IMG/VR virus record: IMGVR_UViG_3300033146_001559
Location: 1-55,560 of that record
Reading direction: 5' to 3' (one strand)
Source of the DNA: a virus
Lineage: Duplodnaviria > Caudoviricetes
DNA: 55,560 nt
Position numbers and translations under genes: made by a program. Of the stretch, positions 1 through 55,560 are shown in pieces (the first letter of the stretch is position 1; the number at the start of each line of letters is the position of its first letter). The notes under the pieces were generated by a model. It saw only the letters and a program-made list of their open reading frames with translations. It did no database searches and was not told where the DNA came from.

Positions 1-129
1 TCCATACGGAAGAAACGTAATCATCGCCCGATGCGAAAAGTGGTCCGCGCCAAAACGGGTCATGCTGTGAATGTTTATAACTACTCATGCTCTTAATTAT
101 GAGAACAGTGCAATATATTACCCGAGGAC

Positions 130-1275
130 TTACGGCTCCCCTATATATTTGTTAGAACATCCAGATAAAGATGTTTCTGATAATCGACTCAGTCCAGTAT
201 ATTTATTCATCAGTATAACATCCACCTCGCCAATAACATCATCTGGCATCACAATAGATACAGTGCCGTCGCCATTATAATAATGACTATCTAATTTGAT
301 CCCATCAAAAGCTGGGTTGTCGGCACTCAAAGAAGCACTACCGCCAAACGGATCATATGCGGTGACGGGGAATACATCAGAATATCGTGGGGTGATGAAA
401 ATGGAGTCGATATTCTCCATGCTCTCACCCTGAAGGTCGATTATCGTCCGTCCACCACCCCACAAATCATAACTAAACCAATCATGATTCTCATCCCAGT
501 CTTCCCCGTCTTCGATCATATCATAACACGACTCCCACCAACTATGGATCGATGGTTGTGCTTTCAGTGTGACCGTATCTGGTTGCTCCATATTGGGCTT
601 CCGATACCAACCACAATCCAACTCCTCCACATACCCGAGATTATATTCGATCTTCTTGATCAACCCAACTTCTCCATAATCGGCTCTATAATACCACCCT
701 TCCAGTGTCAGTCCGAGGTTGGCAATGTATCGAATTTTTGACTTGGAGTCAGTATCCGTGGGTAAATCCATACTAACCGACCCATCCCATGTTACCTTCG
801 ATATCACCTCTTTATCCGTGTGGGGCTCCCTCCATGATAACTGTATATAAGGGTTAAATACTGATAGATAGTGGGCTAGAATCTCTTCCAGATCGCTCCC
901 CTTTGTAGTCACAATCGCTAAATTAAAATCCATATTCACTGGGACAGGTTTCCGATTAACATGGAGTTTATCATTACCCTGCCACCCCCGATCCACCATG
1001 TCGGCTTTCTTCCCCTCGTTCCTACTATCATCTAGCGACATACCAGTCATGGTGACTGACATACACGGTAACACAATCTGTTTATTGAACTGCACGGCCT
1101 CATGGACCTGTCGTGTTTTGTGTCCGTATTTCAGGGGAACTGCAATTGTTTGGAGTATATTACCCCTGACACCACGGGCATCATATTCATACCGACGAAT
1201 GCGACACCCATCAAGTGCCGAAAGGAGATGGATCTTCAATGTTGACAATTCGGAATTCGACGGAATATGATTCAT
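130..1275 (-). CDS. gp15: Tail terminator / tail sheath stabilizer (T4 gp15-like) with C-terminal extension
   Basis: Motifs IAVPLKYG, LPCMSVTMTGMSLD.SR and PVPVNMDFNLAI...EEILAHYLSVFNP match gp15 family; TAATTA-N5-ATG upstream. Confidence 0.8.
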   Translation of the reverse strand: MNHIPSNSELSTLKIHLLSALDGCRIRRYEYDARGVRGNILQTIAVPLKYGHKTRQVHEAVQFNKQIVLPCMSVTMTGMSLDDSRNEGKKADMVDRGWQGNDKLHVNRKPVPVNMDFNLAIVTTKGSDLEEILAHYLSVFNPYIQLSWREPHTDKEVISKVTWDGSVSMDLPTDTDSKSKIRYIANLGLTLEGWYYRADYGEVGLIKKIEYNLGYVEELDCGWYRKPNMEQPDTVTLKAQPSIHSWWESCYDMIEDGEDWDENHDWFSYDLWGGGRTIIDLQGESMENIDSIFITPRYSDVFPVTAYDPFGGSASLSADNPAFDGIKLDSHYYNGDGTVSIVMPDDVIGEVDVILMNKYTGLSRLSETSLSGCSNKYIGEP

Positions 1276-1310
1276 GCCTTTAATTATGTGCGGGGATAAT
1301 TAAAGGCATG
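1273..1310. promoter_or_regulatory. Perfect 15-bp inverted repeat containing two back-to-back late promoters and both start codons
   Basis: CATGCCTTTAATTAT (1273-1287) + GTGCGGGG + ATAATTAAAGGCATG (1296-1310). Confidence 0.85.
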
Positions 1311-2045
1311 CCCGTGACATCCACACCAACTTTCGCCCCATCTAATGACAACCTGAAAAGTAGTGGTAAATCATTCATGGATAACTTGATTGGGTGTCAC
1401 CCAATGGGTATCCTAGAGCAGAGTGGGGTAATGTTAGAAAAATTACTGGGAATTGACCTACTATATTATCGCCAAAATTTTGACCCAAAAAAAGCACACC
1501 CCATATACGGAGATGAGACCTCGGAATTTTTGGATCCATATCTGATTCGGGGTCTTGTGCAGATGAATACGGACAATACTCTTCTTTCTCAGTTTGGTAT
1601 TGAGGCCGAAAATGATATTGATATTCAAATAACTTATAGTGGATGGGAAACAATTTTTGGTAGTGGTGTCAAACCACAGGCGGGTGATATGTTCGAAGTA
1701 AAGGACCTTCTATGTAATCGACCTGATGGATTCACTAAATCATTATATGTGGTCACGTCGCAGGGTGATGACACACAGTTCGACGTATCCAAACGATGGA
1801 AAATAGCAGGAAAACGTGCCGATTATTCATTCCTCCCCAACCAACCTCGGGAAAAGAGCGGTTCCCCATTATTCGCCAGTAAATTCGTTGGGGTGGTTGA
1901 CAATAAAACTCTTGAGCCTATCATCGATGAGGGGTTTGAGAATCCAATAGAGCGCGATATTGACGATATTGCTGAAGATAACTTCAAAAACGAAAATAGT
2001 AATGTGTATGGAGGTGGTTATTACATAGACGAAGATGATATGTAA
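1308..2045 (+). CDS. gp14: Neck / head closure protein (T4 gp14-like)
   Basis: GIDLLYY, PIYGDE, LLSQFGIE..NDIDI and PQAGD motifs; divergent from gp15. Confidence 0.7.
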   Translation: MPVTSTPTFAPSNDNLKSSGKSFMDNLIGCHPMGILEQSGVMLEKLLGIDLLYYRQNFDPKKAHPIYGDETSEFLDPYLIRGLVQMNTDNTLLSQFGIEAENDIDIQITYSGWETIFGSGVKPQAGDMFEVKDLLCNRPDGFTKSLYVVTSQGDDTQFDVSKRWKIAGKRADYSFLPNQPREKSGSPLFASKFVGVVDNKTLEPIIDEGFENPIERDIDDIAEDNFKNENSNVYGGGYYIDEDDM

Positions 2046-2058
2046 GCGAATATATCAC

Positions 2059-2733
2059 CTACATAGTTCGAATACAATGGAGAACTGCATTCACTATATA
2101 CTGTTCCTTGTCATGTCGCGGTAACCTAACTAGAGATTCTTCCAAGTTATCGAGTGGTTGCGCTAGAAATCCTCCATCACTCCCAATGATCCACTCCCGC
2201 TGTTCCAAAAGAGGATCAACAATTGCAGACGAAACGCTCGGATCCTGAACAGTGTCATAACACACAATTCGCATATACCTAACATAGTCCGCCTCACCAC
2301 CATGGTTTTCGTCGATTTGACCAAGGGCTCGACTGGACTTTCCGACCATACCACCACCATCAATAAGAGCGCGTTGGATACGCCCCATCGGGGTGTCTAG
2401 GACGACTGCCTTTCCATAAACAGTTCCATCATTTTCCATGCGCAGACTAACAGTTCGGTCACAAGCTCGCTCGAGATCAACGTCGGGGGTCGACGGATGG
2501 TTAAGTTCATTGAAAGCTCTTTTGGTTTTTACGAATTCTTCGTTATAACGGCCAATGTCGGTATGCATTTCGGTTGGGTCATAAATTCGTCCATTCTTAT
2601 TTTTTTTACCTGCTTCACCAAAAATACCCTCGACATACATCCGCTTGGGTTCCCCTGTGTTTGTCTGTTCTTCAAACGTTTCGAGAATGTTGTTGTTGGT
2701 TCCCACCAAAAGTTTAAATGCGCTATTAGCCAT
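2059..2733 (-). CDS. gp21: Prohead core protease (T4 gp21-like)
   Basis: MYVEGIF...NKNGRIY, ELNHP, LDTPMGRI, SSRALG, YDTVQDPS motifs. Confidence 0.92.
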   Translation of the reverse strand: MANSAFKLLVGTNNNILETFEEQTNTGEPKRMYVEGIFGEAGKKNKNGRIYDPTEMHTDIGRYNEEFVKTKRAFNELNHPSTPDVDLERACDRTVSLRMENDGTVYGKAVVLDTPMGRIQRALIDGGGMVGKSSRALGQIDENHGGEADYVRYMRIVCYDTVQDPSVSSAIVDPLLEQREWIIGSDGGFLAQPLDNLEESLVRLPRHDKEQYIVNAVLHCIRTM

Positions 2734-2805
2734 AACTCTAATTATGCGTTTTGTTTTAATTTAGGAAAATGGTTGCTTTATCGGGTGGTCATCATAATTA
2801 AATCC

Positions 2806-4812
2806 ATGGCAAATAATAGTTTAAACCCTCTTTCATGGTTCTCAAGTCAGAGCAAGTCCAAGAACCCAAACCGAGAAGAGGATATTAGTAAGGCGATCAG
2901 AAAAGCTGTTGTCATGGACGAACTTGGGGACACTAGGTCGCGGGAGACTGATAGGCTTGCGGTGTCAACCATTGACGCTCCGTGGAAGGATGATAAGGAG
3001 CAGGGGGGAATTATGGGGGCATGGCAAAATACTGGATTCCGTCATTATATGGCATTCAACTTCAATCGGGATAAGGTGGCTCGGGTAGCAGACTACCGCT
3101 CACTGGCAAAAGAAGAGAAAATCGATGCCTGTCTACACGAACTAACAATTTCATGTCTCGCCTCTCATGATGGGGTGGAGATGGTTGAAGCCAAACTGGG
3201 CGGTGATTATGCGGACAAAACAAAGCAGATCATCGACGAGGAGTTACGTTATGTTATTAATCTTTTCAGGTTTGAAGAAAGGGGACAGGAATATTTTAAG
3301 GAGTTCCTAACATGTGGTGAGTTGGTATTTGAAAATGTGTTTTCGGTGATGAAGCCAGAACTTGGGATTCTGGACATCAAAGCTATTCCACCTGAGAATA
3401 TGGACCCCATTTACCGAAATCAGTATAATGAAGAGATCGAGGCCTTTATTTTAAGAAAACCCAATAACCAACTTGGGGATCAAGGTAATCGATATTTCCA
3501 ACAAACGCGATCACAGAAACATACACAGACGTTTGACACAATACCACTTGCAAGTAGCCAAGTTACTTATTGCAACTCGGGTGAATGGGATGACACCCTG
3601 AGTATGAGCATACCCTATATTACGAGGGGTCAAGATGCCCAGAAGAAATTGACGCTGATCGAAGATTCAATTATTATTAATGCAATGGTTAATGCCCCAG
3701 AGCGGCTACTATGGAATATCCCAACGGGTAATATGGATTCTGCGTCACAAGCGCGATACATGCGAAACATCATCAACTCCCATAAGAGCAAGAAAGGAAC
3801 AGACCAGAACGGTAATATTCTCGACAAATATGATCCAATTAGTATTACCGAGGATTTTTACATACCAGTTGGTTCGGATGGGGTATCAGCCACCGTTAGT
3901 CGCATGGCTGGTAGTTCTGCCTTCGGTAGTGGCTTTAATGGTATGTTGGACTATTTTCATGCTAAGGTATATGAGGATATGCACGTGCCGATTTCTAGGT
4001 TAAACCCAGAGACGGCTGGAACCGACGGAACCACGATCACAATGCAGGAACTGGCTTTTGCTGAACGTATCATCGCTATTCAGAAAAAAGTTGCCGCTGC
4101 CATCAAGAAAACATTAATTGTTCATCTGAAGCTCAAGGGGTTAAAACTTCATCACGAAAGTTGTGCTGGTGGTATTTTACTCGAACGGAGTGATATGCAT
4201 ATGAGTTCTATTACTGACGAATTGTTATTCGAAAAACATATAGAGCTGGTAGAGCGTGACTATTACTCAGGTCAACTAGTCGAACAATGTATCACCGAAA
4301 ATAATACCACACTATTACATGAAATCGGCACAAGTTACTGGGATCAATATGAATTAAATGAATATGATATCAAAGTGGTGTTTAGTTTACCAACGTCATT
4401 CATGGCCCTTCGTGACCAACAGCAATTTGACCTCAAGTGGACAAACTTCAACACCATGGCGGGCAGTGGTTTCTTCTCCGTATTTCTTTTAGCCAAGGAA
4501 CACTTAGGCATGACCGACGATGAAATACTCCGTCATGTTGAGTGGAAGAAAAAGGAGGCCGAGAAAAACTGGGAGCTGGGGCAGATCGAAGAAGGTGGCC
4601 CAGAATTCCGAGAAGCTCAAGCCGAAGCTCTTGGTGCTGACATTGGTGGTGATATGGGAAGTGCTCTTGGTGGTGATATGGGGGGAACACCCGACTTTGG
4701 TGGTGGTGATATGGACGGCATCGACGGGGATGAAGAAGCACCACTCCCGTCGTCGGATAGTGGTGCTGAGTTGGATGATTTAGAAGAAATCCCCGATGAG
4801 CCAGAGAGGTAG
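2806..4812 (+). CDS. gp20: Portal vertex protein (T4 gp20-like); start re-assigned to ATG 2806
   Basis: LTLIEDSIII...APERLLWNIPTGNM, EDFYIP, YFHAKVY..MHVPISRL, ITMQELAF; acidic Gly-rich tail; TAATTA-N5-ATG at 2795-2808. Confidence 0.92.
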   Translation: MANNSLNPLSWFSSQSKSKNPNREEDISKAIRKAVVMDELGDTRSRETDRLAVSTIDAPWKDDKEQGGIMGAWQNTGFRHYMAFNFNRDKVARVADYRSLAKEEKIDACLHELTISCLASHDGVEMVEAKLGGDYADKTKQIIDEELRYVINLFRFEERGQEYFKEFLTCGELVFENVFSVMKPELGILDIKAIPPENMDPIYRNQYNEEIEAFILRKPNNQLGDQGNRYFQQTRSQKHTQTFDTIPLASSQVTYCNSGEWDDTLSMSIPYITRGQDAQKKLTLIEDSIIINAMVNAPERLLWNIPTGNMDSASQARYMRNIINSHKSKKGTDQNGNILDKYDPISITEDFYIPVGSDGVSATVSRMAGSSAFGSGFNGMLDYFHAKVYEDMHVPISRLNPETAGTDGTTITMQELAFAERIIAIQKKVAAAIKKTLIVHLKLKGLKLHHESCAGGILLERSDMHMSSITDELLFEKHIELVERDYYSGQLVEQCITENNTTLLHEIGTSYWDQYELNEYDIKVVFSLPTSFMALRDQQQFDLKWTNFNTMAGSGFFSVFLLAKEHLGMTDDEILRHVEWKKKEAEKNWELGQIEEGGPEFREAQAEALGADIGGDMGSALGGDMGGTPDFGGGDMDGIDGDEEAPLPSSDSGAELDDLEEIPDEPER

Positions 4813-4814
4813 AT

Positions 4815-6287
4815 CTAAACGAATATGAAACACCTCGCACTAGCACGAGTTACCCCAACATAGAGATGTTGTAAAACCTCTCTCTTTTTGGGGTTCTTCA
4901 TTATGTCCCTAGCAATAATAATGATATTATCATATGTGCTCCCCTGTGATTTGTATGTGGTTAAACACGGGGCATATTTCAGTCGGGCAAATCGTTTATC
5001 CAATTTATAGTAAATCACCCACTTATCACGTGAGGCTTTCCCCCTCTTCATTCTTAGTGCGTTCTTCTTTAGACGCTCCAAATGTGCTTCATACGCGACA
5101 TAGCTGTCTTCGTGGACTATCTCTATCTGTGAGACCCGTCCCGTGTATAGATTTTTAATCTGCGCAATATAACAGTCATACATCTCACCATGAGCCATCC
5201 GTGGCTCAATCGTATAATCCTGAATAATCAATTCCTCGTTTGTCTGATACTCAATCTGGGAACCATCCGTGGTAAAAATCGGCTTATCTACGATAACCTT
5301 ATCACCAGTAACATATTTTGGGAGATACATCACCCCACCCTTATAAAAAGGATATTCTTCCTTTACCTTTTGGATCAGATCATCACCATGGAATCCATCT
5401 GCTTTGAATTTTTCAACCGATTCTTTGATCTTCTCTTTATAGATCATTTTCCGAATCTGTGTATTTAGCCCATTAACGGTGTTATTTGTCCATGCAACGA
5501 CTCGACAGTGATTTGGGTCTGCATCATACTTACCCCCCGTGAATAGCTTCTCAAGGACGGCCTTGTAGTCTTTCTGATGAACTACCATCACACCATGTCC
5601 ATCATCATTCACTTGAGTGACTGGTCGGAACGTCCCCTCGCGAATCTCCTTGCTCAATTTGATAATAGGGTTTGTTCCTTTTTGGCGGACAATCTCGGTT
5701 AAACTCGAGTGCCCAATGTTATTACTCTTACGGCGGTCTTCGTCCATTGGCGCAGATGACTTGTGGTGAACGGGGGGTAACTGCTTTCCATCACCAACAA
5801 AAATGATCTTCAAAAATGGGTTGATCTCGATCTCCTCTAGGAGGAACGCAAACAACTTATCATCAAGCATGGACGCCTCATCGATGATGATGAGGTCATA
5901 GTCACCGACTTTATTGGGGTTCTTCCGATCTTTAACGAATGTCTCAACCCCGCCATCAGTCACAATTGGTTTTAATCCCAGCAAACTATGAACCGTTAAA
6001 TACGCGAGATTCTCCTCACTCTCAAAGTCTGCCATGTGGACAAGCACCCGAAGCGCTTTGTGGGTGGGACAAGCAATACATATACGTGTTCCGTATCGAG
6101 CAATCTGTTCCTCCACGAACATGTTTACTGAAAAGCTTTTCCCAACGCCCGCGTATCCCTCGAAACAAAATAGTTGTTCCCCGCCTTTAATGAAATCCGT
6201 TAAGCGTTGATATGCATCTTTCTGTCCCCCAATAAGTAGTTCGGTGTCTGGTAATTTCGGCTGTCTTAACCGTCTATTTTCAATCAT
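4815..6287 (-). CDS. dda: SF1B DNA helicase (Dda/RecD2-like)
   Basis: GYAGVGKS Walker A, PTHKA, IIIDEASM, VGDGKQLPPV, KSQGSTY, YVGVTRA; start could be 6287 or 6293. Confidence 0.88.
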   Translation of the reverse strand: MIENRRLRQPKLPDTELLIGGQKDAYQRLTDFIKGGEQLFCFEGYAGVGKSFSVNMFVEEQIARYGTRICIACPTHKALRVLVHMADFESEENLAYLTVHSLLGLKPIVTDGGVETFVKDRKNPNKVGDYDLIIIDEASMLDDKLFAFLLEEIEINPFLKIIFVGDGKQLPPVHHKSSAPMDEDRRKSNNIGHSSLTEIVRQKGTNPIIKLSKEIREGTFRPVTQVNDDGHGVMVVHQKDYKAVLEKLFTGGKYDADPNHCRVVAWTNNTVNGLNTQIRKMIYKEKIKESVEKFKADGFHGDDLIQKVKEEYPFYKGGVMYLPKYVTGDKVIVDKPIFTTDGSQIEYQTNEELIIQDYTIEPRMAHGEMYDCYIAQIKNLYTGRVSQIEIVHEDSYVAYEAHLERLKKNALRMKRGKASRDKWVIYYKLDKRFARLKYAPCLTTYKSQGSTYDNIIIIARDIMKNPKKREVLQHLYVGVTRASARCFIFV

Positions 6288-6362
6288 GCCCAATTATAGC
6301 ACCATTTTAGTGACGAACAACCATTAAAATAAAAAAAACACGATGAAGTTATAATTAAAGAT

Positions 6363-7001
6363 ATGAGCAAATCAATTTTTGAGCCATCCGTAGTGGAAAA
6401 CCTATCCAGTGTGTTCAGCGAAATGACCACACAAACACAGCCAACTAAGACTAAACCGTCCAAGCGGGTTGTCCGAGAAAGTGTTGAATCCAACAAAGGG
6501 GTCACTCCTGCCGTCGCGACCATTGTTAAAGAAAAGAGTGTCAAGACTCTATCTTCGTTTAATGCGGTGTTCAACGCTGTGATTGGCGAGTCTGATGAAT
6601 TCGACGATATTGATATGGATGTAGACGTTGATGTAGAAGATGGGGTCGGTGAAGGGGAAATGGTTGAGATCCCTCGCGCATTGTTGGATGAGTTGATCAC
6701 CTACCTCGAAGATCCTATGGGTGATGATGAAGAATCTGACGTTGATGATTTTGATATGGATCTCCCAGAAGAAAAGATTCAGGTGTCCAAACTCACCACT
6801 AAAGGGGGTTCGACTGTATCTGGTTCAGTCATAGCAAATGATAACACTAAACAGAGTGCTAAAAAATCAGGAAGTGCCTGTGGTAAGAAAGTCCGTGATG
6901 GTAAAGCGTCGCTACTAAATCGACTCTATTCATTTAAAGTATCTGGTAGTCCCACGGCTAAGGTCAAAATGGTCGTCGGACAAAAAGCACTAGTCAAGTA
7001 G
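6363..7001 (+). CDS. Acidic late protein, possible prohead core/scaffold component
   Basis: Very acidic middle, basic tail; TAATTA-N5-ATG. Confidence 0.45.
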   Translation: MSKSIFEPSVVENLSSVFSEMTTQTQPTKTKPSKRVVRESVESNKGVTPAVATIVKEKSVKTLSSFNAVFNAVIGESDEFDDIDMDVDVDVEDGVGEGEMVEIPRALLDELITYLEDPMGDDEESDVDDFDMDLPEEKIQVSKLTTKGGSTVSGSVIANDNTKQSAKKSGSACGKKVRDGKASLLNRLYSFKVSGSPTAKVKMVVGQKALVK

Positions 7002-7057
7002 ACCATTACTATTATATTTAAACTCCATGGTATGTCAATATCATGGAGTTTTTGCGT

Positions 7058-7450
7058 CTACTTATCCATAAATTCAATTTTCTGCTGGGCCGTCATGTCG
7101 CGAATGTTATCCCTAAAAAACACCCAGAAATTATTAATCTCTGTTGGGTTGGTCACGGGGAAGATCCTAATCATGTGTAATGATTCACATGCGGAGTTTC
7201 GATATTCCTGTCGGAATAAATCCCAGTAGGTCACTAGATTGTGGGCTTCTTGGTTCAGTGAGTTCATGGCTGATGGGGGTCGAAAATTCAACACCTTTAC
7301 GCCAAATTCGGACATCAATACCGCTGGTGAATTTGTAGCAAGGGCGCGGCGGGTAAGCATCGCCCCACTCTTTGGAACCCTACGAACCCATTTCATTTCA
7401 ATAACACTGTTTTTGAGGGAAGTATCAAGTAAACTTCTATTAATAGCCAT
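7058..7450 (-). CDS. DUF2693/WYL-like SH3-fold protein
   Basis: VIEMKWVRR...RRALATN...LVTYWDL...YR pattern; TAATTA-N5-ATG. Confidence 0.5.
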   Translation of the reverse strand: MAINRSLLDTSLKNSVIEMKWVRRVPKSGAMLTRRALATNSPAVLMSEFGVKVLNFRPPSAMNSLNQEAHNLVTYWDLFRQEYRNSACESLHMIRIFPVTNPTEINNFWVFFRDNIRDMTAQQKIEFMDK

Positions 7451-7454
7451 GACA

Positions 7455-7850
7455 TTAATTATTCATGATACTATCAACGGCATCGGAAAAATTGGCATTT
7501 TCTAGATATTCGGCGGCACGCGCACTAGACACGTCAAACACGGTCATTACCCATTTAATACTCTCATCGGACGCGTGGACACTTTCTACCTTCGGTGCTT
7601 TATTATAGCTACTGAATATTCGTCTCGCATCATAACGCGTCTTCGGGAGTATTGACTGTAATACCGACACCTTGGTGTTATTTGACCTTTCATGCCAAAA
7701 AGAGTTATTTACCGTCGTGTTGAGCATTTTAGCAAATGCCCTGTTATTGTAAGACAAAAACCGTATAACAGGAAACATCGGAAATGTTTCATAGTATATT
7801 GGTGCTGTCTTATGGGTTATTATATCCTCGAGGTATTTGCTTAGACTCAT
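7455..7850 (-). CDS. gp62: Clamp loader small subunit (T4 gp62-like)
   Basis: F.VIRFLSY..AFAKMLN and VMTVFDVSSARAAEYL resemble gp62; start MSLSKYL at 7850. Confidence 0.55.
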   Translation of the reverse strand: MSLSKYLEDIITHKTAPIYYETFPMFPVIRFLSYNNRAFAKMLNTTVNNSFWHERSNNTKVSVLQSILPKTRYDARRIFSSYNKAPKVESVHASDESIKWVMTVFDVSSARAAEYLENANFSDAVDSIMNN

Positions 7851-7971
7851 TATCGTTTTGTTCTTTCTCTTTTCGCTTCTCGTCATCCAGTGTATCCCAA
7901 ATAGGAGCATCTCTGAATGTTTCCCATTTTACGGCATCTTCGGGTTTTCTACCTTTTCCATTTTGTGACAT
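7810..7971 (-). CDS. Small phage protein (MSQNGKGRKP type)
   Basis: Short ORF with GKG.KP N-terminus seen in large phages, fills the operon gap. Confidence 0.45.
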   Translation of the reverse strand: MSQNGKGRKPEDAVKWETFRDAPIWDTLDDEKRKEKEQNDNESKQIPRGYNNP

Positions 7972-7975
7972 AATA

Positions 7976-8716
7976 TTATTTAGTAAAATCTCCATATGCT
8001 TTGACGAATTCATAATGACTGTCCAGCCACGAATCATCCATTTCGCCCATACCTTTATGGACTACGAAGATATCCCATGTGGTCAACCCAAGACCATATT
8101 TATATGCTCGGAGTGATGCACTGAGATCATAGTGATGAAATTTGAACCGTTCGTCAAATGTAAACTCTTTCTCCAAACAGGCATCAATGTCAAACGACAT
8201 AAATAATCCATCAAGTAGGATCATTTGTGCTGGAACTGGACCAAAACTAGTTGACCATGTCTCACCATCTTTCTGGTGTGCTACGAATCCTGACTGGTGT
8301 GGTGCTACACCCCACCCATCACTATCAAAACGTGACAGGGTGTGCCATGCCGTTCGGTGATTACGATCAAATGGTAACATGATATCGGTCGCCCCCGCCA
8401 GCCCGACCATACCATAGTCTTTATGTGCCATTTGTAGCTTATTAAACATATCGTTATCAAACAACGTGAGGTCATCGTGTATGAAGCACACATAATACCC
8501 CTCATACCGACTATCAATGTATGTATTATACACCTCGGGGAGTCCTTTAGTGTTATCAGCATTAATCTGGATTGAGACTTGATCTGGATTCTGGTTGGCC
8601 ACTCGCCTCACCGAGGCATACTCATCAGATGCTTTATATTCATCCAATGACTTTGGTGTGGTGACCACAATTATGAGGTCACGTGTATCTTCTTCTGGTG
8701 CTTTTGGGTCGATCAT
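7976..8716 (-). CDS. Glycosyltransferase, GT-A fold (Glyco_tranf_2_5/StrF-like)
   Basis: GLPEVYN, VCFIHDD, GMVGLAG, LDGLFM, FDERFKFHHYDLSASL. Confidence 0.8.
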   Translation of the reverse strand: MIDPKAPEEDTRDLIIVVTTPKSLDEYKASDEYASVRRVANQNPDQVSIQINADNTKGLPEVYNTYIDSRYEGYYVCFIHDDLTLFDNDMFNKLQMAHKDYGMVGLAGATDIMLPFDRNHRTAWHTLSRFDSDGWGVAPHQSGFVAHQKDGETWSTSFGPVPAQMILLDGLFMSFDIDACLEKEFTFDERFKFHHYDLSASLRAYKYGLGLTTWDIFVVHKGMGEMDDSWLDSHYEFVKAYGDFTK

Positions 8717-8771
8717 ACACAGATTTTACCACGATTTGGTATTTATGCAAGCGTAAACGATAATTAAAGTC

Positions 8772-9236
8772 ATGAGCAAATTCATTAAAGAACTTTTTAC
8801 GAAACAACTCCTTTCTGAAGAAGACGGTGTTTATAGAGATCGCAGCAGACGATTCCCAGATTCATCCGAATCGGATTTTGATGGGGGTCTCGATGATGGG
8901 ACGGATTCGTCTGAATACGGAACCGAGGGACTTGGATTCGATGTGAGTGAGACCGAAGAAAAGAACTTCGCTACCGTGTATGCTAAAGTTGATCAGATCG
9001 AATCAATGATGAAAGAACTAGTGGATCCAAAGAATCAAGAGAACTTGACTCGCCAGTTGGCTAACTTCGATCGTAATGACTCCATCGGCAAAGGACTTTT
9101 GGATAAACTATCACGCCCAATCCTAAAATCAGTCGATAGCCTCGGTTCGGTTAAAAACATGCTCGACCAAGTGGCGTCTGCCGAGCCATCACTCCAGCGT
9201 AAGATCGACGCAATCACTAGTCAGAATCAGGGCTAA
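8772..9236 (+). CDS. Late hypothetical protein, candidate internal head protein
   Basis: TAATTA-N5-ATG; N-terminus MSKFIKELF...LLSE. Confidence 0.55.
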   Translation: MSKFIKELFTKQLLSEEDGVYRDRSRRFPDSSESDFDGGLDDGTDSSEYGTEGLGFDVSETEEKNFATVYAKVDQIESMMKELVDPKNQENLTRQLANFDRNDSIGKGLLDKLSRPILKSVDSLGSVKNMLDQVASAEPSLQRKIDAITSQNQG

Positions 9237-10272
9237 AGTAGCTCGTCTGGCCTGAGCTATTCCGCTTATCCATTATTATCTTAATAGCATCCTTGCCTGT
9301 ATACACATGGGCAAGGATGTTTTCCGTTGGGATTTCATCTACTTCCTCCCTCATCGCATATTCATTAAAATCCTTACATTTTTCGAATTTACCACCCCAT
9401 AGGAACACTTTTTTATTGCTTTTGGCATATTCGATGTAAAGTTCGAATACCTCGGGATTATCAAAATCATTGTCGAGGCAATATACCATATCAAAAAATA
9501 CGTCATATGAATCTAAAATCGCCTTCTGTGCGGCATTATATTTAATCCCACCGCCACCAATGGCATTTTCAACGAAAAAACAGTCCAGCGGACCCTCAAG
9601 CACAAAGATGTGTGGCAGTGAGTGGTTGATGGTATTAAGCCCGAAAAATATCTTCTTCCCATTGAGGCACGACATATACTTGCCCGCTTCATTGTGTTTG
9701 AATGTCTGCGCCCTTGATTGGAAGAATTGTAACACACCAGATTCATCATAAAACGGAATAATGATTCGATCTTTATGCACGAAATCACCCAGTGAAAGAA
9801 ACAGATCCACTCGAAACTTAGCGGTGTCCAGTCGTCTGGATCGAATGATCTGGATGGCTGACGTGATCGACCATTCATCATAAAACGCCACTTGCCCTTT
9901 ATTCGTTAAGTTTATCACGTCCAATGGTAGTCGGGGCGCGGGTTTTACGTATTCTTCACGTATATTAATGAATGTCTTGGATGACGAAAACACTTCACCC
10001 TCTTCGGCTCTTATCATGTTCCCAACTTCGTGATATGATATGTTCAGTGCCTTCATAATGAAGCCTACCTTGTTTAAGCACAAACCACAATTATAACACA
10101 CGGTGATCCCCTTATCGGGATAAAAAAATAAACGTTTTTTACGACCTAATGAATTTCCCTCATCACAAAACCGACACCCCCCATTTAACCGACCATCCCC
10201 GCTACGAGTAGCATCAGGGACGAACTCCATAAACTTATCTTCAAAGAAATGATCTGGGACGTGAAAGCTCAT
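9217..10272 (-). CDS. gp61: DNA primase (T4 gp61-like)
   Basis: Zn finger CRFC...CYNCG, RIIIPFY, FQSR, TOPRIM VLEGPLD...LDND, KDFNE. Confidence 0.9.
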   Translation of the reverse strand: MSFHVPDHFFEDKFMEFVPDATRSGDGRLNGGCRFCDEGNSLGRKKRLFFYPDKGITVCYNCGLCLNKVGFIMKALNISYHEVGNMIRAEEGEVFSSSKTFINIREEYVKPAPRLPLDVINLTNKGQVAFYDEWSITSAIQIIRSRRLDTAKFRVDLFLSLGDFVHKDRIIIPFYDESGVLQFFQSRAQTFKHNEAGKYMSCLNGKKIFFGLNTINHSLPHIFVLEGPLDCFFVENAIGGGGIKYNAAQKAILDSYDVFFDMVYCLDNDFDNPEVFELYIEYAKSNKKVFLWGGKFEKCKDFNEYAMREEVDEIPTENILAHVYTGKDAIKIIMDKRNSSGQTSYFSPDSD

Positions 10273-10312
10273 GCACAAATGATATAGATTTAGTAATTAA
10301 AGTCAAGCACTT

Positions 10313-10756
10313 ATGAAAAAATTTGATATAGTAATAAACGAGATATTCGAAACGATCACAAAACGTGGTGATCTGATGGGTGATACTATGCCCCAACTAC
10401 CGTCATACAAACAAAAGCCGAATGATGGGGTTGGTGCTAAATATAGTGCAAACGACCAAGGGAAAATCGCGGGAAAATATCGGAAGGGGGTCGATAATGT
10501 TGAAGGTTCTATGGTATCAGATCGGGATCGGGCTGCTGGGACCGAGAAGGGTCAGCTCAAAACACAGATGGATGGCGGTGGAAAAATACAGAAGGTGGTG
10601 ATGAGTCAAATGCGATTTAATCGTCTACTGAACCAATCGGGTGAGCGGTCCATCGATCTTTCCGATGGTCAGGAAAAAATTGTTAACAGTAAGGATGGAG
10701 AACTGACCGTAACACTTTTGGGTGATGGGCGCGTTAGTCTGGTGCGACGTCCATAA
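10313..10756 (+). CDS. Late hypothetical protein, candidate internal head protein
   Basis: TAATTA upstream with a longer spacing; N-terminus MKKFDIVINEIFE. Confidence 0.55.
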   Translation: MKKFDIVINEIFETITKRGDLMGDTMPQLPSYKQKPNDGVGAKYSANDQGKIAGKYRKGVDNVEGSMVSDRDRAAGTEKGQLKTQMDGGGKIQKVVMSQMRFNRLLNQSGERSIDLSDGQEKIVNSKDGELTVTLLGDGRVSLVRRP

Positions 10757-11969
10757 TAGTGTGCTTCAGAATATAATACTCCACACGCTCCTTCGTTAAG
10801 TCAAACCACTGACGGTGCGTTGGGATGTATGGTATTTTCTGTAGATTGACCATTGCTCCCATAAACCCGTTCGTCCGCAAACCTTGCTCGCGGTGGAACA
10901 CATGAGTGGCCGTAGAGTAAATACCTTGCTGTATGTCCGCCAGTGGGTATGTCGTTAATTTATTGCTATCTGGGGTTAGGTTATCATCTAATATTATCAT
11001 ATCAACTATGAGGTGTTCGGGATTACCCCCATCGGTAGATATGGCAAATATATGCTCGCCCGCAGTGATATTGTCGTCGGGATCAATCAATTCACCCACA
11101 TTGCGATTAGACATTATGACCGATATATCATCATGACCGAATATGATACTTGGATTAATTGACCCAAACTTCATCACCATTTCGAGATCTTGCGGTGAAT
11201 TATCACCAAACCCACTATAACTAACACCGACCTGTTCTCCCATATAATCAACCATGGCAATATCCGCCGTCTCGATCATTGATATGTTTTCTGCGAGGTT
11301 TAGTGTTCTCTCGGTCATATGGGTGGTTAGTGTATTTTCAAATATAGTAGATAATAATTCGGACGTTACTGAGTATGGGTTTGAGAACAGTATCCCGTTC
11401 CCATCATGGTTAACGGGATCAAAGGGCTTGAGGTAGTCAAGATAGGTAGTTCCCGCATTATTGATTTCGATTGGAAAGGGATCCTCGAAAGCGTGAAACT
11501 TATACTCGATAGTTGATCCATTATATTCAACTCCATCCACTATGGCAGTTATATCAAACACACTCTTCTTCATAGTATGTGTGGGTATCCATATTTCCCC
11601 CCCACAGTCATCGATAACCGTGTTATATTTACCCCCCTCGACATTAATGACTATCTTAATGAGAAAACAAGATATCTCGCCATCATCCCAACTACATTCA
11701 CCTAATGTTGGTGGTGAGATATATTCTACGTCATATTCATCGTCATTTAAATACGGAATCGTCACCACGACCGACTCGGGGGTTACCCCTATGATGGGTG
11801 TTTTATTAGTAACTGTCCCCGACAAGAGTTGAACCATTAGCTCATACTCCACGCCTGTCCAAAATGACTCAAATTGACTATTACCGTGGGTGGGTTTTAG
11901 ATCTAAAAACTCCACACCCAATCCTACTTTAGTGTGAGTCACAGTTGATTTAATATTTGAGTTGATCAT
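10734..11969 (-). CDS. Hypothetical protein, probably virion structural
   Basis: Long ORF directly downstream of late-promoter gene 12541; acidic and beta-rich. Confidence 0.55.
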   Translation of the reverse strand: MINSNIKSTVTHTKVGLGVEFLDLKPTHGNSQFESFWTGVEYELMVQLLSGTVTNKTPIIGVTPESVVVTIPYLNDDEYDVEYISPPTLGECSWDDGEISCFLIKIVINVEGGKYNTVIDDCGGEIWIPTHTMKKSVFDITAIVDGVEYNGSTIEYKFHAFEDPFPIEINNAGTTYLDYLKPFDPVNHDGNGILFSNPYSVTSELLSTIFENTLTTHMTERTLNLAENISMIETADIAMVDYMGEQVGVSYSGFGDNSPQDLEMVMKFGSINPSIIFGHDDISVIMSNRNVGELIDPDDNITAGEHIFAISTDGGNPEHLIVDMIILDDNLTPDSNKLTTYPLADIQQGIYSTATHVFHREQGLRTNGFMGAMVNLQKIPYIPTHRQWFDLTKERVEYYILKHTIMDVAPD

Positions 11970-11971
11970 TT

Positions 11972-12541
11972 TTAGAGTATTGGGGTTTGTGCATCAATGT
12001 CAGTTAAATTCACGATCTGAATGTCCATTTCATCAAGAACGGATTCGCGTTCAACGACGCCGCGTAATATCCTATCGTCATCGACCGTTGGATCCTGATA
12101 GCTACCACTCTTCGAATATTTCGTAAGAAATACACTCTCGACATTATGTAAGAACCCAATCGTGCTCCCCTTCGCGCTCACACTGACCTTCACGTCAGAA
12201 ATTTCCTTTCGCTTTATATTATAGAACAAGGCAATATCACGAATTTTTGTGGCGAGAATTGGTATGACGTTTATCAATTCTGATTTATCGGTAAGGTCTA
12301 TGTTTGATAGCTTTATCACCTCGTCATCTTCACTGTATAGTAGTGTTATTCGATTTAAATAATCAGTGTATTGCTTGGAAAGAAAATTCAATGCCTCCCC
12401 GTCGGCGATAATAACCTCCTCCACTAAAGTGGCCTTCAGATACATATCATACTTGAGGGGTCGATCCTCATGCCTTATACTCGGGTTCACTTTTACCCAC
12501 TCAGCAAACCTGAGAAGCGTTGATGGGTTATATTTCTCCAT
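11972..12541 (-). CDS. Late hypothetical protein (possible baseplate component)
   Basis: TAATTA-N5-ATG; 189-aa ORF. Confidence 0.55.
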   Translation of the reverse strand: MEKYNPSTLLRFAEWVKVNPSIRHEDRPLKYDMYLKATLVEEVIIADGEALNFLSKQYTDYLNRITLLYSEDDEVIKLSNIDLTDKSELINVIPILATKIRDIALFYNIKRKEISDVKVSVSAKGSTIGFLHNVESVFLTKYSKSGSYQDPTVDDDRILRGVVERESVLDEMDIQIVNLTDIDAQTPIL

Positions 12542-12556
12542 GTATATAATTAGAGT

Positions 12557-12742
12557 CTAATAGTCAGATATCATCTTTTTCGTCTTGGTGTTGATAGATT
12601 TCATTTTAGCCAGCTCGGATTTAAATACTTTTAGTTTATCCTCTGATTCCTCTCTCCCAACAAAACTCTTCAATACCTCGACTTGCACTTCAAGAAGACT
12701 TGAGATTAATGTGAGTTCTGCAAATTTATAAACGGTTTCCAT
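12557..12742 (-). CDS. Small late hypothetical protein (METVYKF...)
   Basis: TAAATA-N5-ATG places the start at 12742. Confidence 0.5.
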   Translation of the reverse strand: METVYKFAELTLISSLLEVQVEVLKSFVGREESEDKLKVFKSELAKMKSINTKTKKMISDY

Positions 12743-12776
12743 ATTACTATTTATACCACTCCATACAAGTGTCAAC

Positions 12777-13265
12777 CTATAAAAACGGGACGTTGCCGTC
12801 CTTGATGTTTTTCTCGGACACCAAAACAAATTTCCATCCCTTCGTGTCGCAATATTCCTTGGCGGCACGCCATTTTGCTTGGTTGATTGCGAACATTTTT
12901 AGTTCATACATTAGTGTGGATTCTTTTTTCCGCCCTGTCCTCTTCGGTATCTTATTTTCAAGAATCGCGGTAATCTCTTTTTCTGGTTTTATTTCTACAA
13001 TTAATACGCCATGCTCTTTCGAATGGACTACGAGATCTGTCCAGTATTGACACACCCTCTTCTTAATGGGGTTATAATACGGTATCCATACCACTTCGCT
13101 ACCCCATTTTGTGATCCTATTGGAATAATCGAGCTTATACATATACTCAAACTCTAATTGAGAGCGATATTCCACCTTCTTACCCGATTGAGTATTTATA
13201 CATTTAGCTTTATTACGGGGTTTATAAATACCCTGTTTGTATTTTGGTCGACGACTCCTAGCCAT
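12777..13265 (-). CDS. gp4: Head completion nuclease (T4 gp4, TnsA-like)
   Basis: YKQGIYKP.N..K, YRSQLE, WGSE...IPY, YWTD, VEIKP, NQAKW.AA..YC...GWKF. Confidence 0.9.
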   Translation of the reverse strand: MARSRRPKYKQGIYKPRNKAKCINTQSGKKVEYRSQLEFEYMYKLDYSNRITKWGSEVVWIPYYNPIKKRVCQYWTDLVVHSKEHGVLIVEIKPEKEITAILENKIPKRTGRKKESTLMYELKMFAINQAKWRAAKEYCDTKGWKFVLVSEKNIKDGNVPFL

Positions 13266-13266
13266 A

Positions 13267-15420
13267 TTATGCCGTTAGGTTTGGGTTATTTGATGACAGC
13301 GGTGGTGACCAATAGGGTATATCAGACCCATCACCCTTGATCGGTCTATCATGAGTAGTTACGACTGGGGACACACACCCATCAGAAGTTAGTGCATGGC
13401 CTGATAAAATCGGGTTATTGAGTTCCATTAAACTCATCGGAGTGAATGACGGATTAAATAATTGTGGCATTAACCCGTCACATGATTGAGCACCAATGGT
13501 CCAGTTAGTTGGTATGAATTTTGTTTTCTGTATCACTTCTTCCTCGGTGTCACTTGACGTGTATATCGCCATAGACATATCCTTGACCATCTTACCATAT
13601 CCCTTATCGGTGTATGTGTTCCCACTTAAAACATCATCACCCAACATGACAGGAACGTTCATAAATGTCATGACCACGTTCGACGCGATAAACCGAAGCC
13701 TGTATTCCTTATCTATTTTAAGTCGGGTCGAACTATATGAATTACGGTTAAATCGAAACGTGAATGGGTCCCCTCTTGCAATGTCCTCCCCGTCGTTTAG
13801 ATTGAAATGGTTTAGTGATATCGCCTGAACTATGTTCCCGTCATATAATCCAAGATAAACTGTATTGAGTAATACATCATGAGCATGTGACTTTGTTGAT
13901 TTTATAAATGTCACTGCGTTGAGATAGTCACCCCGCCGATCTTCCACCAACGGGTCAACTGAAAATCCAGTATCATTCAGGGTAAATCTCTGTTCTGCTC
14001 GGTCACTTGGGGCTATTGCGGATGAGGTGGTAAGTGTATACTTCCCTAGAAAATACGAATCATCCGTATTAAATTTATCTTTACCTACTATCATACTAAC
14101 CATGCCATCGATAGTGTCAAAGAATAGCGATATCATTCTGTTTAATGAATGACATGAGACTATTTCGTCATATCCCACATACAGTCCGCATGGGGTGGAA
14201 GCTGTTGCGGGGATGATGGGTTCGGTGCTAACAATCTCAACTACCCCCGAGGGATCCTTATTAACCACATACACACTCGTGATGTTGGTTCGCAGGTCGT
14301 TAATATTCTGTATTAATTTTGACGCAGAGTCATTTAAAACGATTGACGAGAACATCTCATCCTGTGAAAAAGAAAGTCGATCCCAGTCGAAGGTATAGTC
14401 GAAGTCCTCTGCTATCGTCTGTGTGAACGCATAGTCCAATGCATTCGCCCATAGGTTGTTGGCCAGAATATGAATATGTGTCCCATCGCGGGCCATATCG
14501 GATATGGCAATTCCTTCGTGTGATCCCAGCACCAAACCACCTACTGATAATTTAGTAATTGAACTGCCACTGAATACCCACAGAAATCCATCCTGAACAT
14601 CATCAACTAAAATCCCAGTCGGAGACACTACTGGATGGTCGATGATGACGTCGATAGTGGAAGTCTCTATTGCAATGATTTCAACGACGCCATCACGAAC
14701 AACGAATAAATTACCACCAAAAACATCAATAGACCCACACGCACCCACGGCATATGTCCATTCATGCGCTAGTGAATGACTGTAACCCTTGACCGCACCG
14801 TTTCCACTGTCCCATACATATATACCACCCGTGGTGTGGTCAAAAATAACTTTCGCTGGATCCCTGAATTTATATTCAGCCGATAGCCCACCATATCCAC
14901 CAAAATACGTCTTAAACGACTGATCGTAGTCAGTAATCCCGATCTTTAATACATATCCACCATCAACAATAAAAAGATCATCGTCAACCAAAATAACGTC
15001 AACCACATCTTTCAATTTACCCATATCCGTCTCGGTTATTATCATTTTACGAATACCGTTATCAAAAATTTCAATCCTTTTAGTGTAAAATATCACCTGT
15101 CGATTTCCATTAGTATATAACCCCTTTCGATTGTCAATATCATCCAGAACGCCACCATTCAGCTCATCAGCCAGAATCATATCAATCGGCATAATCGAAT
15201 TATAAATTTCCACATTACCACGGACATATTCAACACAATCGATTATTTTATCCTGCATACTATTTAGTGTGACATTGGTAATAAATTCGGTGGTAACCGA
15301 AACGTCCTCCACCGAATACGGGAGCTTTAGCTCGGTGTCAATGGTTCTAGTTATGGACGGTCTATATTCCTCTAACTCATCAAGAGGGATATCGTCGGGA
15401 AAATTATGGTTGATGCTCAC
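13267..15420 (-). CDS. Late structural protein with NHL/beta-propeller-like region
   Basis: FGGYGG...KFRDPAKV...IYVWDSGN NHL-like repeat; TAAATA-N5-GTG. Confidence 0.55.
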   Translation of the reverse strand: MSINHNFPDDIPLDELEEYRPSITRTIDTELKLPYSVEDVSVTTEFITNVTLNSMQDKIIDCVEYVRGNVEIYNSIMPIDMILADELNGGVLDDIDNRKGLYTNGNRQVIFYTKRIEIFDNGIRKMIITETDMGKLKDVVDVILVDDDLFIVDGGYVLKIGITDYDQSFKTYFGGYGGLSAEYKFRDPAKVIFDHTTGGIYVWDSGNGAVKGYSHSLAHEWTYAVGACGSIDVFGGNLFVVRDGVVEIIAIETSTIDVIIDHPVVSPTGILVDDVQDGFLWVFSGSSITKLSVGGLVLGSHEGIAISDMARDGTHIHILANNLWANALDYAFTQTIAEDFDYTFDWDRLSFSQDEMFSSIVLNDSASKLIQNINDLRTNITSVYVVNKDPSGVVEIVSTEPIIPATASTPCGLYVGYDEIVSCHSLNRMISLFFDTIDGMVSMIVGKDKFNTDDSYFLGKYTLTTSSAIAPSDRAEQRFTLNDTGFSVDPLVEDRRGDYLNAVTFIKSTKSHAHDVLLNTVYLGLYDGNIVQAISLNHFNLNDGEDIARGDPFTFRFNRNSYSSTRLKIDKEYRLRFIASNVVMTFMNVPVMLGDDVLSGNTYTDKGYGKMVKDMSMAIYTSSDTEEEVIQKTKFIPTNWTIGAQSCDGLMPQLFNPSFTPMSLMELNNPILSGHALTSDGCVSPVVTTHDRPIKGDGSDIPYWSPPLSSNNPNLTA

Positions 15421-15440
15421 TATAGTATTTATGGTAAAGT

Positions 15441-15821
15441 TTAAAAGAAGTTGGGGGTGTGATCGCCCACCATCGCCCGCACCGTATTGATCGATTCCCA
15501 GTCGGGTGTCATCAAACCTCGATGTTGTGCATCAAACTCAGCTAGTGCCGATTCACACCGATCCAAACCACTCCCACCACATTTGCTTTCAACCACCCGT
15601 CCCTTGTCGTGCAGTGAGTGTGCCAGCATTCGATTCACCGCTGATAGTAGGGTAGTGTGTGCTTGCTCGGGGGTGATTGGGGGTGGTTTAGTGACTACCG
15701 TAGTCTTGGCTATTCGTAGTTTATCAGCGACTCTGTCCCACCCAATGAACGCTAATATTGGTTCATCCGAACCATATACTACCTCACCAGTCTTAAAAGA
15801 TTCCAACTCACCTCGTTCCAT
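15441..15821 (-). CDS. Late hypothetical protein
   Basis: TAAATA-N5-ATG. Confidence 0.5.
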   Translation of the reverse strand: MERGELESFKTGEVVYGSDEPILAFIGWDRVADKLRIAKTTVVTKPPPITPEQAHTTLLSAVNRMLAHSLHDKGRVVESKCGGSGLDRCESALAEFDAQHRGLMTPDWESINTVRAMVGDHTPNFF

Positions 15822-15829
15822 AATAGTAT

Positions 15830-16186
15830 TTATTCGTTTATGTAATCGATGACACTATTAATAACCCCCGAGGACGGTATCAAAATATCAGTTCCTACCA
15901 AAGTCGGAAGGACAAACGGGTCGTTGAAACCATTAACCATTCCGATCAACCACCACAGGCGATGAGTATCAAAATACAACCGACTGATGGTATGTAAATT
16001 TTCACCCAACGCAACCTGATGTGAAAAAAGGTCAGTCTGACTGATAGACTCGACCTCGAAATAGACCGAATCGGTCATATCGTAATACTTACCCCCCGAG
16101 TCTTCTCTGACCGAGAAGAAATTTTCAAAGTCTAAATCACTCACTGGGGGTAACCCACGGGTGTTTGTTCGTTTAATGTCAGCCAT
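15830..16186 (-). CDS. gp53: Baseplate wedge protein (gp53/LysM-like)
   Basis: HQVALGENLHTISRLYF...LWWLIGMVN...DPF...GTDILIP; start re-assigned to 16186 by promoter spacing. Confidence 0.75.
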   Translation of the reverse strand: MADIKRTNTRGLPPVSDLDFENFFSVREDSGGKYYDMTDSVYFEVESISQTDLFSHQVALGENLHTISRLYFDTHRLWWLIGMVNGFNDPFVLPTLVGTDILIPSSGVINSVIDYINE

Positions 16187-16205
16187 AAGGATAATTATAG
16201 TCATG
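16184..16205. promoter_or_regulatory. Bidirectional late promoter: CAT-N5-TAATTA-N5-ATG
   Basis: One palindromic TAATTA (16192-16197) exactly 5 nt from start codons on both strands. Confidence 0.75.
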
Positions 16206-16427
16206 AGTGAATTCAAAGAATTATGTAACACTATTATAGATGAGGGGCGTTCGGTTGTGGTGAAGCGACGTTCTTTCTATCCACGCAAAATCGAAAAAAT
16301 CGGAGGACTCTCCCCCGAATTTGTAGAGGGGTTGGGACTTGAGATGGATCGACTACAACAAGAAGACCCCAGTATTTCCATGGGTAACTTTATCAAGGCT
16401 ATTAATTTTGAACTGGGACAGCATTAG
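16203..16427 (+). CDS. Small late protein, candidate internal head protein
   Basis: MSEFKELCNTIIDE N-terminus; TAATTA-N5-ATG. Confidence 0.55.
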   Translation: MSEFKELCNTIIDEGRSVVVKRRSFYPRKIEKIGGLSPEFVEGLGLEMDRLQQEDPSISMGNFIKAINFELGQH

Positions 16428-18298
16428 AGCGCTAATAACCACTCAATATCGGCCTGAAGATCCTCGGGACTTTCGTACCCGCCATAATCCACCATGTCTC
16501 TAGTATAAATACAGGGAGTGTATGCCGTAGAATTAATAGGCATTTGTTCTTGCGTTGCCCTCACATCACTGTCAATCGTCTCACCTATAATGCCGATGGG
16601 TTTGGAATACTGGTCAAATTTCGGGTCACTGAGATAGAAATAATCCTCCACGAGCTTATGGTGGAGTAGTAGCATTGCCCATGCTAATGCATCTACCAAG
16701 TCATCATACGACTCAGTGCCACCCTGTTTACCCCACTTCCAGTTGTTATTAGCACTGGTTACTTTAACAAACCCGTCCATCTCGGTGACAAGCTGGGAAG
16801 ACCGAATAGTTAACACGCTAACTTTATTCATGAAGTGATATAAGTTAGCCACCGACATATTCTTTGAATTGTTATGCGCAACAATACCAAATTCGTTGTT
16901 CGCCATCATCCGTTTATTCGAAGTGGTATTAAAGTGAAATCTCACCAACTTCCTATACCCATAGGATATGTTCATCGCCGAAACCACTTCACGGCCACAA
17001 TTATTATTTTCGATAGCACACCAGCACTGATTATACGTATTGGCCATTTTTAACACAATCAACGGAAACTCTTGTAAAGATATAGTGTTGTTTCTATATT
17101 CAGCCACCTGACGGATGTCCTTGAGATCCGTGACATCAATTATCTGGATTACAGAGAAACAGTCACCTACCCCCTCTGCAACGTCAACACCAGCAATATA
17201 GATGTGTCCGTTCACTGGATACTCCCATATCTTTAAGGAATCGTCGTCGGGGTCCCCATCATTATTCATCATCTTCCCTTGGGTGAAGATTGGTGGTTTC
17301 ACGGTGTTCTCAGAAAAATGCGCTTTGGTATCTGCCGATATCACACGTTTGATGTCATCACCCATTGCAAATGATCCACCATACTCGGTGTAGAATGCAT
17401 GTTCAGATCCCATCTCGATGATTTTCTCTGCATACCACTTATCATCCCGTTCTGGGTGGTCGCTCCATAACATCTGGAATGCTTTAAACTTGGTTGCTTT
17501 ATTTGGGTCTTTGTTTTTCTCATAGTCCCGTGCTTGATGGTAAATCTTCGCAAAGTGATTATTCATCCCATATGGTGTTGAAATCAGAATACAGAAAGAG
17601 TTATCACCCTCGGGGTTATAAGCCATGGCATCCAGTGTTGGGAGCACCGATTGTAGAATGGTTTCATCAAGACCCACTTTTCCATTATTATTAACGAAAG
17701 CCCACTCATCGGCAACGATTGAAGTAATCGTGGAACCACGGAAGGCGGCTTCGGTGGTGGAAGAGATGGTTACCTTGTTTTTATTATCAAACTCAAGGAT
17801 AGATTCGTTCCAGCGGGCAACCGCTGGTTTGAGAAATAATGGGAGATACTCATAGGCTTCTTTGATCTTCGATAGGTTGTTTTTTGCTAAGGTGTAGTTA
17901 TTTCCCAGCAAACCGATCGATTGTATACCCTTACCAAATAATAGATTCCAGAGGACAAATAGTGTCATTAGTGTAGTTTTTGACGTCTGTCTTGAGCTGT
18001 TCAATACAACACGATTGTTCTCTTGAAAATGCCTGAGTGCTTGTCGCTGAATGGGCCATAGTTTAATCAATTCCTTGTTGACCCCGAAGGTTGTGATTGT
18101 GAAGTAATTCTCCGCAAAGTATTCAATACTGTTCTGGCATCTGAGTAGTTCTGTTAGGTGTTCTGGCTTTAGTTCGAATTGGGCACCTTCAAATGGAACC
18201 ATGTGGTTATCACCAAGCCAACTCTCTACGATAACCTCAGCATCCAGAACATTATTATCCTCACCCCAGTGCCATATACCATCAATCTCTTCACTCAT
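16424..18298 (-). CDS. gp17: Terminase large subunit (T4 gp17-like); start re-assigned to 18298
   Basis: YFAENY, LWPIQ, SRQTSKTT Walker A, ADEWAFV, ISTPYGMN, AGVDVAEG, IENNNCG, DDLVDAL. Confidence 0.93.
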   Translation of the reverse strand: MSEEIDGIWHWGEDNNVLDAEVIVESWLGDNHMVPFEGAQFELKPEHLTELLRCQNSIEYFAENYFTITTFGVNKELIKLWPIQRQALRHFQENNRVVLNSSRQTSKTTLMTLFVLWNLLFGKGIQSIGLLGNNYTLAKNNLSKIKEAYEYLPLFLKPAVARWNESILEFDNKNKVTISSTTEAAFRGSTITSIVADEWAFVNNNGKVGLDETILQSVLPTLDAMAYNPEGDNSFCILISTPYGMNNHFAKIYHQARDYEKNKDPNKATKFKAFQMLWSDHPERDDKWYAEKIIEMGSEHAFYTEYGGSFAMGDDIKRVISADTKAHFSENTVKPPIFTQGKMMNNDGDPDDDSLKIWEYPVNGHIYIAGVDVAEGVGDCFSVIQIIDVTDLKDIRQVAEYRNNTISLQEFPLIVLKMANTYNQCWCAIENNNCGREVVSAMNISYGYRKLVRFHFNTTSNKRMMANNEFGIVAHNNSKNMSVANLYHFMNKVSVLTIRSSQLVTEMDGFVKVTSANNNWKWGKQGGTESYDDLVDALAWAMLLLHHKLVEDYFYLSDPKFDQYSKPIGIIGETIDSDVRATQEQMPINSTAYTPCIYTRDMVDYGGYESPEDLQADIEWLLAL

Positions 18299-18312
18299 AC
18301 GTGAGTAATTAT

Positions 18313-18519
18313 ATGTTGTTTGAAAATAAATCAGATTTTTGTTGCAAAAGTAAAACAATATGGTATCATATATTATATGAAGACTGCTTCGCAACAGTAA
18401 GAAATAAGAATCATGACAAAAATACTCCAATTCCTGATGGTTGGATGACGGGATCTTCGTTACGGAATAACGAACACGAATGTCCTATATGTAAAACAAT
18501 AATTCATAAAAAACGTTAA
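18313..18519 (+). CDS. Small hypothetical protein, possibly a homing-endonuclease remnant
   Basis: IPDGW..G motif and CxxC; AT-rich. Confidence 0.3.
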   Translation: MLFENKSDFCCKSKTIWYHILYEDCFATVRNKNHDKNTPIPDGWMTGSSLRNNEHECPICKTIIHKKR

Positions 18520-18566
18520 CATATTCTGACGAATGCAAACGTAAATACCAAACACAAAAATAATAA

Positions 18567-18652
18567 AGTATAGTAGCATAATTGGCAATGTAATAGATTA
18601 TTAATCTGTGAGATTTATCTCTATGTAGGTTCGAACCATACCTATACTGCCA
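18567..18652 (+). tRNA. Atypical/degenerate tRNA, anticodon ATT (Asn-like), long variable arm
   Basis: Acceptor AGTATAG/CTATACT+G+CCA; anticodon arm ATAGA-TTATTAA-TCTGT; T-loop TTCGAAC; one T-stem mismatch. Confidence 0.55.
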
Positions 18653-18661
18653 TTTTCAAAC

Positions 18662-18752
18662 TGCGGGGATCACATTAGTGGTTCATGTGACCAGTCTCAT
18701 AAGCTGTCGTCCTTTATCGGGCATGTGGGTTCGATTCCCTCCACCGCAACCA
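18662..18752 (+). tRNA. tRNA-Met(CAT), initiator-like ends, long variable arm
   Basis: 5' TGCGGGG, loop CTCATAA, TTCGATT T-loop, 3' CCGCAACCA; a few stem mismatches. Confidence 0.7.
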
Positions 18753-18755
18753 TAT

Positions 18756-18809
18756 GTATCGGGGGTTTACCCCCGCCAGTTCTAGGTTCAATTCCTAGTC
18801 GATGCACCA
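18756..18809 (+). ncRNA. Minimal tRNA-like element (acceptor stem + T-arm + CCA, no full D/anticodon arms)
   Basis: GTATCGG/TCGATGC+A+CCA; CTAGG-TTCAATT-CCTAG T-arm; only a GGG-TTTA-CCC hairpin between. Confidence 0.5.
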
Positions 18810-18905
18810 CCACCTAAACATATGTTTTGGCACATACTTTATTACCACAGTCCCAGAATCGATCATAACCATTGTTCAGCATGTTCTGATAACCAGATAG
18901 TGTGG

Positions 18906-19328
18906 GGTTCGAAACTGTAACCTAAAAACTTACAATATTAAAAAACATTGACATTTTTTATTTTTTTTTATGTAGAATAAGTTTAATTAAAGATGAAGAC
19001 TAAACCAAACATGATCACAAGAATAGCGAATTCGAAACGGACGATGGTATAGTTCACCCTATTCCTTTTGAATTAGATTACGAGCCAACATTAGAAGAGT
19101 TCCAAGAACTTTATGATGATTGGTTTAGAATATTAGAAAGAAAGGCTTAAACTAAGTGACAGAACTGAATGCTTCTATTAATTTAAAGCAACTTTATACC
19201 GTGAGTTCCACGGGAATTAACGCCTCGGGAGATTGGAGTTCAGATCAGCTTACGCTGATTTCAGCCAGTCGTTGAATGAGGAAGAAAACATAAATCTACT
19301 TGTAGATTTTGTAAGTTTTTTAGAACGG
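18906..19328 (+). mobile_element. Non-autonomous IS607-like mini-element retaining the TnpB 3' end / omegaRNA scaffold
   Basis: Ends match the element at 21841-23096; internal frame reads LNASINLKQLYTVSSTGINASGD (TnpB C-terminus); GG at both ends. Confidence 0.75.
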
Positions 19329-19369
19329 ACGCATGCAATACAACAACACCAATAATCTAACCAAAACAC

Positions 19370-20245
19370 TCATACCGCAACGGGGGCTTTGATTGAACTC
19401 ATTGGGGTGTAGCCCTCAATGTCGGTATCACTGTGCTCCCAGTCAAATATGCTGGTGAAGTTGTCTGTAGTAATCCGTGGGGGTGGTTGTGGGGTGCGTG
19501 ACAGCTGTTCAATTGCCTGATCCATGTGGTTCTCATACAAGTGGACATCACACCCAAATGCAGTCAACACGCCCTCCTGTAATCCAGCCTCTTTTGCGAT
19601 GAGGTGGAGAAGTAATCCGTAAGATGCAATATTGAAGGGAGCACCGAGGAAAAAGTCCCATGAACGCATGTTGAACGTGAGGTCAAGTGTTTCTCCGTTC
19701 GACGTCAACTGGAACACGTAGTGACACGGGGGTAGTGCTGTATGGTTGAGCCCCATGGGGTTCCAAGCCATACAGATCATTCGGCGATCCAAAGGGTTCT
19801 TCTTCAGTGTTTCGATGATATTGGCAAATTGGTCAATACCATCCGAATCTGCCATGCTATCCCAGCTGTATGGATCATGGAAATTTCTCCAGCTCGCCCC
19901 ATAGATACATTCGCCGAGGTAATCTTCACCCCGCATCTTCTTAATGGTCTCTGGGTCATTACCGTATGGCACTTTCGTCGGACAGCACCAATCAGACCAG
20001 ATCATACACCCTCGATCTTCGAACCATTTCTTAGAGGTGATTCCTTTAATAAATCCTTCCAGTTCAACCTTCATGGTTTTCCATGAAACTCGTTTTGTGG
20101 TTAGCATTGGAAAACCGTCAGACATATGGTGTTGAAGCATTACTGGTGGCATTTTATATGCACCCGTTCCAGTTCTGTTATCCTGTCTGGGGGATCGGGT
20201 TAGTTGACGAAGAATATTAAGGTATTGTGTTTCAATGTCTTGCAT
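19370..20245 (-). CDS. thyA: Thymidylate synthase
   Basis: NRTGTG, FPMLTTK, AWNP...ALPPCH, RSWDFFLGAPFNIASY, DVHLYENH, IKAPVAV. Confidence 0.97.
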   Translation of the reverse strand: MQDIETQYLNILRQLTRSPRQDNRTGTGAYKMPPVMLQHHMSDGFPMLTTKRVSWKTMKVELEGFIKGITSKKWFEDRGCMIWSDWCCPTKVPYGNDPETIKKMRGEDYLGECIYGASWRNFHDPYSWDSMADSDGIDQFANIIETLKKNPLDRRMICMAWNPMGLNHTALPPCHYVFQLTSNGETLDLTFNMRSWDFFLGAPFNIASYGLLLHLIAKEAGLQEGVLTAFGCDVHLYENHMDQAIEQLSRTPQPPPRITTDNFTSIFDWEHSDTDIEGYTPMSSIKAPVAV

Positions 20246-20275
20246 GTCGTTATAATAAGTGATTTTAGTAATTTG

Positions 20276-20797
20276 TCAAATCTTTTTCAGTTTTAGTCTG
20301 TCTTTGGAAAACTTTCTGAGCTTTTCGAATTCAATTCTCGTTAATTCGTCCTCCCGACCGAACCGTTGATAGATATTATAATGGCATTCGGTGGGTTTGG
20401 TTACAAATGACTCGGTGTCCACATACCGATTACAGAAATTGATGACGTCCGTTCGTAGGATGAAAACAAAGGAATCCTCGCGTTCAAACACAATATAGTC
20501 AGCATCCCCGTAAAGCCACCCAGCGTGCCCTGTGATGCCTTTAAACTCAATCCAGACATACTCGGTGTCTAAATGGGAATCATTGCGTCTGAGGCGTTTC
20601 TGCGCCTTTAAATCGACTGAGTGTATTTTGTTATTGAATTCAAGTCGGTAGTCAATGTGATGATAAATATCCTCCTCATCAGTTGAATACCTGAACTCTA
20701 TACCGTCAGTTGCAAGAACTGCTTGCTCAAACTGATGTGTTGCTGATTTATCAAGAGCGAATGCTCGTTGACTGGTGTCTCTTTCGTTTAGTTTCAC
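20276..20797 (-). CDS. PD-(D/E)XK family nuclease
   Basis: D...HIDY...VDLKAQK, VWIEF, GWLYG.ADYIVFE. Confidence 0.65.
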   Translation of the reverse strand: MKLNERDTSQRAFALDKSATHQFEQAVLATDGIEFRYSTDEEDIYHHIDYRLEFNNKIHSVDLKAQKRLRRNDSHLDTEYVWIEFKGITGHAGWLYGDADYIVFEREDSFVFILRTDVINFCNRYVDTESFVTKPTECHYNIYQRFGREDELTRIEFEKLRKFSKDRLKLKKI

Positions 20798-20834
20798 TAT
20801 GGACAGTGTATCACACCAGCCATGGTTGTCAAAT

Positions 20835-20866
20835 AAAACCCCGTGACTGATCTATCACGGGGTTTT
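20835..20866. terminator. Intrinsic terminator hairpin directly downstream of the tRNA
   Basis: AAAACCCCGTGA-CTGATCTA-TCACGGGGTTTT. Confidence 0.7.
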
Positions 20867-20971
20867 GGTGGGAGTGTCGGGGTTCGAACCCGAAACCTAG
20901 CAATTATTTTAGATTCACTTGTTAGTGTGAACCCCAAAGAGTTGCCCGCTCTACCGTTGAGCTACACTTCC
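20866..20971 (-). tRNA. tRNA with 31-nt hairpin insertion in the anticodon loop (Met/Ile2-CAT or Lys-CTT after removal)
   Basis: GGAAGTG-TA-GCTCAACGGTAGAGC, anticodon stem GGCAA/TTGCT around a 38-nt loop, TCGGGTTCGAACCCCGA, CACTCCC-A-CCA. Confidence 0.8.
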
Positions 20972-20977
20972 ATAATT

Positions 20978-21547
20978 TTACTCGGATTCCAATGCATATC
21001 GAAATTCCTTTACACCCTGTCCGAGTTGATAATCGGGGGTCTTCAATGAGTCTACCAAACGAATAAGTGCTCCAACATGAACGGAGTATTCATCACCATC
21101 CCGTGCTACGTGCTCAGTCGTGTATGACTTATCGAAGTCAGTCTGTCTTGTAGTTACATAATCACCTTCAACCGTAGCTTCAGATTTAGCGTGCTTAATC
21201 GATGATAATCGCAGTAGATCTTCTGCCATCATCAGGAGAGCACTCTCATCCTCATGGAATGCCTCATCCATATTGGTAGAGTCGAAGCCGACCTTAGTGG
21301 TGGCTTTAAAACCATCCACACTGATTGTTCCTTGAGATTCATTGAAATTGATATCTTCAAATGAAACCTGAGTTCCACCATCATCACCGAGGATACCCCC
21401 AGTAGATTGGTATTGTCGGAGATCATCATTCAGTGTCAGGGCAACACGCTCAATCAATCCCTCGATGGTATTGGCGGTCAGGATTTTATTCTCCCGCACG
21501 CCAATACCCTCAAGGACAACACCAATCATCTTATCAAATTTACTCAT
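20978..21547 (-). CDS. Late hypothetical protein, candidate internal head protein
   Basis: MSKFDKMIGVVLE N-terminus; TAATTA-N5-ATG. Confidence 0.55.
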   Translation of the reverse strand: MSKFDKMIGVVLEGIGVRENKILTANTIEGLIERVALTLNDDLRQYQSTGGILGDDGGTQVSFEDINFNESQGTISVDGFKATTKVGFDSTNMDEAFHEDESALLMMAEDLLRLSSIKHAKSEATVEGDYVTTRQTDFDKSYTTEHVARDGDEYSVHVGALIRLVDSLKTPDYQLGQGVKEFRYALESE

Positions 21548-21602
21548 GAAACTAATTATTGTTTTTGTGTATCCATGGCGAATTTCGCAATGAATGCATC
21601 AG

Positions 21603-21776
21603 CTACTGTGTTCGCATATTGAATACCAGCAGTTGCATATTTGGTTGACTCGTTTCATCCAATACCATCATGGATGCATGGTGACTAAATGCATTCTTCC
21701 AAATCTCTTGTGCTGAGTATGACACTCCTTCGTTGTGATTATCAATACGCTCCTGTGCAATTTCTTTCTCGTTCAT
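21603..21776 (-). CDS. Small early hypothetical protein (MNEKEIAQ...), possibly frameshifted
   Basis: TTGACA-N16-TAATAT-N6-ATG directly upstream; not in the ORF track. Confidence 0.4.
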   Translation of the reverse strand: MNEKEIAQERIDNHNEGVSYSAQEIWKNAFSHHASMMVLDETSQPNMQLLVFNMRTQ

Positions 21777-21840
21777 GTCAATATATTACCACGGGGTTTC
21801 AAATTGTCAACTTCTATTGTGAGATATGCGTCAAACCAGA

Positions 21841-23096
21841 CCGTTGTTAAAAACCTCAAAAATCTACAAGTAGATTGATTCAATTTTCAACTATAATCCC
21901 CGACGGTAAACTAGGGAGACTCCTCGATCCAAGATATTTTTTGATGCATTACAATCAGCATGGTCAGTGTGATTGCACTTCGTGCATCGAAAAACGTCTT
22001 GAGTTTGTCGATTCATCCTATCGGTATGACCACATGATCTACACATTTGGGACGTATAGGCTGGGTTTACTGATGTAAATCGAACACGGTTCTCTTCACA
22101 ATTTCGTTCCAACCTGTCAAGCCAATATGCATAGTTCCATGAACCAATAGACTTTCGTAAAGACTTCGATAGCTTTCGCTTCTTCTTAGTCTTAAAATTC
22201 ATATTCTTCAACCTTTCAACTACAATCCGTTGTAGGTTTGGGTTCTTATCAAAAATTTCTTTAGCAGTAGTGTTAATGTAATGACGAAGGTAATTTCTCA
22301 ATCGTTTCTGCCTCTTGGAGCCGTGCCGACACCCATTAATTTTATTAATAATGGATTCTATTTCATTACCATAAAACTCTGCATCAGAAGTGACCGCCAG
22401 TGTTTTGATTCCAGTATCAATGCCGATCACTTTACCTTCTTCTTTCTTCAAGCCTGTATCGATTTCAAACACAAACTGCACATAGTCTTTCGTGATGATA
22501 TATGAGTTAAGTCGTTTTCCTTTAGATTCCCATTTGTTAAATTGTTTGTGTTTTTTAATCGGAAGCAGAAGTTTTATTTTGTTACCAATGGAACCAAGCT
22601 TTAGAAAGCAATCAAAGCTACTTTCGGATTCTTGAAGATCGGCAATGGTTGAACTACAATACATCCGATTACCTCTATGTAGGGGTTTTGATATATTCTT
22701 TGGTTTGTGTTTCCACCTCACCCTCACTGCGAGAATCATATCCAGAGCTTCCCTCGCGGCAACTTTTCTCAGCCGTGCCGACATCCAAGTATCGTCTTTT
22801 GTTATATCAACAATGGGCTTGAGTAATTTAGCTTTGGGTGGTAATTCTTTTAACTCCCAGAAATAATCAATGAATAGATTCACCACATTTCCATATTCGG
22901 ACAGCACTTCAGCCAACTCAGATTTCTTCTTCTGGGTTGTGAATTTTAATGTGCATTTTGACGCCCGAACGAACTTCATATTAATAATTATAGTTATGGG
23001 TAAACAAAAAATACGTGTTAACCCATTTATTTTTATTCTTTTATATTTTGGAGATTATTTGAGGTATTGTAAGTTTTTAGGCTACAATTTTGAACC
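21841..23096 (-). mobile_element. Non-autonomous IS607-like element carrying tnpB only
   Basis: Left end GGTTCAAAATTGTAGCCTAAAAACTTACAATA, right end AATCTACTTGTAGATT...AACGG; GG at both junctions. Confidence 0.75.
21891..22979 (-). CDS. tnpB: RNA-guided endonuclease TnpB
   Basis: RuvC D-E-D intact (GIDTG, IVVERL, HADCNAS), YTSQMC and CxxC...CxxC zinc finger. Confidence 0.93.
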   Translation of the reverse strand: MKFVRASKCTLKFTTQKKKSELAEVLSEYGNVVNLFIDYFWELKELPPKAKLLKPIVDITKDDTWMSARLRKVAAREALDMILAVRVRWKHKPKNISKPLHRGNRMYCSSTIADLQESESSFDCFLKLGSIGNKIKLLLPIKKHKQFNKWESKGKRLNSYIITKDYVQFVFEIDTGLKKEEGKVIGIDTGIKTLAVTSDAEFYGNEIESIINKINGCRHGSKRQKRLRNYLRHYINTTAKEIFDKNPNLQRIVVERLKNMNFKTKKKRKLSKSLRKSIGSWNYAYWLDRLERNCEENRVRFTSVNPAYTSQMCRSCGHTDRMNRQTQDVFRCTKCNHTDHADCNASKNILDRGVSLVYRRGL

Positions 23097-23567
23097 CATT
23101 GATTCCTCCTCCACCTCAACATTCTTCTTCAACAACTCAACCGTGTTCTTAAATGCCTTTTCGAGGACACCCTCGGGTAGTTCCAAGTCATAAACATCAC
23201 CAGAACGAGCCATCCCTGCCATCACACAGTCCGTGATATATTCCAATACGTCCACGAGATTGACATCTTCAGGAACCCCGTCCTCTTGTGCAAGGTGGTG
23301 TCTCCAGATCTTGCGGTGGTTGTCCCACCATCCAGTGTAGCCATCTTCAAATCCATTAGCGAAGTCATCGTGGAACCAGTCAATCTTGGTGAGTTTGTCT
23401 TGATCGTGAATACCAGCGGCTTCTAGGATCATGTTATTAAAGAATCCAAGTCCTTTAACTACATCCCCAATATGCTGGGCTGAGCTGGCAAGAAGTGTTT
23501 CCTTCGTGGTGTTTTTAAAATCACACGTTCGTGAGTCGGCCGTTGCTGATTTCTTAATCGTTATCAT
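23082..23567 (-). CDS. DUF5662-like HD-domain protein; C-terminus supplied by the IS left end
   Basis: H...HDQDK...H...RHH...EYITDC; early promoter TTGACA-N16-TATCAT-N6-ATG. Confidence 0.6.
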   Translation of the reverse strand: MITIKKSATADSRTCDFKNTTKETLLASSAQHIGDVVKGLGFFNNMILEAAGIHDQDKLTKIDWFHDDFANGFEDGYTGWWDNHRKIWRHHLAQEDGVPEDVNLVDVLEYITDCVMAGMARSGDVYDLELPEGVLEKAFKNTVELLKKNVEVEEESMGSKL

Positions 23568-23608
23568 GTGATGATGATAACACATTAATAAAGGTTGTCA
23601 ACTTTTAT

Positions 23609-24463
23609 TTAGTCACGTTCACCCCAGAGTTGCGTAATAGTTAGATTGATCAATCCAATCTGGTGATCAGTGAAATCCCAACGGACACCGATATTAGCCT
23701 TTGCCCACTCACGTGGGTCGGTGTCTTTCTCTTCGGAGACTGAACACCAGTCACAAACCATCTCCTGAATATCATAATCACCCATACTAGATGCATCAAT
23801 AAGTCGTTGTGGTTTGTCGCGGTCATCGGGGTTTGTCAGATCGGATTTATCGGGACTCCAATACTCTGGGTGGTGTGTGTTCTTGGTAATGTGGTGCTCC
23901 GTGGCTTCTTTCATGCGCTCCTCTATATCTGCTGGTGGATTGAAGCTCTGGAAATCTGTTCCGTCTTCCTGACACTTATACTTCCAAGTCAACCACACAT
24001 ACGGCCCAAACTCTGGCTCTTCGAATTTTGAGGAATCATGTTCCACCATACGCTTACGCTTTTCATCGTCATCCATATCTGGAAGCTGTTTGATGAACTT
24101 CCTCACTCGTTTGATATGGTTGTATGTTCGACTGATAAAGTGTTCCTCCATATCAGGCGTGAAATCTTTCGGGGGCTCCCCACTACACCCACACCCCGAA
24201 CCCATACTGTCCATTATGTTATCAAACGTGGCATCATATGATCCTCGCATCTCACCACACTCCTCTTTGATCTCAAGATCTTCGTCATCAACTTCCTCCG
24301 CCTCAATTCGGGCTTTTTCTTCCTCCTTCTTTTTATCAAGGTGTTTTTTGTATTTTCTGGCGGCAAACTTCGCGCCTTTGGTTAAAACAAATTTAGCAAC
24401 TTGCTCTTTAGCGCCTTCCTCGACTGGCTTTGCATCTGACATCAACTCATTGAACGTGGACAT
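23609..24463 (-). CDS. DUF5662-like HD-domain protein with acidic N-terminal propeptide-like region
   Basis: HIKRV...HDSSKF...HHITKNTHHPEY...EMVCDW; TAATTA-N5-ATG. Confidence 0.7.
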   Translation of the reverse strand: MSTFNELMSDAKPVEEGAKEQVAKFVLTKGAKFAARKYKKHLDKKKEEEKARIEAEEVDDEDLEIKEECGEMRGSYDATFDNIMDSMGSGCGCSGEPPKDFTPDMEEHFISRTYNHIKRVRKFIKQLPDMDDDEKRKRMVEHDSSKFEEPEFGPYVWLTWKYKCQEDGTDFQSFNPPADIEERMKEATEHHITKNTHHPEYWSPDKSDLTNPDDRDKPQRLIDASSMGDYDIQEMVCDWCSVSEEKDTDPREWAKANIGVRWDFTDHQIGLINLTITQLWGERD

Positions 24464-24476
24464 ATGAGTAATTATG

Positions 24477-25091
24477 TTATTTCTTAATAAGGATTAGGCG
24501 TAACAGTGTTGGGTCACTATCCCCATATACTGATAAACCACTTGCTTCAATCGCATACTCCACCGAATACCCAATATTTTTGCATTTATCAATAAATTTT
24601 TCAACTTCGATAAACCGTCTACTATGTCCATTATACACCCAAGTGGTTCCGTGGACGTGTTCACCTCTCCAATATATTTCGTCGTTGGTTGTTCGAGCCT
24701 CGATGGCGAGAATACCACCACTTCCGAGCGTATCGAATGTGTTCAGTAGTAAGTTGGTTTCGTCCGTTTCGGTTATGGAGTGTAATGTAAACCGCGAATA
24801 AAATATATCAGTCGGTTCAAAATCCCATGTCACAAAATTACCCTCAATTATCGCCGCCAGCGGTGGGTTGTCGTGTTGTTGTGCAGTAACCGCCGCCACA
24901 CATTGGTCGATGGCCGTCACGCGGAGTCGTTCGTTCAAGTAGAACGAATCACGACCATTACCACACCCAAGATCCACAAGTGTTGTGTGGTTAGGCGTTA
25001 TGTAATTTTCCGAACAAAATATTGCGAATGTGCTTGCGTCCGAACTAACATTTTTATTGGAGTAAAACTCCTTCCAGTATTGTTTATCCAT
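24477..25091 (-). CDS. Class I SAM-dependent methyltransferase
   Basis: VDLGCGNGRD, AIDQ, YSRFTLHSI. Confidence 0.88.
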   Translation of the reverse strand: MDKQYWKEFYSNKNVSSDASTFAIFCSENYITPNHTTLVDLGCGNGRDSFYLNERLRVTAIDQCVAAVTAQQHDNPPLAAIIEGNFVTWDFEPTDIFYSRFTLHSITETDETNLLLNTFDTLGSGGILAIEARTTNDEIYWRGEHVHGTTWVYNGHSRRFIEVEKFIDKCKNIGYSVEYAIEASGLSVYGDSDPTLLRLILIKK

Positions 25092-25092
25092 A

Positions 25093-25605
25093 TTATTTAA
25101 GTTTTCTCGGAGACGTCCCTCCTAGTTTGGTATTGGCTGGGGTTTTCCAGTCACCATAACGGGCTTCTAGCTTGCTAGTAGCACCGAAAGGTATATTAAC
25201 CACGTGGTTACCAAACGATGCCGTTGGGATGTTTCCATATTGATCCCGACATTCCAACCAAATTGCCCGCTCCCATGGGTCGGTGAAAGTAGCCCCGTCC
25301 ACATAACAACAATAAAAATCAACACTGGCGAATAGATCGGTCTCTCGGGTCTTCAATATACCACTATGATTTATCTGTAACTCTATTCCGAGCATATCGA
25401 GCTTCTGCTTAATTTCGGGAACAAATGCCCGATCAATCATAATGTCAATGTCATCATCACCATCAATACATGACCCATTACGAACTACCCCCAATAATGT
25501 TCCATACCCAACAAACCAACTCACCCCACTGATCGAATACAGCATTGACGTAATTTGCGTTAATGTTGTATTCAGCTTCGCCATGCTGGTATATTTGCCT
25601 GCCAT
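25093..25605 (-). CDS. licD: LicD-family nucleotidyl/phosphotransferase
   Basis: GTLLGVVR...DDDIDI, L...YGDWKTP; TAAATA-N5-ATG. Confidence 0.8.
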   Translation of the reverse strand: MAGKYTSMAKLNTTLTQITSMLYSISGVSWFVGYGTLLGVVRNGSCIDGDDDIDIMIDRAFVPEIKQKLDMLGIELQINHSGILKTRETDLFASVDFYCCYVDGATFTDPWERAIWLECRDQYGNIPTASFGNHVVNIPFGATSKLEARYGDWKTPANTKLGGTSPRKLK

Positions 25606-25609
25606 AATA

Positions 25610-25885
25610 CTATTTATGTTCTTCTAATTTATAATCAATGAATTTGTCTATTTTGTTTGATAATTTAAACACGGGGGATGTTTCGCCTTCTTCGGAATAA
25701 AGGAAAGAATTATCGATCCCCAGCATATCATCTAAATATGGTATGCATCGATCACCGAAGATGACCCATGCGGGGACATATATAATTCCTGCCAAAACAA
25801 CTTCAAGGGACCTGATGGTGAGCGCAATGGGCCATATAATGATTAAGTTGATGATATATAGAATTCGATATAATGGTGCTTTCAT
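25610..25885 (-). CDS. Small membrane protein
   Basis: Hydrophobic N-terminal helices (MKAPLYRILYII...). Confidence 0.5.
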   Translation of the reverse strand: MKAPLYRILYIINLIIIWPIALTIRSLEVVLAGIIYVPAWVIFGDRCIPYLDDMLGIDNSFLYSEEGETSPVFKLSNKIDKFIDYKLEEHK

Positions 25886-25961
25886 GGTGAAATGAATTCT
25901 TGGTTGATTTATCAAGGAAGTCAACTATAATTAACGTTGATGGCTAATAAATGCAATATCG

Positions 25962-26552
25962 ATGTCTTTATATGGGAAGAATATGTGCTATGAACACGGT
26001 CTCTTAGCGAATATATCTCAATTGGATGAGTTTTATAGCGGGTATGATTTTGTTGTGCATGTTGAGCGGGGTAGAGCTATTACACCTGAACCGAAAAAAC
26101 TCGGATGTGTGGTGATCGAACACGCGCCGTCCCTTGGATCTAGTGGTATGTTCTGGAGATTTCTCACATTTCACACGAAATATGGGTATGATGTAGTGTG
26201 TTCACGGGACGCCGATTCGATTTTTACTGAAGGGGAACGGCTTGCCCATACCGCATTCATTGACAGTGGATGCGCGGCGCACCTTATGTTCGATCATCCA
26301 AATCATCGGGGGGTTATGGGTGGCATGTTTTCCATCCTGCCAAAGTTAGTTAAGTTTCTATTTGATTTAATGGAACAACATATTAATGGAACTGCGGTGT
26401 ATGGTGAAGATGAGGGGTTCCTGCTCTCGCATTTCTACCCACTCATTAAAGGTGATGTTCTGATACCCTCATCAAATAATAATATCCCCAATAGTGTGCC
26501 ATTCCCACCACATAACCAGAGTATTTTTATAGGACAGCAAGTATTCAGGTAA
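25962..26552 (+). CDS. Glycosyltransferase-like protein
   Basis: SLYG...GMFWRF...SRDADS...H.M.DHPNH..VMGGMF pattern with DxD; true start uncertain. Confidence 0.6.
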   Translation: MSLYGKNMCYEHGLLANISQLDEFYSGYDFVVHVERGRAITPEPKKLGCVVIEHAPSLGSSGMFWRFLTFHTKYGYDVVCSRDADSIFTEGERLAHTAFIDSGCAAHLMFDHPNHRGVMGGMFSILPKLVKFLFDLMEQHINGTAVYGEDEGFLLSHFYPLIKGDVLIPSSNNNIPNSVPFPPHNQSIFIGQQVFR

Positions 26553-26910
26553 TTGTTTCGATGATTATCGTCTGCGCATCAGGGCGGGATGCGATGATAT
26601 CCATTTTGCCATTCACAAATTTCTTTAATTCCTTCTTGGCACGACGTCTGGCGCCCCATTTTGTCTTGAATGTCAGTTCGCGCCCAGATGTCCACGCCAC
26701 TGCGTCTTTGGCTAGAACCGCTATTGCGGTCTTATGAGTGTCACGGTGCTTAGTGTTGATTTGAATTTTGTATTTACCATCGCTACAGGCAATTAATCCG
26801 AACGAAATGATTAGTCTACCGAGATAAACATCGGCTTCTTCTTTATCAAGTCGGTTTTTGGTGATGGTGGCACGGAGTGCCGAGAGGTGGTGGTCAGTTT
26901 GTGTTGTCAT
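26545..26910 (-). CDS. Hypothetical protein (paralog of next gene)
   Basis: Shares G.YKI, TFKT...AR..A, SRP and ETI with 26915-27298. Confidence 0.55.
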   Translation of the reverse strand: MTTQTDHHLSALRATITKNRLDKEEADVYLGRLIISFGLIACSDGKYKIQINTKHRDTHKTAIAVLAKDAVAWTSGRELTFKTKWGARRRAKKELKKFVNGKMDIIASRPDAQTIIIETIT

Positions 26911-26914
26911 GATT

Positions 26915-27298
26915 TTATTTGATTGTCTCGACGACTTTTTCGTTTTCGGATGGTCTTGAGTTTGCGAGTTTATTTATACTCGTGTTATAAAAATCCAATG
27001 TTTTAACTGCAAATTCACGTGCCTTTTGGTGGGTCTTGAATGTTTTGAATGTTTTGAATGTTGCCCAGTTGGTATTACGCAACTCCTCTTTAACTGGTAG
27101 AGCCGAGTGGACATGTGGGTTATCGTTCACCATTTCTATAACTATTTTATAGAACCCAGTTCTCATTTTAATGATATGAAAGTTGATGGGTCTTTGGCTG
27201 AAATATTTCATGGCATCTTCATATGAATAGTCGTGTTGTTTTAAGATATATCGATGGGTGTCGATTATCTTATCTACGTTATTTCTTAATCTAAACAT
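26915..27298 (-). CDS. Hypothetical protein with TFK tandem repeat
   Basis: Paralog of 26545-26910; 9-nt repeat at about 27036-27063. Confidence 0.55.
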   Translation of the reverse strand: MFRLRNNVDKIIDTHRYILKQHDYSYEDAMKYFSQRPINFHIIKMRTGFYKIVIEMVNDNPHVHSALPVKEELRNTNWATFKTFKTFKTHQKAREFAVKTLDFYNTSINKLANSRPSENEKVVETIK

Positions 27299-27377
27299 TG
27301 TGTGTGTGTGTTTCGTGGTCTTCGGTTAACAGTATGGGTGGGTATTATGGGGATGATTTTGGATTTGTCGATAAAAA

Positions 27378-27409
27378 AAGAGACCCCGTGGATTTTTCCA
27401 CGGGGTCTC
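27378..27409. terminator. Intrinsic terminator after nrdJ (minus strand)
   Basis: GAGACCCCGTGGA-TTT-TTCCACGGGGTCTC preceded by an A run (U-tract on the minus strand). Confidence 0.75.
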
Positions 27410-27420
27410 ACTATACGCAT

Positions 27421-30400
27421 CTATGTAATTTCGCATGCACCACCTGAACACGAGGCACCTGCCATTGTGTCAGCATCTACGTGGACTGCGGATTCTTCGT
27501 ATGCCTTTGACCAATCAACATCAACATATTCACGTTTCAGATCACAGAAGATCTTCCAGTTAGTCACATCCTTCAGACAGTATGTCATACGTTTCACATC
27601 GCCTTCAAAATATCGATCGGCGAACTGAAGTGCTCGGCGGATCCAGTCTTGTTTGAGGTCATATTGTGATGAGGTGTCGGATAGAGCATCATCTGCATCA
27701 TCCAGTTTTTGTTCGAGCTTGGCGATCTTGGTAGATAATTCATTTAGCTCTGGTGAGTATGACGCCGTGTATTCGATCACCTCATCGACATTATTCATAG
27801 TCATCTTATCACTAATGATATCTTTAATGGTCTTATACTGAATATTCGCCTGTGATAGCTCTTCAAGGAGCGTGTCATACTTTTCCTGTGCGACATCCAC
27901 TTCACCGTTTAATTGCTCAATACCGAGCGCATGGCTACATGCAGACCATAAATTATGGTCGAACGCTCGGAGACCTGCTGTAATGAGTCCAGATGCAAAT
28001 ACCGTTGCGTCACCATATTCCTTGACCATCTCTGCTGGAGTATAAACGGTTGAGAATGGTGATTGTGGGTAATCCTTATCACCCGATGAAGGTAGCATGG
28101 AGACTCCCGTGAAATTATCTTGGTTAGTCCACAGGTAATCGAATACCTCGTCCCATTCATCTTCCTTGACGGAAATCGTATTGGACACATTGTGTCGAAG
28201 ATATGGCTTATTACTTAGTTCTGGGCGGGTTCCGTGCTCTACCCAGTTCTGTTGGGTTAGTTTTACGTTTTCTAGTAGTTCAATTGCACCCAACTGGTTC
28301 TTAACAATAGCGCCTTTTGGCACCTCGCATACAAACGAGATAACATTATCCGTATCATTCGCCGACCACACACTCTTTTCGATAGCAGATGGATTAAACA
28401 TCCCAAAATATTGAGCTGGAAACTCAAGGGAGTTACATTGTATTCTCCTAACGTATTTTCTGGAGTGGTGAGGATGCACCCCCGAGGAGGTTCCAAGTAG
28501 ACATGACGAACTACCTTCTGGCTTCACACACGTCGTTCTAGCTGAACGACTTACACCAATTAAATCGGCTACTAGCGCGTTAGTTTCCTTAACAATCTCC
28601 GCGCCTTTGCGTTGAATTTCTGGATCCAGAGTGATAGCAGGATTATCCATAATCCCCGTAATACTAACCCCGAGTAGTGCCTCTTTATCGGTTAGTTCTT
28701 TTGTTGCTGATGCGATATATTTGAAATCAGTATACCCCGCTTGTAGTGTTCCAATGATTGCCGCTTCACGACAGCATTTATAGAACTTCTCGGCAGTGTC
28801 CGTGTATTTACCGTTGATTGTGCTGAGGTTACACATCTGGAACCCTTGGCGGCCATCTGGGAGGACGGGTCTGAATGAGATCTCACAGTTATGAACAATA
28901 ACCCCATTACAACTGAATGAGCTAGATTCGGGAACCGTGCAATCATACACTTCCTCCTCACCTACATATCGAACCTCCTTCACACCAGCCATTCGGCCAT
29001 TTGATAGTTGAACTATTGTTGAGTCATTGATATCTCCGATATTCACCCAGCTATCATCAAACCGTTGAATTCTGTGATCCGCCGTTCCAATCATCGGGTC
29101 ATAATCGAACTGGTGTTTATCATCAGTCGGGTCATGTATTAACTTATCAAAAGTTTGAACTACCGTTTCTTCTGTCAGCCCGCCAGCCAATTGCTTAACT
29201 TTGAGTCGTGTATCATTAAAATCATCAAGAACTAATTCATACACTTTCTTTGTTCCAGTTGACCAGAAACCACATTCGGTTGATTCGTATAGTGCTCCAT
29301 ATATTTCGGTTTTAAATTGGACACCGACTAAGTCGGAAACCAACTTATCGCCCATATCTGTCTGAATTTTGTTCCGACCAGAAACACAACAAGGGTTGAC
29401 CCCACTCTCATTATCATCCATAAAAACGAATGCGGGTTCCCCATACTCACGGACTCGTTCTTTAACCATATCAAATTCCTCTTTAGTGGAATCCCCACGG
29501 ATGAACACGGCGGAGTTATTAGAGCGTGCCCTCTGTGGGTTGTCGTTGAACCAATTTCCTGTTTTAGCATTCATAACTTCTTCATCATCAATGGAGAAGA
29601 TAATAATCAATGCGGAGTTGTGTGATACTGATTCGAATTTAGAGTCCTTTTGTCTCACCGTGAAGGCGTGAACGTCGGCGACCGATATATCATATGTTCG
29701 ACCATCTTCGATTCTCTCTGTTTTACCAATCCGAGAAAGCTTGTAATCCGAAGGTAATAGGTTGTCGCCTACCTCAACACTAGCACCACTACGGTCTGTT
29801 ACCAATGAGAATCGGGACGTCTCTGCTTCGATGATCGAGGTAGACATCCATCCCATATTTTCAACTAAATGATCATACACGAGCCACTTGTGGTTTGGTG
29901 TTGAGACCTGATAGCCGTATTTTGACGTGATTTTAACTAACGACTGCACGCCGTTATCCATTACCTCAGTCACTGGATATTCCTTACCAGCATACAACAC
30001 GGTGTCATCCAAAGTTAGTTCACTGATCTGTTTAAATGACCCATTTCCGAGCTTAACTTCGGATTCATGAAAAAGACAACGACGAACGCCACCACTCAAA
30101 ACGGCGTCTGAAAGATGGCAGATAATATCAAGTATATTGATCGGTTTCAGTTTATTACTAAACTCCCCCTCGGTGAAATCCTCATCCTTCAATCGTGCTT
30201 CGATGACCTCTCGGATCAACTCAACTGACCTATTTAGTCCGTTAGATCCTGGAGCCTTAAACCCACCACTGATAAGGGCACCCGCTGGTCGGATATCAGA
30301 ATAATCGAATTCTACGACTTTTCCACCCCATCCACCAAACCCGTCAATACTGACGGCTCCGAGGTATGATGCCATCAATACATTGATGCAATCTGCCCAT

Positions 30401-30849
30401 CCCTCGATGGAGTCCTCGGGCTTGAATACTACAGTGTCCCCCGATACGGGACTAATATCACCGATCTGCTTGACATGGTGCTTCTGGATGCTGGCACCTG
30501 CACCACATCCACACAAAAGCAGGTGCAGAAGTTCACCAAACACATCATCCCTGCATACATTACCAAATGCACAGTTAAACATCTTTGCATTCCCTCGTTC
30601 AATTGGTGCTCCCCCGAATTGGAGTGCCCTCTGTGAACCGAGGATCCGCTTACCGAATAACCCATCCTTCGCTTCTGCGATGATTTCTGCTAATTTGGGG
30701 GTCTCTCCGATTTGTTTTGCATACTTTCGTTCGTGCATATCAAATACACGATCTACTGTCTCACCCCACGTCTCTCTGCGTTTTTTGTCTTCATTGAATA
30801 GGGCATAGCGACTATACCGCACATATTCAGACATTGCTTTAATACTCAT
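27421..30849 (-). CDS. nrdJ: Class II (B12-dependent, RTPR-type) ribonucleotide reductase with two inteins
   Basis: RRETW.E.V.RV, FNC, GGVRR/SA, RARSNNS, NPC.EI, CNLSTIN, CVKPEG, C-terminal CSGGACEI. Confidence 0.93.
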   Translation of the reverse strand: MSIKAMSEYVRYSRYALFNEDKKRRETWGETVDRVFDMHERKYAKQIGETPKLAEIIAEAKDGLFGKRILGSQRALQFGGAPIERGNAKMFNCAFGNVCRDDVFGELLHLLLCGCGAGASIQKHHVKQIGDISPVSGDTVVFKPEDSIEGWADCINVLMASYLGAVSIDGFGGWGGKVVEFDYSDIRPAGALISGGFKAPGSNGLNRSVELIREVIEARLKDEDFTEGEFSNKLKPINILDIICHLSDAVLSGGVRRCLFHESEVKLGNGSFKQISELTLDDTVLYAGKEYPVTEVMDNGVQSLVKITSKYGYQVSTPNHKWLVYDHLVENMGWMSTSIIEAETSRFSLVTDRSGASVEVGDNLLPSDYKLSRIGKTERIEDGRTYDISVADVHAFTVRQKDSKFESVSHNSALIIIFSIDDEEVMNAKTGNWFNDNPQRARSNNSAVFIRGDSTKEEFDMVKERVREYGEPAFVFMDDNESGVNPCCVSGRNKIQTDMGDKLVSDLVGVQFKTEIYGALYESTECGFWSTGTKKVYELVLDDFNDTRLKVKQLAGGLTEETVVQTFDKLIHDPTDDKHQFDYDPMIGTADHRIQRFDDSWVNIGDINDSTIVQLSNGRMAGVKEVRYVGEEEVYDCTVPESSSFSCNGVIVHNCEISFRPVLPDGRQGFQMCNLSTINGKYTDTAEKFYKCCREAAIIGTLQAGYTDFKYIASATKELTDKEALLGVSITGIMDNPAITLDPEIQRKGAEIVKETNALVADLIGVSRSARTTCVKPEGSSSCLLGTSSGVHPHHSRKYVRRIQCNSLEFPAQYFGMFNPSAIEKSVWSANDTDNVISFVCEVPKGAIVKNQLGAIELLENVKLTQQNWVEHGTRPELSNKPYLRHNVSNTISVKEDEWDEVFDYLWTNQDNFTGVSMLPSSGDKDYPQSPFSTVYTPAEMVKEYGDATVFASGLITAGLRAFDHNLWSACSHALGIEQLNGEVDVAQEKYDTLLEELSQANIQYKTIKDIISDKMTMNNVDEVIEYTASYSPELNELSTKIAKLEQKLDDADDALSDTSSQYDLKQDWIRRALQFADRYFEGDVKRMTYCLKDVTNWKIFCDLKREYVDVDWSKAYEESAVHVDADTMAGASCSGGACEIT
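28888..29388 (-). other. Mini-intein 2 (167 aa) in the NrdJ active-site loop
   Basis: GVNPC|CVSG...TADHRI...VYDCTV...VHN|CEI. Confidence 0.88.
29617..30078 (-). other. Mini-intein 1 (154 aa) in NrdJ
   Basis: GGVRR|CLFHESEV...TPNHKW...TYDISV...SHN|SAL; no LAGLIDADG motif seen. Confidence 0.88.
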
Positions 30850-31154
30850 ATTTTAATTAATTTGTAGACCGACTAACCACTAGCCCGTCCAGAAATTAAT
30901 TATACTCCACCGCCACGGCAAAATCAAGCGTTTTTGGCTTTATTTTGCCGTGGTCTCGTAAGTCTTTCGCCTCTAACCACTAAGACTAGTATCATCCGCA
31001 TCAAAGCTAAAGTTCATTGAAAATACGGTATCTATCTCGAAAGAAATAACCTCATCCGACGTTAGCCACTTACTCCAACTCACATATGATCACTGTTCAC
31101 AAGTTATAACATAAACTTCTTCTTGGTCTTTTTGAATATATTAAACATGATATT

Positions 31155-31457
31155 TTATTCTGAAATTGATTCCGTCTTGATTAGACGTGAAAAATGGTCG
31201 ATAATGTCTACATCATCGGGGCGCGTGAGTGCTTTATAGTCAAATTCACCCCAGAGGCGTTCTTTGATATCGTCGTCCTTTACGAGCGGCAATACAAAAT
31301 CCCAAAGCGAATTAGACTCCCATAATACGGGACTCCATCCATAAGAAACAGATGCTACCATATCCCGTGGTTTAGCGATGGCATTGGTGATAACAGCCCC
31401 CCAGTGGTATCCACTTGGGGGTTTTGGGGCATCTGGTAATGTAATATTAACTTGCAT
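31155..31457 (-). CDS. Early hypothetical protein
   Basis: TTGACA-type promoter immediately upstream. Confidence 0.5.
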   Translation of the reverse strand: MQVNITLPDAPKPPSGYHWGAVITNAIAKPRDMVASVSYGWSPVLWESNSLWDFVLPLVKDDDIKERLWGEFDYKALTRPDDVDIIDHFSRLIKTESISE

Positions 31458-31491
31458 GACCTATTATTACATAGTATGTTTGATATGTCAA

Positions 31492-31707
31492 TTAACAAAA
31501 TCCATTAAAATAATCACGACTATCATAATAGCTATCATTAGTAGGTTCTTCGATTGGTTCCACGTATGGTGGTGTCGGTAGTTTGGTCACATTTTTAGTA
31601 ATCGTCTGTCCATCTACCTCAATCACAACTCGCTTACCTAAACCCGCTGTATTCTCCGTAGCCGTCTCGGCAATATGGTGCATTTTGTTAAATACCAGAC
31701 GACTACA
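31492..31707 (-). pseudogene. 3' half of a gene interrupted by IS607
   Basis: Joins in frame to the 5' half at 33589-33726 across a shared TGT. Confidence 0.65.
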
Positions 31708-31738
31708 GTATGAAATAATATAGTCAAATATTATTTCT

Positions 31739-32948
31739 TCAAGCTAAATTAATTAACTTCGGGATCACTGCAAATCCCTCTATCCCATCAGCATTGAATG
31801 CATTTGGGAGTGCTTTTCTCATAATATTGTAAGCTCCATTGACGTCAGCATTGATTTTTCCAAATAATTTGGAGTTGAACATACCACGGGTAGCTCTGTA
31901 TCCTTTATATTCTTCATGTTTCTCAATTTTTTTCCAAGTCGAGGAATGAACATTTAGATGTGTAGGATTCCTCCTGCAACCTAACTTCAATCCCAACCAG
32001 CTTACATTTATATGTTAACATTGAAATAAAAGTATCAAATGGAATCTGCACAAAATTCTGATTAGTTCTTTTTCCCAAATTTATCTCTTGTTTCCATCCT
32101 TTGTTCTTGCCAATAATAAGCAAGGAAACATCGTTGGAATCTAAATGATTAATAATTTTGGCACTAATCTTGTGCATATAATCTTTGATTTTTCTATTTC
32201 TTTTGTCTTGTAATTTCTGTAATTTTCTACTCCATTTTTTGTTATTTTTTGTTTCTAATTCAGCCTGAATTGTTGACTTCTTTTTGTTGAAATATTGATT
32301 TATTGACTTCAGTGGGTTGCCGTTGAAGATGAGGGGCGAAGCCCCGTCTTCAAATACCACCGTGGCGAGGTTGGATAATCCAATATCAATTGATGCCGTA
32401 TTTGCCTCTGAGCGAAGCTCTTCCTCCACAACCTCATACACTATCTCAACCACGAAGTGGTTGGCTCTAGGTATGATTCTGGCTTGTTTTACATCACCCC
32501 ATTCTTCAATATTCGTTGGTATTTTTAAAGTTGTCCCAGACAAAGAAATCACTCCATTTTTACCAAACTCCTTTTTAGAAATTGCCCCTTTTTCAAAAAT
32601 AACAACCTGTTGTCCCTTTTCCGTATCCTTGTATTTAGGGATTTTGGGTGGTCCCGTGAAGCCAACTTTCGATTTATTGTATGATTTTATGGATGCAAAG
32701 AATGCACGGTAATTCTGGTCAACCAGTTTGATGACTTGGTTGCAGATTTTCTTCTTCAGACCACATTTTTCCCAAATTTCTTCCTTTTTGATTTCTTTGT
32801 ATAGTGAAGAAAATCCAATATATTTTCCATTTTCGAAGAAATACTGACGAGCAATATATAAACAGGAATTATATAAGTTTTTGCTTTCAAAGCACAACTC
32901 ATAAAGTTCTGGTGTTGGTTTTAAAATATGTTGCTCTACTAATTTCAT
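31739..32948 (-). pseudogene. tnpB: TnpB with a +1 frameshift in an A7 run (about 31927-31933)
   Basis: ASIDIGLSN...QEESYTSKCSFLD in one frame and KIEKH...NADVNGAYNI in another; removing one A restores the frame. Confidence 0.85.
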
Positions 32949-32949
32949 A

Positions 32950-33525
32950 TTATTCGTTTAAAAATTTTTCAATGTGTTCTTTTCTTTTTGCCTTTCTTTT
33001 CCCATACAACCTTGCGGAAAATGAATAAATGATTGAGATTAGATCTTGCATTAAATCCTGCTTATCATCATCGGTGAAGTTGACTACGTCAATTGAGATG
33101 TTGTTTTTGTTTAATAATGTTTCAATATAATTAAACCCAAATCTCGTTAAACGATCTTTATTTTCAACTACAATTACATCATAATCACTTCGATCTAAGA
33201 TTTTCTGTAATGTTTTTCTGGTATCATTCATACCAGAACCAACCTCCTTGAATGATGCAATTACTTTATACCCCTTCGTTGATGCATATTGCTCAAGAAA
33301 AAGCTGTTGATCTTTCAGTGATTCTTTCCTATTATTGTTCGAAACTCTGGCATATATGATAGCTCTTTTAACCTCGGATCTATTTTCTTCATCAACTTTG
33401 ACAAAAATTGAACCACTTGGTGAGGTGAAGGCATTTTCGATTTTCCCTTCCTTGAACCACTTCCATGCAGTTCTATAAACAATGGAATTGTTCTTCGCAT
33501 ACTGACTCAACTTGATGTTCATCAT
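32950..33525 (-). CDS. tnpA: IS607 transposase (serine recombinase with N-terminal HTH)
   Basis: KLSQYAK...YRTAWKW HTH, IYARVS, EVGSG, KDRLTRFGF, SFSARLYG. Confidence 0.95.
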   Translation of the reverse strand: MMNIKLSQYAKNNSIVYRTAWKWFKEGKIENAFTSPSGSIFVKVDEENRSEVKRAIIYARVSNNNRKESLKDQQLFLEQYASTKGYKVIASFKEVGSGMNDTRKTLQKILDRSDYDVIVVENKDRLTRFGFNYIETLLNKNNISIDVVNFTDDDKQDLMQDLISIIYSFSARLYGKRKAKRKEHIEKFLNE

Positions 33526-33588
33526 ATTTAATTATCACATTGCTCCATATAAAACAATAAAAAACTACATTTATTTTAACTAGTTATG

Positions 33589-33726
33589 ACACTCATCCAA
33601 ATTCTGAATATAATGAGTATCTTTAAGATCAGCTGGATCATCAACAATCCCCGTGGTTGTCTCTCCATCAATCACAAATGGGGTCTTTGGTATACTATCC
33701 ACCACAAATTCCTGACCATTCTTCAT
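33589..33726 (-). pseudogene. 5' half of the gene interrupted by IS607 (MKNGQEFVV...NLDEC)
   Basis: In-frame fusion NLDEC|SRLVFNKMHH on removing the element. Confidence 0.6.
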
Positions 33727-34687
33727 CCTGTTTCTCATCACCAGTGGTATACATACCAAGTTTACCGAGAACTCGCTTGAGGTCACTAAAATCAACAATG
33801 ACAGTTCCAGTGGCATCGATGCCCACACACTCACGCCTGAATCGATCTCCCGATTCTTTGTGTGTTTCCTTTCCAGATGGGTCCGTTTCGTTTAGATCAC
33901 TCCACCCAAACTCCTTACAACCAATTACTTCATTCAGAAGTTCTGGCGCATATGTCTTCACTATGGCGCGATACCGTTGACCTAGATCACCCCGAAACCC
34001 ACAATCAAACCATCGAATATCAATCGCTTCTGGGAAATCCCAGATTGTATTATCATCGCGGTAGTAGTCGATCCGAGTTGATGCATCATACGTCTTAATA
34101 ATATGGCACGTGGAGGTTCCTTTCAGATCCATCACGGCACTGGCTAAGATCGCACGGTGTAGCCCCTGATCATCTTCATCAAAGAAGAAATCCATGTTTG
34201 AAATACCACGGAAGAATCCAATCTCAGCACTCTGTAAGAAATTTCCAATTCGAGACACGCGCAGCCGCGAACCATTTTGGAGTGAAATTAAATTTCGGCG
34301 AGTATCTGATCGGTGGCGGATCGGTGGTTGCCCTAGAATCTTCTGTAAGGTGGCATCCACGGACATTCTAACGAGTTCTGGGCAATATGATACCACATTG
34401 GCATCATACCCCGCCTCAGTGATCATACGGTATACGATCACTATCTTCATCAACAGTGTTTTACCCACCTGTCTATTCGCAATTGTCAGTGAATTACCAT
34501 CATACATTGCCTGTAGTGCCAATTTATGTTGGGGTGACAATGGCGTCGGTTCATCAATGAACGCCCATAAGTATTTCTCAGCAAACTCTATGATACTACC
34601 ACACTTCAGGTGCTTGATATAAGCACTATCAAGAACTTCTTTGAGTGACTCATCCCCATAATATTTAAACTCTTTATAATCAGACAT
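33695..34687 (-). CDS. Terminase large-subunit ATPase-domain paralog without a nuclease domain
   Basis: F..KY, LSPQ, NRQVGKT, ISLQNGSRL, FRG...FFDE, IRW, FRREC; ends where the RNase H domain would start. Confidence 0.65.
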   Translation of the reverse strand: MSDYKEFKYYGDESLKEVLDSAYIKHLKCGSIIEFAEKYLWAFIDEPTPLSPQHKLALQAMYDGNSLTIANRQVGKTLLMKIVIVYRMITEAGYDANVVSYCPELVRMSVDATLQKILGQPPIRHRSDTRRNLISLQNGSRLRVSRIGNFLQSAEIGFFRGISNMDFFFDEDDQGLHRAILASAVMDLKGTSTCHIIKTYDASTRIDYYRDDNTIWDFPEAIDIRWFDCGFRGDLGQRYRAIVKTYAPELLNEVIGCKEFGWSDLNETDPSGKETHKESGDRFRRECVGIDATGTVIVDFSDLKRVLGKLGMYTTGDEKQDEEWSGICGG

Positions 34688-34790
34688 ATAATATATTATA
34701 CCCTATTTTCAGTTTGTCAAATAAAAAGGGGGACAATAATAACGCCGAAACTGAAACTATTACAATTATAGTTTTAAGTGGCGGTTTCAC
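34680..34790 (-). CDS. Putative 36-aa hydrophobic late peptide (not in the ORF track)
   Basis: TAATTA-N5-GTG; MKPPLKTIIVIVSVSALLLSPFLFDKLKIGYNILYV. Confidence 0.35.
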   Translation of the reverse strand: MKPPLKTIIVIVSVSALLLSPFLFDKLKIGYNILYV

Positions 34791-34859
34791 ATAGTTAATT
34801 ATAATATAAAAAGGCAATTTATCAACTTGACATTAACCACCATAACCATATATAATCCC

Positions 34860-35129
34860 ATGGACACCACCGAATTAGATATATTCCTTCGAAACATGGT
34901 AGATACTACCAATGGCAAGCTCATTGACGCCCCAACTGGTATAGTCCACACGGGTGGTGGTCGGGTGTATTATGAGGTCGGGTGTGAAAAGGCATCATCC
35001 CCAAACAAACTCGCCTCATTAATCACTAAAAATATAGGCACCCGCCATCTATACTATCTTACAACATTTGGTGTGTCCTTCACGAAAAAGGACGGATATT
35101 CGGTCAGAGTCGGCTACCTAGAATATTAA
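34860..35129 (+). CDS. Early hypothetical protein
   Basis: TTGACA...TATAAT directly upstream of ATG 34860. Confidence 0.5.
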   Translation: MDTTELDIFLRNMVDTTNGKLIDAPTGIVHTGGGRVYYEVGCEKASSPNKLASLITKNIGTRHLYYLTTFGVSFTKKDGYSVRVGYLEY

Positions 35130-35136
35130 TTCTATA

Positions 35137-35187
35137 AACTAAACAAAAAAACGGGTCAACCAAATGACCCGTTTTTTTTGTTTAGTT
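35137..35187. terminator. Bidirectional intrinsic terminator
   Basis: AACTAAACAAAAAAACGGGTCA-loop-TGACCCGTTTTTTTTGTTTAGTT between convergent genes. Confidence 0.85.
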
Positions 35188-35192
35188 GCTGT

Positions 35193-37667
35193 TTAGATGA
35201 TTTCCTCAAAAACCCCATCTAGTCGAAGCATGTCGAAATTTAGTATGATCCGATCCACCTGTCCTGTAATCTTAATGGCAATCGTTGCCATTAGCGTTCC
35301 CTCCTGTTGGAGAGTAACATCACTAGATACGACAACATTATAATCTTCAATTGCGCCATTATCAAGAGCCACTTTGAGGTATCGCTCAATCGTATTCTTG
35401 AAACGTATACGGGTTTGGAAGTTATTCGGCTCAAATAAGAATGGCCGTAGTGCAACCGAAAGGTTCTTCTCCAGCCATATCATCAGGCGGCGTGCGGAGT
35501 TCTGTCGTAATTGGATAGTATCGTTCTTCAGTTGCGTTTGGTCTGCGAATCGGAGGAACCCGCTCGATGCGCGATCAAAAAATACTGAGTTTGCATGAAT
35601 CTTCCAAAGTAGATCACGGTCACGTAACACGGGGTCACATGCGATATCAACTACATCTTTTACTACCCCACGTGCCACTCCTGCGGCAGACTGCCATGGT
35701 AAGGCCGTCTCCCCGAACAGACGAGCGACGACGGGTGACGAAGGCACCCACATCGGTTTGGATGTGTATAGGTTATTGACTTTATACCACTGGGCATCGA
35801 TGGTCATTACCGAGGTATTAATCAGACGCGTTAGGTTTTTCATCGGCTGGTAAATATATGTAGCAAACAAATCTGGGGTGCGAGCCTTGGTGACTGGATT
35901 ATAAACCTTGCAATCAATACCATTGATGAATATTTGTCGGAGGGGGTCGGCACAATGTAAATGTTGAATACCCCCATTATTAGGACGTGTAAACCTAGAA
36001 AAATTAACAAACTCATCGTTGATCTCAGACCACAGGCTTCGGAGTCGACCAGTTTCGGAGAACTCTGGAGTTGCTTTACCTAAATCAGCCTTAACATCGA
36101 TATATGCCGTATCATCATAGATAAATGATTTCGTGGCTGGGGTTCCATCAAGCCACGAGTCGGGCTCTGTATTCACCGTCGCCCATATAGTCGCCAACCC
36201 AGCTTCCACAGATACGTCCAATGATACGCGATCTGGATTATCCACTCCACGAAGGGCCGTTCTTAATTTTTTGGGCAAGTTGCCGATATCGTATCCCTTC
36301 TGTTCAACCGTCTTAACAAACTGCGACACACCAAACATCGAGTCGGCGGTGGGGTCTGTGTCTGATGGTGGGGATGAGATGTCATCTTTAACGTCTGGAC
36401 GCCAGAACTTGACGCCTCTACTCTTTTGGCCATTGGGGTTTACATATTCATCCGAGGCGATGTGGCTGTTCACGAGCACCTTGAGTCTGGCGGTTGGGGT
36501 TTGTTCGACTTTATCCTGAATGAAATCCGTTACCTTCGCGCCACCCTCAGTGATCGTGGTGTCCGAATTAGACACCGATCCAACATGATTCTCGACCACC
36601 ACTGGTATTAATTGTCTTGATCCGTTTCTAGTGTCCTCGATCAATCGCCACATGGTGATGTTTACGTAGTTCGCATACTCCCCAGTCTCCCACGGGGAGT
36701 TGGTTGACGTCTCTGCCAATGAGTTTTGTGTATATGAAACCGACCCATTAGTTTCGCCGTTGGGGGTCACTAACTCAAAGTCAAATTTCTCTGGTGGAAG
36801 TCTTGACCATGTGCTTGCAACAGAACTTCCCGATAAACATGTTTTAATATCAGTCACACAGTTATGTGTGGTGGATGGATCTGCGCTTGAGTTATCCGTA
36901 GCGGTTACATAGTAACCACTACTCGCGTCTGGCGTGATAGTGCCAGAACTATCAAGAATAATCATCCCAACTTTACCAAACTCGGCCGCGTCATAACTCG
37001 AAAGTGACTTATCAAAGCTAGTATAGGAGTCAGACCAATTAATTTGACCACAAGCAACTTTTGCGTATCCTTCCTCATTTAGATTAACACGAATCGGCTC
37101 TCCAAACACATACCCGTCAGTATCCTTAACGTTATAAACCATCGGTTCGCTATATCCAGCAAGCCCCGACGTTATTTCATCGGCCATCTTTTTGTAGTCA
37201 GCACTGAGAACTACATCACCAGCCCTGAATCCAGCCATAAGTGCTGGGTCGGCTGCTAGGTTTGGCTGTGCCATGATCAGCGCCTTGGGGATGTCCCCCG
37301 ATAATGTAACCGAGTATAATTCTTTGGTGGTGGTGGTATCCTTTATAGTCGGGAAAAGTAATGCCGAATATGTCTTACCCACCTCCCATCCGTCGTCCTT
37401 ACCATATGGAAGTCGTGTGAACACCACGCTCGCGCCCGACTTAAGGACACGTTCGACCGCGTCATATGCATAAATTTGCTCTGGGCGGTTACCGTTCGGT
37501 TCACCGAAAATAGAGGTAAACTCGGAAATGTCATTCAAAAGATATGGTTCGTTATTTGTTCCCTCGGACGTGAAACCATTGACAAGGATATTATACCCCG
37601 TTGGTGCAGTCTGTTGGACGTCGTAACTCTCGTTAATTATAATTGCGGGAGAAATTGGCTTGCTCAT
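35193..37667 (-). CDS. gp18: Tail sheath protein (gp18-like)
   Basis: SPAIII.E, G..NEP...EF..IFGEP, WVPSS, PWQSAAG..RG, RRLMIWLEK, FEPNN..TR. Confidence 0.92.
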   Translation of the reverse strand: MSKPISPAIIINESYDVQQTAPTGYNILVNGFTSEGTNNEPYLLNDISEFTSIFGEPNGNRPEQIYAYDAVERVLKSGASVVFTRLPYGKDDGWEVGKTYSALLFPTIKDTTTTKELYSVTLSGDIPKALIMAQPNLAADPALMAGFRAGDVVLSADYKKMADEITSGLAGYSEPMVYNVKDTDGYVFGEPIRVNLNEEGYAKVACGQINWSDSYTSFDKSLSSYDAAEFGKVGMIILDSSGTITPDASSGYYVTATDNSSADPSTTHNCVTDIKTCLSGSSVASTWSRLPPEKFDFELVTPNGETNGSVSYTQNSLAETSTNSPWETGEYANYVNITMWRLIEDTRNGSRQLIPVVVENHVGSVSNSDTTITEGGAKVTDFIQDKVEQTPTARLKVLVNSHIASDEYVNPNGQKSRGVKFWRPDVKDDISSPPSDTDPTADSMFGVSQFVKTVEQKGYDIGNLPKKLRTALRGVDNPDRVSLDVSVEAGLATIWATVNTEPDSWLDGTPATKSFIYDDTAYIDVKADLGKATPEFSETGRLRSLWSEINDEFVNFSRFTRPNNGGIQHLHCADPLRQIFINGIDCKVYNPVTKARTPDLFATYIYQPMKNLTRLINTSVMTIDAQWYKVNNLYTSKPMWVPSSPVVARLFGETALPWQSAAGVARGVVKDVVDIACDPVLRDRDLLWKIHANSVFFDRASSGFLRFADQTQLKNDTIQLRQNSARRLMIWLEKNLSVALRPFLFEPNNFQTRIRFKNTIERYLKVALDNGAIEDYNVVVSSDVTLQQEGTLMATIAIKITGQVDRIILNFDMLRLDGVFEEII

Positions 37668-37729
37668 ATAGATAATTATCGATTTTCGCCCGATAAAATT
37701 TAATATGGGTCGTAGCTATAATTATTCCT

Positions 37730-38380
37730 ATGAGCGATCTTTCAAACATCTATAATATCAGAAAGGCTGATAATAGCTATAAGCGTCACGGGTTTTCGAA
37801 ACAACACCACCTACGCCCTATTAAAATTGGCCCAGAGCCTTATAATAGTCGGATCCTTCGGGGCATCTACTACATGACGTCAACTACCATTCCCGCCTTA
37901 AAACGTGAAGCTATCGACGTTAATTTTATCGGCGTGCCGCTTAAAACCCAAGGACAGCTCGAATTTGGGGGTGGGGAGACAACCATTGGATTCAAAACGG
38001 CAGGGGATTATCTAGGGCGAAATGCCATCGAGCAGTGGATGTTCGAGATGGGTAATCCTGTTACTGGTGGGGGGACATTCTGCACTGGCGATGATTCAAC
38101 TATTCAGTATGCTCTTGTCAATGAACTCGGGAAAGTGGTTCGCGGTGTGGAGTTTCATAGTATTTTTCCTACTAATGTTGGTGACATTTCATACTCAAAT
38201 GAAGAAGTTGGCGTGACTACATTTGACGTCTCATTCGCATATAACTACTGGCTACCACTCGATATTTCGAATATCGATCTTGGTGATGATCCAGATGCGC
38301 AGAACCCAACAAAGATTTACGACCAATACGAAAAACTGATTGACGAACGGGATACCAGTGATAATCCATGCGAGGTTTAA
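37730..38380 (+). CDS. gp19: Tail tube protein (gp19-like)
   Basis: STTIP...VNFIG, R.AIEQW, IFPTNVGDISY...TFDVSFAYNYW. Confidence 0.85.
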   Translation: MSDLSNIYNIRKADNSYKRHGFSKQHHLRPIKIGPEPYNSRILRGIYYMTSTTIPALKREAIDVNFIGVPLKTQGQLEFGGGETTIGFKTAGDYLGRNAIEQWMFEMGNPVTGGGTFCTGDDSTIQYALVNELGKVVRGVEFHSIFPTNVGDISYSNEEVGVTTFDVSFAYNYWLPLDISNIDLGDDPDAQNPTKIYDQYEKLIDERDTSDNPCEV

Positions 38381-38844
38381 TCACTGCGTAAAATAGGGGT
38401 GACGTCTGACACTTCAACCTCACTAGCACAAATACCCCATGGTAGTGGGGTATTTGTGCTAATAGAAAAAAATGCATCTTCAGTTCTATCCCTAACATAC
38501 AGACTAAGGCACACACTTTCGTTTAGGTTTGCCCGTTTCCGATCTTCATGAATGTCTAACAGTGACATTCCGTTTAACAGTGTGAGCCACCCCGAGATTT
38601 CTTTTGTATGTTGGGCTTCAGACGTTGTGGGGTGTGACGTCCAATGACATTTCGTGTTAATATCTACATAGTATTCATAGAATTCGCCGTAGTCATGCAC
38701 GTATTCAATCGTCGACCCCACCTCATTCATAATAAATCCGTCGTGATCCGAAGACCACCTAATTTTATCAATTGGTTGATATGTCTTAATATTCTTCCAT
38801 TGTCCGTTCAGGACAATCTGTTTAAATGTTTCAAAATCTTTCAT
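38377..38844 (-). CDS. Hypothetical protein
   Basis: 155-aa ORF. Confidence 0.5.
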   Translation of the reverse strand: MKDFETFKQIVLNGQWKNIKTYQPIDKIRWSSDHDGFIMNEVGSTIEYVHDYGEFYEYYVDINTKCHWTSHPTTSEAQHTKEISGWLTLLNGMSLLDIHEDRKRANLNESVCLSLYVRDRTEDAFFSISTNTPLPWGICASEVEVSDVTPILRSD

Positions 38845-38913
38845 ATTATATACGCACTCATTTGAGTGCTGGGATTAGGGTATTATGTCTTCACTAACAT
38901 GTAAAGAAAAACT

Positions 38914-39222
38914 TCACGAATCATCTTCCTTAATGAAAAAATCAAAATTTGTCATGAAAAGGGCGGCGAGTGCTAGGAAAAGACCACGGCTGTCATTGCG
39001 ATCAGAGACCATCTCATTCACCAATTCGTTAATACCGCCCACTCCTTTGGGGAAAAGGGACGCACCCATCTTGAATCTGTATTTGTCATAGATGGCCACA
39101 TCATCAACCTCAAGATGATCTATGAACCATTGTTCCCATTCCGATGCGGTAATTTGTGCCACCGTCGTCCCATCGGGTTCTAGCCCTCGGGGTTCCTCCA
39201 TGATATCATCTAGATTATTCAT
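38914..39222 (-). CDS. Hypothetical protein
   Basis: Translationally coupled with the upstream ORF. Confidence 0.5.
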   Translation of the reverse strand: MNNLDDIMEEPRGLEPDGTTVAQITASEWEQWFIDHLEVDDVAIYDKYRFKMGASLFPKGVGGINELVNEMVSDRNDSRGLFLALAALFMTNFDFFIKEDDS

Positions 39223-39631
39223 TGGTGGCAGTTGTAATGAATTGTATGAAAATATCGTTCACGTGCTTACATTTGGGGTTTTTGCATGTAAACTGACACA
39301 TGCCGAGGTGAAATCTGGTGTTGGTGGTTTTCTTACAATATTGGCATTTGAAATCTGCTGATATATCCCACACCCGTTCGGCAACTAGCATCTTCATAGA
39401 TTCTGTTTGTGCGTTTATCTTCTCCGTTTGGAGTTTGTTTTCTCTGGCGATCACCACACCAGCACCAAAGATCAATATTAACCATATTACGACCAACAAT
39501 ATCCCCACTTCGATTCCGACACCCAATAAGCTAGAACACACAACAACCATTAGCACACACAATGATGTGATAATGGTTGATTTATTAATTGATCCCATTA
39601 CATTAATTAATGTCAATTCCCGTGGTGTCAA
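39215..39631 (-). CDS. Two-TM membrane protein with C-terminal zinc ribbon
   Basis: Two hydrophobic helices; CQYC...CKNPKC. Confidence 0.55.
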   Translation of the reverse strand: MTPRELTLINVMGSINKSTIITSLCVLMVVVCSSLLGVGIEVGILLVVIWLILIFGAGVVIARENKLQTEKINAQTESMKMLVAERVWDISADFKCQYCKKTTNTRFHLGMCQFTCKNPKCKHVNDIFIQFITTATNE

Positions 39632-40528
39632 TCAAAAAAGACCTAGATCCTGAATTGAGAATATGGATTCCCATTTTGTGATTGTGTCTGAAGAAAATCC
39701 ATATTTACGATATGCTTTATTGAGCATATGACTGGGGGCTCGCTTACTATCCAGCTTTAACTGCATAAGAATTGCTTTAACTTCGATTGGTGGTAAAGGT
39801 CGAGCGTTGAGATCGATAACCTCAACGGCTTCTTGGATAGATTCCAATTGTTCCTGATTCAGTTTTTCCTTATCCTCCTCCCAGTTCTCCACTAATTTCT
39901 TTGCTTTGATTTCCCCGTATCTAAACAACCCCCTGATGTTATCAGAAGTATCGCCCTTAATGGATTTAAATAAAACAAAATTCTCAAGTGATACTGGGAC
40001 GTGCTCCTCGAAATTGGACTTGGTGATAATATCACGTTTTGCGGGATTATATACACAGGTAGTATCATCGATACATTGTAAAAAATCCTGATCAACTGAC
40101 ACGATCATCGTATCACCATCAAGGTATGTCTTGAGATAGTTAACAATATCGTCACCCTCCGACGAATACGGGAACACCGTCTTGATTCCCATCGAATCGC
40201 ATAATTTCTTAATATGAATACAGATATCATGAACACGGATCTTGCTTTCGCGGGAAGAATCTCGGTTCTGTTTATAAATAGGAATCACAGTATTTCTCCA
40301 ATTACTGGAAGTTTTGTCCAACTTCCTGTCCCATACAATAAAGATCGTGGTGTCATGCTCATAATAATCCTTACTAATGTGATATAGATCATTAAAGAAA
40401 CTTCGGATCACAGTCCTGTCAATACCATCAACGATGTCATTCGGCTTATGATTTTTCTTTGCGTATGAGTCTGTTCTGGCCACGGCTCGATATAGGATAT
40501 TGTTTCCGTCTATAATGATATTTTTCAT
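39632..40528 (-). CDS. rnh: T4 RNase H / 5'-3' flap exonuclease
   Basis: IIIDGNN, VWD, YKQNR, EGDD, SVDQDFLQ, GDTSDNI.G...GE. Confidence 0.9.
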   Translation of the reverse strand: MKNIIIDGNNILYRAVARTDSYAKKNHKPNDIVDGIDRTVIRSFFNDLYHISKDYYEHDTTIFIVWDRKLDKTSSNWRNTVIPIYKQNRDSSRESKIRVHDICIHIKKLCDSMGIKTVFPYSSEGDDIVNYLKTYLDGDTMIVSVDQDFLQCIDDTTCVYNPAKRDIITKSNFEEHVPVSLENFVLFKSIKGDTSDNIRGLFRYGEIKAKKLVENWEEDKEKLNQEQLESIQEAVEVIDLNARPLPPIEVKAILMQLKLDSKRAPSHMLNKAYRKYGFSSDTITKWESIFSIQDLGLF

Positions 40529-40704
40529 AGTTTGTGTTTGTTATTATTTATATACTCGTCCTCTTGGATGGATACAACCTGAGCCCAACACTCACCACAC
40601 ACCAAATCATACTCACCTTCTTTAAATTCCGATGAGAATGACCGCTGTTCTAATTGGTGTTTTTCACCACAACACTCACATGTTGTGTGTAGTTCGGGTT
40701 CCAT
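40525..40704 (-). CDS. Small zinc-finger protein, 59 aa (not in the ORF track)
   Basis: MEPELHTTCECCG...VCGECW; TTGACA-N16-TACCAT-N6-ATG; stop overlaps the rnh start. Confidence 0.6.
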   Translation of the reverse strand: MEPELHTTCECCGEKHQLEQRSFSSEFKEGEYDLVCGECWAQVVSIQEDEYINNNKHKL

Positions 40705-40741
40705 GGATTAATGGTATCATCGAGTATGCTTTTGTCAATAT

Positions 40742-43700
40742 TTATTCATCATCAAAACACACATCACAGCCAGCACCGCTATTATATGATGGTGATAGTG
40801 GTGATTCTGATGACCGAGTAAACCGTTTTCTGGCCTCTTCGGGTGTTATGTTTTCGTGCATTATGTCGTCAATAAGGTTTTGAAAATCATCGTCCGTGGT
40901 GTTACAATCAGCTATTAATCCGAACAGGGTTGGGTCAAAAAACATAATAAGTGATATTAATTTGTCTAATTTAGGTAATAAGGAGTCATTCACCATCTTT
41001 GCTAAAACTGGGGTTGCCTGTGCCATGGCATTTCCCGCCTTCCTAACGTCGTCATTCGTGGGTAATAGTGTCATTGGAGCCATTCCAAACGAATGTGAGT
41101 GTGCTGAAACGATCGATGCTGGTCCAGCGACCGTGGTTGAAACCAGATTCTGGGCTGGTATTGTTACAGAACCCTTCCCGCCTACGACTGGTAAGGTCTG
41201 TGATGGTAGAAATGAATTAGAAATGTGTATATTCGGGATGGCGTATCCATTGCTGACGGTCGTCTCTGTTCGATGGTATTCTTTGACAGCCGTTATGTGC
41301 TGGCATGTGATTGGACCCTCGACGTGCATCCCGCCCTTTATCGTTAAATTTCCAGAGACCCCAACCGTTCCATCGAGTGCGATATTCCTGTATGTTTTGC
41401 CGCTCTTCGTAGTGGTATTCCCCGAGATCGTAACAGTATCAGCCGATATATGTAGGTGCTTGCCTCCGTGAAGTTTTATAGAATTTTTACTGGAAATATT
41501 AATCTGGTCACCGAATAGAGCCGTTAGTCTGCCCTGAAGCGTGAGTGGCCCTAATGTCTGTAGTGTCGCTCCATTAGACCCAACGGCCACCTGCCACTTG
41601 TTAGCGGCTTTCATGAAGTAGTCACCGCCCCCAATTGACGGGACGGGTGTCGATTCTAAATGTGGCACGGGCTCCATCACAACGGACGTTGTTTCCCCAC
41701 TGGATGAAGCTTGAACTCCCGACATGGCCAGACCCCCTTTTGGGTCGAGTTTAATGGAGGTCAAATCATTCATAACACCCCCAATTAATACGGTTTTTGA
41801 TTTAGTCACATATTCAATATCAACCCCACCTTCACCCAAATTAGTCTCCGCCTCATTAATTTTGGGGGAAGCCATTGCCAACGTGCTGGGAATCGATGCT
41901 CTGGATTGATCTGGCATATAGTCACCGCCCAAAGATGATGGACTTGACCCTGTCCCGTCGCAGGTTGAACATGTTTCGGTGTTTTGTGTTTTTACATCCT
42001 GATCCGTCACAGCTCCGTTTAGACTTTCCGTCGTTGAAGATCCTGCTGAAGCCGTGGCTGGTAAGAACGTGGCTGGCTTATTAGAAGTGGTCGGGGTGCC
42101 CGCCCCTTTACACACAGGGCATTTGGCGGGGGTTCCGACTTTTGTTTGTAATGGGGAACCGTCCTCTTCGTGGGGTTGATCACATCGCTGGACACCGAAT
42201 GTTCCTAATCGTTCACTCAGTGGTTTCAATATGGTCTTCAATTCTTCGGTATACCTCTGTGCGGCTGACACATCTCCACAAAATCGGGTATGGTTGCCCA
42301 TCATTATCTGCTCCGTGTCCCCCCCTGCATAACTAGTGTGGTTGCCCTCGACCGTAGCCCATTTATCACCCAATGCCAAACTGCTATAGTCCAACGGGGA
42401 GAATATGGACGTCCCGCCTTTGTGCATTAGTATCGAACTGCCAGTAGCCGATGCTAAGTTGACGGATTGGTTCCCACTTGATCCATTAATTTCCAATGAC
42501 CCCCCACGCGTGTTTATGACGGACTTCTCGCCGATGGTCTCTGGGGAACCGTCGGGTAAATCAGCAGCATTATACACGCTAGAGTAATCACCCGCCGACG
42601 GGTTTAGTGCAAGTGCAACGGGGGCGTGTGGGCTACCACCCTCAAACATCGTCCACACCGAGGCACCGTTATTGGGAATCGTGAATGACCCCTTAGCCGA
42701 ATTCGAATAGCTGTCCGTTCCATATGCGGTGGAAAACGGACTCGCAGATGATGCGAGTGGTATGTCGGTGTAGTCCAATCCAGCTGAAACATAAGCGGAT
42801 ACTTTCTTCTTATCATCCACCGACACATCACTCAACACATCATCCCACAACTTTGTTCGCCCCTGTTCTAATGTGGTGATATTATCACGCTGGTCTGGCA
42901 TCTGTGGGGTGCGGGACGCTAGTCGCCGAGCCTCAAATAAAGCTTTACCGTTCTTAATGATATCTTCTGCCGCAGACTCACTACCGACCGATATGAGAAG
43001 TGCTTTATCACTAACCTCTTCTGGGTGCAGACCCACCCCCACGCTGGTGAATCGATCCTTGATCGCGGTTCCCTTCATTCGTTGCAGGGCGGGAATAATG
43101 TGGTCTAGCGCAAATTGTCGCTCCGAGGTGCTAACCCCATTCCACTTGTGCTCGGCCCCCTGTGCTGATTTGGTATGGGGTGGTAAAAAGAAAGCATTTG
43201 GAATTTTACCCAAAGTCCCCATTAATATGGCGGCATATTCAGCCGCATGATCCCTGATGGCATTCATAGCGGGTGTGTCATTATCAAATGGTTCCGTGTG
43301 GTAGAACCCCTTCATACCACCCCCATTCGATGTTGTGGTTCGGATTGGATTTGATGAAATATGTGAGGATTTTGTGTTCGGTGCATACCGTCGGAAAAAG
43401 GCCGAGGTCGCATTTACCCACTCCATAGCTAGATTACGGTCGGTTGGGGATATATTGTCAGGAACAACGATCAATATCCCAGCACTACCACCAGCATCAT
43501 TAAAATCTAATGATATAGGCGTTCCTAATTTTCTACAACCATCACCACCACCCAAATCATCACGCGATACTGATTTAACTGGAACCACTGTGGTTTGTAG
43601 ATAAGACGCGCTGGCCTTCTGTGTGGTTATCGCTCGCGGTTGATTGGGTGATGACTCACCCTGCACATAGCGTGTGGTAGACGTAGTCTGTTGGACAGAC

Positions 43701-44572
43701 GTGGATGTAGTCCGTCTCGTATTCTTATGATATAAGCTACCCCCTTTCTTCAAAGTTCCCCAATATTTAGAAACCCCATTACCATTTCCATCCGATATTC
43801 TTTTTTCGGAAGCCAGTCGTTTTGCTATAATCTGTATGGCATATCTGGTGTTTTTAGCAGGATCAAATAGCTGTTCGTCGGTAAACTTCGTATCACTTAT
43901 CCCATTGTTTGTCGCATCACTGGCCGATAGCTGGAATAATCCGAGAGACAATTCCGAGTCGGTGCCGTGGCGACCCTTGGCGCGGCCATCCTTGCCGATG
44001 ATTTTATTCCCGCTCGGATCCAACTGAAAGTCCCCTTCGTTGTTAGTCTCAAACCCCGACTCCACTTGACATAATTCCACCAAAAAATCAGCCCAACTCT
44101 CCGCAGACCCATCAATACCGTAAGTGGCACCATCAACTGGCGTAACCCCAGAAAGCTGAGAACCACTGACCGCTTTGATAGCGAACCGTCTCAATGCCTC
44201 GGGGTCAATTACGGGGTTCCCTTTTTTATTTTTACCGATGACTGGTAATCTCCCAGAAAAGTTCAGCAAGTCACCATCACCGTTCGTGCCACGGGGTGAT
44301 TGAGCTTCATTCGTTAACATATCAACCCCACCTGATCCGCCCGACCCGAACATTGATTGTCCCACCGAACTCCAAGGGAGTGATTCCTTAAACCATGCTA
44401 GATTTTTGGGGGATAAACCAATAATTGCGCTTTCGGTTGGCTCGGAATATGGATCATCCGCAGTTCCAGTTCCATGCACCTGTGGGACCCATATCTTAAC
44501 TCTACCGCTCTTAGTCGGGTCACTGTTATCGATGATGACCCCCTTGTATAACCCATAGTGCTTTTCACTCAT
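40742..44572 (-). CDS. gp5: Baseplate central spike (gp5-like) with inserted lytic domains
   Basis: YKGVIIDNSDP...GRVKIWVP OB fold; SLT motifs VESGF/SLGLFQL/DPAKN; beta-helix repeats; HSH tip motif. Confidence 0.85.
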   Translation of the reverse strand: MSEKHYGLYKGVIIDNSDPTKSGRVKIWVPQVHGTGTADDPYSEPTESAIIGLSPKNLAWFKESLPWSSVGQSMFGSGGSGGVDMLTNEAQSPRGTNGDGDLLNFSGRLPVIGKNKKGNPVIDPEALRRFAIKAVSGSQLSGVTPVDGATYGIDGSAESWADFLVELCQVESGFETNNEGDFQLDPSGNKIIGKDGRAKGRHGTDSELSLGLFQLSASDATNNGISDTKFTDEQLFDPAKNTRYAIQIIAKRLASEKRISDGNGNGVSKYWGTLKKGGSLYHKNTRRTTSTSVQQTTSTTRYVQGESSPNQPRAITTQKASASYLQTTVVPVKSVSRDDLGGGDGCRKLGTPISLDFNDAGGSAGILIVVPDNISPTDRNLAMEWVNATSAFFRRYAPNTKSSHISSNPIRTTTSNGGGMKGFYHTEPFDNDTPAMNAIRDHAAEYAAILMGTLGKIPNAFFLPPHTKSAQGAEHKWNGVSTSERQFALDHIIPALQRMKGTAIKDRFTSVGVGLHPEEVSDKALLISVGSESAAEDIIKNGKALFEARRLASRTPQMPDQRDNITTLEQGRTKLWDDVLSDVSVDDKKKVSAYVSAGLDYTDIPLASSASPFSTAYGTDSYSNSAKGSFTIPNNGASVWTMFEGGSPHAPVALALNPSAGDYSSVYNAADLPDGSPETIGEKSVINTRGGSLEINGSSGNQSVNLASATGSSILMHKGGTSIFSPLDYSSLALGDKWATVEGNHTSYAGGDTEQIMMGNHTRFCGDVSAAQRYTEELKTILKPLSERLGTFGVQRCDQPHEEDGSPLQTKVGTPAKCPVCKGAGTPTTSNKPATFLPATASAGSSTTESLNGAVTDQDVKTQNTETCSTCDGTGSSPSSLGGDYMPDQSRASIPSTLAMASPKINEAETNLGEGGVDIEYVTKSKTVLIGGVMNDLTSIKLDPKGGLAMSGVQASSSGETTSVVMEPVPHLESTPVPSIGGGDYFMKAANKWQVAVGSNGATLQTLGPLTLQGRLTALFGDQINISSKNSIKLHGGKHLHISADTVTISGNTTTKSGKTYRNIALDGTVGVSGNLTIKGGMHVEGPITCQHITAVKEYHRTETTVSNGYAIPNIHISNSFLPSQTLPVVGGKGSVTIPAQNLVSTTVAGPASIVSAHSHSFGMAPMTLLPTNDDVRKAGNAMAQATPVLAKMVNDSLLPKLDKLISLIMFFDPTLFGLIADCNTTDDDFQNLIDDIMHENITPEEARKRFTRSSESPLSPSYNSGAGCDVCFDDE

Positions 44573-44607
44573 GGGAGTAATTATGACGTAATATTAGTTT
44601 ATCAAGT

Positions 44608-45591
44608 TTATTCTAGTGGTGGTGGGTAACTACCTACGTTTACTGCGGTGTTGTTACTCGGGCTGTGTAGAACTCGCCCGAGTATGTCAACGGCTACATC
44701 TGCGCCATTGACGTGTATCGTCCGTATCCCAATATCAAATGAGTATTCGTGGCGGAGTGGGTATATGACGTTATTCAGAAGAAGCAATTCGCCATAATGT
44801 CTAACTAAGGATGCCATATATGTCTTTCGGTTATCCAGAATATGCATAAATCCAAGAACGTCGTTGGCAAAGTCAAACATATGTGCCAGTGCTTCATCCG
44901 TAATCTGATACATTTTCCCATATGCACAGCGAGGCATCATTCTCATCATAAAATATTCGAATTTTTTAGCCTCTTCGTGTAATCCAATCATATATTCTGG
45001 TATAATACGAACCATTGATTGTTTATTCAACATTGTGCTCAATCCAGTTGAATCCATAACGTCCTGCATAACCCCGTCCACCAATTCGATCGCCCTGTTC
45101 GGGATATTTAAATTATATAGTGTGTCGCCTAGAGTGTCGGGTATATTGACTAATGCTGGTAGGAACGACAGCTCATCCAAAATAGCAGAATTCACATCAG
45201 GGGGTAACACCTTTCTGATAGTAGATGCATATGCCCTCTTTAGACCAGCGGACATCTCCCCCAGTGTTGGGGTTTTGTTTGGATCCATGATCCCATCGAT
45301 ATTTGCTGCGATGTCCACTAATTCATCGGCAAGCTCCGTCATCTCACTTATAAGTGCGGTGAATTCCGATGACCCACCAAACAAATCTTTAACTAGTGAT
45401 ACTAATTCTGAGCTACTGCCAGTCGTTTCGCCGTGCAACTGTTTCACATAGTCAGCTTTCTCCTCGGGAGTGGCAACCCACTGATGCAGTGCATGTAATT
45501 CATCGATCATTGTTGTCGTGGTCAGCCCATCGTTCGATGGGAGCATAGCTGCTACCACCTCCTGTCCGACCACTTTACTATTTTCCCCCAT
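44608..45591 (-). CDS. Late hypothetical helical protein
   Basis: TAAATA-N5-ATG; adjacent to gp5. Confidence 0.55.
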   Translation of the reverse strand: MGENSKVVGQEVVAAMLPSNDGLTTTTMIDELHALHQWVATPEEKADYVKQLHGETTGSSSELVSLVKDLFGGSSEFTALISEMTELADELVDIAANIDGIMDPNKTPTLGEMSAGLKRAYASTIRKVLPPDVNSAILDELSFLPALVNIPDTLGDTLYNLNIPNRAIELVDGVMQDVMDSTGLSTMLNKQSMVRIIPEYMIGLHEEAKKFEYFMMRMMPRCAYGKMYQITDEALAHMFDFANDVLGFMHILDNRKTYMASLVRHYGELLLLNNVIYPLRHEYSFDIGIRTIHVNGADVAVDILGRVLHSPSNNTAVNVGSYPPPLE

Positions 45592-45626
45592 GATACTATT
45601 TATTGGGGATCGTTGTAATTACTTAC

Positions 45627-45917
45627 ATGTTTGTTATTGAATTTATCATCCTTATACTCAGTTCACTCGGCCTTATTAATATTTTAGTATATTCCCTCCT
45701 AATGGAGGGATATAGGTCCCTTATTATAAACATATTTACCCGATTTGGTATCGGGGAGTGGGGTGAATACCTAGTTAATTGTCCATCGTGCTCTGGTGTG
45801 TGGGTTGGTATAGTGCTGACGATTATATATATCAATGGATTTATCATATGGACACTACCACTAAGCATAAGTTTCCTCGGACTGTTAGGCCAGCTCTATT
45901 TTTTCCCAATGGAGTAA
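45627..45917 (+). CDS. DUF1360-like membrane protein
   Basis: L..CPSCSGVWVG motif with TM helices; TAATTA-N5-ATG. Confidence 0.6.
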   Translation: MFVIEFIILILSSLGLINILVYSLLMEGYRSLIINIFTRFGIGEWGEYLVNCPSCSGVWVGIVLTIIYINGFIIWTLPLSISFLGLLGQLYFFPME

Positions 45918-46714
45918 TTATCTATCAGATATTGTGTTCGGGATAATACTTGGTCTTTTGTGGCGATTGGCATTTTCAGTGGATCACACCCGAACTTGGA
46001 GCTAAAGTGTTCAGCCCCACTTCGCATCGCATCCGCCCACTTCGCGTCATGACGGATCACTGATTCGAGAAAACCATTGTCAATATTCCTAATATATTGA
46101 CGGGAATCGGCGATATCAACGAACCACCCCCAGTGATTTGCCAAACCCTTGGTAGATTGTGTCTGGTAGTAGTCTATATGCTCCCAACAATTTTGATACC
46201 CCTCATCATGATATCCAACCGCCTTGATTATATTACGATGTATATACGAGAAAGCGGCCACACGATTTTGAGTAAAAACTACCCCATTAGTATCCCCAAC
46301 ACTTATACTGTTTTTCACTTTCGGCATTCCATCCGTTTCGAAGTTGGCGATACCACTCCATGCATGACATAGAGTGCCCCAAATACCAAACTCCGAGGCC
46401 GTCTGTATATAAGCATCAAACACATCACCGTCAGTGATGGATACATCATCCTCCTGAAGAAAAATGTGATCATATCCTTCACTAAACATCCGCTCCATTA
46501 ATCGATTTTTTGCAAACCCAATGGTTGCACGAGCATCGTATGGTAAGACTTCCACTAGATCGGTCGTTGTTGCGTATTTTTTACCAATTGGGGATGAATC
46601 AAACACAAACACTTTATCAATATCCCCGAACGGGGTGGTGTCGATAATCTCGTCATAAAACCCCTCCCTCATGCACGTAATGATACCCAGCGCCTTTTTG
46701 TTACCTATTTTCAT
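45896..46714 (-). CDS. Glycosyltransferase family 2
   Basis: GIITCMR, IGFAKN, DHIFLQEDD, VGYHDE, WEHID. Confidence 0.82.
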   Translation of the reverse strand: MKIGNKKALGIITCMREGFYDEIIDTTPFGDIDKVFVFDSSPIGKKYATTTDLVEVLPYDARATIGFAKNRLMERMFSEGYDHIFLQEDDVSITDGDVFDAYIQTASEFGIWGTLCHAWSGIANFETDGMPKVKNSISVGDTNGVVFTQNRVAAFSYIHRNIIKAVGYHDEGYQNCWEHIDYYQTQSTKGLANHWGWFVDIADSRQYIRNIDNGFLESVIRHDAKWADAMRSGAEHFSSKFGCDPLKMPIATKDQVLSRTQYLIDNYSIGKK

Positions 46715-48765
46715 TTTCTAATTGTTGACATTCCACCCTCTTTAACAACGGTTAAAGTATGGGAATTTTCGATATTAAGTTCTGTTCGGTGCGTGATGAT
46801 ATATGCACTCTCCTGATATGATCCAAGGCGTTCTTCCAAAATTTCCGCCATCACGCCAAGTCCTTTAGCGTCAATTGATACATCAAACCACTCATCATAA
46901 ATCGATATATTCGTTGTGATTTGATTTTGAATTCGCAGAATATCCTTGAACGTGAACGCGAGTGCTGTATTGAGACGAACTCGCTCGCCCCCCGATAGCC
47001 CACCCACTGGAATTTCATTACCACCTAATGACGTCATCACACAATCAAACGCAGAATCAAACTCAAGCCTACATGGTGTCTCCAGACGTGCCAAATACAT
47101 ATTTACCGTAGTATTGAATAGACTCACGATCCTACCCAAGATGACCTCTCTTATACCATTCTCACCAAACAGTGTTTTCATATGATTCAGGTGTTCGAGT
47201 TTGACCACATTCTCGCTAAACTCAGTTTCAATCTTTTCGAGATCAGCTTTAGATGAGTTTGCATCCTGTTCGAGATCAGCTAAAATAGTTTTAGTCCCAT
47301 CGGCCACTCGTGTTGCATCCAGACGAGTGATAGTGTTCAGCAGTTCAACTTCCTCACGCTTGGATTCTTCCCATTGTCTGATTTCAGTATCATTCATGGA
47401 TACCTTCGAATACAACTGCTTACGTTTATCACTAACCGTTGCGTCCGCATCGTCCAACACGCTCTTACTCTCGTTAATTTTGGTGTATTCATCGCGAAGG
47501 TCGGCTAGTTTAACTTCCTGTGCTCGTATCGCGTCCTCCTCGACCTCGATACGAGCATCAAATAATGGTTTAAAGTCTTCCAGTTGCTTGATATCATCAC
47601 GCAATCCTTCGATCTTCACATCACAAAGTTTAATATAATCACGATGATCCATAATAGTAGCCGTGATCCCATCACGGCATTCCTCATCCATGTCCCGCTT
47701 ACAGGTTGGGCAGATTTTTGCCGACTCCGCTGATATTATAGACCGTTCGATGCGACTGATTTCGGATTCCTCCCTATCAATAGAACCCTGTATGGTTCCG
47801 ATGTCCCTGAAAATTCCCTTCGATTCAAATTTAATTTTACTGATGTTATCCTTGTGTTTTGTGACAACGTCCTTAATGGAGGACGCCTTATCCTTCAAGG
47901 TGTCCTGACTGGCGAGAATCGTTCTTCGCTTAGTAGTTATCGCGTCGACCACCGCATCTAATTTAGCACTCTCATCCGCCATATCAATTTTTTTGGGCTC
48001 TGGTAGGATTACGAATCCATCATAGTTAGATTGTGCCGTCTCTAGTCGCGCTTTATGTAATTCCTCTTCTTCAGCTATCTTTAGCTTTGCGCGGCTGATA
48101 TTACTATCCGTCGTCTCGATCAGTTGCTTGAACACGGATACCTTCCCGTTGAGAACCTCGGTGTCCTTATTCATCTTATTGAAGTCATCGCGCACCATCT
48201 TCTGCGCTTCTTTGATATATGTGAGATCAAAGACTCCTCCGATGAATTTCTCCCGTTCGACCTTCGACATTGTTAGAAACGAATTGGATGTGTGGATGTC
48301 TAAAGCAAATGATTGTTTGAAAACTTCCATTTTGATTCCGCCGAGGAACCGTTCGACTAGATCATCTTGTGTTGACTTGGAATGTGCCTGACTGACGTCT
48401 TCTCCATCAACCACTACCTTTAATTTTGATGGGTTGATGGATCGAGTTACGACTACCTTATGCGTGACACTACCACTTACTAGTGAAAATGACAACTGAA
48501 CTACACATTTCTTCTTTCCCGCTCCTCGGTTATATGGAATATCTGCCTGTGTGAATCCGTCTCTGGTCACTTTACCATAAAGTGCGAATAACACGCCATC
48601 TGTGAAGATAACCGACTTGCCGCACCCGTTTTTTTGTCCCTCTTGGGACACGGATTCATTTTCACCCTTAACAAATGTAATACCACTCATGAAATCATGC
48701 TCAACGAGTTCCCCCGTTGACATGAAATAGGATAATGAGATTTTTTCCAGTTCAATACGCTTCAT
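46711..48765 (-). CDS. gp46: Recombination endonuclease ATPase subunit (gp46/SbcC/Rad50)
   Basis: NGCGKS, coiled coils with CPTC zinc hook, LSGGE, IYDE, ITH. Confidence 0.93.
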   Translation of the reverse strand: MKRIELEKISLSYFMSTGELVEHDFMSGITFVKGENESVSQEGQKNGCGKSVIFTDGVLFALYGKVTRDGFTQADIPYNRGAGKKKCVVQLSFSLVSGSVTHKVVVTRSINPSKLKVVVDGEDVSQAHSKSTQDDLVERFLGGIKMEVFKQSFALDIHTSNSFLTMSKVEREKFIGGVFDLTYIKEAQKMVRDDFNKMNKDTEVLNGKVSVFKQLIETTDSNISRAKLKIAEEEELHKARLETAQSNYDGFVILPEPKKIDMADESAKLDAVVDAITTKRRTILASQDTLKDKASSIKDVVTKHKDNISKIKFESKGIFRDIGTIQGSIDREESEISRIERSIISAESAKICPTCKRDMDEECRDGITATIMDHRDYIKLCDVKIEGLRDDIKQLEDFKPLFDARIEVEEDAIRAQEVKLADLRDEYTKINESKSVLDDADATVSDKRKQLYSKVSMNDTEIRQWEESKREEVELLNTITRLDATRVADGTKTILADLEQDANSSKADLEKIETEFSENVVKLEHLNHMKTLFGENGIREVILGRIVSLFNTTVNMYLARLETPCRLEFDSAFDCVMTSLGGNEIPVGGLSGGERVRLNTALAFTFKDILRIQNQITTNISIYDEWFDVSIDAKGLGVMAEILEERLGSYQESAYIITHRTELNIENSHTLTVVKEGGMSTIRK

Positions 48766-48801
48766 GGTGTGATGATACCACGAAGTTCACATTTGTCAAT
48801 A

Positions 48802-49554
48802 TTATGTTTTGGCTCTATTAGCCGCCGAGCGCCATTGGTGGATCATTGATCGTTGGATAGTCGCCTTCTGGACACTCGGTGTGTTGATATTTTTTTTGGA
48901 AGTCGAATATACCCCCATCTCATTCAACTCAAGGCATGTCGTTAGCCCCGATGGGGTCATTAACCGTGTGGTGATGAATGGAACTGTCCCCGCACCAGCG
49001 AACATTTCGGTTAGAAATAGGAAATCGGGGGATACATATACCATATCTGGCTCCGTGAAGTGCAGTAGGTCATATGTCGCGTGCTGTTCGGCGATCATCT
49101 TGGAATGTGTTGTATTCAGTGGGCTTTCGTGCGGAACTGGGACTACCTTGTATTCGCCTTCCCAGTGAAGCGGGATAAGTTTCTCAACATCAGCATCAAT
49201 ACTAGACCAATCAATAACAATTAGCTCAACTTTAGCTGGATAAAGCGATGCTTGTGCATTAATAGAATCCAGAAATTCGGCGAAATACTGGAACCCTTCA
49301 GGCGATTGCATTTTTTCATAGGACGTCTGGATTTTTTTGCCACTTGCATTGATCTGCGCATCACACTCCTCCATCATCTTAATCTCCCCGATCAACACAC
49401 TGTCAGGTGAGCTATAATATACGAGCGATAAGTCTTTAATCGATACGATAATGCTAATTGGGGTGGATGCGGTCACTTCACACTCAATTGGTTGTGGTGT
49501 AGTGTTTACTGCTTTTTTTACTGCTTTTTTTGGTGTTTTCTTTTTACCTGTCAT
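48802..49554 (-). CDS. Late protein with a degenerate GT-A-like region
   Basis: ISIIVS...VELIVIDWSS.D...LLHFTEPD; start set by TAAATA-N5-ATG. Confidence 0.45.
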   Translation of the reverse strand: MTGKKKTPKKAVKKAVNTTPQPIECEVTASTPISIIVSIKDLSLVYYSSPDSVLIGEIKMMEECDAQINASGKKIQTSYEKMQSPEGFQYFAEFLDSINAQASLYPAKVELIVIDWSSIDADVEKLIPLHWEGEYKVVPVPHESPLNTTHSKMIAEQHATYDLLHFTEPDMVYVSPDFLFLTEMFAGAGTVPFITTRLMTPSGLTTCLELNEMGVYSTSKKNINTPSVQKATIQRSMIHQWRSAANRAKT

Positions 49555-49558
49555 ACCG

Positions 49559-50527
49559 TTATTTAAAGTTAGTTTTATAGAAGTCAACTGTTTTCTTGAT
49601 TCCTTCATAGAATGGAGTCATATCCCGAATAATGGTCGGTTTTAGTTTATAACAGAAGTCGTGACCGTTCCTATCAGGAACAAAGTCCATCGACACTGGA
49701 GTATCTATTTCTTTCATAATGAGTTCTGCCACGCGAATGTTATTCATAAGTCCGTCTGGGTTGGTAATATGATTGACTCGGTCACCAAACTCAGCATCAA
49801 GGACAATATCACTCAAAATACCAACAGTATCCTCAACAAAAGTCCATTCCCTAAGATTGGCCCCACTACCATAAATATGGGCTGGTTCGCCGTGAATACT
49901 ACGAGAAATAACATTTGGGATAAATTTACTTGGGTGTTGATATTTTCCATACTGGTTAGATAATACAACATACACCACCTTCATGTCAAGCGTATTCTCC
50001 ATTGATTGGAGAAATAGTGTTTGAGCCGCTTTTGACGCGCTATATGGGTTCCTCGGTTGGATCGGTGAATCCACATTAAATGCTGGGGATAATGCGCTTG
50101 GTAAATCACCATATTCCTCGTCTGTTCTTATCTGGATAAATCGGTCGATATTTTCTGCACCGAGTATATTAATTAGATTTGGGACGAGGCTACAATTAGC
50201 AATGAATACCTCGGTTGGGTGTGTGATTGATGTGTCGACGTGACTTTCTGATGCAAAATTTAATACAGTAACATTGCGTGGTTGTGATTTTAGTGACGTC
50301 GATAAATTATTAATATCCTTTGTTATGACGGAAGTTGGTATATCACTGGAAATCTCAAGGGCGAGCGCATCCGACTCTTCTAAATTCCATTCACATAATT
50401 CATTTGAATCAATAAGTATAATTTCATTAAAAACTGACTTATATGAGGTGACCGTATCTCGCACCACTCCCATAAAATTGGTTCCTATGAACCCGCGCCA
50501 TCCAGTGACTACTAAAGTATTATTCAT
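49559..50527 (-). CDS. rmlB: dTDP-glucose 4,6-dehydratase (RmlB-like)
   Basis: VTGWRGFIG, FASESHVD.SI, TDEEYG, PYSASKA, QHPSKFIP, REWTFVED, DRNGHD. Confidence 0.88.
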   Translation of the reverse strand: MNNTLVVTGWRGFIGTNFMGVVRDTVTSYKSVFNEIILIDSNELCEWNLEESDALALEISSDIPTSVITKDINNLSTSLKSQPRNVTVLNFASESHVDTSITHPTEVFIANCSLVPNLINILGAENIDRFIQIRTDEEYGDLPSALSPAFNVDSPIQPRNPYSASKAAQTLFLQSMENTLDMKVVYVVLSNQYGKYQHPSKFIPNVISRSIHGEPAHIYGSGANLREWTFVEDTVGILSDIVLDAEFGDRVNHITNPDGLMNNIRVAELIMKEIDTPVSMDFVPDRNGHDFCYKLKPTIIRDMTPFYEGIKKTVDFYKTNFK

Positions 50528-50604
50528 ACACAGATAATAGCACGAATATACTCTTTTGTCAAATGCATTTGACAAAAGCTAAAAATTATGATAATATCAT
50601 GCAT

Positions 50605-51036
50605 ATGAGTGACGAACAGATGACTTTTACGCAAAAAATGGAGTTTTATCATAAAGACATGGAAAAGGACTGTGAGGTTGATTCCATAACCTTAATGGAT
50701 AAACTGGAAGATCACCCGAAAGTGATGAACAAATGGTTGCGATATTTGTATGACGGTAGGGTGATGTTGGATCTATTAGAGCGGAGGCGGGGTGACGTGT
50801 TTGATGAATGCAAACTGGAATTAGAAACTGGTGATGATCCAAGATATCAAAACATGTCAAATGCCTCAATGAAACGGAAAATTGAATCTTTCTCAAAAAT
50901 TAAACAGCTCGATAAGGCAATTAAACAGCAAACTCTCCTTTGTGAACAGCTGGTTGAATATGTCGGGATGGCAAAATATACCATTCTTCAGTGTTGTCAA
51001 TCAATTATCGAAGTGCGGAAACTCGAAGAAATGTAA
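50605..51036 (+). CDS. uvsY: Recombination mediator UvsY
   Basis: KDCEVDSITL...P....KWL, C-terminal IIEVRKLE; upstream of uvsW. Confidence 0.65.
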   Translation: MSDEQMTFTQKMEFYHKDMEKDCEVDSITLMDKLEDHPKVMNKWLRYLYDGRVMLDLLERRRGDVFDECKLELETGDDPRYQNMSNASMKRKIESFSKIKQLDKAIKQQTLLCEQLVEYVGMAKYTILQCCQSIIEVRKLEEM

Positions 51037-51078
51037 TGTTTATCTTGCTATTAGCGAGATTCGTGCTAATATAATAAC

Positions 51079-52587
51079 ATGAGTAGTTTTTGGGTTAACA
51101 TTACAGCTAAAGATGGGAAGGGGGTTATCACCTCTTCTCATTTTGATGCGATAAGGGAGTATCATTCATGTGAAAACCCAAAAATCAAATACGCATCACC
51201 TTGGGCAAAACGACATATACCAAACCGTGTGTATTTTATTGGAACGGATGGGGTATTCGAGGTTGGACTCTTGGAGTCTATTTTTGGGTTCTGTAAAAAA
51301 ATTAATGAGGAAATTGATTCGGATGGTTCATTCGTGGTCGATCATCTCGCAGATAGCCTCAATGAACCAGCATTCCCTCTCAAAGCTGGGTTTCAGTTAC
51401 ATCAGTTTGATGGTTTCGAATATCGTGACGTGCAGGAAGAGTCTATACTACATGCGATTAAACGGGGGCGGGGTATTATTGATGTGGGGACCGCTGGGGG
51501 TAAGGGTTTAGTATTTGCGTCCATTATTAGAACGCTATTAACCTATAACCCACACATGACATTTGCACTTATAGTTCCGACACATCTCGTGAGTAAGACA
51601 CTGACCGAGATGATAAACGAATATGGCTTTGACGCAGACACCGAAATCACAGCATGGTCAGGGAAGATAAAGCCAGACTTCAAAAAGCCGATCGTGGTGG
51701 TGGGACAACATATTGCCAGTAAACGCGAAGATGAATTCCTCGAACATGTAGGCGGGCGGGGGGTGTGTATCATCGATGAGTGCCACATCCTCAAATATGA
51801 TGGTATCATAACCGAGCGTGTCCGCAAAGTAAAGACCCCTAATATCATTGGTCTTACGGGCTCCATCCCCAAAGAACCGCATAATAAAATGACCATGGTT
51901 GGTATAATCGGCAAAGTGGTAAATAAGGTAACTTCACGCGAACTAAAAAACAGGGGGTTCAAGGCCGATTCTAGAATTGTTGGGGTATGTATTGATGGGG
52001 GTAAATTCATCAATGGCGGGGTAGATGCACTCCAAGCATATCAATTTGAGCGGGAATTTCTGCTCACCAATAAAACGAGAAATTCATTCATCAAGAACTT
52101 TATTTTGGCGGCGTGTAAAGAAAATGTATTAATCCCCATTGATCTGGACTATCATGAAGAAATTCTAATCGATACTTTCAAGGACTGTGGGCGGGAAATC
52201 ATCGTGATTAATGGAAAAACACCCGACTCGGAGAGATCTCTTATATATGATAGCCTTGAGCATAAAAATGGAGTAATCCTTATTGTAAAAACTGGCATCA
52301 TGCGAGAAGGTATCTCTATCAATAACCTGAGCTATCTTATCGGTTATTTCATCGGTAAGAGTTTCGTGCGGGTCGTCCAGCTGTTGGGTCGTATTGAGCG
52401 GCATGGCGGGAACGCGGAGCCTGTTTTCTATGATTTTTTCGATACATCACCCTTCAGCAAAAAACAGTTTGCATCAAGACTAGAAATCTACCGTGGTGAA
52501 GATCTTCGGGTGAAACAAATTGAACACAAATTAGCTCACCCCTATGCAGAAAGTGAGCTATTTGACGTCTCTAAAGATGATGATTAG
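51079..52587 (+). CDS. uvsW: SF2 helicase UvsW
   Basis: RDVQ, TAGGKG, IIDECH, GLTGS, REGISI, QLLGR. Confidence 0.9.
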   Translation: MSSFWVNITAKDGKGVITSSHFDAIREYHSCENPKIKYASPWAKRHIPNRVYFIGTDGVFEVGLLESIFGFCKKINEEIDSDGSFVVDHLADSLNEPAFPLKAGFQLHQFDGFEYRDVQEESILHAIKRGRGIIDVGTAGGKGLVFASIIRTLLTYNPHMTFALIVPTHLVSKTLTEMINEYGFDADTEITAWSGKIKPDFKKPIVVVGQHIASKREDEFLEHVGGRGVCIIDECHILKYDGIITERVRKVKTPNIIGLTGSIPKEPHNKMTMVGIIGKVVNKVTSRELKNRGFKADSRIVGVCIDGGKFINGGVDALQAYQFEREFLLTNKTRNSFIKNFILAACKENVLIPIDLDYHEEILIDTFKDCGREIIVINGKTPDSERSLIYDSLEHKNGVILIVKTGIMREGISINNLSYLIGYFIGKSFVRVVQLLGRIERHGGNAEPVFYDFFDTSPFSKKQFASRLEIYRGEDLRVKQIEHKLAHPYAESELFDVSKDDD

Positions 52588-54275
52588 AGTTCGTTTACGT
52601 ATTCATCAAGGAATGATGCTACTTCAGCGATACCTTCCTTGGATTTGATCGTGGATAAATCTTCAAGATCACCTTTATCAAACTGAATATCATTCACCAT
52701 AATGGTATCTTCCCAATCATAGTGATAGCTATTGATCAGGCGATCCAGCTCATCTTTTCTAAAAGCAATATTCACATCCGAAGACGGGATGTGCTCGTCA
52801 CGAACAATGCGAAGTTCGGCATCGATCAGTTCAGACTCTTGATCGTAATCTGTCTGAATCACAACACCAACATCACACGTGAGGATGGCATGTTCAATTA
52901 AGTCGAATATTTCATCATGAGATTCCCTGTTTGCGACCTCCGAATATTTATTAACAAATACCTTCCCGATAGCTGTGTTTGTATCAAACACCACCTCTGC
53001 CAATTCTCCTGCGGAAGATCCCGTCATATCCATGGCATCCATGATATAATCAACGGAACGTTGAGATAGTTTGTTAATAATCTTAGTGGCAATGTCAGTA
53101 TCGATAGGTGTTAAATTGACATCGGAATCATCATCGGTTGCATCGACAAGATCACTAATCTCAACAATTGCACGGTCTTTAACATCATCAAGCACGTCAT
53201 AACCAACCACATAACTAACATTACCATATGCATCCGTATCGGTTCCCCTGAAATCGCCGAATCCATCACTACGCTGCATCCATAGATTGAATCCTTCTTC
53301 GATGCCGTGCTCAGATTCCAGCTTATCGCGTTCCGTAACCATGTATGGTCGTTCCTTTTCTAGATCTTTCATCATTTCAAGATCCAGATCACCAATACTA
53401 AAGTTACCCTCTGGGGCATAACCACCGCCACGAACTTCGGAAACAAGATACTCTCCATCGTCACCTCTGTATTTAAGGAGATCAACGATGTATCGATGAT
53501 ACTTCTTGGCTGGCTTTTTATTGGCGCGACCTTTCATCTCTCCAAGGAATTTATAGTCGTCACCAAATTCATCATCCAGATCATTCTTGGTAGATCGGAG
53601 AATGAAGGTTAGGAAGGGTTTTGAGGTCACTTTTTTGGTTTTTCGGTCAGTTGACACCTTTCTAAGTGATAAAATTGTGTCTTCCTCTCGGTATTCAGCT
53701 GAGTTACCACAGTGCCCCATAGCACCGCCCTCAAGGGCACACCGTGGGCGTTTGAGGTCAAACCACTTGTATCCATTACCAAAATCAATAAGCTCTTCTA
53801 TGGTGCCTTCCTGAAGCTCATCTGTGATATCGATCAATTGTGAATCATCGGAACGGTTCATTTGCCAGTTACCTTCCCAGTCTGTGAATTTATCATTCAC
53901 TTTTCCGAAGTCCTGCTCGTCAAATACAAAATTCTGAATCCGTTTCACCTCAGTCATTGCGAAGAAGTGACTCATTGTTTTGAAAATGTGATTGGTCTGT
54001 GTAAAATCACTCGCTACATACGGGAATCGCTTAACATACTTATCAAAGCGACTGGCTGATTTTTCATCAAGCTCGTCCGTCAACCGAGAGTATGCATCTG
54101 CTTTATGATACCGTAACATCCAGATGATGCGGTCATCTTTCTTGAATGTGGTGATTACTTCTCTGACTATTTCTGAATAATCTGAGTCGAACTCATCGAA
54201 CATAACAGCATACCGATCAACCCTACCCTCAATGAGGAAATCATAATCCACATAAAAATCTTTGAAAGCTTCCAT
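52584..54275 (-). CDS. PcfJ-like domain late protein, candidate internal head protein
   Basis: EGGAMGHCG...ILSLR...LTF...EMKGRAN; TAATTA-N5-ATG at 54275 (MEAFKDF...LIE). Confidence 0.6.
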   Translation of the reverse strand: MEAFKDFYVDYDFLIEGRVDRYAVMFDEFDSDYSEIVREVITTFKKDDRIIWMLRYHKADAYSRLTDELDEKSASRFDKYVKRFPYVASDFTQTNHIFKTMSHFFAMTEVKRIQNFVFDEQDFGKVNDKFTDWEGNWQMNRSDDSQLIDITDELQEGTIEELIDFGNGYKWFDLKRPRCALEGGAMGHCGNSAEYREEDTILSLRKVSTDRKTKKVTSKPFLTFILRSTKNDLDDEFGDDYKFLGEMKGRANKKPAKKYHRYIVDLLKYRGDDGEYLVSEVRGGGYAPEGNFSIGDLDLEMMKDLEKERPYMVTERDKLESEHGIEEGFNLWMQRSDGFGDFRGTDTDAYGNVSYVVGYDVLDDVKDRAIVEISDLVDATDDDSDVNLTPIDTDIATKIINKLSQRSVDYIMDAMDMTGSSAGELAEVVFDTNTAIGKVFVNKYSEVANRESHDEIFDLIEHAILTCDVGVVIQTDYDQESELIDAELRIVRDEHIPSSDVNIAFRKDELDRLINSYHYDWEDTIMVNDIQFDKGDLEDLSTIKSKEGIAEVASFLDEYVNEL

Positions 54276-54286
54276 GCTACTAATTA

Positions 54287-55501
54287 TCAACCAACGGTCA
54301 CAATCGGAGTCACTCCTAAACTTAGTCTGATTTTCCCAACCAAAACCTCCCGTAAGTGTTGAGCTTCCGCCAATGGAACCAAGAGTCCGTCGTGGATACT
54401 GATTAGTTTGAATTCATCGACCATCTCGGTAATAATCTTGCTCTCCGCTCGCTGATACATAATATGCGCCTTGGACCCGATATCGAGTATGTGTTCGTGT
54501 AGAATTGGGTATTCCGATGACATGTAGTCAATCATCTTACCAATGTGTGTGTGTTCGAATTTTATCTTTGAGTCGACGAGTCCCTCAGTCACTCCACCCA
54601 AATATAACATCCAAGCCTTTTTCGCGGCTTTTCTGGTCAACCCAAACTGCTCATATCCAGTTCCGTTTTCAATATGAGTAGATAACCTCTTTTTTTCATC
54701 CCCATCCGTCATAAGATCAATAATAAAAGTCATTGAGGATGATTTGATATCAATTTCCGTCGAAGTCACACCATCCATTACAATAAAATTACGTAAAACT
54801 GATGGCATTTGATTAATCTTATTAAACATCCGCCCTACATTAGGAGAAACTTTAGAGTCGGACCCCTTGAAATTAAAACTTTCTAATTGATCACGCATCA
54901 TCAATCTCACCATATATGACCACTTCCGTTCAATACCAAGTGTTTCTAATGCTTGTAGGGCACCACTCATATCCAAAATAACACATTTTGTGTCATACAG
55001 GCCACCACGCTCAACACACTCTTGCTTGTAGCGACGTCGCATTGTAGCCGAAAGCCTATCATAAACAGACGTTAGTGTGAAATTGTGTGCGTCGTAGTAA
55101 TTGTCCTCCAACCGATATGCCCTACAGTATGACAAGCCCTCTTCGGAACACCATGTGGGCTTACCCGTTGCCGTATTGTTCATTGGTAACACAATACCAC
55201 ACTCAATGAGAGCATCCCTAATTGGAATAAATAAATCTGTCCCAAATGTTGATCTACCACTCAATGTCGATATGGCACACCATTTATATAAAAACGGTGA
55301 AGATCCCATGTGTTCGTGGTGTGCTCTATATGAAAATAACGTCGTAATGAAGTCTGAGGTCATGTTCTTGACGTGCCTACTACATTCTGGGTATGGTGTC
55401 CCCCTGATAACCAATCGATGCTCCATGACCCAAGACAGGTCAGACCCACATGCTACTGTGAGTGTCTTTTCTGTCTTGAGTTGTTTGAGAGTAATGTTCA
55501 T
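54287..55501 (-). CDS. Family-A-like polymerase (TV-Pol-like)
   Basis: GR.....QMP..LR, motif A EIDIKSS, motif B AKK, YQRAES, motif C SIHDG. Confidence 0.6.
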   Translation of the reverse strand: MNITLKQLKTEKTLTVACGSDLSWVMEHRLVIRGTPYPECSRHVKNMTSDFITTLFSYRAHHEHMGSSPFLYKWCAISTLSGRSTFGTDLFIPIRDALIECGIVLPMNNTATGKPTWCSEEGLSYCRAYRLEDNYYDAHNFTLTSVYDRLSATMRRRYKQECVERGGLYDTKCVILDMSGALQALETLGIERKWSYMVRLMMRDQLESFNFKGSDSKVSPNVGRMFNKINQMPSVLRNFIVMDGVTSTEIDIKSSSMTFIIDLMTDGDEKKRLSTHIENGTGYEQFGLTRKAAKKAWMLYLGGVTEGLVDSKIKFEHTHIGKMIDYMSSEYPILHEHILDIGSKAHIMYQRAESKIITEMVDEFKLISIHDGLLVPLAEAQHLREVLVGKIRLSLGVTPIVTVG

Positions 55502-55560
55502 GTGAGATCAATAATATCAGAAGTAATTATAAAAGTCAACTATTTATTTATCTCGATGTG

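What the first reader, a model, noticed from the sequence alone, without database searches (positions are those of the whole stretch)
20866..20971. tRNA with its anticodon split by a 31-nt hairpin
Seen: a near-canonical tRNA body with a 38-nt anticodon loop; 20908-20938 folds as TTTGGGGTTCAC-ACTAACAA-GTGAATCTAAA. Exact removal of the hairpin gives CTCATAA (CAT, insertion at 34/35), while removal shifted by 1-2 nt gives CTCTTAA (Lys CTT). Established: bacterial tRNA introns are usually large group I introns; this is far too short and not at the 37/38 position. Inference: a protein-spliced mini-intron, or an unspliced tRNA mimic resistant to (or a decoy for) anticodon nucleases such as PrrC or VapC. 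It has its own terminator.
Basis: partly seen in the sequence, partly recalled or inferred. Interest (0 to 1): 0.72.

Follow-up and report, generated by a model that had tools for sequence, protein, structure and literature searches.

The report
Hairpin mini-intron in phage lysine tRNA
A virus of bacteria carries a tRNA gene, most likely for lysine, whose anticodon loop is interrupted by a 31-base hairpin; similar interrupted tRNAs occur in several unrelated large phages and would need a cut-and-rejoin step that has not been described for bacteria or their viruses.

Summary
It lies on the minus strand (20971 to 20866): a full tRNA (Rfam RF00005, 50.7 bits) with encoded CCA, a 38-nt anticodon loop and a strong terminator, in a T4-like phage contig judged 26% complete. 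ARAGORN reads tRNA-Lys(CUU) with a 31-nt insert after the anticodon.

It is not a one-off. I found seven more tRNA genes with 27-44-nt structured inserts at the same place, in five other phage-like lineages. Two share the flanks CUCUUU...AUAA/C with an unrelated hairpin sequence. Two are CUUUUU...AAAAA (Lys-UUU type). The others read as Ile, Gly and one unclear.

The insert is too small for a group I intron, has no bulge-helix-bulge motif and matches no other Rfam family. The ten phage records searched lack EndA, RtcB and RNase III. Seven of the ten carry a T4 Rnl1-type RNA ligase, against 0 of 14 T4-like records without such tRNAs.

Best reading: a protein-spliced mini-intron, cut by a structure-specific RNase and sealed by the phage ligase. 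The cutting and sealing are inferred, not shown.

Lak megaphage "enigmatic" tRNA introns (Devoto 2019) are the only printed precedent I found. This scan has noted similar hairpin inserts on other DNA.

The parts
20866..20971 (-). Whole interrupted tRNA gene (106 nt with encoded CCA), most likely tRNA-Lys(CUU)
   Evidence: Rfam RF00005 50.7 bits, positions 1-71. ARAGORN -i calls tRNA-Lys(ctt) i(36,31). MFE is a cloverleaf with an extended anticodon arm.
20937..20971 (-). 5' exon in the favoured register: acceptor 5' strand, D arm, anticodon stem 5' strand, and loop bases C32 U33 C34 U35 U36
   Evidence: Sequence read; ARAGORN register.
20906..20936 (-). 31-nt insert (mini-intron) in the ARAGORN register, U GGGGUUCAC ACUAACAA GUGAAUCU AAAAU. 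Removing 20907-20937 gives the same product.
   Evidence: Only 3 of 1000 shuffled inserts reach the observed arm energy. No second copy in the window within 3 mismatches.
20911..20934 (-). Core hairpin of the insert: 8-bp stem GGGUUCAC/GUGAAUCU (two G.U pairs, so it forms only on the tRNA strand) with the 8-nt loop ACUAACAA
   Evidence: MFE and centroid folds.
20904..20941 (-). The 38-nt anticodon loop as a whole. CUC and UAA form a 3x3 internal loop, UUU pairs with AAA, and G.A is a mismatch below the hairpin.
   Evidence: Constrained fold of the anticodon arm, -13.1 kcal/mol.
20866..20905 (-). 3' exon: A37 A38, anticodon stem 3' strand, variable loop AGGUU, T arm, acceptor 3' strand, A73, CCA
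20831..20866 (-). Intrinsic terminator directly after the tRNA, overlapping the last base of the CCA: 13-bp stem AAAACCCCGUGAU/GUCACGGGGUUUU, then UUUUAUUU
   Evidence: Fold -20.7 kcal/mol, z -5.6, 0 of 200 shuffles.
20978..21547 (-). ORF of 189 aa ending 6 nt before the tRNA, probably in the same transcript; no family assigned
   Evidence: No Pfam or PHROGs hit. No homologue in G001 or G003, and one weak match in G002 (E 0.004).

Best explanation
The locus is a phage tRNA gene, most likely tRNA-Lys(CUU), interrupted right after the anticodon by a 31-nt hairpin. This is a short, non-self-splicing intron of a type scattered among tRNA genes of large uncultured phages.

Shown: the tRNA body is intact. 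The insert forms a stable hairpin on the tRNA strand. Inserts of the same kind sit at the same place in seven other phage tRNA genes.

Inferred: the precursor cannot decode. It is matured by two endonucleolytic cuts at the base of the extended anticodon helix, made by a structure-specific RNase; host RNase III is the prime candidate. The tRNA body holds the two exon halves together, and they are sealed in the anticodon loop by a phage T4-Rnl1-type RNA ligase. A Pnkp-type kinase/phosphatase would heal the ends first if the cuts leave cyclic phosphate. The product would have the canonical loop CUCUUAA.
For: (1) Real tRNA. Rfam scores it 50.7 bits. All the usual invariants are present (U8, A14, G18G19, UUCGA T loop, A73, CCA), and a terminator follows.

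(2) Recurrence. G003 is a phage whose terminase is 47% identical. It has a tRNA (44.6 bits) with the loop CUCUUU-CGUAACAUAC-UGAUCUUA-GUGUGUUACG-UGGAUAA. The flanks are the same, the 10-bp stem is unrelated, and the apical loop is again 8 nt. L140/L141 (metagenome, within an array of 18 tRNAs) has CUCUUU-GCGAGGGA-UGCG-UCCCACGC-CAAAAUAC at 60.3 bits. L176 and L201 have CUUUUU...AAAAA inserts of 34 and 44 nt. L201 has two more inserts and L177 has one.

(3) Divergence. Exons are only 59-80% identical between members, and inserts align at 35-58%, with no recognisable shared sequence. So what recurs is the position and a stable fold, not the sequence.

(4) Stability. In 4 of the 7 arms tested no shuffle of 1000 reaches the observed arm energy; the window has 3 of 1000.

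(5) Reading the anticodon from the 5' side gives a canonical loop CU-NNN-A-A/C in 7 of the 8 members: CUU three times, UUU twice, UAU and UCC. L177 has G1:C72, C2:G71 and U73, which fits Gly(UCC) and not Pro(AGG), the 3'-side reading (the identity rules are recalled).

(6) In 4 of the 8 (L176, L201a, L201c, L177) the helix runs through the loop in one register: C32 bulged, U33:A38, N34:A37, N35 paired with the last insert base, N36 with the one before. Pair 35:last is U-A, C-G or A-U. Excision at 36|37 then leaves 2-nt 3' overhangs, the geometry of RNase III cuts (the RNase III property is recalled).

(7) Rnl1-type ligase (PF09511) is in 7 of 10 records searched. These include all three that are at least 90% complete and carry an insert tRNA, plus the window's two closest relatives. 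It is in 0 of 14 T4-like records without insert tRNAs.

(8) Rnl1 sits in repair clusters with Pnkp-like kinases, Rnl2-type ligases, RlaP and Thg1-like genes. T4 Pnkp plus Rnl1 are known to reseal tRNA-Lys broken in the anticodon loop (PMC3400036, passages read).
Against: No RNA data: no sequencing run could be listed, so neither splicing nor expression is shown.

The window itself and G003 (65% complete) have no Rnl1, Rnl2 or RtcB in the sequence held. G003 has only a LigT-like 2H phosphoesterase and RlaP.

The ligase contrast (7 of 10 against 0 of 14) is confounded by relatedness. G048, G050 and G051 are near-copies of one phage type, and the 14 controls belong to another branch. T4 itself has Rnl1 and no tRNA intron (recalled).

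No nuclease is identified. RNase III is absent from all 10 phage records and the host is unknown.

In the window's own MFE register, the Lys product needs a 1- or 3-nt stagger, not 2. Its helix is broken by a 3x3 internal loop, so the RNase III geometry fits the window less well than its relatives.

Anticodon masking is at chance level in the window.

The search patterns required a Lys-like D arm and CTNTTT. The shared 5' flank of L140, L176 and L201a, and the predominance of Lys, are therefore partly selected for.

No protein is shared at BLASTP E 1e-3 between L140 and the window or G003.
Confidence: 0.45

Rival explanations
1. An unspliced tRNA-shaped RNA. The long anticodon arm is the functional form, for example a decoy or sponge for host anticodon nucleases aimed at tRNA-Lys (PrrC, PARIS-type), or a substrate mimic for tRNA repair or modification enzymes.
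For: No splicing enzyme is identified. The same window carries three other aberrant tRNA-shaped genes that can hardly decode. G001 and G003 carry tRNA-likes without a D arm. The relatives hold repair genes (Rnl1, Thg1-like, RlaP) that act on tRNA ends. tRNA-Lys is a known nuclease target (PMC3400036).
Against: A decoy for an anticodon nuclease should present the anticodon loop, and here the loop is buried or distorted. The flanks always allow a canonical 7-nt loop CU-NNN-A-A/C after removal (7 of 8). An RNA that is never spliced has no need for that. Inserts occur in Lys, Ile and Gly tRNAs, not in one nuclease target only.
Confidence: 0.25
2. A disabled tRNA gene. A hairpin-forming insertion (slippage, or a small selfish element) hit the anticodon loop, and the gene is decaying or neutral.
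For: The A3.C70 mismatch in the acceptor stem. Only 1-3 of 21-35 tRNA matches per phage record carry inserts. There is no close relative of this very gene in which to see purifying selection.
Against: All other tRNA invariants, the CCA and the terminator are intact. Eight independent genes have the insert at the same phosphodiester neighbourhood with canonical loop ends. The hairpin has no second copy in the window or in IMG/VR, so it does not look like a spreading element. Rfam scores of the interrupted genes (44.6-61.2 bits) match those of their uninterrupted neighbours.
Confidence: 0.15
3. It is spliced, but to another anticodon: CAU (Met or Ile2, the reader's 'exact removal'), AAU (Ile), or CUU with U37 (insert at the canonical 37/38 position).
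For: CUC+AUAA gives the canonical Met loop CUCAUAA. A(-4)U(-3)A(-2) is invariant in the three CUU-type members. ARAGORN reads the G003 gene as Ile(gat). The best body match of the window tRNA is Ile(gat) of G001, at 0.68 against about 0.65 for others. Normal-length tRNAs with the loops CUCUUUA (L116, L136, L146) and CUUUUUG (L209) exist.
Against: Across the eight members only the 5'-side reading gives ordinary anticodons; the 3'-side reading gives A34 in most. U73 of L177 contradicts the 3'-side reading. The window already has a CAU-loop tRNA-like gene at 18663-18751. The body comparison is not decisive.
Confidence: 0.1
4. An archaeal or eukaryal-type intron cut by a splicing endonuclease at a bulge-helix-bulge motif, or a self-splicing group I intron.
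For: The position next to the anticodon and the length (31 nt) resemble archaeal introns.
Against: No register gives two 3-nt bulges 4 bp apart; the loop is a symmetric 3x3 internal loop. EndA (PF01974) is in 0 of 10 phage records while it is found in 4 archaeal control genomes. The phage is T4-like with a bacterial-type terminator. Rfam finds only tRNA here. 31 nt cannot hold a group I core.
Confidence: 0.03

Closest known systems
'Enigmatic' introns in tRNA genes of Lak megaphages (Devoto et al. 2019, PMC6784885; abstract and passages read)
   Same: These are phage tRNA genes longer than expected because of an insert in the anticodon loop. They are not classifiable by Rfam, are conserved between related phages, and no mechanism is known.
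   Different: Lak phages are 540-kb Prevotella phages, whereas this is a T4-like phage. At least one Lak insert is long enough to look like a tRNA itself. The Lak insert sequences are in a supplement I could not open, so likeness of structure is untested. The paper does not mention the hairpin architecture, the 36/37 position or the link to Rnl1 in the passages read.
Archaeal and eukaryal tRNA introns (EndA/TSEN plus RtcB or Trl1)
   Same: A short protein-spliced insert next to the anticodon. The insert pairs with anticodon-loop bases, and the exons are held together by the tRNA body.
   Different: There is no bulge-helix-bulge motif. There is no EndA or RtcB in the phage records. The phage is bacterial-type. 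The favoured junction is 36/37, not 37/38.
Group I introns in bacterial and phage tRNA anticodon loops
   Same: They interrupt the anticodon loop of bacterial-type tRNAs at varied positions.
   Different: They are at least about 200 nt with a catalytic core (recalled). This insert is 31 nt and has no Rfam intron match.
Intervening sequences of bacterial 23S rRNA excised by RNase III (recalled, no paper read)
   Same: A hairpin extension replaces a loop of a stable RNA, and the proposed excision is by a double-strand-specific RNase.
   Different: rRNA pieces are not rejoined, whereas a tRNA must be religated to decode. The helix here is shorter and interrupted.
T4 tRNA-Lys break-and-repair (PrrC cut; Pnkp and Rnl1 heal and seal; PMC3400036, passages read)
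   Same: A T4-like phage, tRNA-Lys, a break in the anticodon loop, and the Rnl1 and Pnkp families present in relatives.
   Different: There the break is a host attack on a host tRNA at a single site. Here two cuts would remove a gene-encoded insert from a phage tRNA.

Membership tests
tRNA (Rfam RF00005) | Cloverleaf with conserved D and T loop bases, scoring above the family cut-off | tested here: met
   50.7 bits against a cut-off of 29, model positions 1-71; ARAGORN -i.
Group I intron | Catalytic core P3-P9, at least about 200 nt | tested here: not met
   The insert is 31 nt. cmscan of the window at gathering and of 20700-21100 at E up to 1 finds only tRNA, plus a chance isrJ hit on the other strand.
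Archaeal-type (BHB) tRNA intron | Two 3-nt bulges separated by a 4-bp helix that carry the splice sites | tested here: not met
   Folds give a symmetric 3x3 internal loop, 3 bp, a 1x1 mismatch and an 8-bp hairpin. By inspection, no register gives staggered bulges.
Archaeal-type (BHB) tRNA intron | Splicing endonuclease EndA available | tested here: not met
   PF01974 is in 0 of 10 phage records, while it is found in 4 archaeal control genomes. The host genome is unknown.
Lak-type 'enigmatic' phage tRNA introns | A phage tRNA gene with an unclassifiable insert in the anticodon loop, conserved among related phages | tested here: met
   Insert shown. G003 carries an insert with the same flanks. 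This is only a descriptive class.
Lak-type 'enigmatic' phage tRNA introns | Sequence or structural likeness to the Lak inserts | not testable with these tools
RNase III-excised intervening sequence | A continuous helix of about two turns, with cuts staggered by 2 nt | tested here: inconclusive
   In the window there are 16 bp in three segments, and the Lys product needs a 1- or 3-nt stagger in the MFE register. In L176, L201a, L201c and L177 the helix is near-continuous and the 36|37 junction gives a 2-nt stagger.
T4-type tRNA heal-and-seal (Pnkp plus Rnl1) | Rnl1-family ligase and a polynucleotide kinase/phosphatase encoded by the phage | tested here: inconclusive
   None in the window, which is 26% of a genome. 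Both are present in the closest relatives G001 and G002 and in G046, G047 and G048.

The most novel reading that the evidence does not exclude
Large phages of bacteria run a tRNA splicing pathway of their own. Hairpin mini-introns placed after the anticodon are cut out by a double-strand- or structure-specific RNase (host RNase III or an unknown phage enzyme). The halves are then rejoined by the phage Rnl1/Pnkp 'repair' enzymes. Those enzymes would thus have a routine maturation role, and some phage tRNAs (here tRNA-Lys, a favourite target of host anticodon nucleases) would become usable only in cells where the phage enzymes are present.
Probability: 0.25. Interest if true: 0.85.

Novelty: new variant of a known kind. 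Interest (0 to 1): 0.62.

Why it matters
Bacteria and their viruses are taught to have only self-splicing introns in tRNA genes. A class of 27-44-nt hairpin inserts that cannot splice themselves would imply one of two things: an enzyme-driven tRNA splicing route in the bacterial world, or a family of deliberately non-decoding tRNA look-alikes.

Either outcome would bear on two open questions: what phage RNA ligases (Rnl1, Rnl2) and Pnkp are for beyond repair of PrrC damage, and how phages shield their tRNA supply from anticodon nucleases.

The finding makes this testable with a short synthetic precursor and commercially available enzymes.

Tried and rejected
RNA evidence: the look-up of sequencing runs on window 16400-24500 listed no run and no RNA holder.

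Close relatives of this very gene:
- Exact 24-mer and 19-mer scans of IMG/VR gave 0.
- megablast of window 18000-23000 against cultured phages gave no match.
- blastn of six interrupted tRNAs against cultured phages gave no full match. The only hit was one 34-nt partial match to a Rhizobium phage T-arm region.

Searches with technical limits:
- The terminase as a single query in IMG/VR found no relative; the alignment query did.
- The variable-gap scan CTCTTT N{20,40} ATAA... of IMG/VR returned 0 although G003 matches it locally. I treat that scan as failed, not as absence.
- The genome-contig scan (8 loci) gave no interrupted tRNA in prokaryote genomes.
- 40 more distant T4-like records gave no tRNA match longer than 91 nt.

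Candidate partner genes:
- ORF189 and ORF173, beside the tRNA, have no Pfam or PHROGs family.
- ORF189 is not homologous to the ORF upstream of the L140 tRNA.
- ORF173 belongs to a widespread phage family with only a weak PD-(D/E)XK lead in the ESM Atlas: 13% of members of one near cluster. It has no k-mer homologue.
- Its AlphaFold job had not finished after ten collecting calls (115, 117, 119, 120, 122, 123, 125, 126, 128, 132, 133 minus none returned), so no fold search was made.
- BLASTP found no protein shared between L140 and the window or G003.

tRNA identity: body similarity could not decide between Lys, Ile and Met. Codon use (AAG 27.5 per 1000, 41% of Lys codons) allows Lys(CUU) but proves nothing.

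Mobile-element idea: the hairpin has no other copy. The TnpB gene 1 kb upstream is separated from the tRNA by ORF189.

Literature: searches found no paper on short hairpin introns in phage tRNAs other than Devoto 2019. The 'mini-intron' hit PMC3590771 is unrelated.

Full report
WHAT IS THERE

The window is an IMG/VR virus record of 55,560 bases, judged 26% complete. Its genes mark a T4-like myovirus:
- large terminase, tail sheath, thymidylate synthase, and ribonucleotide reductase with an intein;
- portal, tail sheath stabiliser, head closure, Dda-like helicase, primase, tail tube, baseplate hub and SbcC-like nuclease.

The terminase is at most 31% identical to that of any cultured phage. The best matches are Sinorhizobium phage phiM9, Agrobacterium Atu_ph04 and Pelagibacter HTVC008M.

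On the minus strand, 20971 to 20869 matches the Rfam tRNA model at 50.7 bits over all 71 positions, with a 35-nt block left out in the anticodon loop. Default ARAGORN does not see it. With introns allowed, ARAGORN calls tRNA-Lys(ctt) with a 31-nt insert directly after the anticodon.

Read, the RNA is: GGAAGUG UA GCUC AACGGUA GAGC G GGCAA [38-nt loop] UUGCU AGGUU UCGGG UUCGAAC CCCGA CACUCCC A CCA. The loop is CUCUUUG GGGUUCAC ACUAACAA GUGAAUCU AAAAUAA.

The only blemish in the body is an A3.C70 mismatch. The gene ends 6 nt after the stop codon of a 189-aa ORF. It is followed at once by a 13-bp terminator hairpin and a U run (-20.7 kcal/mol, z -5.6).

IS IT MORE THAN CHANCE?

The whole RNA folds into a cloverleaf with an extended anticodon arm. 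With the anticodon stem fixed, 3 of 1000 shuffles of the insert reach the observed arm energy. The two G.U pairs of the stem would be A.C mismatches on the other strand, so the structure belongs to the tRNA transcript.

One thing is not above chance here. Two of three anticodon bases pair with the insert, but 702 of 1000 shuffled inserts pair two or three.

RELATIVES

An alignment of the terminase with its 17 nearest database relatives brought in 80 IMG/VR loci. Seven of them have terminases 47-56% identical to the window's.

Whole-record tRNA searches gave 17, 3 and 27 tRNA matches in G001, G002 and G003. One match in G003 was 106 nt long. It is a tRNA (44.6 bits) with anticodon stem AGCUU/AGGCU and the 41-nt loop CUCUUU CGUAACAUAC UGAUCUUA GUGUGUUACG UGGAUAA. 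The flanks are the same as in the window. The 10-bp stem has an unrelated sequence. The apical loop is again 8 nt.

A fixed pattern (Lys-like D arm, then CTCTTT at the start of the loop) gave these results:
- In IMG/VR it found only G003 and one ordinary tRNA.
- In JGI metagenomes it found 22 loci, among them L140 and L141. These are one sequence on two contigs: CUCUUU GCGAGGGA UGCG UCCCACGC CAAAAUAC, a 27-nt insert, 60.3 bits. It lies in an array of 18 tRNA genes interspersed with small ORFs.
- In 185,579 prokaryote genomes it found 8 loci, none with an interrupted tRNA.

Allowing other bases at position 34 in IMG/VR gave 44 loci. Among them:
- L176: 373-kb phage, insert of 34 nt, loop CUUUUU...AAAAA.
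- L201: 127-kb record, insert of 44 nt, again CUUUUU...AAAAA. It also has two more interrupted tRNAs, with inserts of 41 and 27 nt.
- L177, with near-copies L183 and L196: insert of 31 nt.

All are confirmed by Rfam at 50.0-61.2 bits. All fold as cloverleaves or near-cloverleaves with a long anticodon arm.

Per record, the tRNA matches longer than 95 nt number 1 of 35, 3 of 29, 2 of 24, and at least 1 of 21. Forty more distant T4-like records had none.

Between members, exons are 59-80% identical. Inserts align at 35-58%, with no recognisable shared sequence. The pattern searches selected for the D arm and the 5' flank, so those shared features are not independent evidence. The presence of a hairpin, the 3' flanks and the by-catch in L201 and L177 are independent.

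WHICH ANTICODON?

Four registers give a 7-nt loop in the window:
- CU|AAUAA gives AAU.
- CUC|AUAA gives CAU.
- CUCU|UAA, which is the same product as CUCUU|AA, gives CUU.
- CUCUUU|A gives CUU with U37.

Body similarity to 83 other tRNAs does not decide. Across the eight genes, reading the anticodon from the 5' side gives ordinary anticodons and a canonical loop CU-NNN-A-A/C in seven: CUU three times, UUU twice, UAU and UCC. Reading it from the 3' side gives mostly A34 anticodons.

L177 has G1:C72, C2:G71 and U73. By the recalled identity rules these are glycine features, not proline features, which agrees with UCC from the 5' side.

I therefore favour Lys(CUU) for the window. About one chance in ten remains for another product.

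ARCHITECTURE

In L176, L201a, L201c and L177 the helix runs on from the anticodon stem in one register:
- C32 is bulged.
- U33 pairs with A38, and N34 with A37.
- N35 pairs with the last insert base, and N36 with the one before it.
- Pair 35:last is U-A, C-G or A-U.

Cutting at 36|insert and insert|37 in this register leaves 2-nt 3' overhangs on both products. That is the signature of RNase III-type cuts (recalled).

The three CUU-type genes, the window among them, are less regular. In the window, CUC faces UAA in a 3x3 internal loop. UUU then pairs with AAA, followed by a G.A mismatch and the 8-bp hairpin. In that register the Lys product needs a 1- or 3-nt stagger. A register two A-U pairs long would give 2.

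WHAT IT IS NOT

- Not group I: 31 nt, and only tRNA is found by Rfam in the window and at E up to 1 around the gene.
- Not bulge-helix-bulge.
- EndA is in 0 of 10 phage records, RtcB in 0 of 10, and RNase III in 0 of 10.
- Not a repeated element.

ENZYMES

The window holds no RNA ligase. Its two closest relatives, G001 and G002, carry a cluster of Rnl1, a PHA02142-OB/Rnl2-type ligase, Thg1-like, RlaP and an AAA_33 kinase.

Rnl1 is in 7 of 10 records searched: G001, G002, G046 (twice), G047, G048, G050 and G051. It is not in G000, G003 or G049. It is in 0 of 14 T4-like records without interrupted tRNAs, one of which is complete.

G047 has a full Pnkp (kinase plus HAD phosphatase) next to its ligases, and G048 has a kinase-HD protein. 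G003 has a LigT-like 2H phosphoesterase with two HxT motifs, plus RlaP. L140 has a weak 2H hit.

T4 Pnkp and Rnl1 are known to reseal tRNA-Lys cut in the anticodon loop (PMC3400036, passages).

This contrast is suggestive only. The lineages are few, three records are near-copies, and the controls are another branch.

MECHANISM PROPOSED, AND ITS STATUS

Shown: an intact tRNA body, a stable insert, and recurrence at one place with canonical loop ends.

Inferred: the precursor cannot decode. Two cuts at the base of the extended helix release the hairpin; RNase III of the host is the prime candidate because of the 2-nt geometry in four relatives. An Rnl1-type ligase then seals the loop.

Rivals are an unspliced mimic or decoy, a dead gene, and another anticodon product.

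KNOWN WORK

Devoto et al. 2019 (PMC6784885; abstract and passages) report 'enigmatic' introns in Lak megaphage tRNAs. They state that phage tRNA introns had not been reported before. The details are in a supplement that I could not open.

Seven full-text searches found nothing on short hairpin introns in phage tRNAs or on an RNase III plus ligase route.

This scan has already noted hairpin inserts of 21-35 nt in tRNAs of other phages, some with the same proposed route. Those are unchecked AI notes and I do not count them as evidence.

VERDICT

This is a real and uncommon feature. It is one more member, in a T4-like phage and in a Lys tRNA, of a class seen in print only as 'enigmatic'. Its architecture and ligase company make a concrete, testable splicing model.

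Noticed in passing
window 18567-18811 (+): Three consecutive tRNA-shaped genes, all ending in CCA. (1) 18567-18652: Rfam tRNA 45.9 bits, A34 anticodon AUU, 12-nt variable arm. (2) 18663-18751: CUCAUAA loop and a long variable arm, below the tRNA cut-off (only tRNA-Sec at 23.7 bits). (3) 18755-18808: a mini tRNA-like RNA with an acceptor stem, a GGGGG/CCCCC hairpin and a T arm, but no D or anticodon arm (z -2.8).
   Followed up: partly
L113 287-374 (-) in G003; L115 90-174 (+) in G001: tRNA-like genes without a D arm, with the anticodon loop CUUCUAA and a long extra arm, shared by two related phages (22.1 and 34.0 bits).
   Followed up: no
L155, L156 (G003) and L157 (G001): ARAGORN calls many A34 anticodons in this phage group: Phe aaa, Ile aat twice, Tyr ata, Ser aga, His atg, and Asn att in the window. 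This is unusual for bacteria-type tRNAs. Some of these genes score low in Rfam.
   Followed up: no
L179 2224-2380, 3871-4023, 5005-5159 (G049); L156 2872-3044 (G003): A second class of inserts of about 79-84 nt in anticodon loops. The three in L179 contain a T-arm-like hairpin (GGUUCGAnUCC); two of them score 53.8 and 59.7 bits as tRNAs. This recalls the Lak insert said to look like a tRNA.
   Followed up: partly
L116 2173-2245, L136 5066-5139, L146 533-607, L209: Normal-length phage or metagenome tRNAs with the loops CUCUUUA or CUUUUUG, that is, with U at position 37 where a purine is the rule.
   Followed up: no
L162 3175-3324: Two adjacent tRNAs with 8-nt anticodon loops (ARAGORN four-base anticodons 'cttg' and 'cttt') in a 113-kb IMG/VR record.
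   Followed up: no
window 21891-22979 (-) and 31923-33525 (-): Two TnpB-like genes (Cas12f1-like TNB domain; the second also has OrfB_IS605 and an adjacent serine resolvase). The ribonucleotide reductase gene at 27421-30849 contains an intein.
   Followed up: no
window 20276-20797 (-): A 173-aa ORF just after the tRNA terminator. It belongs to a widespread phage protein family (ESM Atlas clusters of 57-99 members) with only a weak PD-(D/E)XK nuclease lead. My structure job did not finish.
   Followed up: partly
L224 (G001 47000-63000) and L225 (G002 8000-24000): A conserved cluster of Rnl1, Thg1-like 3'-5' polymerase, PHA02142-OB RNA ligase, RlaP nucleotidyltransferase and a small AAA_33 kinase in the window's closest relatives. 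In G001, GIY-YIG and LAGLIDADG-like genes are inserted in it.
   Followed up: partly
window 20903-20931 (-): A sigma-70-like match, TTCACA-17-AATAAT (10 of 12), lies inside the insert of the tRNA. It is probably chance.
   Followed up: no
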